This document shows, one piece after another, positions 1-64,000 of a stretch of 64,000 bases of DNA (its first letter is position 1; every line of letters starts with the position of its first letter). A model generated the notes under the pieces. The model was not told the DNA's origin. It ran no database searches and saw only the letters and a program-made list of their open reading frames with translations. Source of the DNA: Paraspadella gotoi (Eukaryota > Animalia > Chaetognatha); NCBI GenBank assembly GCA_051294375.1, contig CM119271.1, forward strand, positions 10,729,376 to 10,793,375. The letters are read 5' to 3'. The position numbers and the translations under genes are program-made.

Positions 1-102
1 TTTCCCTTTGCTCCGCATTTCACTTTCTTTCCTCCTCATTTCCTTTCCCCTCTTCTCTCCCTTCATTTTCCCCTATTCCCCCACCCCCGCCAAAAAAAAA
101 AG

Positions 103-1592
103 ATTTTCCTCGACGGATCCCCCGCCTACAACCTGGCCTGCGACGTCCGCGCCAACCCTCTCCCTCCAACGGAGTCGGTCAAGTGGCGCGTGCTCGGCGT
201 CGGGCTGGATCACCCCTTCCCCGGCCAAATCACCCACAAGAGAGACTTTAGGATGAAGGCCGTCGTCGACGTTAAGCCTTTGATGCAGAGCCTCTTCAGG
301 ACCTCGCAATCTTTCAGCCTCACCGTCAACAGCTCCTTGAGAATATCTACGCAAAAGGCGAGTACAAAGAGTCGAGATGTTTCGATGATTGTGACTGTGA
401 GTGTGATCGGTGATTTAGTGAAACCTGTTTCATACGTTGGCAATAGGGCTTGTATGCCTAGCTTCGTTAGCCCTTTCGCCATCAATGAAACGGGTCCTGG
501 CCACGCTCTGATGGATAGCGGATAGCCTTCCGAAGGGTAGTTACCGGGTTGGGATTGAACGCCAGCTGGCTTCACTCAATGAGCCTCAGTCACAACAGAA
601 GGAACGATGTCTTTAGGCGGAATGAACCTGATGAATGGGCAATGCCCCAGTTGCCCACTATACAGTGACTGAGTGACTTAAAAATTTCTTTCTCTCACGT
701 ATTCAACCAGACGATCGAAGCGCGAGTGAAGAAAAGCGTGGGCGTGGTGTGCAGCAGCCGGAAGCGAATCACCACGCCCCTTACCTATTTGGTGATGTGC
801 GTCGTCAACGCGGGAACGCGACTCACCCGGAATCACGTCAGGTGGAAATACGAAGGTGAGGTCTATTGGATTTTATTGACTTAGTAGTTATGTTTCATAT
901 CTAATACATTTACGCATATATTTTTGTATTTCAGATCGTAGCGACATTCCCGACTCGAAGGTGGAGTATTACTCGTCTCCGCCCGCGTCTGGTGCCATTT
1001 TAAACGTGAGCGAAGCGGAGGGGAGCGTCTTCTTCATCCTCATGGGGGTCGGCCCGCTTCGAGATCTTCGACAGGTTGGTCCAGTTTTTTCGTAGTAACT
1101 TATGATCTTGCATATTTTAGAATTCCACGAATAATTTGATACTGGTATAATATGCAATTGTAATAACGACGAGTTCCTTTACTTTTATTTCGGTCATATT
1201 TTGTCGATCCCAAGAAGGTTTTAAAATAAATGATAATAACGATTCGAAAGTTTTAAAGAAACTCCAATCCTCCCAACCCCTTGCCCCCCCCTCCCCCCCC
1301 CCCAACAATCCCGCCCCAGGAGTTCAAGATCGAAGTCCCTGCAGTCCGCGACGGACTCTTCTCCTCTTGGGCGAGCCTCGCCGCGGAGACGGTCTACTTC
1401 GTGGCGACGAACGCGTGGGTGCTCGCCATCGTGGGCGGCGCCGTCGCCTTCGTCCTTCTCGTCTGTTGCTTCTGCGCTTCGCTCTTCCACGCGGGACTCT
1501 TGGAGCCGAAACCGGAGGACGACGACGAGGAGGACGAAGTCCGGGTCGACGTCGATCAAGTCGATAGCAAGTTTTATTATTACGAAGCTTAG
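103..1592 (+). CDS. 3' part of a spliced gene for an Ig-like-domain single-pass membrane protein (5' end lies outside the window)
   Basis: Exons at ~103-396 (YNLACDVRANPLPPTESVKW, an Ig C..W pattern), ~711-856 (LVMCVVNAG..VRWKY), ~935-1074 and ~1320-1592, with AG/GT junctions. The last exon encodes a TM helix (WVLAIVGGAVAFVLLVCCFCA) and an acidic tail ending FYYYEA*. Confidence 0.65.
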
Positions 1593-4121
1593 AGGAGAGA
1601 GGGGGGGGACATTTTTTTTTCTTATTTTCTCTTTGTGTGTGTGTGGAGTGGGGAGAGGGGGGGTAGGTGTTGGGGGAGGGGAGGTTGGGAAGGTTGGGAA
1701 CTCTCGCGCGTGGGGGTTCCTGTTGAGGCAAGGGGCGACGAGGAGTTTGGGGTAAGGGAATTCTGAAGACGGGGTTGTTTTTGTAATTGAACGAGACGAA
1801 GCGATTTGCGAATCGGGATCGATGTCCAAGTTTGGCAATTTTTTTGGAACCATTTTTAAAATGTTACATTATATGAAAAGTCTGCAAAAATAAGCCTTGC
1901 TCCTTTCCAAAACGAATAGCGTTGCTGTTTCGATATGAAAAGGCTTCGATCCTGATTCCCATTTTTTTTGTTATTAGGTAAAGCCCACATCCTTATACTG
2001 CCATTTTGAAACGATTACGAAGTCAACTGCCGGTGATAATTAGGGGAGGAAAGTGGTTAAGCCAATTCATTTGAATGGATATTCCAGATGCGATTGAGTT
2101 GGCAACGATGGCCGACTTTTGGTCGGCCCAACGTGCCACAAAGAAAATAACATTTCATTGCAGACTAATGGAAGTGATTCAGTTTTTTCAATTTTCGCAA
2201 TAAATACTTAGTCCAAAGGCCTTACGTGCTGATTGATTGAGCCAAGTGTTTTCACGCCTTTTGTGGTGAACATCGTTGAATTAGCAGCAAACCACTTGTT
2301 TCACAGGCCGCTTTAAGAGATGCGGCCTCTTTTTTTTTTTTGTAAATCATCCTTTATTATTAAAAGATCTTCGTTCGAACCCGTCGGCCTCACGAATATT
2401 CCAAACCAACCTCGCCCCATACATTAGAAGAACAATAGTTTTTTTTTTTCCATTTCCAGATTTACTTTTACGTAGGTTCATTGTGGGGGATTATTGGTTT
2501 TATTATAATTTTGGTTTTGTTTCGCCCTTAAATTATTATTTATTTCCGCATGGTTTTTACATCCACATCAAACTTTACAGGATTCCCCTTTTTGCTAGTC
2601 AACAATTTTAACATGATCTCATTATTGTTTAGTACATGTCTTGACATTTCATCTCGCACTATTTTAAAACCGTTCTAGTACTCATTCGCATATTTGCTAA
2701 GCTGGAAGACATCTGTTTGTAGGGTATTTATTCTCCTTCTCTAGGTCCTTGTTTGTATGTTTTATGTCATTATGACAATCTTGTGTAAAACGAAAAAAAT
2801 TATTTACCAGTGAAGAAATAATATTACTTTTGGTATTAAAAACGCCGTTCTAAACATTATTATTTTTGAAATACATTTGCTTTTTTTGTGATTGAACAAA
2901 TTATCCGGAGAGATTTTCTATTGTTGATCATTTTTATAAGAAAGATGCGATTTATATTTATTATAAATGATGTTCCAATTTTGTATATTAGTGATCTGAA
3001 GTACCCCGATTTCGAAAGCTCTTGATTAAAATACTATTTACTATAATGATTATTAGATATCAACAGATCTGATTTGTTTCTAAAGATTTTTTTATCTTTC
3101 TAGCATTACAGTAGATACTTTTTTTTATTAATGTGTCTATTATTTTGGATTTTCGCAGAAATATAGTCAAAAATAAATTCTTTGGCGTACTTGAAAACGG
3201 GGTATCTCAACATTTTATTTATTTGGGTTCATTTAATTTTAGTTTCGTTTATTTATATTTGTTTTGCATGTAACGCAAATGTTTCACCTTTGTTACAACT
3301 TTTGGCATATTCCAGCTTTATGTAAAACTGTTGTTCAAATTTCGTGTTTTTGTGATATAGTTTGAAATTATACTCAATTGCTGTATTTCTCTGCTCCTGC
3401 TTCGTGAAAGTTTACAATAAAATTTTAGATTTATCACAGATTACGACGAAATTAATTTTAGTGAGGACGATTAACCATTGGCTTGGGGCCGAGTTTTTTA
3501 TATTTTTTATTTTTAATTAAACAGTATTAGTATTAAAATAATTCCAAAATTTAAAGTAAAGGTTAGTTTTAGTAAGCCTTAATTCGTATATAACTCTAAA
3601 CCTTTGACCCTATGCTTGAATTTCTGATTTCACTTCTTATAAATTTCTTGATTTACAATTTACAGTTTTTTACCTAGCTGCTAGTTATTTTAAAAATTCT
3701 TTACAAGCATTTTCCCATCTATTTTTAAAAATTAAATAACATATAATTCGGTAGTTTCTGTACCGATCAATTTCGAACCAATCAACCGGGCATTATCTCA
3801 AAATAAATTTATGATAATATTTCCCGAACTTAAATACATTCGAGTTTTTAGATAAGCGGAAAAAAATTCCAATCTCAAATATTATTTTTCGTTATGAATT
3901 TTTCATCCATTCAATTGCCGAACAATCATTCATTGAACCCGGATTATTAACAATCATCATTCTTTTCGCATTTTGTCGCGTTTATGGCATCCATTTCACT
4001 GAGCTTCCCATCATCTCTCATTTTCATGCAACCAACAAATGAATTTAAGTAGATATATATTCACACCAGTCGAAGCTTCCATTTTGGGTGGAAAATATTC
4101 CATGTGCGTCAATCTCATCTA

Positions 4122-4873
4122 CAGAAGGCTTCATATTATAAAATGTGGTACCCCTTTTTTGTGACCAGAATCTGTTCCCACCAAACTACACGATCGAATT
4201 TAATGAAATTTTACATTTCTAACAGAGGGATATCTCTGTTGTAATGATGGTTACCCTGATTACACATGACACATTACATATATATGGAACTATCGAGGCG
4301 AATTTTGATATTCAACCCCTGACAAGAGATACAGAGCCCTGGGGGCCAAAAAATGCTAAAATTTTTTTTCCATTTTTAAAATTTTTTTAGTAGCATCAGG
4401 TACATTGTCGTTTTAAACATAAGAAAAAAACATTTTAGAACTAAAATTGATAAAATTGCAATAATTAAGCATGGTTGAAGATGCATGGTTCATCGTTTTA
4501 CTTCCAATTTTCCCAAATTATTCCAAATGTGACTAACTGCTGATGTTCATGAAGCTAAAAATTAAGGTAAATGAATATTTTTGAGGTAATAAATACTTTT
4601 TTGTGGAAGAGTAAACGTCTGTGCAACTGTTCAAAACAAAAATAATAAAAAAAATATGGAAAAAATTTTTGACCATTTTTGGCCCCCATGGGTGACCCCC
4701 CGGGGGGGGCCCATATCTCGGCTCAGCGGTCAAATATTGAAATTCGCCTCGATATTTGTATTCACATAGGGATCGTTCATTCCAAATTTCAATAAATTTG
4801 GTCCAGTCGTATTCTCGGAACGAGTTCTGGTCACAAAAAAGGGGTTCCTCATTTTATAATATGAAGCCTTCTG
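4122..4873. mobile_element. Tc1/mariner-type MITE (non-autonomous, long inverted ends)
   Basis: Ends CAGAAGGCTTCATATTATAAAATG ... CATTTTATAATATGAAGCCTTCTG, flanked by TA on both sides. Imperfect inverted similarity continues ~250 bp inward. No transposase ORF. Confidence 0.85.
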
Positions 4874-5395
4874 TATAGAGTATAGCCCATCGAAAAAAAA
4901 TGATCTAAAATTGTCTTTATTTGATCTCAACTCGGCAACCGAGCTGGCTGGAGCAGCGAAAATCATCCAAACCCGATAGCTGATTGTAGTTTTTTAAAAA
5001 AAAATGTTATTTAGTCTATTTTGTAAAAATTCAATTTGCTGAATTTAAAATAAACAAAAAAAAAACTGTTTTACCGATTTTTATTATATCAATGCGTTTT
5101 TTCCCCCACCGATTAATTTTTTTTTTTTTAATTTTTCAACTCTCCATAGTGAACGAGAAAAACTCGCGGAGGAATATAAACTTTCTTTGTTCGTTCGATA
5201 TTTTGGTCTCAGCGATGTGATGATTCGACCGAGTGCCATCTCGGCACCGTCACGACACTTCCCTCACAGTTGGAGGTGGCAAGTCAACCTAGGATACCAA
5301 AGAATCTCGACATAACTTTCACACGACCATGAGCCTTCGTGGAATCGGCGTCCTCGCTTGAACTTCTGACAACTACGGCCGACAATCGAATCGTA

Positions 5396-8300
5396 ATGAC
5401 GCCGTCTGTGGGCGCGCAGTGGCGCCGGACGCCGATGTCAGCCGGCGTCGCGTGGACATTCGTTCTCCGTCTCTTCGTCTTCGTCGCGGCACAAGAAGAG
5501 TTCGATCCGATTCCATCCACTTTCTCTTCGCCACCCCAAGTCGCTCAGGTTCGATCCCGCGCTTCAAAAATTGTGACCGTATGGCAACAGCTGGGTTGCC
5601 TGTGAAGCCCATTGGGATGGGGCATCTCACTGTTGGGTTTTGGGGGCTTCCGACCCTTAGTTACGCCTCCTGTCACTGGCGCGGTTACCCTAGGACGGCC
5701 TCTCTTTGCCAACGCAGAGGGAAGTTTTTACTTTAGGGCTGTGGATGGATCGTAACGCTTGGGATGGTGCGTTCCCCCTCTGAGCCAATAGGATTGGCTG
5801 AACGATGGTAGATGTGAGGCGGTGTGAATATACCGCCTCAACCGGATCTTTTCTTTAAAATCTGGAACGATCAAGTTTTCGAAATATTATTCTGTTATCC
5901 TCTAATCCTTATTACTTACAACCAACCTTACTCCTTTATTTTTTGCCTTCAACGCTATTAAATTCCTCTTTTCTCTGGGACTTGGGATTATGGGGAAAAG
6001 GGGAAAAAATCGGGAAATATCGTTTAAAGAAATCACCAAGCAGAGTTTATTCAAATGATTTCAAACGTCGGTTGTTAAAAGTAGCTTTTGTTTAACCGCT
6101 AACGTCCTCAATTTTCTTCAGGATTTCGTCGGTAGAAATTACTTGAGTCCCAATCGCGGATCCGAGGCCGAAGAAAAACTCTTGCGCGACAAGTTGACTT
6201 TTTACAACAAACTCATTCGTCCCGTGAATAATCTGACTCATCCCGTGCATGTACAGTTTGGCATGTCCATGGTACAACTGATTAGGTGAGGGTTTCATTC
6301 ACGGATGTTGTTTTGATTTTTTTTAGGGCGACGCCAATCTGATTTTCATAGTGTAGTATTTGACATAAACATCTCGCTCAATCTGTCTTCACCTTAACCT
6401 GTCCTCACATCTGACCGCTGTTCTTTTCTAAACTCTGTGTTGGAAACTACCCTCTCTCTATTTCTCTCTCTCTCTCCGAAAATTCTGTTATTTTAGTCAT
6501 ATCTATTAATTTACTGGAAACGTTTTTCAACCGTTAACGATAAATTAATATTCAAATCAGCGTGAACGAAAAGGACCAAATCATGAAGTCGAACGTTTGG
6601 CTCCGCATGATGTGGTCGGACCCCCAACTGGCCTGGGACAAGGGCGACTACGGCGGCATCGAATCCATCCGACTCCCGCCCGACTTCGTCTGGGTGCCCG
6701 ATATCGTTCTCTACAACAACGCCGACGGGAAATACGAGGTTAGTTAATCCATAAACTTTCTTCAGGTAAGTCTGAGGAACAGTTTTCCAATTTTGTTCAT
6801 TTTAGTGCACCTCCAAAACCCCCCTGTATCGTTTCAGGTGAGCTTCAAATGCAACGTGGTCATCGAATACACCGGCCACGTCCTCTGGATCCCGCCCGCT
6901 CTCTACAAAAGCTCCTGCACGATCGACGTCGAGTATTTTCCCTTCGACGAGCAAATTTGCCTCATGAAATTCGGGTCTTGGACCTTTAACGGGGACCAGG
7001 TCGAGCTGGGATGGTAAGCTTATGGAATTGTGGTGAAATAACTCGAGATTATTCCAATTAATTATTTTTTTTTCCCCGGCCCATTTCTCCCTCTCTCGTC
7101 AGGTACATGAACAAGCCGTACATAGATTTGTCAGATTACGTCTACAGCGGAACGTGGGACATCATCAAAGGCCCTGGGTCTTTAAACGTCTACAACGCGA
7201 CGGAGACGAAACCCAAATTGACCGACATTACGTTTCACATCGTCATCAGGCGGAAAACCCTATTTTACACTGGTGAGTACCGAGTTGAAAATCGAACGTG
7301 AAGAAAATTGTCGAATTTTGATTTACGTGAAATGAGAATTGGCTTTTGACTAAAGCCGCTTCTTTTAACGTAAAAATTTCGGTCAACCAATTCATTCTCT
7401 TATTCTTCTTTTACATGAACCAATAGGTATACAATTTTCAAATTAATTCATAAATAAGCTAGTATCTTGTCCTGTAAGAGATGATTATTTAATATGATCT
7501 TAAATGAGATTGAATTTCTCAATCTCAATTTACATATTGCAGTATTACATCTAAATGTGTCCATTTTCATTTTGGATTTTAATATTACTTCTGTTTTGCG
7601 GTTTATACCCTCTTATAGTCCTTTGGACACGGGCTATGAGTTAGGTTAGTTAAGGCCTCCAATCCAGTCTCAAGATCGTAAGATGTCAAAACCCAATCAC
7701 TTGAGCTCGATTCACTTTTTCATCACCAGTGAACTTAATCATCCCCTGCGTCCTCATCTCCTTCCTGAGCGTCTTCGTCTTTTACTTACCTTCCGACGCC
7801 GGAGAAAAGATGACCCTTTGCATCTCGATCCTTCTCGGTCTCATGGTGTTCCTCTTGCTCGTCTCCAAGATTTTACCCGCCACTTCGGAGGTGAGTCGCG
7901 TAGCTGGGTTCATACAGTCGTCCTAATTTTTTTCGTCGTGGTTTAAAACGAGATTGCGGCCGAGTGTTAGCATACACTTTTATTTCAATTCGATGAGAAA
8001 AAAAGAGTAACCAGTGTCGAAACGTTTAAATCCAATTTCCATTCTTCTTTTCCTCAGGTCATTCCCCTCATCGCCAAGTATCTTCTGTTCACGTTCATCA
8101 TGAACATTCTCACGATTTTGGTGACGGTGATCATCATCAACTGGAGTTTCCGAACTCCCGCCACACACAAGATGCCCTCATGGGTCCGATTCCTCTTTCT
8201 CAATTTCCTACCGAGAATTCTGCTCATGAAGCGTCCCGAACAGAAGCCGCCCATCGGTGAGATTCGCCCTTCTGGATCAATCAATCGCTCAAAAAAAAAA

Positions 8301-9231
8301 ATTAGCAATAAATTCGTTCTCCAAATCCGCTCCCCCCCCCTCCTTTCAGCCACGATCATCGGCAACGGGATCATTCCCAATTTGATGGGAAACCAAAACA
8401 ACGAATATTCCACTGCCAGTTCCTCCTTCATCAATCGGAGGGCTCAAGGTCATCGGTCGCAAATATAATTCCCAATATTTTGATTATCGATTATTGGCCG
8501 TTGTAATTTTGTTTATTTTTCCTTGGCAACAGCAGCCGCGAAAAGCCGCAGCGGCGAATCGACGACGCGGAATCGTCACTTCGGCGTCGCCTTCGGAGTC
8601 TCACCCTCCACCTCCGCCAACAACCTCTCGCCAACAGTCAGTCCCTTTTTAATTTAAAATAGTTGAAACAAACAAACTATCAGACTCCAACTCCCCCCTT
8701 CCCCCCACGCGCCACTCTTCCCCCAGATGCGTTGGAGTCAAGAGGAGCCAGAGGAGGACGGCCCGACTACATTCGCCCCCGAGATCCACCGCGCCGCCGA
8801 GTCCGTGCGCTTCGTCGCCCAGCGCATCGTCAGCAAGGACTCTTACAACCAGGTAGGTCGGGGTAGTCGAGTCGCTAAGTCGCGGTCGTTAAAAATGAGT
8901 TTTTAACTTGTTCTTCTGTTGCATATAATTCAGATTAGTTATTAATATCCGCATGGGAAGCATGAATCCTACTTTTTCATAAGTGACCTCTGACGAGTGA
9001 GCCCAGGTATCTGTCTGGTTTTCAAATACAGTTTGTACAAATCCTTATTCCGTCATCGCCCAGGTGAAGGAAGACTGGAAGTACGTGGCTCTAGTCATCG
9101 ACAGACTTCAACTCTACATTTTCTTCGCGGTGACGGCCGGCGGAACCATCGGCCTTCTCATCGACGCGCCCCACATCTTCGAATACGTCAATCAACAGCA
9201 GATCATCGACCAACTGAGCAATCCCAAGTGA
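5396..9231 (+). CDS. Nicotinic acetylcholine receptor non-alpha subunit (similar to protostome beta1/UNC-29 type), ~11 exons
   Basis: Exons encode [21 protein letters not shown], the Cys-loop [24 protein letters not shown]1-M3 with [12 protein letters not shown], and [16 protein letters not shown]4. Loop C ([20 protein letters not shown]) lacks the vicinal CC, so it is non-alpha. Stop at 9229-9231. Confidence 0.95.
5583..5852 (+). other. GC-rich, hairpin-rich ~270-nt repeat or candidate ncRNA in nAChR intron 1
   Basis: Highly similar to the reverse complement of 30552-30798. Contains several self-complementary stems. Confidence 0.6.
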
Positions 9232-9679
9232 CGTTTCTACAATTTAACGCTGACCTTTGAGCAACGAAGCGTTTAAGCAACCATGATCTGCGATTAGATA
9301 TCATTCCTGATAGACCCGATTTGAAAATTGGGGCGGGTTTCAATCTGCCAGAGGTGGTTCTTTTAAAAATTTGGAATTCTCAAAATATTTTGATCTCATT
9401 TAAAAAAAAAAAAAAACAATTCTCACTTTAAACTTCCCGAGAATATTTTTCTCGATAACAGCATACGACAGATATTATTCGTAGAACTTTCTTAGAAATA
9501 TTTGATATTTATTATTATTTTGTTGACGCGATTTTTTTTTCCAATGGCTCTTCGATAGATAGGATTTTTTTGTTTTTGCATGAAAAAAAAATATGCTCGA
9601 GATTTAAAAACGGTCTGGTATTTTGACCATTTTTTAACTTAAAATGAGCATTACTGGCATTTTTAGTCGGACTCTCTAA

Positions 9680-9790
9680 TTCACTTTGTCGGTCCGTCGG
9701 TCCCACCACAAAAGCTTTTCGGTAAATCATTTTTATCATATCAGAACATCAAATTATAAAAAAAAAATGTCCGTCCGTCATAAGAGCAAT
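9680..9790. repeat. Fragment of a dispersed repeat related to the 58.1-58.4 kb / 59.4-59.8 kb element
   Basis: TTTGTCGGTCCGTC...TATCAT.TCAGAACATC.AATTAT is shared with 59461-59540. Confidence 0.4.
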
Positions 9791-10289
9791 AAGGGCAAAA
9801 AAAATTGTCTTCGTTTAACAGATAAAAACTGGAATGCGACTTGATTAAAAATACGGAACCGAATATTAAATAAAGATACTACTGTCGACAAACAAATTTG
9901 CATTTAGCATCTAGTACATTTTTTTGGATCACCTGAGATTACGAAGGTTTATTCTCATAAAAACTTCATTAATTTCAGATTTACGAGTTTATTTATATTT
10001 ATTATTATTTCAAGATTACTCGTTTTACCAAATTGGACTAAAAAATTATATTAAAATTTTAAATTTATATTATATATTATCTTTTATACTACGATGATCG
10101 AAAATGCTACATCACAACTTGACATTCATAGCAAAAGTTTTATTTACAAATGTGGGGAATTCCACTACTCACTATTTGTAAGGGATATAATTTGACTGTT
10201 CTTAGGGGCTATTTTAACTTTGTGAGACTGTTTCTTCGTGTATGAATGTAGTGTTGCTGTGATGGGTTGATGAGAAGATGATTGTTGTG

Positions 10290-12605
10290 GGATATAAATC
10301 CTTGTGGGATTTTAAATGCATTTAGCATAAAATATCCGAGGTTGTTGGAGTTATGTGCACATGGTCGATAAAATGATAATTTGTGGGCGAAATCTCTGAC
10401 CGGCGCCTGGTCCGTACCCAGTTCTTTCTGCATCGGAGGGACTCCGTGACAACAAACCAAGAAATTTCGGCTTGGTTGCGCGATAACCAGCTGGAAATCG
10501 AAGCCATCAGCGCCGCGGGTTGAGGCAGCAGGTTCGGCGTCTCCTCTGGCTGTAATGGGATGTTGGTGGCGATGGCCGCCATTTGGATAATGTCGTAGTC
10601 GCCCGATGAAGTTTGTTAGCGGAAGCGACGCGCGATGGGCGCCACCAGGGCCTCGGACGCCTGTGTTTGCGTCACTCGGAACAACGTTCTCCTCAGCGAA
10701 GAACCGGTCAAGTACAGTCAAGATCATTTAAGGAGCGGCGTTGGCGATAGAAGTGACTTTCATAGGCGGCATGGAGATGGCAATTGACGCCGCCAGGGTG
10801 ACTGGCTGGTCTTTGCTGCTCGTAATCTCTGAAGAAAATGTCGAGTTCAAGTTTGTTGCAAGCGGGAGTGGTGACGGGCGAAGAAACTTTGGCGACTCTA
10901 AGCTTCTTCTGAGCAGGAGATAAGTCTGATTCCAGAGTTGAATCAAGACGTCGTTTGTTGCAGCTCTTCTGTGTGTGTGAACTTGCGGTGGATGTGGGGG
11001 AGATGGATGCTGGTTGGTGCCCAAACCAAGAGGGCACCTCGTGGGGGGTACTGGATCCAGGTGAGGGGAACTGAAGTTGTGCTTTCCATTATAAAGATTT
11101 ATTATTTAAAATACCGAATTGAGAAAATAAAAAATTGGGCTATCTTTTACTTTCGCCAACCGGGATTTTGCGGTCGGTGATTTGTTTTTTGCTTTTTATG
11201 AGCAATGTATAAAAATCTCTTTGTGTAAATATAAAAAAAAACACTGGTAAGGGTAGAAAAACTTTTTTATTATAAATTTCTTTAAACCTCCTTAAATTTT
11301 ATTTCAAAAACTATATTGGATAAAAAGTATATATAGAGGCAAAATCTCCGACCGGCGCCACTCGCATCTTGATGACGCGAATACTTTACCTTTTAATTCC
11401 TCGATTCTCATCGTCAGAACACGCACAAATCTTTTTGGGATTTTAAATGCATTTAGCATAAAATATCCAAGGTTGTTGGAGTTTATGTACACATGGTTGA
11501 CAGAATGATAGTTTGTGGGTGAAATCTCCGACCAGTGCCTGGACCGCACCCAGTTCTTTCTGCATTGGAGGGACTTCGCAGCGACAAACGAAGAAATTTA
11601 GGCTTGGTTGCGCAATAACCAGCTGGGAATCGAATCGACGAAGCCATCAGCGCCGCGAGTTGAGGCAGCAGGTTCTGTGTCACCTCCGGCTGTGGTGAGA
11701 TGTTGGCGGCAACGGCTGCCATTTAGATGTCGTAGTTAGCTGACAAAGTTCGTTAGCGGAGGCGACGCGGTGATGGACACCACGGGCCTCGGACGCCGGT
11801 CTGTTTGCGTCACTCGGAACAACATTCTCCTCAGCGAAGAACCGGTCGAGTACAATCATTGAGGAGAGGCGTTGGCGATGGAAGCGGCTTTCACAAGCGG
11901 CGCGGAGACGGCGATTGGCGCTGCCAGGGTGACTGGCTGGTCTTCGCCATTTTGAAGGCCATCATAATCCCTGAGGAAAATGTTGTTCTTCAAGTTGGTT
12001 ACGAGCGGGAGTGGCGACGGCAAAGAAATTTGGCGACTCGAAGCTTCTTCTGAGCGGGAGAGAAGTCTTATTCCGGAGATGAATCAAGATGTCGTTTGTT
12101 GCAGCTCTTCTGTGTGTGAACTTGCGGTGGATGTGGGGAAGATGGATGCTGGTTGGTGCCCAAACCAAGAGGGCACCTTGTGGGGGTACTGGATCCAGGT
12201 GAGGGGAACTGAAGTTGTGCTCTCCATTATAAAGATTTATTATTTAAAATGCCAAATTGAGAAAATAAAAAATTGGGCTATTGGTGATTTGTTTTTTTCC
12301 TTTTTATGAGCAATGTATAAAATCTCCTTAAATTTTATTTTGAAAACTATATTGGATAGAAAGTATACGAACGGGCGAAATCTCCGACCGGCGCCACTCG
12401 CATCTTGACGCGAATCCTTCAACTTTTAACTCCTCGATTCTCGTCGGAACACTCACAAATCCTTTTGGGATTTTAAATGCATTTAGCATAAAATATCCGA
12501 GGTTGTTGGAGTTTATGTGCACATGGTTGACAGAATGATAAAGTTTGTGGGCGAAATCTCCGACCCAGTTCTTTCTGCATCGGAGGGACTCCGCGGCAAC
12601 AAACC
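10290..12605 (-). repeat. About 2.2 tandem, diverged copies of a ~1.1-kb unit carrying a frameshifted ORF of unknown function
   Basis: The block GGGATTTTAAATGCATTTAGCATAAAATATCC recurs at ~10306, ~11437 and ~12467. ATG-initiated MESTTSVPLTWIQYP occurs at ~11088 and ~12227. The copies carry different frameshifts. Confidence 0.8.
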
Positions 12606-14771
12606 ATTCTTTCTCTCGTTATCCCTATCTTAAAATTTACTCAAGTTTAAATTTTACAGTGAAATTTCTTTTGGTCCCCGATTTGGCTTCGTTTTTACAG
12701 TTTAACGTAATATATTTACATAAGTATTAATCTTGCTTTAATTTCTCGTTCCTAAATCTGTTCGAAGTTAGTTTCATTCATTTTTGAAGTCAAGGTACAT
12801 CCTTAAGACTCAATATATCTGCTACAAACTAAATAATTTTGTATTGTATATAATAATATTAATAATATTGTACGCACGGTTTTACAAGATCTTAGGATAG
12901 GGGTGAACCCTAAACTTATGGTCAGATTCTTTGTCCCGAGTTTTTGACCGGTCGAATCCTCTCTTTCTTTCCCTAGGGACAGTTTTCGTTGGTCAAAATG
13001 ACCACCGACCACTATGACCACTTGACCAGTGACCAGTGTCATTCTTGTGAGAGACGCTTGAGATGTTAGAAATAATTTTTTACGGCATAAATTATTTGAA
13101 AAAAAAGTAAACTTACCTAGCGATATTACCGATTAGTATCTGAGATGAGATTACTTTGCATAAACAACTACATAAAAGATCTGACTATATGCATTATGCA
13201 GTTATGCACAGAAATCTTATTACGAAACATATTTTAATGTTACAATTATTCCCTTTTTGCCGTATCTGATTAACTGATTACCGCTAAATTACCGTACGCA
13301 GATCCGACGTTGTTTGCTCAAACTTGTTTTCATTGCACGTCACTTGTTTATTTGGCGCAGTTTTTGCACATTAGCTAACGAATTTAGAAGTTTTCAAATC
13401 TGATACCTAGTCAATTAATCATTTGATTCCAGTTTGCTTGCTTTTTTTGTAGTTACAAAAAAAACCAAAAACCTTTCCAAATGTTCTCATAAAAATTTAG
13501 CAAGGAGTTGCATTTGAATTTAAATTCTTCTTTGTTTACTTTTACTATCAATCAGCCATGTCATAAATTTTTTTGTGTGGTTATCTTGTTATATTTGATT
13601 TCTTTTGAAATATATGTGAATACTGAATAGCATACCCCTGTGTTTATTTTTTTTATGGCAAGGCGATTAAGTTACCAAGACGTTAGTAGGGTGGTTACTG
13701 GTTAGGGTTAAGGGTGGCAGGGGTAATATTCAAAAAAACATTCTTTTTTCACAAAAAAATATTTTTTTTGTTTGTGTTCATAAGCAGAAAAAAAATTACC
13801 GACAGTGAAGATAAAATTTTTCCCCACAAGTTTCTTGGGATAAAAGTTTAAAAAAAACCCAAGAAAATGCATAAGAGAAAAAGGAAGATAAGATTAACAT
13901 AAATTTTCTTCGGGTTGGCAAAATGCTCTTTTGTTTTGTCTCTATTTCCGCCTCGATTCTCTCATCGGCAGAAATCCGCACGATCCTTCTGTTCTTTCTG
14001 AGAAATAGTGAGAGCCGATTCTACTCGGCCTCCTTCATGGCGTGAAATTGATGGCATAAGCGTTGAGTTACCATTCTTTCCAAATCCAATTCTCTCATAA
14101 ATAAATTCCCAGTTATTCCTAACATAGTGTTTATTCAATTTGTAATGTATTTAAAGAACCGCTGTACAGTGTACTCTTCGAGTGTTTATGAAGATTAGCG
14201 AACAATAAAATATTATCCAAAGCGTTCACGTAATAATTCGTGATATGTGTTTATACAAGACTTTTCCATGAATAACAGACAAAATGTCAGAACAAAAATT
14301 GCATTTACAAAAGCACGGTAATCCCGCATTCAAGTTGCTGGTAATAGTAAAATCTCGGTTACAAAACTTTCCGGAGCTTTGTGGATAATTAAATAATCGA
14401 TAAGGACTCACTATGACTGAAATACATAAGCTAGAATAACAAATGCCCGAGTGCCGAATAACTAAAGCGTAATTGATACATTACAGACAAAAATCGTATT
14501 CACACAGACATCAACTGATAGCTAGGTTACACTTTCGGGATTCCGTGTATAATATACTGTATATGCTTTGCGTTTACAGTTCAATCTACTTACGCATTAC
14601 AAGTGTGAAACTAAACGTATCATGCTCACAACATTCTGACCAAAAAGCTTTGCACGGTCAAGATCACGTTAAATAATCCAAATGGCATAAATAATAATAA
14701 TAATTAAATATGCTCGTACCAAGTAATTCGACAAATCTTCGCAGCGCAGTCGACTTATTCTTTGACAGACG

Positions 14772-17700
14772 TTACTCTCTGAATTTCGCGACCACCAGTT
14801 TGGGATTGAGAACGACTTCCGGGATCTTCAGCGAAGGAAAGGAGAATCCCTTAGCGCCGCCGCTGTCGAGACGTTGGGCGAAATCCGAGTCGACTTCCGC
14901 GTATTCGTTGCCGGAGTCGCTCTCGGTGTAAGTCTCGTAGGCCGGCTCTGGAATTTGAGGGAAATAAAATAATAATTAGAGAGATGCGATTGCGGCGCAA
15001 CGCATTTGAGATGAAGCGATCGATCGACAACCGTCAAGTTTAAGATATTACGTTAGTTGCATTGTGTAAGCTCGACGTGTTTTTAGTACAATTATGAAAC
15101 ATAAAAATTAAATGATTTATTAATTTTTATCACTTTATAAAGAATTAATATAAATATTTAAAACAAACTTAACTTTTTGATAATATGATTATATATTTTA
15201 TCAGCATTTAAAAATACTTTATTTTAATCCTAATTACAATTATATTAAATATTTATAATTAAAAAAATTATTTTAGGAGTAGGAATGACCAACCGAAAAG
15301 TGACTTAATTAGTTGGTTCTCGACGCAACTAGAAAGACGGACGAAGGTCTATATCAGCCGCATCTCGATCGATGACGCCGATGACAAAAAAGAAGCGACC
15401 ATCTGCATTCGAATCCGGAATCGTTGCACGAAACCAAACGCTTTCATGTACCTCGAAACTTTCTCCGATGTCTGCAGAAAATGATTCCTATGACGACGAT
15501 GATGACGATGATGACCAGAGTAACAGCGACGGCGACGATGGCGGTTTTGGAAGAACGTCGTGGCGGTTTCGAGGCTGAGGAACGAACAAAATGGCAATTG
15601 TTTTAGCTTCTTCATAGATGTCAGCATCGTCAAACGTTTTTATCAATAATTTAGTAAAATACTCGATTTTTACTACCTGGACTTTTCACTTCTATTTCCT
15701 TGAGAGCCATGTCAGTGCCTGATAATTAATTTAAAATTTGATCAAGTCGTAGGGTTGTTTATTTAAAAGATTATTTGGACAATTTAATAAATACGAGCAG
15801 ATGAAAAAATCGTACCATCCGGCGCCGAAAACATAACTTGTCCATTCTTCTGCTGGGTCTTTAACTTTTCTACATTCGCGTCGGAGTTAACCTAATATTA
15901 TTAATGAATTATATTGGTGACATGAAAGTTATCAAATTAAAAATGTCACCTTTGACATACTTTGTTCGTAAATTTTCTCTCGCCCATCTTTACCTTGAAG
16001 GAAACAATAACTGATCCAGGTTCAACGGACATATTATAGAGCTGATGGACAGAAACTTCCAAGCGTCTAGCGACCTGTCATTGATAGAGTCAAACGAGTT
16101 AAATCTTTGTTTAAAACTATCGAATTGTTTTCACCTGAATCACACTTCACTCACTTGAGGTTTAATGTGCGTGATAAAACTATCTTTGTCAGTAACAACG
16201 TTGGCATATTCCGCAATTAGAATTAACTTAATATCCAAAAGATTTGCCGGCGGTGGAATGGTTGAGGGCGGCGACACTAATGTACATTGTGCAATGTACG
16301 ATGAGAATGTTATAAAATGTAACTTTGTATTTAAAACGTAATTCAACAACTCGTACCTTCCGTGCAATTGTCACCTATCCAACCCTGAGCGCAAGTACAA
16401 ATGAACAATCCCGGAACGTGCAATCCCACAGTGCTCGAGCATGTACCTCCGTTCGCGCACGGGTTTGGATTGCACACTGGTTTTTCTGAAGGTCGTTAAA
16501 AAATATTAAGTAAATTCATGGTTTTGCTTTCTCAAATATGGAAGTCTGGACATTGCTGTCAAATGAGACATTCAGATCTTATTTTTATTTTTTTTTAGAC
16601 AGTTTAATATGGAAATATGGAAGTATTTTCGAAAAGTGTCCAATTTCAGATTGATTCGAAATTAAATAAGTTAAATAAGATTAGGTTAAACTTAAAGATT
16701 AAATTAAAGAATTGGTTAGGGATTAAAGTTAGGGTTTAAGCAATGAGGTTAGTGATTAGGATTATGTTAGTTGTTAGGGTTAGGGCTAGAGATTAGGTTA
16801 AGATTTTAGTAAAAAAATTAATGTTAAAATTAAATTAATGTTAAAATTAAATTCCTGGAATTAAAAATAAAAATTGAGCGCTTTCCAAAAAATAGCGCCA
16901 ATAAGTTCCGAAAAAAAAACGTTTGTTAAGAAGTAAGAGCCTACCAAACAAAAATTGTGGAACTTACCTCTTCCGCAGGTCGGTCCCTCCCACCCTCGAG
17001 CGCAGTTGCACTCAAACCGGGCACCAACATTGCTGCAGGATCCTTTATTTTGACAAGGGTTCGAGTAACAATGATCGATCGCTGTAGGTTTTTAAATTGA
17101 ACACGCTTAACGTTTAACGAATAATATTTTCATTTTTAAGACTATGAATATTCTTTTTTTTTTATTTACGTTCAGAACAGTTGGTTCCTTCCCATCCAAC
17201 TGCGCAAGAACAGTTGTAAGAGGATATAAAGTTGTTGCAAGTTGCGCCGTTCAAGCATGGATTCGTCTCGCACAAGTTAATTTCTTAGAAATCGAGAAAT
17301 GTCAAATTTAATTAATTAATTACGAACCGCAAAAAAATAGGCAATTTTGCATAAACTTTGTCGGGCTCGGGAATCATTATTTTTTAAAGTTTACGACACG
17401 AAAAAAAAAATCGCAAAATCTAGTTTAATACTTATTATTTTTCTCTCTTTTTTTACAGACATATAATTGATTGTTTCATTCTTTAAAATGTATATACTAA
17501 ATGCCCTTTGTGTATATGAATGAATTTTAAAAAATGAGCTCACTTTTGTTGCAAGTCAAATCCTCCCAACCGAAAGAACACAAGCATTTGAACATCTTTT
17601 TTTCGGTGTAGCAAGTTCCTCCATTCATGCAGGGGTTGGACTGACACGCAACGCTTGTAGCTTTGTTATCGTAAAGTAAGGAGGTAAGTATTATTAATTA

Positions 17701-20399
17701 TTTAAATATTATCATTTTTGACAGACTAACTTACGAAGGGAACAATTTTCGCCGCGCCATCCTCCCAGGCAGGAGCAAAAGTAATCGTCTGCCAGATCGA
17801 AACACGAGGCTCCATTGGTGCAGGGAGACCACGTCATGCAGATGTTAAGCGATTGATAACCTGGAAAGAGAATGAAGAATATAGGATCACAATGCATCGT
17901 GATGTTGCAAGAAAAATAATTCACTTTCTTCTTGATTTTTTAAATGGCTTTCTCTATCTGGTTTTTTTCTATTTTCTCTCTCTTTATTTTCTTTCTTTTC
18001 TCTTTTGTCTTTTCTTTTCTCTTTTTTCTCTTTTTTTTTTCTCTTATTTATTTTCTTTTCTTTTCTCTTTTTTCTTTTCTTTTCTCTTTTTTCTTTTCTT
18101 TCATTCTTTCTTACTAGTTCTTTTGTTATTGCCTTCTGTCTCTGTTTATTTCTTGTTTTTTCTTATCTCCTTCTTTCTCTCTTTCCTTGCCTTACATCCG
18201 CCCAAGACTTCACTCCCCCTTTTCTCACCGTAAATAATATTCCTCGCCTTCTGTCCACTAACGATCGCCCTTTGCACGGATTCGTTCCTCAATCCAATCT
18301 CGAACAATCCCCGCTGATGCTCGGAATCCTTGGCCGCCGACAACGAGGCGCCCCACTTGACGAGCAACTCGACCACCGGCGGCAAACGGAGCCAAATCGT
18401 CATCCTCAAAGGAGTGTCGCTCTCGTTGGTCCTCGGATCCACGAAGGCCCCTTTCTCCAGCAAAAATGTGGTCATCCTCAGGTATCCCTTCCAACTTGCT
18501 TTGTGCAACGGAGTCTCGCCGTGACCGTCCGTAGTGTTAATGTTTGATCCTTTGGATAGAAGGGTTTTAACGACCGGCAGATGGTTGTAGACGGCGGCGA
18601 ATTGCAACGCCGTCGACCCACCCTTCGTTTCCAAATCGATTTCGGCTCCCTTCGCCAACAAAAACTCGATAATGTCCAGGAATCCGCGGCCAGACGCTTG
18701 ATGCAAAGCCGTTAGCCCCTCGTTGTTGACGGCATTTACATTGGCTCCCTTTTCGACCAAGAGCGTGGCGCCTTTGATCGATCCCTTGCGCGCCGCGTCG
18801 TGCAATGGCGTATCGCCCCACTTGTCCCTAGCGTTGACTTCGGAACCGCTGCGCAAGAGAAGCTCAACCATTCGGTCTTGGCCCCACCATGCTGCCAGAT
18901 GCAATGCAGTCGCGTTGGCGGCGTCCGCTAAATTGACGTCAGCTCCTCTGGCGACGAGAGCGTCGACGATGTCGAAATGACCAACCCGAGAAATGGCACG
19001 AAGCAAAGGAGATTCACCGTTTCGATTCTGTGCGTTCAACTCGGCTCCTTTGTCCGCTAGAAAGACGGTGATGTTTAAATATCCTTTGAAGGTCGCGTCG
19101 TGAAGCGGCGTGTCTCCCCATCGATCCCTCGCTCTCACGTCGAACCCATTCTCCACGAGGTACTCGACCATCTCCAAGTGTCCCCTCCAGGCGGCGTAGT
19201 GCAGCGCAGTTTGTTCGTTGTCGTTCTTCAAATTCGCCGTCGCGTTGGCCTCCACGAGGATTTTAGCGATGATCCTCGAATCGTTCCACGCGGCGTCGTG
19301 AAGCGGCGTTCGTCCTTTGAGGCTCGTGTCGACGTCGGCGCCGACCGACGCCAGATACGCGACGGCGTCGACTTTGTTGTAGATGACGGCGACGTGCAAG
19401 GGACTCGAACCCGTGACGTCTTTGATCTCGAGATCGGCGCCACGGTCGACGAGCAACTTGGCGACTTTGACGAAGCCTCGATAGGCGGAGAAGAAAAGCG
19501 CCGTCTTGTTCAGATGGTCGACGGCGTTGATGGAGGCGCCGTTGTTCAGCAAGACGGAGACGATGGACTTTCGATCGGTGAAGGCCGCCAGATGCAGCGC
19601 CGTCCATTGGTCCTCGTCTCTTTGGTTCGGATCGACGCCGGACGCCAGCAGATACTCGATGACGTCCATCTTGCCGTAAGTGGCCGCGTAGTGAAGACAA
19701 GTGAAGGAATAGTGGAGTCGATCACGGGCGGCGTGAACCTCGTTCGCGCCGAACGTGTGAGCCAGTTTCTTCACGGTGGTGACTATGCCTTCTCTGCAGG
19801 CGGTCATCAGGAGGTTCACGTCGAGCTTGGGGGGGGGGGGAAGGGCGAATTTTGATGTTTGTGGTTTTTTTTTTTTTTTTTTTAAAGAATTATGGCTTAA
19901 ATTTCTACTGTTTAATTCATAAGAAATTGTTACAACCAATATAGAAATCAGTGAGAAGGCCCTGGCGTAGGGGGGGGGGCTAATCTTGGATAGCTCTCAT
20001 TACAAACATGTTTTCAGCTTAAGATATAGTTTCTTTAAAATAAGTTGCTAACAAAATTTACCATCGCGTTAGAATCGTGGACGAAAATTCCAAGGAAGCA
20101 GATCAGCACCTGAAGTTTAAAAAGTAAACATCGTATGAAAGTAAAAATGAATATAGTTTCCCGTTTAAATTTGTGTTACTTTTATTAATCATGTAAACTG
20201 TCTTATTCAAAAAAAAAAATTGGATTTCATAAGATTTAATACCAATTTCGTGGTGAGTACAAAAGAAAACTTTTTTTTTATACACGAACTTTCAAATCAA
20301 CAAAAAATAAAGGGAAATACAATAATGGATTTTGTATATGAATTTTGTATATTTGATGTGAATATATTACAAAAATCTTACTTTGATTCGGAGGTCCAT
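14772..20399 (-). CDS. Gene B: signal peptide, ~15 ankyrin repeats, 5 EGF, SEA, TM, Tyr-motif tail receptor
   Basis: Exon 20382-20399 (MDLRIK) plus exon 20062-20109 ([16 protein letters not shown]) splice in phase 0 to the ankyrin exon 18229-19825. Five phase-1 EGF exons lie at 17862-16358. SEA exons contain PGSVIVSFK (~16003-16017). The TM exon reads [29 protein letters not shown] (~15452-15575). The last exon, ~14772-14948, reads EPAYETY...EYAEV...AKFRE*. Confidence 0.85.
16615..16900. repeat. Intronic MITE-like repeat with degenerate TTAGGG-like internal repeats
   Basis: TTAGGG/TTAGGT-like units at 16680-16800. Weak inverted ends TATTTTCGAAAAGTGTCCAATTT / AAATTGAGCGCTTTCCAAAAATA. Confidence 0.4.
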
Positions 20400-20587
20400 A
20401 ATCACGACTAGTATCTTGTGGGATAATTTAGAAAAAAAGCATCTTTAAAAACATAGTCTTTTTTCAAAACATATTGTACTAATTTTTGTTTTACATCAGC
20501 ATGTTCGCCAAAAAGATCGATGATTCTTAAATTTTGTAACTACTTTGGCTTCAACCATATATGCGATGCTGTGTGTCAAACAATTGC

Positions 20588-20609
20588 ATGAGAGAGAGAG
20601 AGAGAGAAT

Positions 20610-20666
<57 letters not shown>
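20588..20666. repeat. (GA)n microsatellite
   Basis: Direct reading. Confidence 0.95.
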
Positions 20667-20671
<5 letters not shown>

Positions 20672-20874
20672 GGGACCCAAACCAGTTTTTTCTTACGTGT
20701 CGAGTATAGGGTTTGAGAGTTTCGAAACGAAAAAAAAAAACAAAAACGGGATTTTATTCGGTCACGCGAATCTGAGACATCGAAGGTGGACAAAATTTGT
20801 CATTTGTTCTTATTCGATACTTACCTTATTTCGCGGGACGAAAAAGCCAAAAATAGAACGAAGGGTTTTCGAGA

Positions 20875-21068
20875 AAAAGACAGAAACCGGCGATGAAAAG
20901 ACAGAAACCGGCGATGAAAAGACAGAAACCGGCGATGAAAAGACAGAAACCGGCGATGAAAAGACAGAAACGGGCGATGAAAAGACAGAAACCGGCGATG
21001 AAAAGACAGAAACCGGCGATGAAAATACAGAAACCGGCGATGAAAAGACAGAAACCGGCGATGAAAAA
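20875..21068. repeat. 21-bp minisatellite (GAAAAGACAGAAACCGGCGAT) x ~9
   Basis: Near-perfect tandem units with no unique spacers. Confidence 0.95.
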
Positions 21069-21210
21069 CGTAGAATATCAATATGAGGGAAAATTTAAGA
21101 ATTATTTATTTTATTTTTACAGGGTCGAATTATTTATTCCATCATTTATAGAAAGATTGTAAATTCAAATATCATTGGTCAGTGGTCACTGGTCACATAT
21201 CATTGGTCAG

Positions 21211-22237
21211 TAGAGCGTTCAAAGATAACAAAATATAAGATATTAAATTCCATTCATAATTATTTTACTGTAATAAGGTCTTAAGAATTCGATGGTGATG
21301 ACCATTTTTTTGCATAATTTCATCTTTCTTTTCGGAAATGACGATTTTTAATGTATATAAAATGCTAATAAAATAGGGCAAACATTATAAGTTATGATAA
21401 ATAAAATTATTAAAAATTTATAAAATTTACATGAGCTTTTAAAATATAAAAATAAGGACCTATAAAAATATTTTGATAAATTTATTTCTCAATTTTATGT
21501 TTTATTAAAAGTTATTTAGCTATATTTATTAATAAATATGAATAAAAATTAGGCTAAGTTAAAAAATAATAATTTTTAAAAAATTATCCCGGATTCGCAT
21601 TCCTTGCAAAAGTTATATAAGAAAATGTAATTTTTATTTTAGAAAATTATGTCATTAAGTTGGTCAAAATTAAGTAAAATTGAGGTTTTTGAAGAGAGAG
21701 ACGGTGTGGTAAGGTCGCCTTCCAAACTATAATTTTAAGCCAAAAATAGTAAAATTAGACAAACATTTTTAACATTTTTAACCAACTTAATGAAAGAATT
21801 TGTTAAAATGGATTTTACTTTCTTATATCAACTTTTGGCAAGGAATTCAAATCCGGTTTTAAAATGTCAAAATATTTATTTTTTCACTTTAGCCTATTTT
21901 TAACTAATAATTATTAATAAATATAGCTAACAAGCTGTTAATAAAATATAAAATTTGTAAATAAACTTACCGAAATATTTTTATGGATCTTTATTTTCAT
22001 ATTATATAACCTAAATATGACTTTTATAAAATTTTAATAATTTTAGTTTCTTAAACTCTACAATGTTTGCGCCATTTTAATAGCACCTTATATGCTTCAA
22101 AAATCGCCGCTGGCGACAAGGAAGATGAAACTATACCAAAAAATGGTTATCATCATCGAATTCTTCAGACCTTATTACATTAAAACAATAATGAATGGAA
22201 TTACATATCTTATATTTTGTTATCTTTGAATGCTCTA
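21211..22237. mobile_element. hAT-type foldback MITE
   Basis: Ends TAGAGCGTTCAAAGATAACAAAATATAAGATA / TATCTTATATTTTGTTATCTTTGAATGCTCTA. The whole element is an imperfect palindrome. A perfect 8-bp TSD, TTGGTCAG, lies at 21203-21210 and 22238-22245. Confidence 0.9.
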
Positions 22238-23338
22238 TTGGTCAGGCTACAAACGAATAACAAATCTAAGAATTTATATTCGGCATCACTTGTCTAACAA
22301 CGCCCAACCCCCTTGGTTAGAATGAATGGGTCTTCGGTTTATGACCACGGTTCGTTCCCTACTCAAATGTTCTTGTCCTGGGCCCTTTCGGATCTCCTTG
22401 CAATAGGCTTGCAATCCTTTCTCCTACCCAGTGTCCGATCGCAAACGACACCAAAAGATTCCCACTTACCTTTTTCCTTTCTCTCTATCTCTCCCTTAAC
22501 CTTCCTCATCTTTCCCGCGACTCCTTCCGACTTCCGATCGAAACCCGCGACCCGACATCTCGAGAGGCGCATCTGGACGAGCTCTTTCGCGAACAGCGAC
22601 GGTAGAGAGAGGTTGGTGGACAACGACGGCGTCGAAATTAAAATTTGCGTCTATTTAAAATAGATTCAATGTCGTTATGTTTTTTTAATAGTTTAACTCC
22701 GCCATTTATGACAAAGAGTCATTCAAATCAACTTCAAAATATGAGCTTTTGGCGATTCCGAAAATGTATTCACTTTAAACATTTAGTGCATTATAGGCCA
22801 TTTTATATCAGTTTAAATTATAATATAAATTAAAAGACACCTATCTGAAGAGTTGCAGGTAAAACGAAAAAGACAATCCATCTGATATTTTTCGTGAATT
22901 TTCTATAAGTGAATTAGAAAAATGTAATACAGAGACATTTTGAAATTTCAACGTGCATCCTTGAAAACAAAAGTGTTTTTAGACCCTTAATGTTTACATA
23001 TAAATAAAAAAGAATTTTTTTGTTATTACAGATGACCACGATGTATTTTTTGAATTGATAGCTGAGATATATATAAAAATCTACGAATAGTTAAGCTGAA
23101 TGACCCTTCCTCTTAACACCATTCTTCATTATATAGAACTTTTTCTGAAAACCATGAAAAAAAATTTTTCATTTTTTTTTCTCAAATTAACATTCAGTTT
23201 AACTTTAAGTTATACTTAAAGAATCGTACAAAAGAAATAACCACAAGCAATTTAAACAGGAACCAAGGACCAAGCACCGAGTCAAAGGCAAGACAAATTT
23301 TATTCAATATTGACAGGCAGCTTTTGAAAAAATACATT

Positions 23339-26300
23339 TTAATGACTCGAAAAAAGAGCTGATTCGCTCGAAATCTCCACTTTAAACGCTTCCCGGTAAA
23401 ACCCAATTTTGACGAGCACGTCCTCATCCTTCAACGACTTCCCATCAAGCGACACTTTAAGTTCCTCTGGACGAAGGGCTCGAACTCCCATCTCCTCCAA
23501 CCGCTCGTCGAAAGCCGCCTTCAAATCCCCAACGTTGCTCTTGACGCCGAAATCCCAGAGAAACTTGCATCCCGTTTCTTGGAGCGGCAGTGAAGTCGAT
23601 TGGATAAGAGCCTCCATCTTAGCCACCTCCACCGTGCTGCCTTCCAAGACCGGAACCCCCTGGCTGGCCTCCTCGCCTTTCGAATTCGATTTCTGTCTCT
23701 TGTCCAAAATGTTTTCGCCGCGATAGTTTTTGGCCAGAATGCGATCCGTCGACGTCTCCGGCCAGATCGCCTTCAAATCGGCTTTAATCCTTTTCGCAAC
23801 TTCGCTTCCTTCCACTTTCGTCCGCGGGTCGCCTTCGTGAAATCTATGCGCCTTGCGCACCATAGTCGGGTCCAGGGTCTCCGGATGAAAGTAGAAAAAC
23901 TCGACGCGAACGGAACTCGCGTCGATCAACGGTCGCACCGCGCCGTTGTCAAGTTGGTCGTCGTTGTCTTCGGTCTCCAAACTCGAATATTCCCGCAGAT
24001 AAACGTCGTCGGCGAAAGATTCCGGATTTTCGATTTTCTCGTAAACGAGAAGCGAATGAAGATGAAGATAAGGAAAAAGATTGGAAAAGTAAGCGTCGAA
24101 TTCTTCGTCCGTCGGAGCCGTTGAACCGAAGATCCTCAGCATGACGTCTTGATGCTGCTTGGCGTGGCTGATGATGTTACGAACTATCTTGATCAAATCG
24201 CCCACTTTGACGATCTTGTATCCCTTTCCGCGACATCCAAACTGGTCGAGGAGGTCTCGACGGAACAGTCTGTTCCAAGATCCGTCGCCGCCGACGACCA
24301 AGGTCGAGTTCCGCTCCACCAATTCGATCCCGGAAATTTTGCTCAAGGCTTTGGGCGACATCTGACTCCAGCCGGTGAGCGTCTCGCTCAGTTGTTGCAA
24401 CATGAAGGCGCGTTTGGTGCGCGGAGAAAAGGCTGGGCTTTTGAGAGAGTCGGAGGCGGATAAGCCACGGCGGAGGGACGCGATGAGGACGCGAAACTCG
24501 ATCGATTTCGGTCCCGTCTCGGAAACGATCCTCGCGACCGCGTGGAGGTCTCGCGACTCGTAGCATTCGTCTCGGGACTTTGGAGATTCCGCTTTGGAAA
24601 AGTTGCCCACTTTCAACGTCCAACCGGAATGCTTGCCGACGATGAAGACCGTCTCCGTGGTCACATCCAAGTGGTAAACGGGCGGACGAGACGCGTGCAA
24701 GAAGTGGATCCCTTTGAGAAGTTGCAGACAAAGATTCTCTGGGTCGAGAGAGATTCTATTTTCGCGGTGCATGCGGATGGCCTGGCCCAAGTCGCAGAGC
24801 CGCGTCTCGACGAATAAGAACCCGGCGAAGAGAGATTTCGGATCTATCTCCGAGCCAAATCCGTGAAGGCGCAAAATGTTGTCGTGATTCAAACTTTGGT
24901 GAAGTCGAGACTTCGAAACGAATCGATTTCTCGCTTTGAAACTTCCCAACGAGACTTTTTGATACGCGCGGTGCTTTCTCTTGAGTCGAACGAGATTGAT
25001 CGAATGCGAGAGTTTAATCCCCGAGACCGCGAGAAAGATCGCCAACAACGAATAGGGTACGTATTTTTCTTCGATCAGGCATTCTTCGTGGACGGATTCC
25101 ATCGAGACGTTTCCACGGCAACGGAATCCAAAAACGTCCATGTACTCGTTGGCGTAAACCATCAAAGCCACGTGATTGCATTTAGAACATTCCCATCGAT
25201 TGCCGCCCGTTTTAAACGTGGTGTGTCGCATCTTTTTTATTTTGACCGGCAATTCTTGCAAAGCGTTGAAACTTATGTCTAACGTATCTATCGTGGATGC
25301 GTTGAATATGGATGCCGACGAAGTCATCGAGGTAATGTTATTATGAGTTAAATTTATCACCCCGAAATGTTTGTATCCGGTGAAAGTAAAATTTTTCATG
25401 GTCAATCGGTTGTAACTCATATCGATTTGTAAATATTGAGTTACGGCTTCGTCTACCCCCAAAATGGAAAAAGATTGCAGGCTACAGTTTCCCGCCTCGA
25501 TATACTGATACATGTTGGTGAGTCTTTGATTGAAAACCAGCGACAACGTCTTAATGTTATTACCGTTCAGTTTTATGGTCGTGATTTCGCTATCGATAAA
25601 AGCATTCGGGTCTATAATTTGCAGTTCGTTGTTGGAGAAATCCAGAAGTTTGGCCGTTAAATCGGGAAATTGTCTAAAATTGATTTTGAATAAACCGTTG
25701 TTGCTCAAATCGAAGACCGCGTCGTTTCCCACATTGAACAAATGTAAATTTCCCAGGGAGGATCGCCAGAATCTGTGGTTCCATCGCGAGATAAACTGGT
25801 TCGCGTAGATGTGCAAATAATTTCCTCGGAGATTTTCGCAGCAACCCAACAATCTTAATCTTCTCAATTGGCGATTCTTGGAAAATAGGTTGTACAGCAA
25901 AAACGTTTCCTCTTCGATGGCGATTTTCGAGCTGTTGAGGCAGAGACGACTACGCCCCGCGCTGTCCGAACAGCAGCCGAAGCTAATGTCCACGATCTGC
26001 GCGTGTTTAAAAGTATCGCGGTGAATTCTCTCGAGCGGATTGTAAAGAAAAGAAATTTTCTCTAGCCCGATCAGATTTTTCATGAGACTGCGGGATAGAC
26101 CGGTGAAGGAATTGTTGTCCAGGATCAAAACGTTGAGAGAGTCCATCCTCGGCAGATGAAGAACAGAAAGGTTATTGCCTTCCAAGTTTAAATACTGCAA
26201 CACCGAAGTGTTCACAAACGCCCATCTGTTGATCCATTGCAATTGGTTGAAACTCACGTTTAACATTTTCACGCTTTGGAGATGCGAGAGAGTTTCAATA

Positions 26301-29169
26301 CTGGTCAACCGATTAAAGCTTAAATCCAAGTAATTCAACTTTTCGAGACCCACGAACGTAGAGTCGTTGATGTCATCGAGTTGGTTATGTCTTAAACTCA
26401 TCGATTGCAGGGATCGAGTCCTTTCAAAGGCACCCCTTTCCACGAAAGACATACCCAGATTTTCCATTCTCAAAATCTCCAAGCGAGTGAGATTGGAAAG
26501 GAGTCGACTCGTGATGCCACCAACGTTTCCATCGTGAAGCCGAATGACCCTCACGTTCGGCATCTCGGCGAAGAATGAATCGTTGAGCGAACCGAATCCG
26601 AAAACGGTGATCTTGGAGAGTTTTTTGTGAAATCCCGGAAGGCTCGTGAGATTCACGGGAAATAGAAACTTGAACCTCGCGTGTTCCAATCCTTGAAAAG
26701 GAGGGAAGTCCTCCATTTTTATTCGAACGTTCTCGTCCGTTTCCAAATAGAGAATCTTGAGTCTCGTCAAGTCGCCGAGAAAGTCGAGAGTCCGGAGTCG
26801 GTTGCCCGTGAGGAAGAGAGTCCTCAATCTTTTGACGCCGCTGAATGCGTCGAACGGGAGGCGCCGAAGACGGTTCCAGCTCAAATTGATGACGTTCAAC
26901 ACGGTCAAGTTTTGAAATTGCGTCGTTATTTCGGATATTTCGTTTCGGTTCAAGTCGATGTATCTCAGTCGTGAGAATTTGAAAGCTTCGGTTCCGATTC
27001 GCGAAATGGAATTGTTGAAGAAAATAATTTTCTGCAAAGAGGGAAACTCGGAGAGAAAGTCGGACCCGAGCGTCTTCAGCCCGGCGGCGTAAAAACTCAC
27101 GTCCGAGGTTTGCGCGAACGCATGGGGCCGGAAACAATTCTTGAGGTTGGGGCATTTGGAATTGTCCGTGGACACGTTGGCCATGATCCTTTCGTCGAGC
27201 GCCTCGCAACCGCGCAGCGGCTTTTGACCCGTGGACCCGATCCAATGGCAGAAGAAGGTCGTGTATTTCGTGCGATGATGCGTGCCTTTTTGAATGTGGC
27301 AGGTTAGCCGACATTTGGTCGACTGGATAGATGGCGGCTTAGAGATTAGTAAGAGAGAGAAGAATAGCGAAAAACGTGAGACGAGAAGAGAAGTCAACAT
27401 TTTTTTTGCGGGGGGGGGGGGAAGATCGCGATAAGAATGGCGACGACGACGATTCAAAGAGAAATTTATTTATTTTATCGAAATTTATTTATTTTCAGTG
27501 GATTTGTAAACGGGACGAAGTAAAAATTGAGATATCGAGTCTGTGCGGGCGGCTTTTTATATTGGTTTTATCAATTTCATAAAAAGAAAAAAAAGAAAAC
27601 AATACTGGGAAATCGATATAAAAAACATTTGAAGTGATTTATCACTACATTACAATGAGGAAATAGTTCAGGATCAGTTGTTATTTCTTTCTAATTTGTT
27701 ATAATTGTCTCGACTCATTCGGTTAAAATAGTAATTGATTTATCGTTGTCATTACGCGGGTCCCGAACTATACGCCGGTGTCCACTATTCACTTTTTTGA
27801 TTTTAATCAATTGATTCATCTCATATCGCTCGGCAAGTCGTTTATATTTTGATATCTGCGGCCACTTCAAGCAGTCAAATCATAATACGAAAAAAACCAT
27901 CTATTTAGGCCTGAAGAAATGAGACGTCAAGCTCTAATGAACTCGGCCACTCAGACGGCAATGAAATCAATGAACAAAAAGCCAATTTTAAAGCCTTAAT
28001 CCAAATCAAAGACTTTTGTTTTTTGAATCAAATTTCATTCATCCTCCTGAAGATGTCTCAATCAATTTGATTTTGTTTATTGACACTTTACTTTATTAAT
28101 TGATCTTTTGAAATGAATCAGACTGAATTTTACCTTTTTAATTGAATAAACTGATTACCAAATTACTCAACATGTTTTTAATCAACTTTTCTTAATGTAA
28201 ACAATACATTTATAAGTAGAAAAAACTTTGTATCACAAAAAGTAAATTCTTCATTAACAAAGTCAATTCAAATCCAACGTTATACTTTCCCTGCTATGAG
28301 ACTATGATAAACATCTGTCTAACCATCTTAGCCGTCTAACGTTCTGTCACGGTCATCTGTCACGCCGTGACACGGTCACCGGCTTCCCGATACCTTACCA
28401 CATATATGACATTAATATGTCAACCACCTTCACAGATCGACAATCTACGGTCTACCAATACGGGATTAACAATCCAAAATTTACACTCCGAGAACGTCAA
28501 TCAGATTGTCTCTCTCTCGCTCACGCTCACGTTATTGATGGACGAGCCTTCGTTTCAACGCACGATGCCACTCTTTGCTTTCCCAAATATATATCTCGCA
28601 TGCTACTCGTTAGATCTCGTAAATGAACTATTCTTCCGTCTCTTTGGAATCTAAACTATGATGGTGTGATTATTAATTAGTATCAATAATACACGTCAAT
28701 CACACCAAATTATTTCTTGAACTGTAATTCATTATCGGAGTTGAACGAAAAAAAAACCTTTCGCCAGAGGCGTCACCGAGTCGCTGTTAATCGTATCTTG
28801 ATTATGATCTATGGAAAAAAAAACGAAATCTTTTTCGAAAGACTTAAATAAATTGTATTCTACCCTACACTTTTACAGTAGAGAACAATGTATAATTTGT
28901 ATTTTGACTCCGAAATATAATTAAAAATATGTTCATTACTGTATGAGTATATGAACAATTGTACATGTTTAACGATTTATGTTTCGCATTTTGATTCCAT
29001 TCAAAAATTAAAAAAAAAATCATTCAGCCCTGGTGAGCAGATCCGATAAAAAACGCACCACAAATTCACCATTGATCACAAGAAAATTCACCGATAACTT
29101 TGGCGATTCTTTGGCGGCAGCGGCGACGACGACGACAACAACAACAACAACAACAACAAGGATTTTCAT
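23339..29169 (-). CDS. LRR receptor-pseudokinase-KEN (RNase L/IRE1-like ribonuclease)-ubiquitin-like protein
   Basis: A single large exon (~23339-27337) encodes >20 LxxLxLxxN repeats, an LRRCT (GGNRWECSKC..FRC..C), a TM (~25010-25063), a degenerate kinase (HDNILRLHG, HLDVTTET, KVGNFS), KEN (YKIVKVGDLIKIVRNIISH..FDAYFSNLFPYL) and a Ub-like C-terminus. The likely first exon is 29092-29169 (MKILV11AAAAKESPKLS, phase 0), joining the acceptor CTAATCTCTAAG. An alternative unspliced start is the ATG at 27400. Confidence 0.9.
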
Positions 29170-29476
29170 GATCGTGAGCGAGGGACGAGATCGAGAGATC
29201 TTTCACAAAAAAAAAAAAGATAGTAAAAATCGTTGTCCTCGCCTCCGCCAAATTTCCTCCAAATAAGTTGCAGAAATGTCACGAATTTTGATAGAAAAAA
29301 ACAAAGACTTAAATTATGACGTGATTCATACGTTCAAATGGAGCGACGCAATATATATATTGCATTTTCACATATAATTAAAGACGTTCTTTTTATACAA
29401 TTAAAACATTCTCTGAAATATTAAACTACTACTCATTGATAGGGAAGCCAGGTTTTCACAACCAATTTTTTTTGTC

Positions 29477-32400
29477 TCATTTTTGAAACTTGGCGATGCT
29501 GTATCTGGTCGAAAGAACAACTCCGGGAGATTTTCGAATGCTGTTGTTGTTGTTGTTGTTGTTGTTGTCGTCGTCGTCGATGGAGGCCGCGAAGTCGACG
29601 TTTATTTCTTCGTACAATCTGTTCGTCTGTCCTTCATGTCCGAACATCTCGTAAGGATGATCTGTGATTCGTCAAAATGTGAAAATTTGCCAAATTGTCA
29701 CGTGAAGAAAATGGAATATGAGAATCCAATTACTAAACAACTAAAAGCCATAATAATAAGTCTTTTTTAATTTAATTTTAGAAAAGAGTTCGAAAGTATT
29801 TTTTTCCCAAATTTTTCAGATCTTAAACCTAATCCATAATGTCTAACCTAATCCTTAATCCTTTACACATAATCCCTAACCAAATCATTAACCAAATCCA
29901 TAATGTCTAACCTAATCCTTAATCCTTTACACTGAATCCCTAATTAAATCATTAACCTTAAGAATCCTTAGCCTTAATTTCTAACCGGCTTTCTTTTCCC
30001 AGTGTGTTGTAGTTTGTTTTTTCCCCAGAATTTAATTTTAACCATAATATTTAACCTAAATATCTTTTTAAACTTTTAAATCTAACCTTCATCCTTAACC
30101 CTAATCCTAAACCCTTTCCCTAATTTCTAACCCTAACCGCTAAACCTAAATGATAATCCCTAACCTAAATCCTTAACCAAGTCCCTAACCTTAATCACTA
30201 ACCCTTAACCTCACCTAATCTTTAATCCAATCTTTAACTAAAAAAAAAAAATCTAATTCCTAATTTAAGGTAAAATGGGGCGTTTAGTTTTATTTAATTT
30301 TATTTAATTTAATTTTTTTTGTTGAAAATTATCGTCACTTTCCCCGGTTTACCTCGATTCTTACTCCTTCGCCTCCTCAAGCAGACGATTCCCAGAATGA
30401 GGACGATGACCACGAAAACGACCACGCTGACCACAGCGGCGATTGTGGTCGTGGAGGAAACAGCCGCCGGTGGTTCTGTAAAAGTCGCTGGAAAAAATAA
30501 AATGGATCAAAATATTAACCTTTCGCTTCTCCCCCGGAAAAAAGTATTGTCTTGTGGCGGTATATTCACACCGCCTCACATCTACCATCCTTCAGCCAAT
30601 ACCATTGGCTCAGAGGGGGAACGCACCATCCCAATCGTTGCGTTGGATCCACAGTCCTTACGACTTCCCTCTGCGTTAGCAAAGCGAGTCCGTCCTAGGG
30701 TAACCGCGCCAGTGACTGGAGGCGTCACTGAAGGTCGGAAGCCCACAACAGTGAGAAGCCCCATCCTAATGGGCATCACAGGCAACCCGACTGTTGCCTT
30801 AGTCTACACATTCTGGTACATGTGTCATTAATCACAAAATTTAATATTCAAGTTTACCTCGTATTTTTACATCGATCTGCTTCACGAGCATTACAGCACC
30901 TGAGGTAAACGTAAACGTTTGAAAAGTAACATTTTGAAAAAATGTTATTATTAAAAATTTGTACCATAAGGAGAAGTGAGCTTGACTTTTCCTTCTTTTA
31001 TCTGGGATTTGAAACTTTCAATGCTCGCGGATTCGCCAACCTGAAAATCATTAAGTTGTAGCAGTTGTTATTACTGTTATTACGCGCGTTGGAAAATAAA
31101 GAAAGCAAAATAAAACATCTTAACGTTGTTGATATTAAGTTACCTTGAACCTAACAATCACTGATCCGGGTAGAACCTCGACGTTGAGTACTTCATTATC
31201 AGAGATCCCCAATGATGTGGCAATCTTTAAAGTGAAAAATAACAAAAAATGTAAAAAAAAAAAGTCATAGCATATTCTAACTTTAAAAAATTTTAGAGAC
31301 AAGCCTGGGGTTTGAGATGAGATATAAATTCTTCTTTATTTCGCACAACTTTAGTAAAATTTGCGTCGAGTGTTAATGTAACATCGATGAGATTTTGCGT
31401 TGGTTTCTTAACTGTAATGTAATATGTAAACTAACGAAGAATTCAAAGATAAAATTTTACAATAAAAGACCTCAGTATTTTATTTTTATTCGGAAATAGA
31501 GGTCAAATTTAAAAACAATTTCTGTATTATACCATATTCGCAAGTTTTTCCATCCCAACCCGGACGACAAGAGCAATTAAAGGAATGCCCAAGCTTCAAG
31601 CACGTCCCTCCATTTTGACAAGGGTTCCAAAGGCAGAGGTTAATTGCTGCGGAATAAATCACTGAAACTTTATAAAGGCAATAATCACATAGAACCAGCT
31701 CTAATGAGCTTATTAGTTTTTCTTAATAGTTTGAGAACTATAGTTATTTTACAAAATTTAGCAAATTAATATTTTCTCTATTCTATTCTTAAAAAAGAAA
31801 TTAATTTACCATCTTCACAAGTTAATCCCTCCCATCCAGCGAGACAAGAGCAATTGTAAGAATGTTCATAATTGAAACATGTTCCCCCATTCTTGCAAGG
31901 GTTGGAGGAACAGTGATTTATCGCTGTCAAGCAAAACATGTATTTATTGGGTGCCTTTTCTTGGAGACACAGATTATCTGGGTACCTTCGGAACAGTTTT
32001 GTCCCTCCCATCCAACGGTACAGGAGCAATTATAGAAACTCTTGAAGTTGTTACAAGTTGCTCCATTTAAACAAGGGTTTTTGATGCACCAATTACGTTC
32101 TAAAAACATTTTCATTGTTCAATAACCTAAAATATTTTCAATAAAAGACGTTTTTCGTTAAATTACCATTTTCACATGTTTGTCCCTCCCATCCAGGAAG
32201 GCATGAGCAACTGAATGAATCACCAAGATTTAAGCATAAGCCCCCATTTTTGCAAGGTTGTGAGGAACACTGGTTAATCGCTTGGGAACAAATCATAATT
32301 TTAACTGCACATAAATTTACTAAATTGTTAAATATAATTTTTTAATATTAATACCTTCAGAACAATTTTGCCCCTTCCATCCAGTAGAGCAAGAGCAGTT

Positions 32401-35400
32401 GTAGAAATTCCTAAAGTTATTACAAGTTCCTCCATTCAGGCAAGGATTATATAGGCAGAAATTTTTTTCTGTGTGAGAATTTTGATTTATTATTAAAAAA
32501 ATCAACATTTTTTTAGTTTTATTTTTAAGATTAATTTTATTTTAACACTTTATTTAATATTTAACACTTTATTATATTTTAAACTTTAATATTTTACACT
32601 TTAATTAATATTTTAAAAATTTTTCAAAGGATATTACCAGTCTCACAAGTTGGTCCCTCCCATTCGGATGGACAAGAGCAATTAAAAGAAGTCAAATCAT
32701 TAAAACATGATCCTCCATTTTTGCAAGGGTTTGAATAACAGAGATTTATGGCTGAGTAAAAAAAAATTTGTGGTTAAAATTCAAACCTTCATGTGTGACT
32801 ATTCATAAGTTTACCTACTGAACAGTTTTGCCCTTTCCAACCACTGGCACAGGAGCAATTGTAAAAGCTTTTATAGTTATGACAAGTTGCACCATTGAAA
32901 CAAGGATTGGAGGTGCACCAATTCTGATCTGATTTGATAAGATATGATTTTAAATGGTATAAACTTTATTTTAAATATTTAACATAATTGAGAAAGTTTA
33001 TGATTGAAGGAATTAACCCTTTTCACAAGTTGGTCCCTCCCATCCAAATAGGCAAGAGCAATTAAAAAAAAATTTGTAACTAGAGCATAATCCTCCATTT
33101 TTACAAGGGTTTGAATAGCAGTTGTCAATCACTGTAAAAATGCTAAATTTTTTGTCTACTTTTGTGATAAGATAGAGCTAGATTATTACCTTCAGAACAG
33201 TTTTTTCCTTTCCAGCCAGGAGAACATGTACAATTGTAGAAGTTCTTGAAGTTGTTACAAGTGGCTCCATTTAAACAAGGATTAGACTTGCAAAAATTAT
33301 TCTCTAACATTGGATTTAAAAATTGGTTGATTGATCATATTTCTAGGTTATTTTTATTTAATAGATATAAACAAAAATACATTCTTTTAAAACCTTAATT
33401 TACCAATCTCGCAGGTCGGTCCCTTCCAGCCAGAAAGACAAGAACAGTTGAATGAATTCTCTGCATTATAACAAATTCCCTGATTTTTGCAAGGATTGGA
33501 GTAACAATGATTAACAACTGTTAAGTAGAACATGGTCTCTTTTAGCAAACATGAAGAGGTTTTTTTTGAAATATTCAGATTTAAATTTTTGTACCTTCTG
33601 AACAGTTTTGCCCCTCCCATCCAATAGCACAGGAACAATTGTAAAAGCTCTTAAAGTTGTTGCATGTAGCTCCATTTAAACAAGGATTTGAGATGCACCA
33701 GTTTAGTTCTAAAAATGTTTCTCTTTAGTATCTTAATAAAAAACAATATAATATTACTAAATTTATTTACCTCTCTCACATGTTGGTCCTTCCCATCCAG
33801 AGATGCAAGAGCAATTAAAAGAATTTATATAGTTAGAACATGATCCTCCATTTTTACAAGGGTTTGAATAACAGTGATTCATGGCTGAGAAACAAAACAT
33901 TTTTTTTGTGTTGAGACATCAAACACAGCTTGCACTACAATTCATGAGTTTACCTTCTGAACAATTTTGGCCTTCCCATNNNNNNNNNNNNNNNNNNNNN
34001 NNNNTCCTGCTTTGTTCATATGCACTTGCTCCTCTGGTTGGACAGGAGATAATTGCACAGAAGGTAATATTTTTAACAAAAGAATCCGGTTAACTCTAAT
34101 ACTTATTTCAAATATCCTGATTATAAATAAATTAATACAGCTCATGATATTTAAAAGTAGTCAGACAAGTTCTTATGAAATTGGTACAACCAATATAAAA
34201 TTATCCATTCATTTAATAAATAAGCTATCTTGCCCCTGACTTTGGACAGGCTTTGGTGGTTTAAGGCCTCCATCACTCTTACAAGATAATGACATAGCAG
34301 GTCCCTGCAAGCTTTCAATAAAGACTCTCTCACAGTCTCGTTTATTCACTCCCAGAGTACCTGGCTCCCCTATCAATGAAGTGGAAAATATTTCAAAGAA
34401 TGTTTCAATTGTATGAAAAGACCACTCCCTTAAGTATAGATCGGGGAATACTTATTTACTCCGCACTAGCATCAAAATACAAGGAGCTGAATTTATTAAA
34501 TTGGTACAACCATATAAAATTATCCATTCATTTAATAAATAAGCTATCTTGCCCTGACTTTGGACAGGCTTTGGTGCTTTAGGCCTCCATACTCTTACAA
34601 GATAATGACATAGCAGGTCCCTGCAAGCTTTCAATCAAGACTCTCTCACAGTCTATTTATTCACTCCCAGAGTACCTGGCTTCCCTATCAATGAAGTGGA
34701 AAATATTCAAAGAATGTTTCAATTGTATGAAAAGACCACTCCCTTAAGTATTAGATCGGGAATACTTATTGTACTCCGCCACTAGCATCAAAATACAAGG
34801 AGCTGAATTTTATTTTATTTTTCTTATTGGCTCGTAGATCAGTACCACTAAATTTAAATTATAAAATCTTTTATCTACAGTGATGAACAATTGTCAATCA
34901 AACCCTTGTAAAAATGGAGGGTTATGCTTTAATAATAAAGATTATTTTAATTGCTCATGCCTGTCGGGATGGGAGGGACCAACTTGTGAAAGGGTTAAGT
35001 TATATAAACAGTAAACTTTTTGATTTATTTTGTTAATATTTGAATCATGTCACCTCAAATTAGAACGAAATTTGTGCATCTCCAATCCTTGTTTCAATGG
35101 AGCAACTTGTAACAACTTCAAAGACTATACAACTGCTCTTGTGCCAGTGGATGGGAAGGCCAAAATTGTTCAGAAGGTAAACTCATGAATCGTAGCGCAA
35201 GCTGTGTTTGATGTCTCAACACAAAAAAATGTTTTGTTCCTCAGCCATAAATCACTGTTATTCAAACTCTTGCAAAAATGGAGGATCATGTTCTAACTAT
35301 ATAAAATTCTTTTAATTGCTCTTGCATCTTTATGAAAACAGTAATTTACTTGGTCATGGTTTTCAGAAAAATCTAAAACACATTATTTGATCAAATTTGC

Positions 35401-38400
35401 GATTTTTTTCCTTGAATACAATTTAATACAGAAAGAAATCTCTGCAAATCCAATCCTTGCCTGAATGGAGCAACTTGCAACAACTTTAGGAATTTCTACA
35501 ATTGCTCTTGTTCCAATGGATGGAATGGACAAAATTGTTCTGAAGGTATTGATGGAGAATACAAACTAGGTAAATACTCAATTATAATTTGTTTTTGTTC
35601 TTTAGCCATAAATCATTGTGCATCCATCCTTGCAAGAACGGAGGTTTATGCTCTGATAATTTTGATTCATTCAATTGCTCTGTCCTTCCTGGATGGGAGG
35701 GGACAACATGTGAAAAAGGTAAATATTTTTTTATAAAGTAAATTCTTATAAAAAAAATAAAAAAAACTATTCTTTTCATTACTAGAAATAATACAGTAAT
35801 TAATTTAAATGCCGTAAAGATAGTACTGAATAAGAAGAAAATTCTTTTAGAACGAAACTGGTGCATTTCAAAACCCTTGTTTAAATGGAGCAACTTGTTA
35901 CAATTACAAGAGCTTTTATAATTGCTCCTGTATTGTTGGATGGGAGGGCCAAAACTGCTCAGAAGGTACCATGAAAATTTTATTTTCTTTTTAACTGACA
36001 ACAATTATTTTGATTTATAGTCAAAAAAACACTGTTTATCAAACCTTTTAAAAATTTAGACATGTATTATTAAAGAAAGTTTTCTCATTTAGTAACTAAT
36101 TTGTGCAAGTCTAATCCTTGTTTGAATGGAGCAACTTGCAACAATTTTAAAAGCTTCTACAATTGCACTTGCTCCCCTGGCTGGAAGGGAAAAAAAATGT
36201 TCTAAAGGTAATACTCATTTTTAGATCTATAAGTTGTATATTGTAATCAGATAAAGAGCTTAAAAAATGTTTAAACTTTATTTATTTAAGTGATAAACAA
36301 CTGTTACCCAAATCCCTGTAAAAATGGAGGAGTATGCTCTAACTATAAAAATTATTTCAATTGCTCTTGCCTCTCTGGATGGCGAGGACTAACTTGTGAA
36401 GATGGTGAGTAACATCATTAGAAAAATATTATTTTTAAATTTATATACCTGTCACCTTAAATCAGAACAAAATTTGTGCATCTCCAATCCTTGTTTCAAT
36501 GGAGCAACTTGTAACAACTTCAAAGACTATTACAACTGCTCTTGTGCCAGTGGATGGGAAGGCCAAAATTGTTCAAAAGGGTAAACTCAAGAATGTAGCA
36601 CAAGAATTGATTGATGTCTCAATACAAAAAAAATTTTGTTCTTCAGCAATAAATTTATGTTACTCAAACCCTTGCAAAAATGGAGGATCATGTTCTAACT
36701 ACATAAAATTCTTTTAATTGCTCTTGCATCTCTGGATGGAAGGACCAACTTGTGGAAAACAGTAATTTACTTTGTCATGGTTTTCAGAAAAATCTAAAAC
36801 ACATTATCTGCCCAAGAACTTGATCAAAACTTGCAATTTTATTCCTTGAATACAATTTAATACAGAAAGAAATCTCTGCAAATCCAATCCTTGCCTGAAT
36901 GGAGCAACTTGCAACAACTTAGAATTTCTACAATGCTCTTGTTCCAATGGATGGAAGGGACAAAATTGTTCTGAAGGTATTGATGGAGAATACAAACTTG
37001 GTAAAGACCCAATTATTAATTTGTTTTGTTCTTTAGCCATAAATCATTGTGCATCTCATCCTTGCAAGAATGGAGGTTTATGCTCTGATAATTTATATTC
37101 ATTCAATTGTTCATGCCTTCCTGGATGGGAGGGGCCTACATGTGAAAAAGGTAAATATTTTTTTATGAAGTAAATTTCTATAAATAAAATAAAAGAACTA
37201 TTTTTATCATTACTAGAAGTATAGTAATTCATTTTATTGCTGTTAATAGATAGTAATGAATAACAAAAAAAAATATTTTAGAACAAAACTGGTGCATTTC
37301 AAATCCTTGTTTAAATGGAGCAACTTGTTACTGATTACAAGAGCTTTTATAATTGCTCCTGTACTGTTGGATGGGAGGGCCAAAACTGCTCAGAAGGTAC
37401 CATGAAAATTTTTATTTCTTTTTAACTGACAACAATATTTTGATTTATAGTCAAAAAACACTGTTTATCAAACCTTTGTTAAAATTTAGACATGTATTAT
37501 TAAAGAAAGTTTTCTATTTAGTAACTAATTTGTGCAAGTCTAATCCTTGTTTGAATGGAGCAACTTGCAACAATTTTAAAAGCTTCTACAATTGTACTTG
37601 CTCCCCTGGCTGGAAGGGAAAAAACTGTTCTAAAGGTAATATTCATTTTTTAGATCTATAAGTTTGTAAATTGTAATCAGATAAAGAGCTTAAAAATGTT
37701 TAAACTTTATTTATTTAAGTGATAAACAACTGTTACCCAAATCCCTGTAAAAATGGAGGAGTATGCTCTAACTATAAAAATTATTTCAATTGCTCTTGCC
37801 TCTCTGGATGGCGAGGACTAACTTGTGAAGATGGTGAGTAACATCAATAGTAAAGATTTTTTTAAAATGTAATATCCTCTCACCTTAAATCAGAACAAAA
37901 TTTGTGCATCTCTAATCCTTGTTTCAATGGAGCAACTTTGTAACAACTTCAAAGACTATTACAACTGCTCTGTGCAGTGGATAGTTGTTTATCACTTAAA
38001 TAAATAAAGTTTAAACATTTTTAAGCTCTTTATCTGATTACAATTTACAACTTATAGATCTAAAAATGAATATTACCTTTAGAACAGTTTTTTCCCTTCC
38101 AGCCAGGGGANNNNNNNNNNNNNNNNNNNNNNNNNNNNNNNNNNNNNNNNNNNNNNNNNNNNNNNNNNNNNNNNNNNNNNNNNNNNNNNNNNNNNNNNNN
38201 NNNNNNNNNNNNNNNNNNNNNNNNNNNNNNNNNNNNNNNNNNNNNNNNNNNNNNNNNNNNNNNNNNNNNNNNNNNNNNNNNNNNNNNNNNNNNNNNNNNN
38301 NNNNNNNNNNNNNNNNNNNNNNNNNNNNNNNNNNNNNNNNNNNNNNNNNNNNNNNNNNNNNNNNNNNNCATGGTACCTTCTGAGCAGTTTTGGCCCTCCC

Positions 38401-40888
38401 ATCCAACAGTACAGGAGCAATTATAAAAGCTCTTGTAATAGTAACAAGTTGCTCCATTTAAACAAGGATTTGAAATGCACCAGTTTTGTTCTAAAATATT
38501 TTTTTTTGTTATTCATTACTATCTATTAACAGCAATAAAATGAATTACTATACTTCTAGTAATGATAAAAATAGTTCTTTTATTTTTATTTATAGAAATT
38601 TACTTCATAAAAAAATATTTACCTTTTTCACATGTAGGCCCCTCCCATCCAGGAAGGCATGAACAATTGAATGAATATAAATTATCAGAGCATAAACCTC
38701 CATTCTTGCAAGGATGAGATGCACAATGATTTATGGCTAAAGAACAAAACAAATAATAATTGGGTCTTTACCAAGTTTGTATTCTCCATCAATACCTTCA
38801 GAACAATTTTGTCCCTTCCATCCATTGGAACAAGAGCAATTGTAGAAATTCCTAAAGTTGTTGCAAGTTGCTCCATTCAGGCAAGGATTGGATTTGCAGA
38901 GATTTCTTTCTGTATTAAATTGTATTCAAGGAATAAAATTGCAAGTTTTGATCAAGTTCTTGGGCAGATAATGTGTTTTAGATTTTTCTGAAAACCATGA
39001 CAAAGTAAATTACTGTTTTCACAAGTTGGTCCTTCCCATCCAGAGATGCAAGAGCAATTAAAAGAATTTATGTAGTTAGAACATGATCCTCCATTTTTGC
39101 AAGGGTTTGAGTAACATAAATTTATTGCTGAAGAACAAAATTTTTTTTGTATTGAGACATCAATCACTTCTTGTGCTACAATTCTTGAGTTTACCTTTTG
39201 AACAATTTTGGCCTTCCCATCCACTGGCACAAGAGCAGAAGAGAGAGAGCGAGGAGGCTGCAGTCGATCCTGCCATCTATTGCTCGGACTTTGTTTTGTA
39301 GTCATGGGCGTCCATGACTACCGCAAGCTCTTCCCTTGTCCGCGGGAATGAACCCATGATCTGCCTGATTGCGTTGAAGTGAGGCCAATGGCCTTGGCCG
39401 CTAACTTCTTTCCGACATTTGGCGGGGCGGAGCCTCTGTTTGGCGTTGGAGCCATCCGCGCCGCTGCCGCCGAAGGTGAGCCGGCCGTTCGGGCTTGTTG
39501 GATCCTAGGAGTCTCGCTCCTGTTCTCTACCGACAATGAGGTAAATGGCAGGTAATTTAACAGAGCGTTTGGAACAAAAGATAAGCCCTTAAACGTAAAA
39601 CATGATCTTCATCGCTGCTTTAGAGTATATGAAGGATGCATTGATGAGCCAAACGGTCTTGCGCAGTTCGGATTTCGTTTATCCGTTAAACCGGAAATAA
39701 TTCATGCGTTGTCGGTTTTCGCCTATCCTTGAACGATGCTGTTCTCGGGCATAAACGTGTCCGGAGTAAATCCAATTTTGCTTTTTGGCGTTCCTTGGTC
39801 GCTCGGAAGATTTCGGCGGCGGTCATTCTCGCATGCGGTGTCGCCCAGGATGCAAATTTCCGTTGCGAGAGCAGTTCGGGCAGCGAGTTCTCATCACACT
39901 ACGACCGGTTGCGTACCGAGATAGGTAGCGCTGGCCATAAGCACTTATGACAGAGCGGAGGTCAAAGTAAAGTTGGAGAGTAAGACACGTTTGGCACTTC
40001 TGTAAATGAGGCCCGTAATACCATTAACTCTTATACTTCACTATAAAATAATAATTGCTTAACTATCCTCACCTTCATATTTCCTTCAACATTTCAAATT
40101 TCACAAAGTTTCATCTTCACTAACTTATTTATTTCACAGTAACGTTGAGATGATATATAACTGACCATGTTGTCACTAGCTATTAGAGAGAGCAATATTT
40201 TAATGCTTTGTTGTACAATTGCACAATGTGATTATTTCAAAGTTCTCTCCACTCTCCTCCTACTCCTTCTCTCATCTCTCTCTCTCTCATCTCTACATGT
40301 TCCAATTTTTTCACAAACTGGCTCTATTTGTTTCAACCTTAAATCTGTCCCTACAATTGACCACTACCTTCTCAAGCTCTGTGTTTGGAAATAACTTGCC
40401 CTCTCTTCTCTCATCTCTCTCCATCCTCTCACTTCTTCTTTTATGAATAATTTGTTTCAAATTCACTAACTTTTTTAATGGCTGAAGCTACTTTGAGCTC
40501 TATCTTGATGAACTACTGGCACACACACCTAAACATAATTGCTTACTAATTCGAGCCTCTATTATCCTTCGACTTTCAAATTTTCACAAGTTTTCATCTT
40601 CACAACTTAATTTCATTCAGTTTACAGAGGTAGTTTACACTGATCGAAATCATGAGTAGAGAGTATATGAGAGACAATATTTATATCTCTCTTTGTTGTA
40701 CAATACGCGCAACAATGTATTATTTTTCAAGTTCTCTCAATCTCATCTCTCTCCTTCTTGTCTTCTCTCTCTCCTTCTACTCTCTCACCATTTAATTTCT
40801 TTTTCCACAAACTGGCTCTATTGTTCACCTTAAATCTGTCCTCCCAATTGACCACTATCCCTTTCTCCAACTCGTGTTGTGGAAACTT

Positions 40889-40933
<45 letters not shown>

Positions 40934-43900
40934 ATCTCTCACTCTTTCTTTATGCACATAATTTGTTTCAAAATTCACTAACTTTTTTAAAATTGCTGAA
41001 TGAAGGCTTTGTAGTTAAGCCGAAACATGTCCGTTTTTACTAAAAAATAAACATCGTTGTTTGAAAATTCATTCAAACTTTTCTTAATAAGTATTAGCAC
41101 AACGTAAAAGAAAGGAGTTATACGCACAATTTTTTTTGTTGAAAATTATCGTCACTTTCCCCGGTTTACCTCGATTCTTACTCCTTCGCCTCCTCAAGCA
41201 GACGATTCCCAGAATGAGGACGATGACCACGAAAACGACCACGCTGACCACAGCGGCGATTGTGGTCGTGGAGGAAACAGCCGCCGGTGGTTCTGTAAAA
41301 AGTCGTGGAAAAAATAAAATGGATCAAAAATATTAACCTTTCGCTTCTCCCCGGAAAAAAGTATTGTCTTGTGTATATTCACACCGCCTCACATCTACCA
41401 TCCTTCAGCCAATACCATTGGCTCAGAGGGGGAACGCACCATCCCAATCGTTGCGTTTGGATCCACAGTCCTTACGACTTCCCCTGCGAAGCAAAGCGAG
41501 TCCGTCCTAGGGTAACCGCGCCAGTGACTGGAGGCGTCACTGAAGGTCGGAAGCCCAACAACAGTGAGATGAAGCCCCATCCTAATGGGCATCACAGGCA
41601 ACCGACTGTTGCCTTAGTCTACACATTCTGGTACATGTGTCATTAATCACAAAATTTAATATTCAAGTTACCCTCGTATTTTTACATCGATCTGCTTCAC
41701 GAGCATTACAGCACCTGAGGTAAACGTAAACGTTTGAAAAGTAACATTTGAAAAAAATGTTATTATTAAAAATTTGTACCATAAGGAGAAGTGAGCTTGA
41801 CTTTTCCTTCTTTATCTGGGATTTGAAACTTTCAAATGCTCGCGGATTCGCCAACCTGAAAATCATTAAGTTGTAGCAGTTGTTATTACTGTTATTACGC
41901 GCGTTGGAAAATAAAGAAAGCAAAATAAAAACATCTTAACGTTGTTGATATTAAGTTACCTTGAACCTAACAATCACTGATCCGGTAGAACCTCGACGTT
42001 GAGTACTTCATTATCAGAGATCCCCAATGATGTGGCAATCTTTAAAGTGAAAAATAAACAAAAATGTAAAAAAAAAGTCATGAGCATATTCTAACTTTAA
42101 AAAATTTTAGAGACAAGCCTGGGGTTTGAGATGGAATATAAATTCTTCTTTATTTCGCACAACTTTAGTAAAATTTGCGTCGAGTGTTAATAGTAACATC
42201 GATGAGATTTTGCGTTGGTTTCTTAACTGTAATGTAATATGTAAACTAACGAAGAATCAAAGATAAAATTTTACAATAAAAGACTCAGTATTTTATTTTT
42301 TCGGAAATAGAGGTCAATTTAAAAAACAATTTCTGTATTATACCATATTCGCAAGTTTTTCCATCCCAACCCGGACGACAAGAGCAATTAAAGGAATGCC
42401 CAAGCTTCAAGCACGTCCCTCCATTTTGACAAGGGTTCAAAGGCAGAGGTTAATTGCTGCGGAAATAAATCACTGAAACTTTATAAAGGCAATAATCACA
42501 TAGAACCAGCTCTAATGAGCTTTTAGTTTTTCTAATAGTTTGAGAACTATAGTTATTTTACAAAATTTAGCAAATAATATATTTCTCTATTCTATTCTTA
42601 AAAAAGAAATTAATTTACCATCTTCACAAGTTAATCCCTCCCATCCAGCGAGACAAGAGCAATTGTAAGAATGTTCATAATTGAAACATGTTCCCCCATT
42701 CTTGCAAGGGTTGGAGGAACAGTGAATTTATCGCTGTCAAGCAAAACATGTATTTATTGGGTGCCTTTCTTGGAGACACAAGATTATCTGGGTACTTCGA
42801 ACGTTTTGTCCCTCCCATCCAACGGTACAGGAGCAATTATAGAAATCTGGAAGTTGTTACAAGTTGCTCCATTAAAAAGGTTTTTGATGCACCAATTACG
42901 TTCTAAAAACATTTTCATTGTTCAATAACCTAAAAATATTTTCAATAAAAGACGTTTTCGTTAAATTACCATTTTCACAATGTTTGTCCCTCCCAATCCA
43001 GGAAGGCATGAGCAACTGAATGAATCACCAAGAATTTAAGCATAAGCCCCCATTTTTGCAAGGTTGTGAGAAACACTGGTTAATCGCTTGGGAACAAATC
43101 ATAATTTTAACTGCACATAAATTTTACTAAATTGTTAAATAATAATTTTTTTATATATAATACCTTCAGAACAATTTTGCCCCTCAATCAGTAGAGCAAG
43201 AGCAGTTGTAGAAATTCCTAAAGTTATACAAGTTCCTCCATTCAGGCAAGGATTATATAGGCAGAAATTTTTTTCTGTGTGAGAATTTTGATTTATTATT
43301 AAAAAAATCAACATTTTTTTAGTTTTATTTTTAAGATTAATTTATTTTAACACTTTATTTAATATTTAACACTTTATTATATTTTAAACTTTAATATTTT
43401 ACACTTTAATTATATTTTTAAAATTTTTCAAAGGATATTACAGTCTCACAAGTTGGTCCCTCCCATTCGGATGGACAAGAGCAATTAAAAGAAGTCAAAT
43501 CATTAAAACATGATCCTCCATTTTTGCAAGGGTTTGAATAACAGAGATTTATGGCTGAGTAAAAAAAATTTGTGGTTAAAATTCAAACCTTCATGTGTGA
43601 CTATTCATAAGTTTACCTACTGAAACAGTTTTGCCCTTTCCAACCACTGGCACAGGAGCAATTGTAAAAGCTTTTATATAGTTATGACAAGTTGCACCAT
43701 TGAAACAAGGATTGGAGGTGCACCAATTCTGATCTGATTGATAAGATATGATTTAATGGTATAAACTTTATTTTAAATATTTAACATAATTGAGAAAGTT
43801 TATGATTGAAGGAATTAACCCTTTTCACAAGTTGGTCCCTCCCATCCAAATAGGCAAGAGCAATTAAAAAAAAATTTGTAACTAGAGCATAATCCTCCAT

Positions 43901-46900
43901 TTTTACAAAGGGTTTGAATAGCAGTTTGTCAATCACTGTAAAAATGCTAATTTTTTGTCTACTTTTGTGATAAGAATAGCTAGATTATTACCTTCAGAAC
44001 AGTTTTTTCCTTTCCAGCAGGAGAACATGTACAATTGTAGAAGTTCTTGAAGTTGTTACAAGTGGCTCCATTTAAACAAGGATTAGACTTGCAAAATTAT
44101 TCTCTAACATTGGATTTAAAAATTGGTTGATTGATCATATTCTAGGTTATTTTTATTTAATAGATATAAACAAAAATACATTCTTTTAAAACCTTAATTT
44201 ACAATCTCGCAGGTCGGTCCCTTCCAGCCAGAAAGACAAGAACAGTTGAATGAATCTCTGCATTATAACAAATCCCTGATTTTTGCAAGGATTGGAGTAA
44301 CAATGATTAACAACTGTTAAGTAGAACATGGTCTCTTTTAGCAAACATGAAGAGGTTTTTTTTGAAATATTCAGATTTAAATTTTTGTACCTTCTGAACA
44401 GTTTTGCCCCTCCCATCCAATAGCACAGGAACAATTGTAAAAGCTCTTAAAGTTGTTGCATGTAGCTCCATTTAAACAAGGATTTGAGATGCACCAGTTT
44501 AGTTCTAAAATGTTCCTCTTAGTATCTTAATAAAAAACAATATAATATTACTAAATTTATTTACCTCTCTCACATGTTGTCCTTCCCATCCAGAGATGCA
44601 AGAGCAATTAAAAGAATTTATATAGTTAGAAACATGATCCTCCATTTTTACAAGGGTTTGAATAACAGTGATTCATGGCTGAGAAACAAAACATTTTTTT
44701 GTGTTGAGACATCAAACACAGCTTGCACTACAATTCATGAGTTACTTCTGACAATTTGGCCTTCCCATCCACTGGCACAAGAGCAGTTGTAATAGTCTTG
44801 AAGTTGTTACAAGTTGCTCCATTGAAACAAGATTAGAGATGCACAAATTTTGTTCTGATTTAAGGTGAGAGGATATTACATTTTAAAAAAATCTTTACTA
44901 TTGATGTTACTCACCATCTCACAAGTAGTCCTCGCCATCCAGAGAGGCAAGAGCAATTGAAATAATTTTTATAGTTAGAGCATACTCCTCCATTTTACAG
45001 GGATTTGGGTAACAGTTGTTTATCACTTAAATAAATAAAGTTAAAACATTTTTAGCTCTTTATCTGATTACAATTACAACTTATAGATCTAAAAATGAAT
45101 ATTACCTTTAGAACAGTTTTTTCCCTTCCAGCCAGGGGAGCAAGTACAATTGTAGAAGCTTTTAAAATTGTTGCAAGTTGCTCCATTCAAACAAGGATTA
45201 GACTTGCACAAATTAGTTACTAAATAGAAAACTTTCTTTAATAATACATGTCTAAATTTTAAACAAAGGTTTGAATAAACAGTGTTTTTTGACTATAAAT
45301 AAATATTGTTGTCAGTTAAAAAGAATAAAAATTTCATGGTACCTTCTGAGCAGTTTTGGCCTCCCATCCAACAGTACAGGAGCAATTATAAAAGCTCTTG
45401 TAATAGTAACAAGTTGCTCCATTTAAACAAGGATTTGAAATGCACCAGTTTTGTTCTAAAATAATTTTTTTTTGTTATTCATTACTATCTATTAACAGCA
45501 ATAAAATGAATTACTATACTTCTAGTAATGATAAAAATAGTTCTTTTATTTTATTTATAAGAAATTTACTTTATAAAAATATTTACCTTTTTCACATGTA
45601 GGCCCCTCCCATCCAGGAAGGCATGAACAATTGAATGAATTAAATTATCAGAGCATAAACCTCCATTCTTGCAAGGATGAGATGCACAATGATTTATGGC
45701 TAAAGAAAAAACAAATTAATAATTGGGTCTTTACAAGTTTGTATTCTCCATCAATACCTTCAGAACAATTTGTCCCTTCCATCCATTGGAACAAGCAAAT
45801 TGTAGAAATTCCTAAGTTGTTGCAAGTTGCTCCATTCAGGCAAGGATTGGATTTGCAGAGATTTCTTTCTGTATTAAATTGTATTCAAGGAATAAAATTG
45901 CAAGTTTTGATCAAGTTCTTGGGCAGATATGTGTTTTAGATTTTTCTGAAAACCATGACAAAGTAAATTACTGTTTTCACAAGTTGGTCCTTCCCATCCA
46001 GAGATGCAAGAGCAATTAAAAGAATTTATGTAGTTAGAACATGATCCTCCATTTTTGCAAGGGTTTGAGTAACATAAATTTATTGCTGAAGAACAAAATT
46101 TTTTTTGTATTGAGACATCAATCACTTCTTGTGCTACAATTCTTGAGTTTACCTTTTGAACAATTTTGGCCTTCCCATCCACTGGCACAAGAGCAGTTGT
46201 AATAGTCTTTGAAGTTGTTACAAGTTGCTCCATTGAAACAAGGATTGGAGATGCACAAATTTTGTTCTGATTTAAGGTGACAGGATATTAAATTTAAAAA
46301 ATATATTTTCTATTGATGTTACTCACCATCTTCACAAGTTAGTCCTCGCCATCCAGAGAGGCAAGAGCAATTGAAATAATTTTTATAGTTAGAGCATACT
46401 CCTCCATTTTTACAGGGATTTGGGTAACAGTTGTTTATCACTTAAATAAATAAAGTTTAAACATTTTTTAAGCTCTTTATCTGATTACAATATACAACTT
46501 ATAGATCTAAAAATGAGTATTACCTTTAGAACAGTTTTTTCCCTTCCAGCCAGGGGAGCAAGTGCAATTGTAGAAGCTTTTAAAATTGTTGCAAGTTGCT
46601 CCATTCAAACAAGGATTAGACTTGCACAAATTAGTTACTAAATGAGAAAACTTTCTTTAATAATACATGTCTAAATTTTAACAAAGGTTTGATAAACAGT
46701 GTTTTTTGACTATAAATCAAATATTGTTGTCAGTAAAAAGAAATAAAAATTTTNNNNNNNNNNNNNNNNNNNNNNNNNCATGGTACCTTCTGAGCAGTTT
46801 TGGCCCTCCCATCCAACAATACAGGAGCAATTATAAAAGCTCTTGTAATTGTAACAAGTTGCTCCATTTAAACAAGGGTTTGAAATGCACCAGTTTCGTT

Positions 46901-49900
46901 CTAAAAGAATTTTCTTCTTATTCAGTACTATCTTTACGGCATTTAAATTAATTACTGTATTATTTCTAGTAATGAAAAGAATAGTTTTTTTTATTTTTAT
47001 TTATAAGAATTTACTTTATAAAAAAATATTTACCTTTTTCACATGTTGTCCCCTCCCATCCAGGAAGGCACGAGCAATTGAATGAATCAAAATTATCAGA
47101 GCATAAACCTCCGTTCTTGCAAGGATGCGATGCACAATGATTTATGGCTAAAGAACAAAACAAATTATAATTGAGTATTTACCTAGTTTGTATTCTCCAT
47201 CAATACCTTCAGAACATATGGTACCATCTCCATCATTGGAAGCAATGGTAGACAATTGAAGAAATACCTAGTTGTGCAAGGCTCATTCAGTGCAAGGATA
47301 TGGATTTGCAGAGATTTCTTTCTGTATTAAATTGTATTCAAGGAAAAAAATCGCAAATTTTGATCAAATAATGTGTTTTAGATTTTTCTGAAAACCATGA
47401 CCAAGTAAATTACTGTTTTCATAAAGATGCAAGAGCAATTAAAAGAATTTTATATAGTTAGAACATGATCCTCCATTTTTGCAAGAGTTTGAATAACAGT
47501 GATTTATGGCTGAGGAACAAAACATTTTTTTTGTGTTGAGACATCAAACACAGCTTGCGCTACGATTCATGAGTTTACCTTCTGAACAATTTTGGCCTTC
47601 CCATCCACTGGCACAAGAGCAGTTGTAATAGTCTTTGAAGTTGTTACAAGTTGCTCCATTGAAACAAGGATTGGAGATGCACAAATTTCGTTCTAATTTG
47701 AGGTGACATGATTCAAATATTAACAAAATAAATCAAAAAGTTTACTGTTTATATAACTTACCCCTTTCACAAGTTGGTCCCTCCCATCCCGACAGGCATG
47801 AGCAATTAAAATAATCTTTATTATTAAAGCATAACCCTCCATTTTTACAAGGGTTTGATTGACAATTGTTCATCACTGTAGATAAAAGATTTTATAATTT
47901 AAATTTAGTGGTACTGATCTACGAGCCAATAAGAAAAATAAAATAAAATTCAGCTCCTTGTATTTTGATGCTAGTGCGGAGTACAATAAGTATTCCCCGA
48001 TCTAATACTTAAGGGAGTGGTCTTTTCATACAATTGAAACATTCTTTGAAATATTTTCCACTTCATTGATAGGGAAGCCAGGTACTCTGGGAGTGAATAA
48101 ACGAGACTGTGAGAGAGTCTTGATTGAAAGCTTGCAGGGACCTGCTATGTCATTATCTTGTAAGAGTGATGGAGGCCTTAAACCACCAAAGCCTGTCCAA
48201 AGTCAGGGGCAAGATAGCTTATTTATTAAATGAATGGATAATTTTATATTGGTTGTACCAATTTCATAAGAACTTGTCTGACTAACTTTTAAATATCATG
48301 AGCTGTATTAATTTATTTATAATCAGGATATTTGAAATAGTATTAGAGTTAACCGGATTCTTTTGTTAAAAATATTACCTTCTGTGCAATTATCTCCTGT
48401 CCAACCAGAGGAGCAAGTGCATATGAACAAAGCAGGAATGTTTAAACCAATAGTATTTGAGCAAGTTCCTCCATTAGCGCAGGGATTTGGCTGGCACACT
48501 GGTTTTTCTATAATTTTTAAAATAATGATAAATAAATAACATAAAAATAGAATTTTGTCGATTTTGAACTTTGTTATTGTTCTTTTTGTGTTTTTTTTTA
48601 ATACAATATTTTTTTTCTTTTTGACATCATTAATTTCATATTTTAATGTAATGTATGTATTTATAAACATATATCTTAATATACTGTATATTTGACAGAT
48701 CCGTTTTTAAGCACTCACCATTTTCACAAGTTGGTCCCTCCCATCCAGAAAAACAAGAACAATTAAATGTATCCACATTATTGTAGCACGATCCCCCATT
48801 TTTGCAAGGGTTTGAATAACAATGATCAATTGCTATGACGAAAAATTTGAATGCATTGCTGCTCTTATAACGAGATCAATTTTACAGCAAGATTACCTAG
48901 AGAACAGTTTTCTCCCTCCCATCCACGTCCGCAGGAGCAGTTGTAAAAGGTAACAAAATTTTGGCACGTTGCTCCATTGAGACAAGGATTGGATACGCAC
49001 AAGTCTTTTTCTAAACCCAAAAGGAAATATTGATCTATTATTAAAACTAGTTTGATTATTATAATTATTATTATTATTATTATTATTATTATAATAACCT
49101 TCGCTGCAATTGAATCCCTTCCACCCAAAGGGACACAGGCATTTGTAAGAATTGTTTTCAGCGTAGCAAGTTCCTCCGTTTAAGCAGGGACTGGACTGAC
49201 ATTCAACGCTTGCTGTTTTGATATAACCATATTAATAATAAAACATCGTAGTCAACAGTTTTTCCATGGCATTTGATACTTACGTTGGGAACAGTTGTCG
49301 CCTTGCCATCCGCCCAAACAGACGCAAATAAAACTATCGGAAAGATTAACGCATGTCGCTCCATTCATGCAAGGCTTTGAGCTGCACGCGTTTGCCGGGA
49401 GATAACCTGCATAGATTTTTGAATAAGAAATATTGGGAATACTAATGTAGTAAAGGAGGTAGAAAAGTTTTTATACGTATTATTTGATTTTGTAGAAAAA
49501 TTATAGGTACCTCCTTACCATAGATTTTGTTCCGTATATCTTGTCCCCTTATGATGGCGTTTTGAACTCCGCTATCTCTCAGACCAATTTCAAAGAGTCC
49601 CTCTTGATGAACAGATTGTTTCGCCGTAGCTAAGGATGCTCCCGATTCGATTAATTCTTCAACGATCAAAGTTAATCGCAACCGAATCGTCATTCTCAAC
49701 GCCGTTTCTCCCGCCAAAGTTTTGGCGTCGATTTCAATCCTACTCTCGATGAGAAATTTCGTCAGTTTTACGTAGCCCCTCGAGCTAGCTTTGTGCAAGG
49801 CCGTTTCCCCTTCCACATCGGTTGCGTTCACACGCGCCCCCTTTGATACAAGAAATTTCGCAAGCGTTAAGTCATCGTTAAATATCGCGAAGTGCAAAGG

Positions 49901-51820
49901 AGTCAAGTATTTTTCGTTTATCGCGTTTAAATTTCCCCCGTTATCCGCCAAGAGCTTCGCCATTTTTAAAGACCCTCGTCGAACCGCGTCGTGCAACGGA
50001 GTGTTTCCGATGTTGTTTCTCGCGTTCACGTCGGCTCCGCTCTGGATGAGAATCCCGGCAATATTTTCGCGATCCCACCCAGCGGCCAAATGCAGAGCGG
50101 TCTCGTTTGAATAATCAGCTAAATTGACGTCGGCCCCTCGTTGCACGAGAGCTGCCACAATATCAAAGCGATCGAATTGATTGATTGATAGATGCAGCGG
50201 AGTCCTCTCGTCGACCGTTCGCGCGTTGACGTTCGCACCATTGTCCAATAAAAAGACGGTCATGTTTAAAAATCCTCTGAATGAAGAATCGTGAAGAGGA
50301 GCGTATCCGTTATTGTCGACTGCGTTAACGTTCGAACCATTTTTGATCAAAAGTTCGGCGATGCTTTGATGATTCCACCAAGCCGCCATGTGCAATGCGG
50401 TTGCGTTAGATCGATCGGCTAAATTAACGTCCGCTCCACGATCGATCAAAACCCGAACGACTTCCACGCGACCCAACGTCAACGTCGCTTTCAGCAAAGG
50501 AGTTTCCTGTTTAAAATTTCGCGCGTCAATTTCCGCTCCGTTGTCCAATAAAAATTGGGTAATCTCGAGGAATCCCTTGAAGGACGAATCGTGCAAAGGC
50601 GAATCGCCCCATTTATCTCTCGCCCTCAAATCGAATCCGTTGTCGACGAGGTATTTCACGATATCCCGATATCCCATCCACGTCGAAAGGTGCAGAGCGG
50701 TTTGATCGTTTCCGTTCTTCGAGTCCTTTGTCGCGTTGGCTTCGACCAATTTTTTCACGAAGCTCGATCGGTTTCTTCCAGCCGCAAAGTGAAGCGGCGT
50801 TTGACCCTTGTCGTTTCTCGAGTCGACGACGGCGCCGATCGAGATCAAATAATCCAGAGTTTCCGACTGGTTCATAATCACCGAGGCAAAGAGCGGACTA
50901 AAGCCCGCGGCGTTCTTCAGCTCGAGATCCGCCCCTTCGTTCGCGAGTATTCGAGCCACTTTGGTGAATCCGTGAACGGCGGAATAGAAGAGGGAAGTTT
51001 CTTTGCGAACGTTTCTGGCATCAACGTCCGCTCCGCGATGGAGCAAATACTGAACCATCGTCTCTCGGTCGGTGAAAGCCGCCAAATGCAAGGCCGTCAA
51101 TTGGGCCGAGGTTCGTTGTTCTATGTCGACGCCCACGTCGAGCAGGTATTCCACCAGCGGTTGGTGACCGTAAGTCACGGCAAAGTGAAAACAAGTGAAC
51201 GAGTATAATTTGGGATAATCGGCGTCGAGCACTGCCGACGACCCGTACGCTTGGATGGCGAGTTTGACGTAGGCAACGTTGCCTTGGTGGCATCTTACCA
51301 TCAACTTGAAGACGTCCATCTGTTGTTTTAAATGGTTTTGTTATTATAATTAAACTTATATTTATAATAATATTATATTATAAGTATAATGATAATATAT
51401 ACTTTTTTATAAATATCGAACAATTTATTATTTATTATTGCAATCTTTCTTTGTGAAGAATAAGTAATAATTTAAAATTATGATCCAAGGTATATTTTCT
51501 ATTCTCGATTCTATTTTCTTGTCAAAAAGGGCAAGATAGCTTATTTATTAAATGAATTTTTATTATTGGTTGTACCAATTTCATGTAAAATAATTTGAAA
51601 GAACCTGCGCCGTTGAAGTCCCGACCAAGACAATAGAATGCAGACGAATAACTGAAGTTAAAAATTAAATGTATACAAAGTTTTAAATGAAATGTTGGAT
51701 AATATTGCTTTTTAACGATTATAATAAGTTTTTTATGTTGAAAAAATACTTAGAAAACTCTTTTTTTTATAAATACTATTTTTTTATTTTAAAAATATAT
51801 ACCTTCATTCCAAGATTCAT
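29477..51820 (-). CDS. Gene A: signal peptide, ~17 ankyrin repeats, ~33 EGF, SEA, TM, Tyr-motif tail receptor (assembly interrupted by duplicated and inverted segments at 34-44.8 kb)
   Basis: Exons: 51803-51820 (MNLGMK); 51605-51651 (signal exon, 47 nt); ankyrin exon ~49519-51319; ~21 EGF exons at 49410-44745 continuing with ~12 more at 33885-31533; SEA with PGSVIVRFK at 31153-31167; TM exon ~30352-30487 ([26 protein letters not shown]); last exon DHPYEMF...LYEEI...AKFQK* with stop at 29477. Confidence 0.8.
29820..30265. repeat. Intronic degenerate (TAACCC/TAATCC)n low-complexity repeat
   Basis: Many CCTAA/CCCTAA/CCTTAA units, including an internal ~70-bp duplication. Confidence 0.7.
30552..30798 (-). 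other. Second copy of the structured ~270-nt intronic element (in gene A, sense to host)
   Basis: The reverse complement aligns end to end with 5583-5852. A lower-quality duplicate lies at ~41365-41615. Confidence 0.6.
34005..37980 (+). repeat. Inverted duplicate of gene A EGF exons (mirror of ~44790-48440)
   Basis: Exons and introns are near-identical to the reverse complement of 44.8-48.4 kb, with scattered indels. Begins right after an N gap. Confidence 0.85.
37982..39238 (-). repeat. Further duplicate of gene A EGF exons (copy of ~45015-46197)
   Basis: Direct identity. Folds back on the preceding inverted segment. Confidence 0.8.
40989..41038 (+). ncRNA. Candidate minimal hammerhead ribozyme of Penelope-like retroelement type
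   Basis: CTGA(A)TGA-a-GGCTT-loop-AAGCC-GAAAC-AT-GTC followed by AATAAA, at the end of a tandemly duplicated ~500-bp unit (40040-41000). The core has one extra A, within an indel-rich segment. Confidence 0.45.
41130..44770 (-). repeat. Direct, indel-rich duplicate of 30315-33979 (gene A TM/SEA/EGF exons)
   Basis: Colinear identity including introns, with many 1-nt indels that break the frames. Confidence 0.85.
47945..48270. repeat. ~330-bp dispersed repeat (SINE/MITE-like)
   Basis: Core CATTGATAGGGAAGCCAGGTACTC...GCTTGCAGGGACCTGC...GGGGCAAGATAGCTTA...TTGTACCAATTT also occurs at 34180-34810, 52775-52983, 56305-56650 and 61250-61625, with fragments at ~29435 and ~51527. Confidence 0.85.
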
Positions 51821-52774
51821 GATTTTGATTAACAATTGCATGCGAAGAGAGTCATAATTAATTTAATTAAAAATAATAATTTTCTTCAGATGGCAAGCTG
51901 TAGTCGTCTTTATTTCCTTGACGTTGCTGCAAGACGAAAAGGCAAGGGTTTTTAATCTTTGACATTAGTTATTAATTTTAAAAGTAAAAATAAAAAACTT
52001 TATATACTAGAAAGATAATGCTCTTTCAGTTTTAGAACAGAACAAAATTATGTACCCAGGAAAAAGTAAAAAAAGATCAAGAAAACCAGTTTTAATTCGA
52101 CGAATTCCGATCGAAGCGGATAAACTCCGACCGAATTTGAAATATTTTTGGTCGGTCGGTCGTTGGTTATTAAGAATTTATATCATATTTAATACTATTG
52201 TTTAATTTTCCTATAAAGTCATCAAGGCGTTATAAAGAAAATTAGGAAAAAGTATTTTAACCCAGCTGCATAGATCCTATCTTTACTTCCAGAAGACAAT
52301 ACTAACATCCCCATCCAATTAATATATAAAGTTATAAACATTTGAACGTTTACATGATTAAAAAGAGAGTATAAGAGAGAGAAATAAAAGTACATAATTA
52401 AACTAAATATAAATTCATATACTATATTAGATATTTCAAAATCTAAAAACCTAAAAGTCCAATTCATTTTTATATAAAAACTGTATTTAAATAAGAAATT
52501 ATTTTTAGTAATTTCATAACTTAACAAATCGCGAGAGAGGGTCGCTTCCTCAGTCATCTCAAATTTAAGGTTTCGTAAGGATCATATTTTTTTTTGGGTG
52601 CATTGAAAGTCGAAATATTTGTTACGTTTTCAAACCCGTCTGAGTGGAAAGTGGAATTTAGCGAATCGAATTAAAACCGACAAATCAGAGAAAAACGTCG
52701 ATCTTTCGGTTACTGATGGACAGGGGCAATAAAGTTTATGGAGCAAAGGGGGACAAAAATATGAAATATGATAC

Positions 52775-52983
52775 TTCATTGATAGGAAGCCAGGTACTCT
52801 TGGAGTGAATAAACGAGACTGTGAGAAAATCTTGATTTGAAAGCTTGCAGGGACTGCTACGTTGTCATTTTCTTGTAGAGTGATGGAGGCCTTAAACACC
52901 CCAAAGCCTGTCCAAAGTCAGGGGCAAGATAGCTTAATCATTAAATGAATGATAATTTTTATATTGATTGTACCATTTCATAA
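52775..52983. repeat. Copy of the ~330-bp dispersed repeat
   Basis: Identity to 48061-48270. Confidence 0.85.
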
Positions 52984-55197
52984 AGGATCGTCGTTATCTA
53001 CCTTATGATCTTCGTCTTCTACGGCGCCTCTTTCTTTCTTTTTTCTTTTTCTTCTTTCCTCCTCCTCCTCCTCCTCCTTCCTCCTCCACGACCTTCTGGC
53101 CCGGTTCCTCCGCACGAGCCGGTATTCCGCCCTGGTAAGTTTTAAAATCTCATTCGACGGTCGTATAATTCGAGCGGGTAAGTTCTTTAAAAAACTTTTT
53201 CGGTGGGAACGTCTTTGTAATGATGACGTCAATGAGAATAATTTAATAAGACTTTCTGTGTCTCGTTTCTAGTCTGAGACAATTCAATCATATCAGTCTC
53301 CAACTTCAGGTACTATATATGGTATAGCGAACCTTTAGTAATTAAAATCAAACAATCATGAAATAAAAATTCTTACACACAAGTCCCATTAAAAAAAATT
53401 CACGCTCCGGATGCGGATGACCTTCACCAAACGTCACGGTAAGGCACTCCACAAGCTTCGGCCGACGTCGCTCGTTTAGTGAAACGCCATCATCGCCATT
53501 TTTAAATACAGAATGTCGCGCACTGTCTCCAGTATATCAAGCTACTGTAGCTCTTTTGACTCCATTCTTGCTTTTGTGCCTCTTACCTCGTGCTTTCGTT
53601 TCGATGGATCTCTTACAGACAGGGAGCAAAAGGCAGTCAGGTTAACAGCCCTGGGGACTCCTAATAAGTCTGGCGATCCCAAGTGTTGATAAGTGCCTAG
53701 TAAGACGCTAGATTAAATTATACTCAAGGCGGGTTTTGCTATACTTGTGTTGAATAGAAAATCACTATACGCATACTGTCTTTCCTTATATTACATTGTC
53801 ACTTCAAAATTTTCTATCTTTAACTTTAACAAGCTTTAATACACCGTTCTTCTTCCTGCGCTGTACTCCCGATTATCTTGTCTATCGTCTCCTGGGTTCA
53901 TTTGAGACGGAAACTACTCAGCCATTCTTCGTTCAGAATCTGTTTTTTTGAGAAAAAGAAAGAAAAATTATTATTGCGAAGATAAAAAATACGTTGTCAC
54001 TTTGTCATTTCTTTATTACAAAGGCTAGTCATACCAAAATATCAAACCACAATTCTCCCGAAGATCCGACCACAATGAGTGAAGAAGTATCTGCGTCTAT
54101 CTACTAACATCTCAGAGAAGAGGATCGAATGTAAAGAGTTTTGACATGTTCATTGGTTCGGAAGCTCGCGGTTTCCATCAGCGACCAAGCAGGACTTCCG
54201 CGAGTATCCATGCTTTTCTGCTGGTGTATCGCCCCGCGCGCGATCCTTTCTGCTTTGTCGGTTTGAATCGTGGGTCCGGTTCACCGCTAGAATTATACAT
54301 CACTTTCCGACCAGCATATACAAACGATTTGGGAAACTTCTGCTGCGAAGTCGTCGACTATTTCCGGTTTCGGTTCAAACACTCTCACGCGCCCCCTGAT
54401 ACAGATCCTTGCACGCGGCACCTCCTGCCGTCCCTCAGGCGAGCCCACGGCCCTCCAGCTCGGTGTCTTCCGCCGGACAGGCTAGAGCAGCGGCACTCAG
54501 TCGGAAGAGAGGTTGAGACTATCGATGCAACGTAACCGGCACTGGCGGCGCCGGTGTGATTCTTCCTCTAGCACATTCTCGAGCTCAGGTGTGGAGATCG
54601 ATCGTATCCGCGCATCCACGAAGCGAACGCGACGCATCTGGTGCCGCTCGTGGTACGCTCGACACTGAGGAAACAACACAAGTTTTTGCATGTGACCGTT
54701 GTTTCTCAAAAGCATGCTCCCGTATTCGATCTATCATTAGAGAGGGAAGCTGTAAGGGTCATTAGGGTGCAAAAAACGAAGGTGGCTTGAAGGAAAAAAA
54801 TTACAAGTTTTCGTTGGATCTTATTCGGTTGGAAGATAGGAGAGAAGAGAGAAGAGAGAGAGAAGGAAGGCTGAGACTGTACGACAAGAGACTGAGAGGA
54901 TAGAAGACGAGACAGACAACAGACGATAGATACGAAGAGAGGAGAAGAGAAGGAGAGAAGAGTGTCGTGGATGTTCTGTTGTGAATTGAAAGTTCCTGAT
55001 CAAGAGTGAGAAGGGGTGATAAAATATGACAAGAAAATACACAAAAAAAAAAAAGACTCTTGTAGTATAGTAATATATTTTGTTCAACAATGAACAGGTA
55101 CACAATAGTACACCAAACATTACTTATAGTACTTTTAGTACTTACTAGAAATTATCTTTCCAACGCGAAATTATTTTTCATTTTAAAACTGTATTGA

Positions 55198-56876
55198 CCT
55201 GTCTTCAAGACTCTGTACAGTTCCTTCGCCGCGACGTCGGGTCTCGGAATATCGTGCACGACGTCGTAGACGACGACGGCGTCGAACTTTCCCGTCCACT
55301 CGGAAGGTAAGTTCTCCGCGTTTTGAACTTGGTAAGTCAGATTCGGTAAATTCGCTTCCATCTTCTTTCTGTTATGAAAATGAATAATGAATTAAGAAAA
55401 AGTTATTTTTTTCCTTTGCCGTTATTTGATTAATACAATAATTTCATCAATCAGTCAGTAATTAATTAAATAATTAATTCATGCAAAAATTAAATCTTTA
55501 AGTCATTGATTCATTTGAACATTTAATCATTCTCAGAAAGAGCCGGTCAAACATTTCATAATTCATTAAGTCATTCAATCAATCATTCATTTAAAACAAA
55601 TCAATCAAATAGGCAATCATTCAGTAAATATTTCACTAAATCGTTCAGTCAATCATAAAGTCATTCATCATGTAAACAAATAAACTTTGTTCTCTCTTCA
55701 ATCAATACCGTATTAATATAAATAATTAAATAAATTAAATAATAATTAAATAATGAAACTCGCTCGTTGGCCGCTTCAATCTGCTCGCTCCCGATGTCCG
55801 AAGCCCAGAACCGACTCTCCGGAAACTTCTCGGCCAAGAGTCTCGACAAGACCCCGTGGGAACACCCCAGCTCGCAGACGTCCAGCCCGGGCGGAGTGGA
55901 GGCCTTGGACCAAAGAGCGACGTNNNNNNNNNNAAACAAAAAAACAAAAAACAATAAAACAACAAAAGGAAAATGAAAAAAAAAAGAAAAAAAAACCACA
56001 AGAATAAAATATAAAAAACGCACAATTAAATACTAAGTAACATAAACAGCAATAACCTACCGAAACAAAAAAAGGAAAAAAAAAATTAAATCTGACCTGG
56101 AATAAGGAATGCCCCGTGGCCCGTCCTTTTGAAAGGCCCTGACGAGATCTTCGGAGACGCCGGCGAACATCAGCACGGACCACGAGTAGAGGGCGTAGGT
56201 CTCCCCGTATTTGAATGACAAACTCTTGGCTCTCTCCTATATATATGGACGGAATCGAAATTGGCTAAATTGATATGAAAATCAAATCTATTCAAAATGA
56301 AATGAAATTGGTACGACCAATATAAGAATTATGCATTCATTTGATAAATAAGCCATCTTGCCCCCGACTTCGGACAGGCTTTGGTGGCTTAAGGCCTACA
56401 TCACTCTTACAAGAAAATGACATAGCAGGTCCCTGCAAGCTTTCAATCAAGACTCTCTCTCAGTCTCATTATTCACTCCAAGAGCTCCTGGCTTCCCTAT
56501 CAATGAAGTGGGTGGTATAATATTTCAAAGAATGTTTCAATTGTATGACAAGACCACTCCCTTAAGTATTAAATCGGGGAATACTATATTGTACTACGAA
56601 CTAGCATCAAAATACAAGGAGCTGAATTTTATAAAATTAGTACAACCAATATAAGGTATCTTGCCCCCGACTTTATTTCGCTTGTGAGACAATCGCCCAA
56701 AGCACCTGGTTTTCCTATAAACGGTTTCAATTGTATAAGTATTTAAAAGTTTGAAGCATTAATGTTCACGCAACTGTCTCTCATTAGCTTCATCTTAGTG
56801 ATAATTACATCTTGTTTCAAGTACATCTATATTTTTTCTCTTTTTCGTGCACTCATTCTCCCCGCATGTTGCTCTA

Positions 56877-56923
<47 letters not shown>

Positions 56924-57185
56924 ACCTCACCTCAGACAAGTAATACTTCCCCTCTCCCTCCGCCAACTCCACGATATCTCCAGTCACGACGGCGCCGAGC
57001 CATTCCCTCACGTATCTCTCCTTGAGACCGAGCGACGCCGCCAGACCGGCGCTATCGACGCCGCTTTCCTTGGAGGCTTTCTCCAACTCGTCGAAGAGGC
57101 GAAGGCGGTTTCCGATGCCGATGGCGAGGGACAGCATTCCGTCGCCGACGATGCGACTCAAGCGGGATTCGAAATCGGGAGGCAT
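55198..57185 (-). CDS. SAM-dependent methyltransferase, Rv2258c-like (N-terminal winged helix plus class I MTase); 3' end not seen
   Basis: Exon 56931-57185 (SLAIGIGNRLRLFDEL..LAASLGLKERYVREWLGAVVTGDIV), exon ~56097-56237 (AFQKDGPRGIPYS), exon ~55763-55923 (LDVCELGCSHG, motif I; cut by a gap) and exon ~55198-55350 (FDAVVVYDVVHDIPRPDVAAKELYRVLKTG). Confidence 0.8.
56305..56720. repeat. Intronic copy of the ~330-bp repeat followed by a partial head-to-tail second copy
   Basis: AAATTGGTACGACCAATATAAG at ~56305 recurs as AAATTAGTACAACCAATATAAG at ~56634. Confidence 0.75.
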
Positions 57186-58089
57186 CTCCTCGACTTGTGC
57201 TTCCCATCTTGTTCCTTTGTTCTTTTCTTAGTTGGTTTTTTATTGTTGTGTGTTATGTTTGTTTATGTTCTCTTTTGATGTTGCTCGGTATTGTTGTTGA
57301 TGTTGAGGAGCAATTTTTTCCTTATGCGAACACTTTAAGTTGGTTAAAAAAAAAACCCAAAAGTCTTTATCATAAAAAATAATGATACTATATTCATTAA
57401 TAGTTTAATTATCACAAATTTCTAACTTTCAAATTTCTTATTAAGGAATAAACGATAAATTTCATTATATGGAGTCTAGTGTCAACTTAAACAACAAAGT
57501 GGTGAGCAAACAATGCCGTGAGTCCTGCCTACGATCCATTTAGCGGTAAGTTAGCTGATCAGATAATAATTGTTGGACGAACAATCGGAACAACCACTTG
57601 GCAACCTTCGTCAATCGCGACCTCGACCTACTTCATCCACCTTCATATTGCTCTTCTCTTACGGTCAAACTTCATGACCTTGTTAAACATACCCATTGTT
57701 GATATTAACCTTAGCATCTGAGTTCTCTGTGACTTGTTATTGTTATTAACCTTGTTGAACGAATACAAGCATCTCTTACTCTGAAAAACTTTGTTGCGTT
57801 CCACAAAACTATTAATTTTTTTTATCTGGTCGTCACAAACAACTTGTTTTCACTTTGTCTCGAGCCTCTGCCAATCACAAATAACACAATTCCGCATCAC
57901 AAAATTAACTAATTAATTAATTATTTACAAATAATATTAATTAATATTATTAAAAATCTAATTGTAATTAATTAAAATTATTTAGATATAAATGATAAAA
58001 AACATTAAATAGATCACGTGAACATGCATGTTTTTTCCTCCAATTCTAACTCCATTTCCACTCGAGACGATTCTATACTATCTCGCTCC

Positions 58090-58430
58090 ACACTTCCCTA
58101 CCCACACACAAAATTTCAATTCAATCCATCCATCCAATCACGAGTAATTGGGTTTTTTGCAGGTGGGACGGATGGACGACCACGACGGACAGACAGACAG
58201 GCAGCACGGACGGACATCCAAATTGACTTTTGGACAGAGAGAGAGAAAGAGCAGCAGAGAGCAGAAGAAATGGCCAACAAAGCATATGAGACAGGACGTT
58301 GTGAAATGTGAGGACAGGATCTTCCTAAGTTTAGATATTTCATATTCGGCATGTTTGACATGAAGCGTCTATAAGTCGATTTTACCGACAAGATTTGGGG
58401 GCGTGAATTGCCGACCGGACCGACAAGCTG
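58090..58430. mobile_element. Helentron/DINE-1-like non-autonomous element (tentative)
   Basis: CACACAAAATTTCA... followed by a GGAC/AGAC microsatellite (GGACAGACAGACAGGC), which is typical of DINE-like elements. Mirrored at ~59450-59790. Confidence 0.4.
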
Positions 58431-58949
58431 TAAGCAAGATCCCGGGCTAAAAATGTGGTTTCATTGTACTTTTTTCCATTTGTGTACATTCATAAGGAAT
58501 AAATATATTCTTTTATTTTCATCATTTTTCTTCATAACAGATGCTTTACGTCGTTAAAAATAAGAGAAAGAGAGAGAAGAGAACAATCCGCAGCTGGGGC
58601 ACTCAGAGGCAAAATTTGGTGAATACAAAGGCTTTTTAATTAGAATATCTGAGAGAGATGGAGAGAGAGAGAGAGATGATTAATACTTACATCATTGATT
58701 ATTGTGTAAAGGCTCTCGATTTTCTGGATGAAAGTCAAACTCTAAATTTGACCGCATAAATTCTTCGGACTCATCAACAAATTACCCTTATGGAATTGCA
58801 AACGACTTTTTTCATTTGCGTTCACTTTGTCACTACACACATATTAAAACACTAAAAACCAAAAAAAATTTTTGAACCGGGAATAAACCTCCATGACACT
58901 GTGTAAGCTTGCGAGGGAATTATTATCCGTTCTATTTTTTTTTGGTTGT

Positions 58950-61900
58950 GTAGACGGAGGTCTAGGTCGTCTAGAAAATAAACTTTACAAGCAGTGATTT
59001 AAATATGTTGTAGTGACACAATAAGAATAAGTAGAAACTCTCAAAAGATAAAAAATATAAATGTTACGTTAGGCAAATTATACTAAGAAGAAGCGATAAA
59101 TGATTTGAATGCAAACATAGCCTCCGAAGAATTTATGCGGCTCAATTTAGAGTGGACTTCTTCCGAAAATCGACCTTTACACATAACTCAATTGGATTAT
59201 GTTAATTCATCCTCTCTCTCTCTCTCTCTCCTCTTCATATTTCTAATTAAAGCCTTTTATTCACCAACATTCTTGCCCTAGTGCCCCACTTCGGATGATT
59301 TCTCTATTTCTCTCTCTTTCTCTTTTTTTTTACGACGTAAGCTATCTGTTATACAAAAAATTGGTTGAAAATAAAAGAATATATTTATTCCTTAATGGAA
59401 TGTACACAATGGAAAAGTACAATGAACCAACACATTTTTAGCCGGAATCATGCTTACAGCCTTTGTCGGTCCGTCTTCCGCCCCCCTCAATATTGTCGGG
59501 CACTCACTTTATATCATGTCAGAACATCGAATTATGATAAATTATACTAACCTTAACCTGTTCCTCACATTTTTCACAACTGTCCTTTCTCATATTCTTT
59601 GTGGCCATTTCTTCTCTCTCTCTTCTCTTTCTCTCCTCTTCCAAAGTCAATTTGATGCTTCCGTCCGTCTGCCTGTCCTGTCTGATCCGTTCTGTCGGTT
59701 CCGTCCTCCGTCCCACCTTAGCAAAAAACACCAATTACTCGTGATTGGATGGATGGATTGGAATGAAATTTTTGACTCTAGTGTGGGTAGGGAATGATTG
59801 ATGACTGCGAATATTATTGATGGATCTCCCGAGTGGAATATGCAGCTTTAAATGGAAAAAACAAAAATCCTAATTCTCACTATTTTATTATGCTTTTTTT
59901 ATTTTTTATATTAATTAATTTAAAGCTTCATAAAATTTTTAATAAGTAATTAATTAAATACATTATTTTTGTAAATAATTTAAATTAATTAGTTAATTTT
60001 GTGATCGAGATTGTTGTTTGTGGATTGAGAGGTCGAGACAAAGTGAAAAAACAATTTGACACAATACAAAAAAAATTTAATATTTTGTTTGGACGCAACA
60101 AGTTTCAGAGCTAGAATGCCTTTTATTTCTTTCCAACAGGCGTTAATAACAATAAACAGTCAAAGACTCAGGATTTGCTAAGTTTATAACAATGGTATTT
60201 ACAAGCGTCAGAATTTCGACCGTAAAGAGAAGATCAAATAATAGAAGGTAAGGATGCAAGTAGGTCGATGGTCTTGACCGAGTTGCGTGGTTGTTTCGCT
60301 TGTTCGTCCACCAATTAATTTATCTTGATCAGCTACTTACCCGCTAATGATCGTACGCAGCATCCGGCATTGTTTGCTCACACTTGGTCTTTTAATTACA
60401 CTAACTCCATTATAAAAATTTATCTTTATTCCTTAATAAGAAATTTGAAGTTAGTTAAATTTGCTGATAATTAATCTATTTAATAATATATATCATTATT
60501 TTTTATTGCACTTTAAACTTTTGGTTTTTTTTTACCAACTTTCAAATTTCGCATTAGGAAAAAAATTTGTCCTCAACATCAAACCAAACAACAGCCAACA
60601 TCAAAAGAAAAACATTAAAACAAACATTAAACAAAACACAAACAAATAAAAACCAAAACTAAAAAAAAAACAAAGGAACCAAATTGGAAGCGATGCCTCT
60701 CGATTTCGAATCCCGGCCCGTTGGTAGCATCGGTTCGCGCGCGACGGAATGCTGTCCCTCTGCCATCCGCATTCGGCGAAACCGCCTTCGACCTCATTCG
60801 ACGAGGTTGGGAGAAAGCCTCCAAGGAAAAAACGGCGTCGATAGCGCCGGTCTGCGCGTCGCTCTCGGTCTCAACGAAGAGATACGTGACGGGGAATGGC
60901 CTCGGCCGCCGCTCGTGACTGGAGTATATCGTGGCAGTTGGCGGAGGCGGAGAGGGAAAGTATTACTTGTCTGAGGTGAGGTGGGTGACGAGAGAGGAGG
61001 AGGAGAGAGGAGAGAGAGAGAGAAATTAGAGCACACATGCCGGGGACGAATGAGTGCACTGAAAAAGAAGAAAAAATATAGACTGCTACTTGAAAAACAA
61101 CGATGTCAATTATCACTAGATGAAGCTATATGAGAGACAGTGCGCTCCCACTGGAACATAAAATGCTTCAAACTTAAATACTTTATTACAATTGAAACAC
61201 CGTTTACAGCGAAACAGTTTCTTGGGCGAGTTGTCTCACAAGCGAAATAAAGTCGGGGCCAAATGGAGATACCTATAATTGGTTGTACCAATTTTTATAA
61301 AATTTCGCCTCCTTGTTATTTTGATCCACCTGGCTAGTGCGTAGTAATACTTGGAAGGGGAGTTGGTCTTGCTCATAAATTGAAACCATTTCTTTGAAAT
61401 ATTTTCCCACTTCATTTTGATAGGGAAGCCAGGTAGCTCTGGATCGTGATAAAACGAGACTGTGAGATAGTCTGAATTGAAAGCTTGCAGGGCACCTGCT
61501 ATGTACATTATCTTGTAACGAGTGATGGAGGCCATAAGCCATCCAAAACCTGTCCAAAGTCGGGGCAAGATGGACCTTATTTATCAAATGAATGCATTTT
61601 AATATCTTATATTGGTCGTTACAATTTTCATTTCATTTTTGAATAGATTTGATTTTCATATCAATTTAAAGCCAATTTTCCGCATTCCGTCCATATATAT
61701 AGGAGCAGAGCCAGCAGTTTGTTCATTCAAAATACGCGGCGAGACCTACGCCCTCTACTTCGTTGGTCCGTGCTGATGTTCGCCGGCGTCTCCGCAAGAT
61801 CTTCTTCAGCGGCCTTTTCAAAAAGGAATCGGCACCGGGGCATTCCTTATCTCCAGGTCAGATTTTAATTTTTTTTTTTCCTTTTTTTTGTTTCGGCTAG

Positions 61901-63305
61901 GTTATTGCGCTTCTAATGCTTACTTAGTATTGAATTTTGCCGTTTTTTTTTATTTTTTATTATTGTGGGTTTTTTTTCTTGTATTGGTTTCATTTTCCTT
62001 TTGCTGTTTTATTGTTTTTGTTTTTTTCTTGTTTTGCTTCCTCGGTTTTCTTAATTGTTTATCTTTTCGTTTTTTTTTTTGGCTAGATTTTTTTTCCCAA
62101 AAATTTATTTCCTATCCTCCTCCTCTTCTTACCTATCTCTCACCCCTTCCCTCTCCCATGACATATGTCCCACCCTCCCTCTCTTTATATATTCACGTCT
62201 CTCTCTCTGTTTCTTCTCCCTCTTCCCCCTTCCCGCCTAACCCCTCTCTCTTCTCCCCTCTTCTCTCCCTCTCTCTCCCCCTTCTACCTCTCCCTCTCTC
62301 CCCTCTAGGCCTCTCCCTCTCTCCCCTGTCTACCTCTCCCTCTCTCCCCTTACCTCTCCCCGCCTCTACCCCCCCGCCCCCCCACTCCAACCCCAAACTC
62401 TCAAAAGGTTATCCCCTCTCCACGGAGTGGCGCTCTCCACATCGCCAACTCTTTCCTTTCAAGGAGTTCGTGGACGACTTCCTGACGCCTCCCGACTCGT
62501 CGCTCTTTTGGTTCCAAGCCTCCACTCGCCCGGGCTGGTACGTCTCGCGAGCTGCGGGTTGTTCCCACGGGCGTTCTTGTTCGAGACTCTTGGCCGCCAG
62601 CAAGTTTCCTGGAGAGTCGGTTCTGGGCTTCGAATCGGGTGAGCCGAGCAAGATTGAAGCGCGCCAACGATGCGAGTTCATTATTTAATTCATTATTTAA
62701 TTTATTTAATTATTATATTAATACGCTTATTGATGCAAAGACGAGAACAAAGTTTATTTGTTTACATGCATGGAATGACTTTTATGCATTGGACCTGAAC
62801 CGATTTTTAGTGAAATATTTACCTGAATGATTGCCTATTGCATTTGATTTGTTTTAAATGAATGCATTGATTGAATGACTTATGAATGAATTATGAAATG
62901 TCTTGACCGGCTTCTTTTCTGAGCAATGATTAAATGTTCAAAAATGAATCAATGACTTTAAAGATTCTATTTTTTGCATGAATTAATTATTTTTAATTAC
63001 ATTACTGACTGACTCTTTGATAACAAAAGACAGGATCAGAGGCCAAGAGTGATTCTTGACAAATTCAATTGTTTTCTGCAAGCTTGAGTTGGTCGGGTCT
63101 GGTTTTCAGTCTCCGCCACATCAGCGTTTCATATGGGCGGGGATCGCCCGATCCTCCGATCCGTTTTGGCATTTTGGCCTGAGATTTGATCTCCTGCTTA
63201 TGTTATTGTATTAATCACAAATAATTGGCAAAGCGAAAAAAATAACTTTTTCTTAATTCATTATTCTTTCATACAGGAAAGAAGATGGAAGCGAATTTAT
63301 CTCTC
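58950..63305 (+). repeat. Error-rich inverted mirror of ~55340-58940 (includes a broken copy of the methyltransferase gene)
   Basis: Palindrome centred near 58945 (e.g. 58741-58770 versus 59121-59152). The MTase exons are mirrored at ~60690-60975, ~61700-61855 and ~62440-62675 with dense indels. Confidence 0.85.
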
Positions 63306-64000
63306 GNNNNNNNNNNNNNNNNNNNNNNNNNGGAGCAAGTTTTGGACGCCCAAAAATGCCATGTGGATCGGCGATGAGATGGGAGATGTTTGAGACCAGT
63401 GGATCATGTTTGCGTTTGCGGCAACATGCACCAGTAGTCACTTTGTACGTGTACTGGAGAAATAGCCCGGTTATGCCTCCTACGCCACAGAGGATCTGCG
63501 TCACGATGCTACGTCATCACTCTTTTCAAAGTCTAAATGTGTGCTCATCGTTTTGTGCTGTTCACTGTGTGTCATGGGTGCTATCAACTTCATCACAAAC
63601 TGGATGTCTTTCGTGATTCATAAATCAGAACTTCGTAATTTGAATTTTCATGTGTGATTTACCAACGCTACCCTATATTTTCCTAAATTATATTAAATTT
63701 CATTTTGGTATTTTTCGCATTATTTAGCTTTACTGGCCAAAAAGAAGTTACTGTGATTTGTACTTTATTTTTATAAAGTGGCCTTTTTAATTTAATTTTA
63801 TTTGCTTTAATTTGATACTCATTATTTGCTTTCTTTGGTGCGTGGCCGAGTGGAGATCCTGATTATTATTATTAGTAAGAAAGTAAATAAAAATGCCGGC
63901 CGAATTCTTTAAAAATTCCAATGCCCGCTAAGAAATATTTTGCTCCCTCTGTTCAAACGCCGGTCGCAAAACGTTACCTTATTTGGAAGTATTTTTAGAA

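Follow-up and report, generated by a model that had tools for sequence, protein, structure and literature searches.

The window, the whole 64,000-nucleotide stretch of Paraspadella gotoi DNA that was analysed, carries on its minus strand two paralogous genes, gene B (20399-14772) and gene A, the latter lying in a damaged, duplicated and inverted part of the assembly. Gene B is comprised of 14 exons with GT-AG edges that join into a single 960-aa frame with no internal stop, and all 14 exons have their edges at the originally predicted positions or 1-2 bases away. The encoded protein displays, in order, a leader, 15 ankyrin repeats encoded by a single exon, five EGF modules, a SEA-like segment, one transmembrane (TM) helix and a 66-aa tail.

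20382..20399, minus strand: exon 1, ATG and 6-codon basic n-region of the predicted signal peptide, phase 0, 18 nt as in gene A (sequence)
20062..20109, minus strand: exon 2, hydrophobic h-region (KD9 3.17) with S-x-A cleavage-type end, phase 0-0 (sequence, shuffles)
18229..19825, minus strand: exon 3, 1597 nt, N-cap repeat, 14 ankyrin repeats and helical C-cap (Pfam, model, 3' junction in contig record 3)
17735..17860, minus strand: EGF1 exon, phase 1-1 (Pfam, both junctions in contigs)
17544..17660, minus strand: EGF2 exon, phase 1-1 (Pfam, contigs)
17170..17283, minus strand: EGF3 exon, phase 1-1 (Pfam, contigs; best PDB matches Notch1/DLL1 EGFs)
16968..17081, minus strand: EGF4 exon, phase 1-1 (Pfam, contigs)
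16357..16485, minus strand: EGF5 exon, phase 1-1 (Pfam, contigs; 33/42 identical to the fifth EGF of gene A)
16155..16276, minus strand: SEA-like exon 1, Pro-rich linker, first strand and helix (5' junction in contig, conserved in gene A, no Pfam match)
15994..16074, minus strand: SEA-like exon 2, predicted autoproteolysis motif GSVIV (motif in both paralogues)
15816..15891, minus strand: SEA-like exon 3 (3' junction in contig, conserved in gene A)
15677..15718, minus strand: SEA-like exon 4 (both junctions in contigs)
15452..15574, minus strand: transmembrane exon with basic stop-transfer cluster (KD19 3.54, both junctions in contigs)
14772..14947, minus strand: cytoplasmic tail exon, two conserved Tyr motifs and stop codon (contig record 2, alignment to gene A tail)
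14159..14771, minus strand: 3' untranslated region, at least to 14159, with AATAAA at 14135 (contig record 2)

Nine of the 13 gene B junctions, the ankyrin/EGF1 junction among them, are present in spliced contigs of X1, a single run whose RNA status is a guess; one joint was excluded at repeats. The four junctions not seen in these contigs are 20382/20109 and 20062/19825 in the leader and 16155/16074 and 15994/15891 in the SEA-like segment. Depth in X1 is zero at exon 1 and at the intron preceding exon 3, whose acceptor is an unusual poly-C tract with AAG, and uncovered parts were counted neither way. Contig record 3 (825 nt) runs from the 3' end of the ankyrin exon through EGF1-5 into the SEA-like exon, and contig record 2 joins the third and fourth SEA-like exons, the TM exon and the tail; the ankyrin-to-TM stretch is covered by separate contigs, with no single contig spanning it. 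The splice between ankyrin and EGF exons is as originally predicted; since the contigs contain this junction, the ankyrin and EGF exons belong to a single gene. The gene architecture signal peptide-ankyrin-EGF-SEA-TM is real: the 14 exons, the open frame, the ankyrin and EGF Pfam matches and the single TM helix were borne out, whereas the SEA part lacks a profile match.

The corresponding features of gene A are:

51605..51820, minus strand: leader exons, 51820-51803 (18 nt) and 51651-51605 (47 nt versus 48 in gene B, out of frame as assembled) (sequence)
49519..51319, minus strand: ankyrin exon, N-cap, 16 repeats and the same C-cap, 45% identical to gene B (BLASTP)
42351..49403, minus strand: EGF exons, about 30, partly frameshifted and duplicated in the assembly (tblastn)
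29480..31411, minus strand: SEA-like, TM and tail exons, the cleaner of two assembled copies

The second assembled copy of the SEA-like/TM region, at 41128-42230, ends after the TM exon. Every exon downstream of the ankyrin exon is conserved between the two genes (an exon-by-exon comparison that leaves out the EGF1 pair), and the caps, EGF cysteines, TM helix and tail are kept in both. The layout proposed as common to the paralogues is present in gene A, but gene A differs in its EGF number, in a second leader exon that is one base short and in its duplicated, inverted assembly. A neighbouring nAChR exon matches Macrostomum and Diabrotica at 75% and an unnamed protein at 95%.

Membrane topology and the ankyrin block

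The leader of gene B places 22 aa with an n/h/c pattern ahead of the repeats. The real upstream DNA offers three candidate leader paths; of 300 shuffled versions, 5 offer one or more. The leader exons of gene A correspond in position, the first again of 18 nt and the second again hydrophobic; exon 3 of gene A starts with ATG and could begin a leaderless protein. At the other end, a hydrophobic 19-mer (aa 874-892, KD 3.54) is followed by a basic cluster, the arrangement of a type I single-pass protein, and the same is found in gene A. The most hydrophobic 19-mer within the ankyrin block reaches only 1.24, and hydropathy over the whole 960-aa frame gave no membrane span between ankyrins and EGFs. 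Since no span separates the two, the ankyrins should be outside; the six-Cys EGFs require the secretory pathway, which, with no span before the ankyrins, counts against a cytosolic ankyrin block. The outward-facing ankyrin solenoid of the original prediction is therefore the most economical topology predicted from the sequence.

The ankyrin exon matches Pfam Ank_2 at 5e-146. Its alignment-based structure model, which replaced a poor single-sequence fold (pLDDT 51.8), comprises 15 helix pairs plus capping helices with a mean pLDDT of 94.2, and its best PDB sequence and Foldseek fold matches are DARPins. The exon encodes eight sequons, two Cys and a Trp-lined groove. At three groove positions, chosen after inspection of the repeats, Trp occurs in 8/42 cases in gene B and 5/48 in gene A, versus 0.3% and 3.2% in control repeats, of which the animal ones are mostly redundant vertebrate ANKRD28/52. 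This tryptophan-lined concave face suggests ligand binding. There is no sign of hypervariable groove recognition, as the groove identity between the two paralogues (35/98) is not below that of the convex face (20/66).

Sequon density (1.5 and 1.33 per 100 aa in the two paralogues) lies above that of all 35 named animal cytosolic ankyrin regions used as controls (2/37 were left out with too few motif matches); the excess over shuffles in gene A is not significant (374/5000). Conservation of sequons between the paralogues, put forward originally, proved near chance, with 3/8 conserved in register where about two are expected from background conservation, and the LN[I/M]TVF sequon is out of register, sitting within a duplicated repeat of gene A. 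Sequon conservation was accordingly dropped as evidence. The two Cys per ankyrin exon, both kept in both paralogues, fall below the same 35/35 control regions; low Cys is also frequent in microbial ankyrins (55/181).

EGF modules, SEA-like segment and tail

All five EGF exons match PF00008 above cut-off, and an O-fucose consensus is found in each of the five modules. After EGF5, from aa 752 to the end of the TM helix, gene B contains no Cys, and its Pro-rich linker is short (about 10 aa). The GSVIV motif is present in both paralogues (3 matches vs 0.05 expected); MUC1 cleaves at GSVVV adjoining the membrane. Motif, position and conservation in the paralogue speak for the SEA domain that had been proposed, but exon-wise Pfam and PDB scans of the single exons gave no SEA match.

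Pfam finds no catalytic domain in the gene B tail. The tyrosine motifs of the two tails can be aligned with a score that 0/300 shuffles reach, with conserved acidic context, and the tail of gene A carries YEEI. An ITAM follows the pattern YxxL/I-x(6-12)-YxxL/I. In these tails the motifs are 12-13 residues apart and the first ends in Y/F, so the ITAM pattern is absent, and the Pfam ITAM profile gives no match.

Comparison with known proteins

The architecture appears undescribed, as was originally proposed: no publication on an ankyrin-EGF-SEA-TM receptor was found in the literature searched (the word "ankyrin" is absent from the main text of PMC3927609 and PMC5620054), and 0/299 fetched proteins match the EGF pattern in addition to ankyrin. 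A search of the C-cap region against 932-2660-aa proteins returned 20 matches of 58 candidates, 19 of them vertebrate ankyrins and one unnamed; against 1.84 billion representatives, the best 150 were all generic ankyrin proteins at 28-42%. The best 120 of 5726 matches of the gene A ankyrin exon among 330-1050-aa proteins lie at 25-38%, with zero EGF Pfam matches, and an Atlas search gave generic ankyrin clusters only. Because generic ankyrin repeats crowd such match lists, the absence of an orthologue is weak evidence.

For an ankyrin solenoid as an animal receptor ectodomain we found no precedent, while soluble extracellular ankyrins are known. The latrotoxins of widow spiders engage receptors with a long extracellular ankyrin solenoid (PMC13611351). 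They are animal proteins with generic ankyrin matches to gene B, whose long solenoid is likewise predicted to be extracellular, but are soluble pore-formers without EGF modules, SEA or membrane anchor. Gene B in turn lacks their pore-forming N-terminal region, having the leader alone before the repeats; PDB matches cover the ankyrin part only, and similarity to latrotoxins is lower than to ankyrin-R/B and DARPins. Oomycetes secrete ankyrin-repeat proteins with a signal peptide (PMC11139960); these, and bacterial signal-peptide ankyrin proteins, combine the same two elements, but are soluble, non-animal and without an EGF-SEA-TM stalk or signalling tail. DARPins, the best sequence and fold matches, resemble gene B as curved repeat proteins that use an aromatic concave face as binder. 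Solenoid-ectodomain receptors such as Toll-like receptors use an LRR ectodomain as binder; gene B has a natural ankyrin ectodomain instead, and no TIR or kinase. MUC1-type mucins and the SEA domains of GPR110/GPR116 share with gene B a GS[VI]V-type motif in a membrane-proximal SEA-like segment, a single TM helix and a Tyr tail, with predicted self-cleavage or shedding. Unlike these mucins, gene B has no O-glycosylated tandem-repeat region, its ectodomain being an ankyrin solenoid plus an EGF string, and its SEA fold lacks a profile match.

Proposed mechanism and alternatives

We consider it somewhat probable that gene B, by splicing ankyrins to EGFs, encodes a lineage-specific type I receptor whose outward ankyrin solenoid captures ligand on an EGF-SEA stalk, with likely self-cleavage and phosphotyrosine output. 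The two-exon signal peptide would send the chain into the ER, the ankyrins, EGFs and SEA segment very probably being extracellular and glycosylated. The concave Trp/aromatic groove may bind an extended ligand displayed by a microbe or by another cell, be it a stretch of protein or a glycan, and the EGF string would set the distance from head to membrane, with 5 modules in gene B and about 30 in gene A. The SEA domain may cleave itself at G-S of GSVIV, with the two halves staying associated until the head is pulled off by force, as happens in MUC1. Clustering by ligand could then make the two conserved tail tyrosines substrates of a tyrosine kinase, and SH2 proteins would be recruited to them. 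Should this topology prove right, animals arrived on their own at a cell-surface ankyrin binder of the kind that engineers built as DARPins, and the parts of Notch have been assembled a second time in another order. A more far-reaching version is rather unlikely: a lineage-specific "natural DARPin" pattern-recognition family with a microbe/self head, adjustable EGF stalk, force-sensitive SEA release and phosphotyrosine output, situated in an immune-locus cluster with an LRR-ectodomain IRE1/RNase L-like kinase-ribonuclease receptor.

With the same outward topology, the protein might instead serve the surface coat chiefly in adhesion, as a spacer or as a shed decoy, similar to a transmembrane mucin, with a structural or homophilic ankyrin rod and little signalling. 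The SEA-type cleavage motif beside the membrane as in MUC1, the widely differing EGF numbers of the paralogues and the lack of a catalytic domain in the tail are in keeping with this, but paralogues that are only about 45% identical have both tail tyrosines and the acidic residues around them in common, the groove is Trp-rich and no Pro/Thr/Ser tandem-repeat mucin region is present; we judge this explanation somewhat unlikely. Far less credible, and the least probable of those weighed here, is a circularly permuted Notch, as originally described, in which the Notch ankyrin domain was moved before the EGFs and the product, through regulated intramembrane cleavage, acts within the Notch pathway or in a similar manner. 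Both are type I membrane proteins built of EGF, SEA-fold and ankyrin modules, Notch too having its SEA-fold domain beside the membrane; the gene B EGFs are of the Notch/Delta class, including the O-fucose consensus, and EGF3 best matches Notch1 and DLL1, in a PDB ranking that favours chains with many EGFs. However, LNR modules, which are diagnostic for Notch, are missing from gene B (no LNR, NOD or NODP match on the exons scanned), and the ankyrins stand ahead of the EGFs as 15-17 non-Notch-like repeats in one exon, versus 3-5 reported for Notch. No Notch chain occurs in the best 60 of 403 and of 331 PDB matches of the ankyrin exon or in the Foldseek rows listed for its model, the cleavage motif is of MUC1 type with no furin loop, and the short Tyr-motif tail has no Pfam match to RAM, PEST or ankyrin and offers nothing to act in the nucleus.

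A prediction artefact or non-functional arrangement, with no working signal peptide, cytosolic ankyrins, or a rare or dead spliced transcript, is very unlikely. It would agree with the MisPred list, which treats ankyrin as an obligatory cytoplasmic domain in animals (PMC2542381 supplement 4), with the position of both leader junctions outside the contig-supported set and with the out-of-frame gene A leader. Against it stand the ankyrin-EGF splice in an open frame, the retention of all exons, caps, EGF cysteines, TM and tail in two paralogues, and the secretory EGFs that no span separates from the ankyrins. Pipelines using the cytoplasmic rule would flag gene B as a misprediction, although it is supported by a spliced contig and a paralogue. 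Two questions can now be put to the test: whether invertebrates use ankyrin ectodomains in recognition receptors, and whether annotations have lost such genes to filtering.

As to the origin of the receptor, the likely course is the shuffling of an intronless ankyrin block into a position between a leader and a pre-existing EGF-SEA-TM stalk, rather than a permutation of Notch. In a variant compatible with the receptor reading, the ankyrin exon was acquired horizontally, from a bacterium or some other microbe, and not from a retro-copied animal gene. This is unlikely, even if the exon is an intronless 1.6-1.8 kb unit among exons of 40-180 nt, has its best single-alignment scores to unnamed, probably microbial proteins (31-38% identity) and resembles microbial ankyrins in its low Cys, and even if signal-peptide-like N-termini occur in many fetched, apparently bacterial, ankyrin proteins. 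Every match is at the level of generic ankyrin similarity, with no donor identified, and the GC3 of the ankyrin exon is 0.71 versus 0.72 for the tail exon.

Exon structure and splice evidence for gene B

Gene B, located on the minus strand of the window (20399-14772), had been predicted to encode a receptor with the order signal peptide, ankyrin repeats, EGF modules, SEA domain and transmembrane segment. The gene itself is confirmed: it comprises 14 exons, with GT-AG at every edge, which join into a single frame of 960 aa without internal stop. As in the rest of this animal DNA, introns are short and AT-rich and exons are GC-richer.

Exons of gene B (window coordinates)
20399-20382, minus strand: exon 1, leader
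20109-20062, minus strand: exon 2, leader
19825-18229, minus strand: exon 3, ankyrin (Pfam Ank_2, 5e-146)
17860-17735, minus strand: exon 4, EGF module, phase 1-1
17660-17544, minus strand: exon 5, EGF module, phase 1-1
17283-17170, minus strand: exon 6, EGF module, phase 1-1
17081-16968, minus strand: exon 7, EGF module, phase 1-1
16485-16357, minus strand: exon 8, EGF module, phase 1-1
16276-16155, minus strand: exon 9, SEA-like
16074-15994, minus strand: exon 10, SEA-like
15891-15816, minus strand: exon 11, SEA-like
15718-15677, minus strand: exon 12, SEA-like
15574-15452, minus strand: exon 13, transmembrane
14947-14772, minus strand: exon 14, most of the 66-aa tail

Exon 3 opens with an N-cap repeat, continues with 14 regular repeats and closes with a helical C-cap; the alignment-based model of this block contains 15 helix pairs (mean pLDDT 94.2). 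Exons 4-8 each encode one EGF module with six cysteines, all five exceeding the Pfam cut-off, while exons 9-12 encode approximately 105 cysteine-free residues containing GSVIV. The sole membrane-length hydrophobic stretch is found in exon 13 (KD19 3.54, versus a maximum of 1.24 within the ankyrin block) and is followed by a basic cluster.

Contigs from one run, X1, whose RNA nature is a guess, were mapped to positions 13500-21000. Of the 13 junctions they cover nine, each bounded by GT-AG and present in one contig at a depth of about 6. Record 3 (825 nt) begins within the ankyrin exon and continues via the five EGF exons into exon 9; the exon lengths from its ankyrin start to EGF5, plus 31 nt of exon 9, add up to exactly 825. 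The ankyrin exon is therefore spliced onto the EGF exons and is not a separate gene, the alternative that would chiefly have refuted the original prediction. Of the splicing predicted, this junction is shown by the contigs and the leader part is not: both leader junctions (20382/20109 and 20062/19825) are absent from the X1 contigs over 13500-21000, as are those flanking exon 10 (16155/16074 and 15994/15891), and no single X1 contig spans ankyrin to transmembrane exon. Record 2 connects exons 11-14 and the 3' UTR, where it carries 31 additional letters relative to the window at 14536-14538, an allele or assembly difference.

Topology and surface of the ankyrin block

In the predicted leader exons, a basic start precedes a hydrophobic core (KD9 3.17), and the residues at the end are small. 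An in-frame search of the 735 nt upstream, with criteria set when the candidate leader was already known, returned three paths, two of them via exon 2; at least one path was obtained in 5 of 300 dinucleotide shuffles. Gene A, the paralogue situated upstream on the same strand, has a parallel leader: its exon 1, of 18 nt, and its exon 2, which is hydrophobic, occupy the corresponding positions, but exon 2 counts 47 nt versus 48 in gene B and thereby shifts the frame as assembled. A consensus error is plausible, because the gene A region is visibly mis-assembled, and the missing base may also be a real lesion. Positions 30311-33979 duplicate 41128-44768 directly (97%), 34493-37982 repeats 48269-44767 in inverted orientation (96%), and N gaps are present at 33980, 38111 and 46754. 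The stretch 30311-48437 is a mis-assembly or represents collapsed haplotypes, and the number of gene A EGF modules is uncertain. In both assembled copies a GC donor apparently terminates the first SEA-like exon of gene A (31305 and 42120, minus strand), and the intron preceding its transmembrane exon holds a few hundred GC-richer bases (30500-30830 and 41300-41640, minus strand), possibly a mobile-element fragment, which gene B lacks.

Disulfide-bonded EGF modules must pass through the secretory pathway, and in gene B the ankyrin block and the EGFs have no membrane span between them; the predicted placement of the ankyrins outside the cell thus does not depend on the leader alone. We consider the block very probably extracellular. 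Its 532 aa contain eight N-glycosylation sequons, against a mean of 3.4 in shuffles, 60 of 5000 of which reach eight; the 600 aa of the gene A block likewise contain eight, against a mean of 4.6, with 374 of 5000 shuffles reaching that number. Both densities exceed those of all 35 named animal cytosolic ankyrin regions used as controls, a largely redundant set from which 2 of 37 were dropped; among 181 other fetched proteins, 6 and 10 attain the densities of the two paralogues. Each block has only two cysteines, at identical positions in both genes and fewer than in any of the 35 animal controls, a count as low being found in 55 and 54 of the 181 other proteins. Conservation of the sequons between the paralogues proved weaker than claimed, with three of eight in register versus about two expected from background conservation (N 14/31, S/T 32/59).

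Tryptophan was counted at three concave-face positions, those randomised in DARPins, which were chosen after inspecting the repeats. It occupies 8 of 42 such positions in gene B and 5 of 48 in gene A, compared with 0.3% for 372 animal repeats and 3.2% for 2045 other repeats; 9 of the 10 tryptophans of the gene B ankyrin exon, and 5/5 in gene A, are located in the groove. Judged from sequence, this enrichment fits a predicted binding groove for an extended ligand. Paralogue identity in the groove (35/98) is similar to that of the convex face (20/66), both well below the framework (72/98), and the comparison of A with B gave no sign of a strictly kept or hypervariable groove site.

Stalk, tail and relation to known receptors

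The SEA-like, transmembrane and tail exons are all conserved between the paralogues, the score being reached by none of 300 shuffles for five of six exons and by 1/300 for the 13-aa exon, and corresponding exons have identical lengths of 81, 76 and 42 nt. The GSVIV-coding pattern is restricted to the SEA-like exons (three matches versus 0.05 expected). A SEA domain, as in the predicted order, is suggested by this motif, its position and paralogue conservation; single exons gave no SEA profile match, so that "SEA-like" is the wording supported. The segment resembles, in motif and in adjoining the membrane, the SEA domain of MUC1, where GSVVV is self-cleaved at G/S; GPR110/116 contain GSVVV or GSIVA, and the Notch SEA is cleaved by furin instead of by itself (PMC6954182, PMC9564314).

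The tails of both paralogues share two tyrosines in acidic surroundings, and that of gene A contains YEEI, the motif preferred by Src-family SH2 domains. The two tyrosines do not form a canonical ITAM. The full mechanism, which would combine ligand capture with self-cleavage of the SEA segment and output through phosphotyrosine, is a proposal that we hold to be slightly favoured.

The architecture had also been read as a permuted Notch. The gene B EGFs are indeed of the Notch/Delta class, with the O-fucose consensus in five of five, a class also typical of many extracellular proteins. Notch is defined (PMC2770060) by LNR, EGF and intracellular ankyrin repeats, whereas gene B lacks LNR, RAM and PEST and its tail is too short for a transcriptional co-activator role. 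In the PDB the ankyrin exon best matches ankyrin-R/B, DARPins, NOMPC, latrotoxins and TRPA1. Notch chains are missing from its best 60 of 403 matches, from the best 60 of 331 obtained with a six-repeat piece, and from the Foldseek matches listed for the block. On these grounds a Notch permutation is highly improbable. The exon anatomy, a single 1.6-kb ankyrin exon preceded by phase-0 leader exons and followed by phase 1-1 EGF cassettes, suggests instead that an intronless ankyrin block was shuffled onto an EGF-SEA-TM stalk. This block may have originated by retro-copy or by horizontal transfer; its GC3 matches that of the tail exon, and its relatives, among the matches listed, are all at 25-42% identity.

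Ankyrin figures among the domains listed as obligatorily cytoplasmic in Metazoa (PMC2542381, supplement 4), a localisation rule that the architecture of gene B contradicts. Extracellular ankyrins are present in the soluble alpha-latrotoxin (PMC13611351) and in secreted, soluble oomycete proteins (PMC11139960), and a hydrophobic leader opens many of the fetched, apparently bacterial, ankyrin proteins. Protein-database searches, whose match lists are crowded by generic ankyrin repeats, returned no orthologue, and ankyrin was combined with an EGF pattern in none of 299 fetched proteins, such searches being similarly crowded. No description of this architecture appeared among the matches listed from open-licence PMC articles and bioRxiv preprints. 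Within this scope, the class is apparently undescribed, as originally proposed: known parts in a new architecture, so far represented by two paralogues in one genome.

Other features of the window

Between genes A and B, on the same strand, lies a single-exon ORF of about 1350 aa (23342-27397). Its start resembles a leader, and a weak membrane span is present; the domains recognised are many LRRs (LRR_8, 1e-44), a degenerate kinase (Pkinase, 1.5e-4) and Ribonuc_2-5A/KEN (4.6e-10, above cut-off). The predicted product joins an LRR ectodomain to a kinase-ribonuclease like that of IRE1/RNase L. The KEN fusions tabulated in PMC3710099 involve ankyrin, CCCH, UBI and BRCT, LRR not being among them, and Atlas returned only generic kinase clusters. 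Just upstream of gene B are a 21-nt tandem repeat (20870-21070) and a 1-kb imperfect inverted repeat (21208-22240, 77%), likely a foldback element. On the plus strand, an ORF piece (1257-1592) that combines a single hydrophobic span with an acidic stretch and ends in YYY is a probable single-pass protein without Pfam match. Also on the plus strand, the exon at 7971-8468 codes for part of a non-alpha subunit of the nicotinic acetylcholine receptor (Neur_chan_memb, 6.5e-21); its best named matches are from Macrostomum and Diabrotica at 75%, with one further protein at 95%, which places the DNA in an invertebrate bilaterian. The region 55451-63012 holds one gene in two inverted copies (79-87% identical), the ORF pieces of which resemble what we take to be a SAM-dependent methyltransferase.
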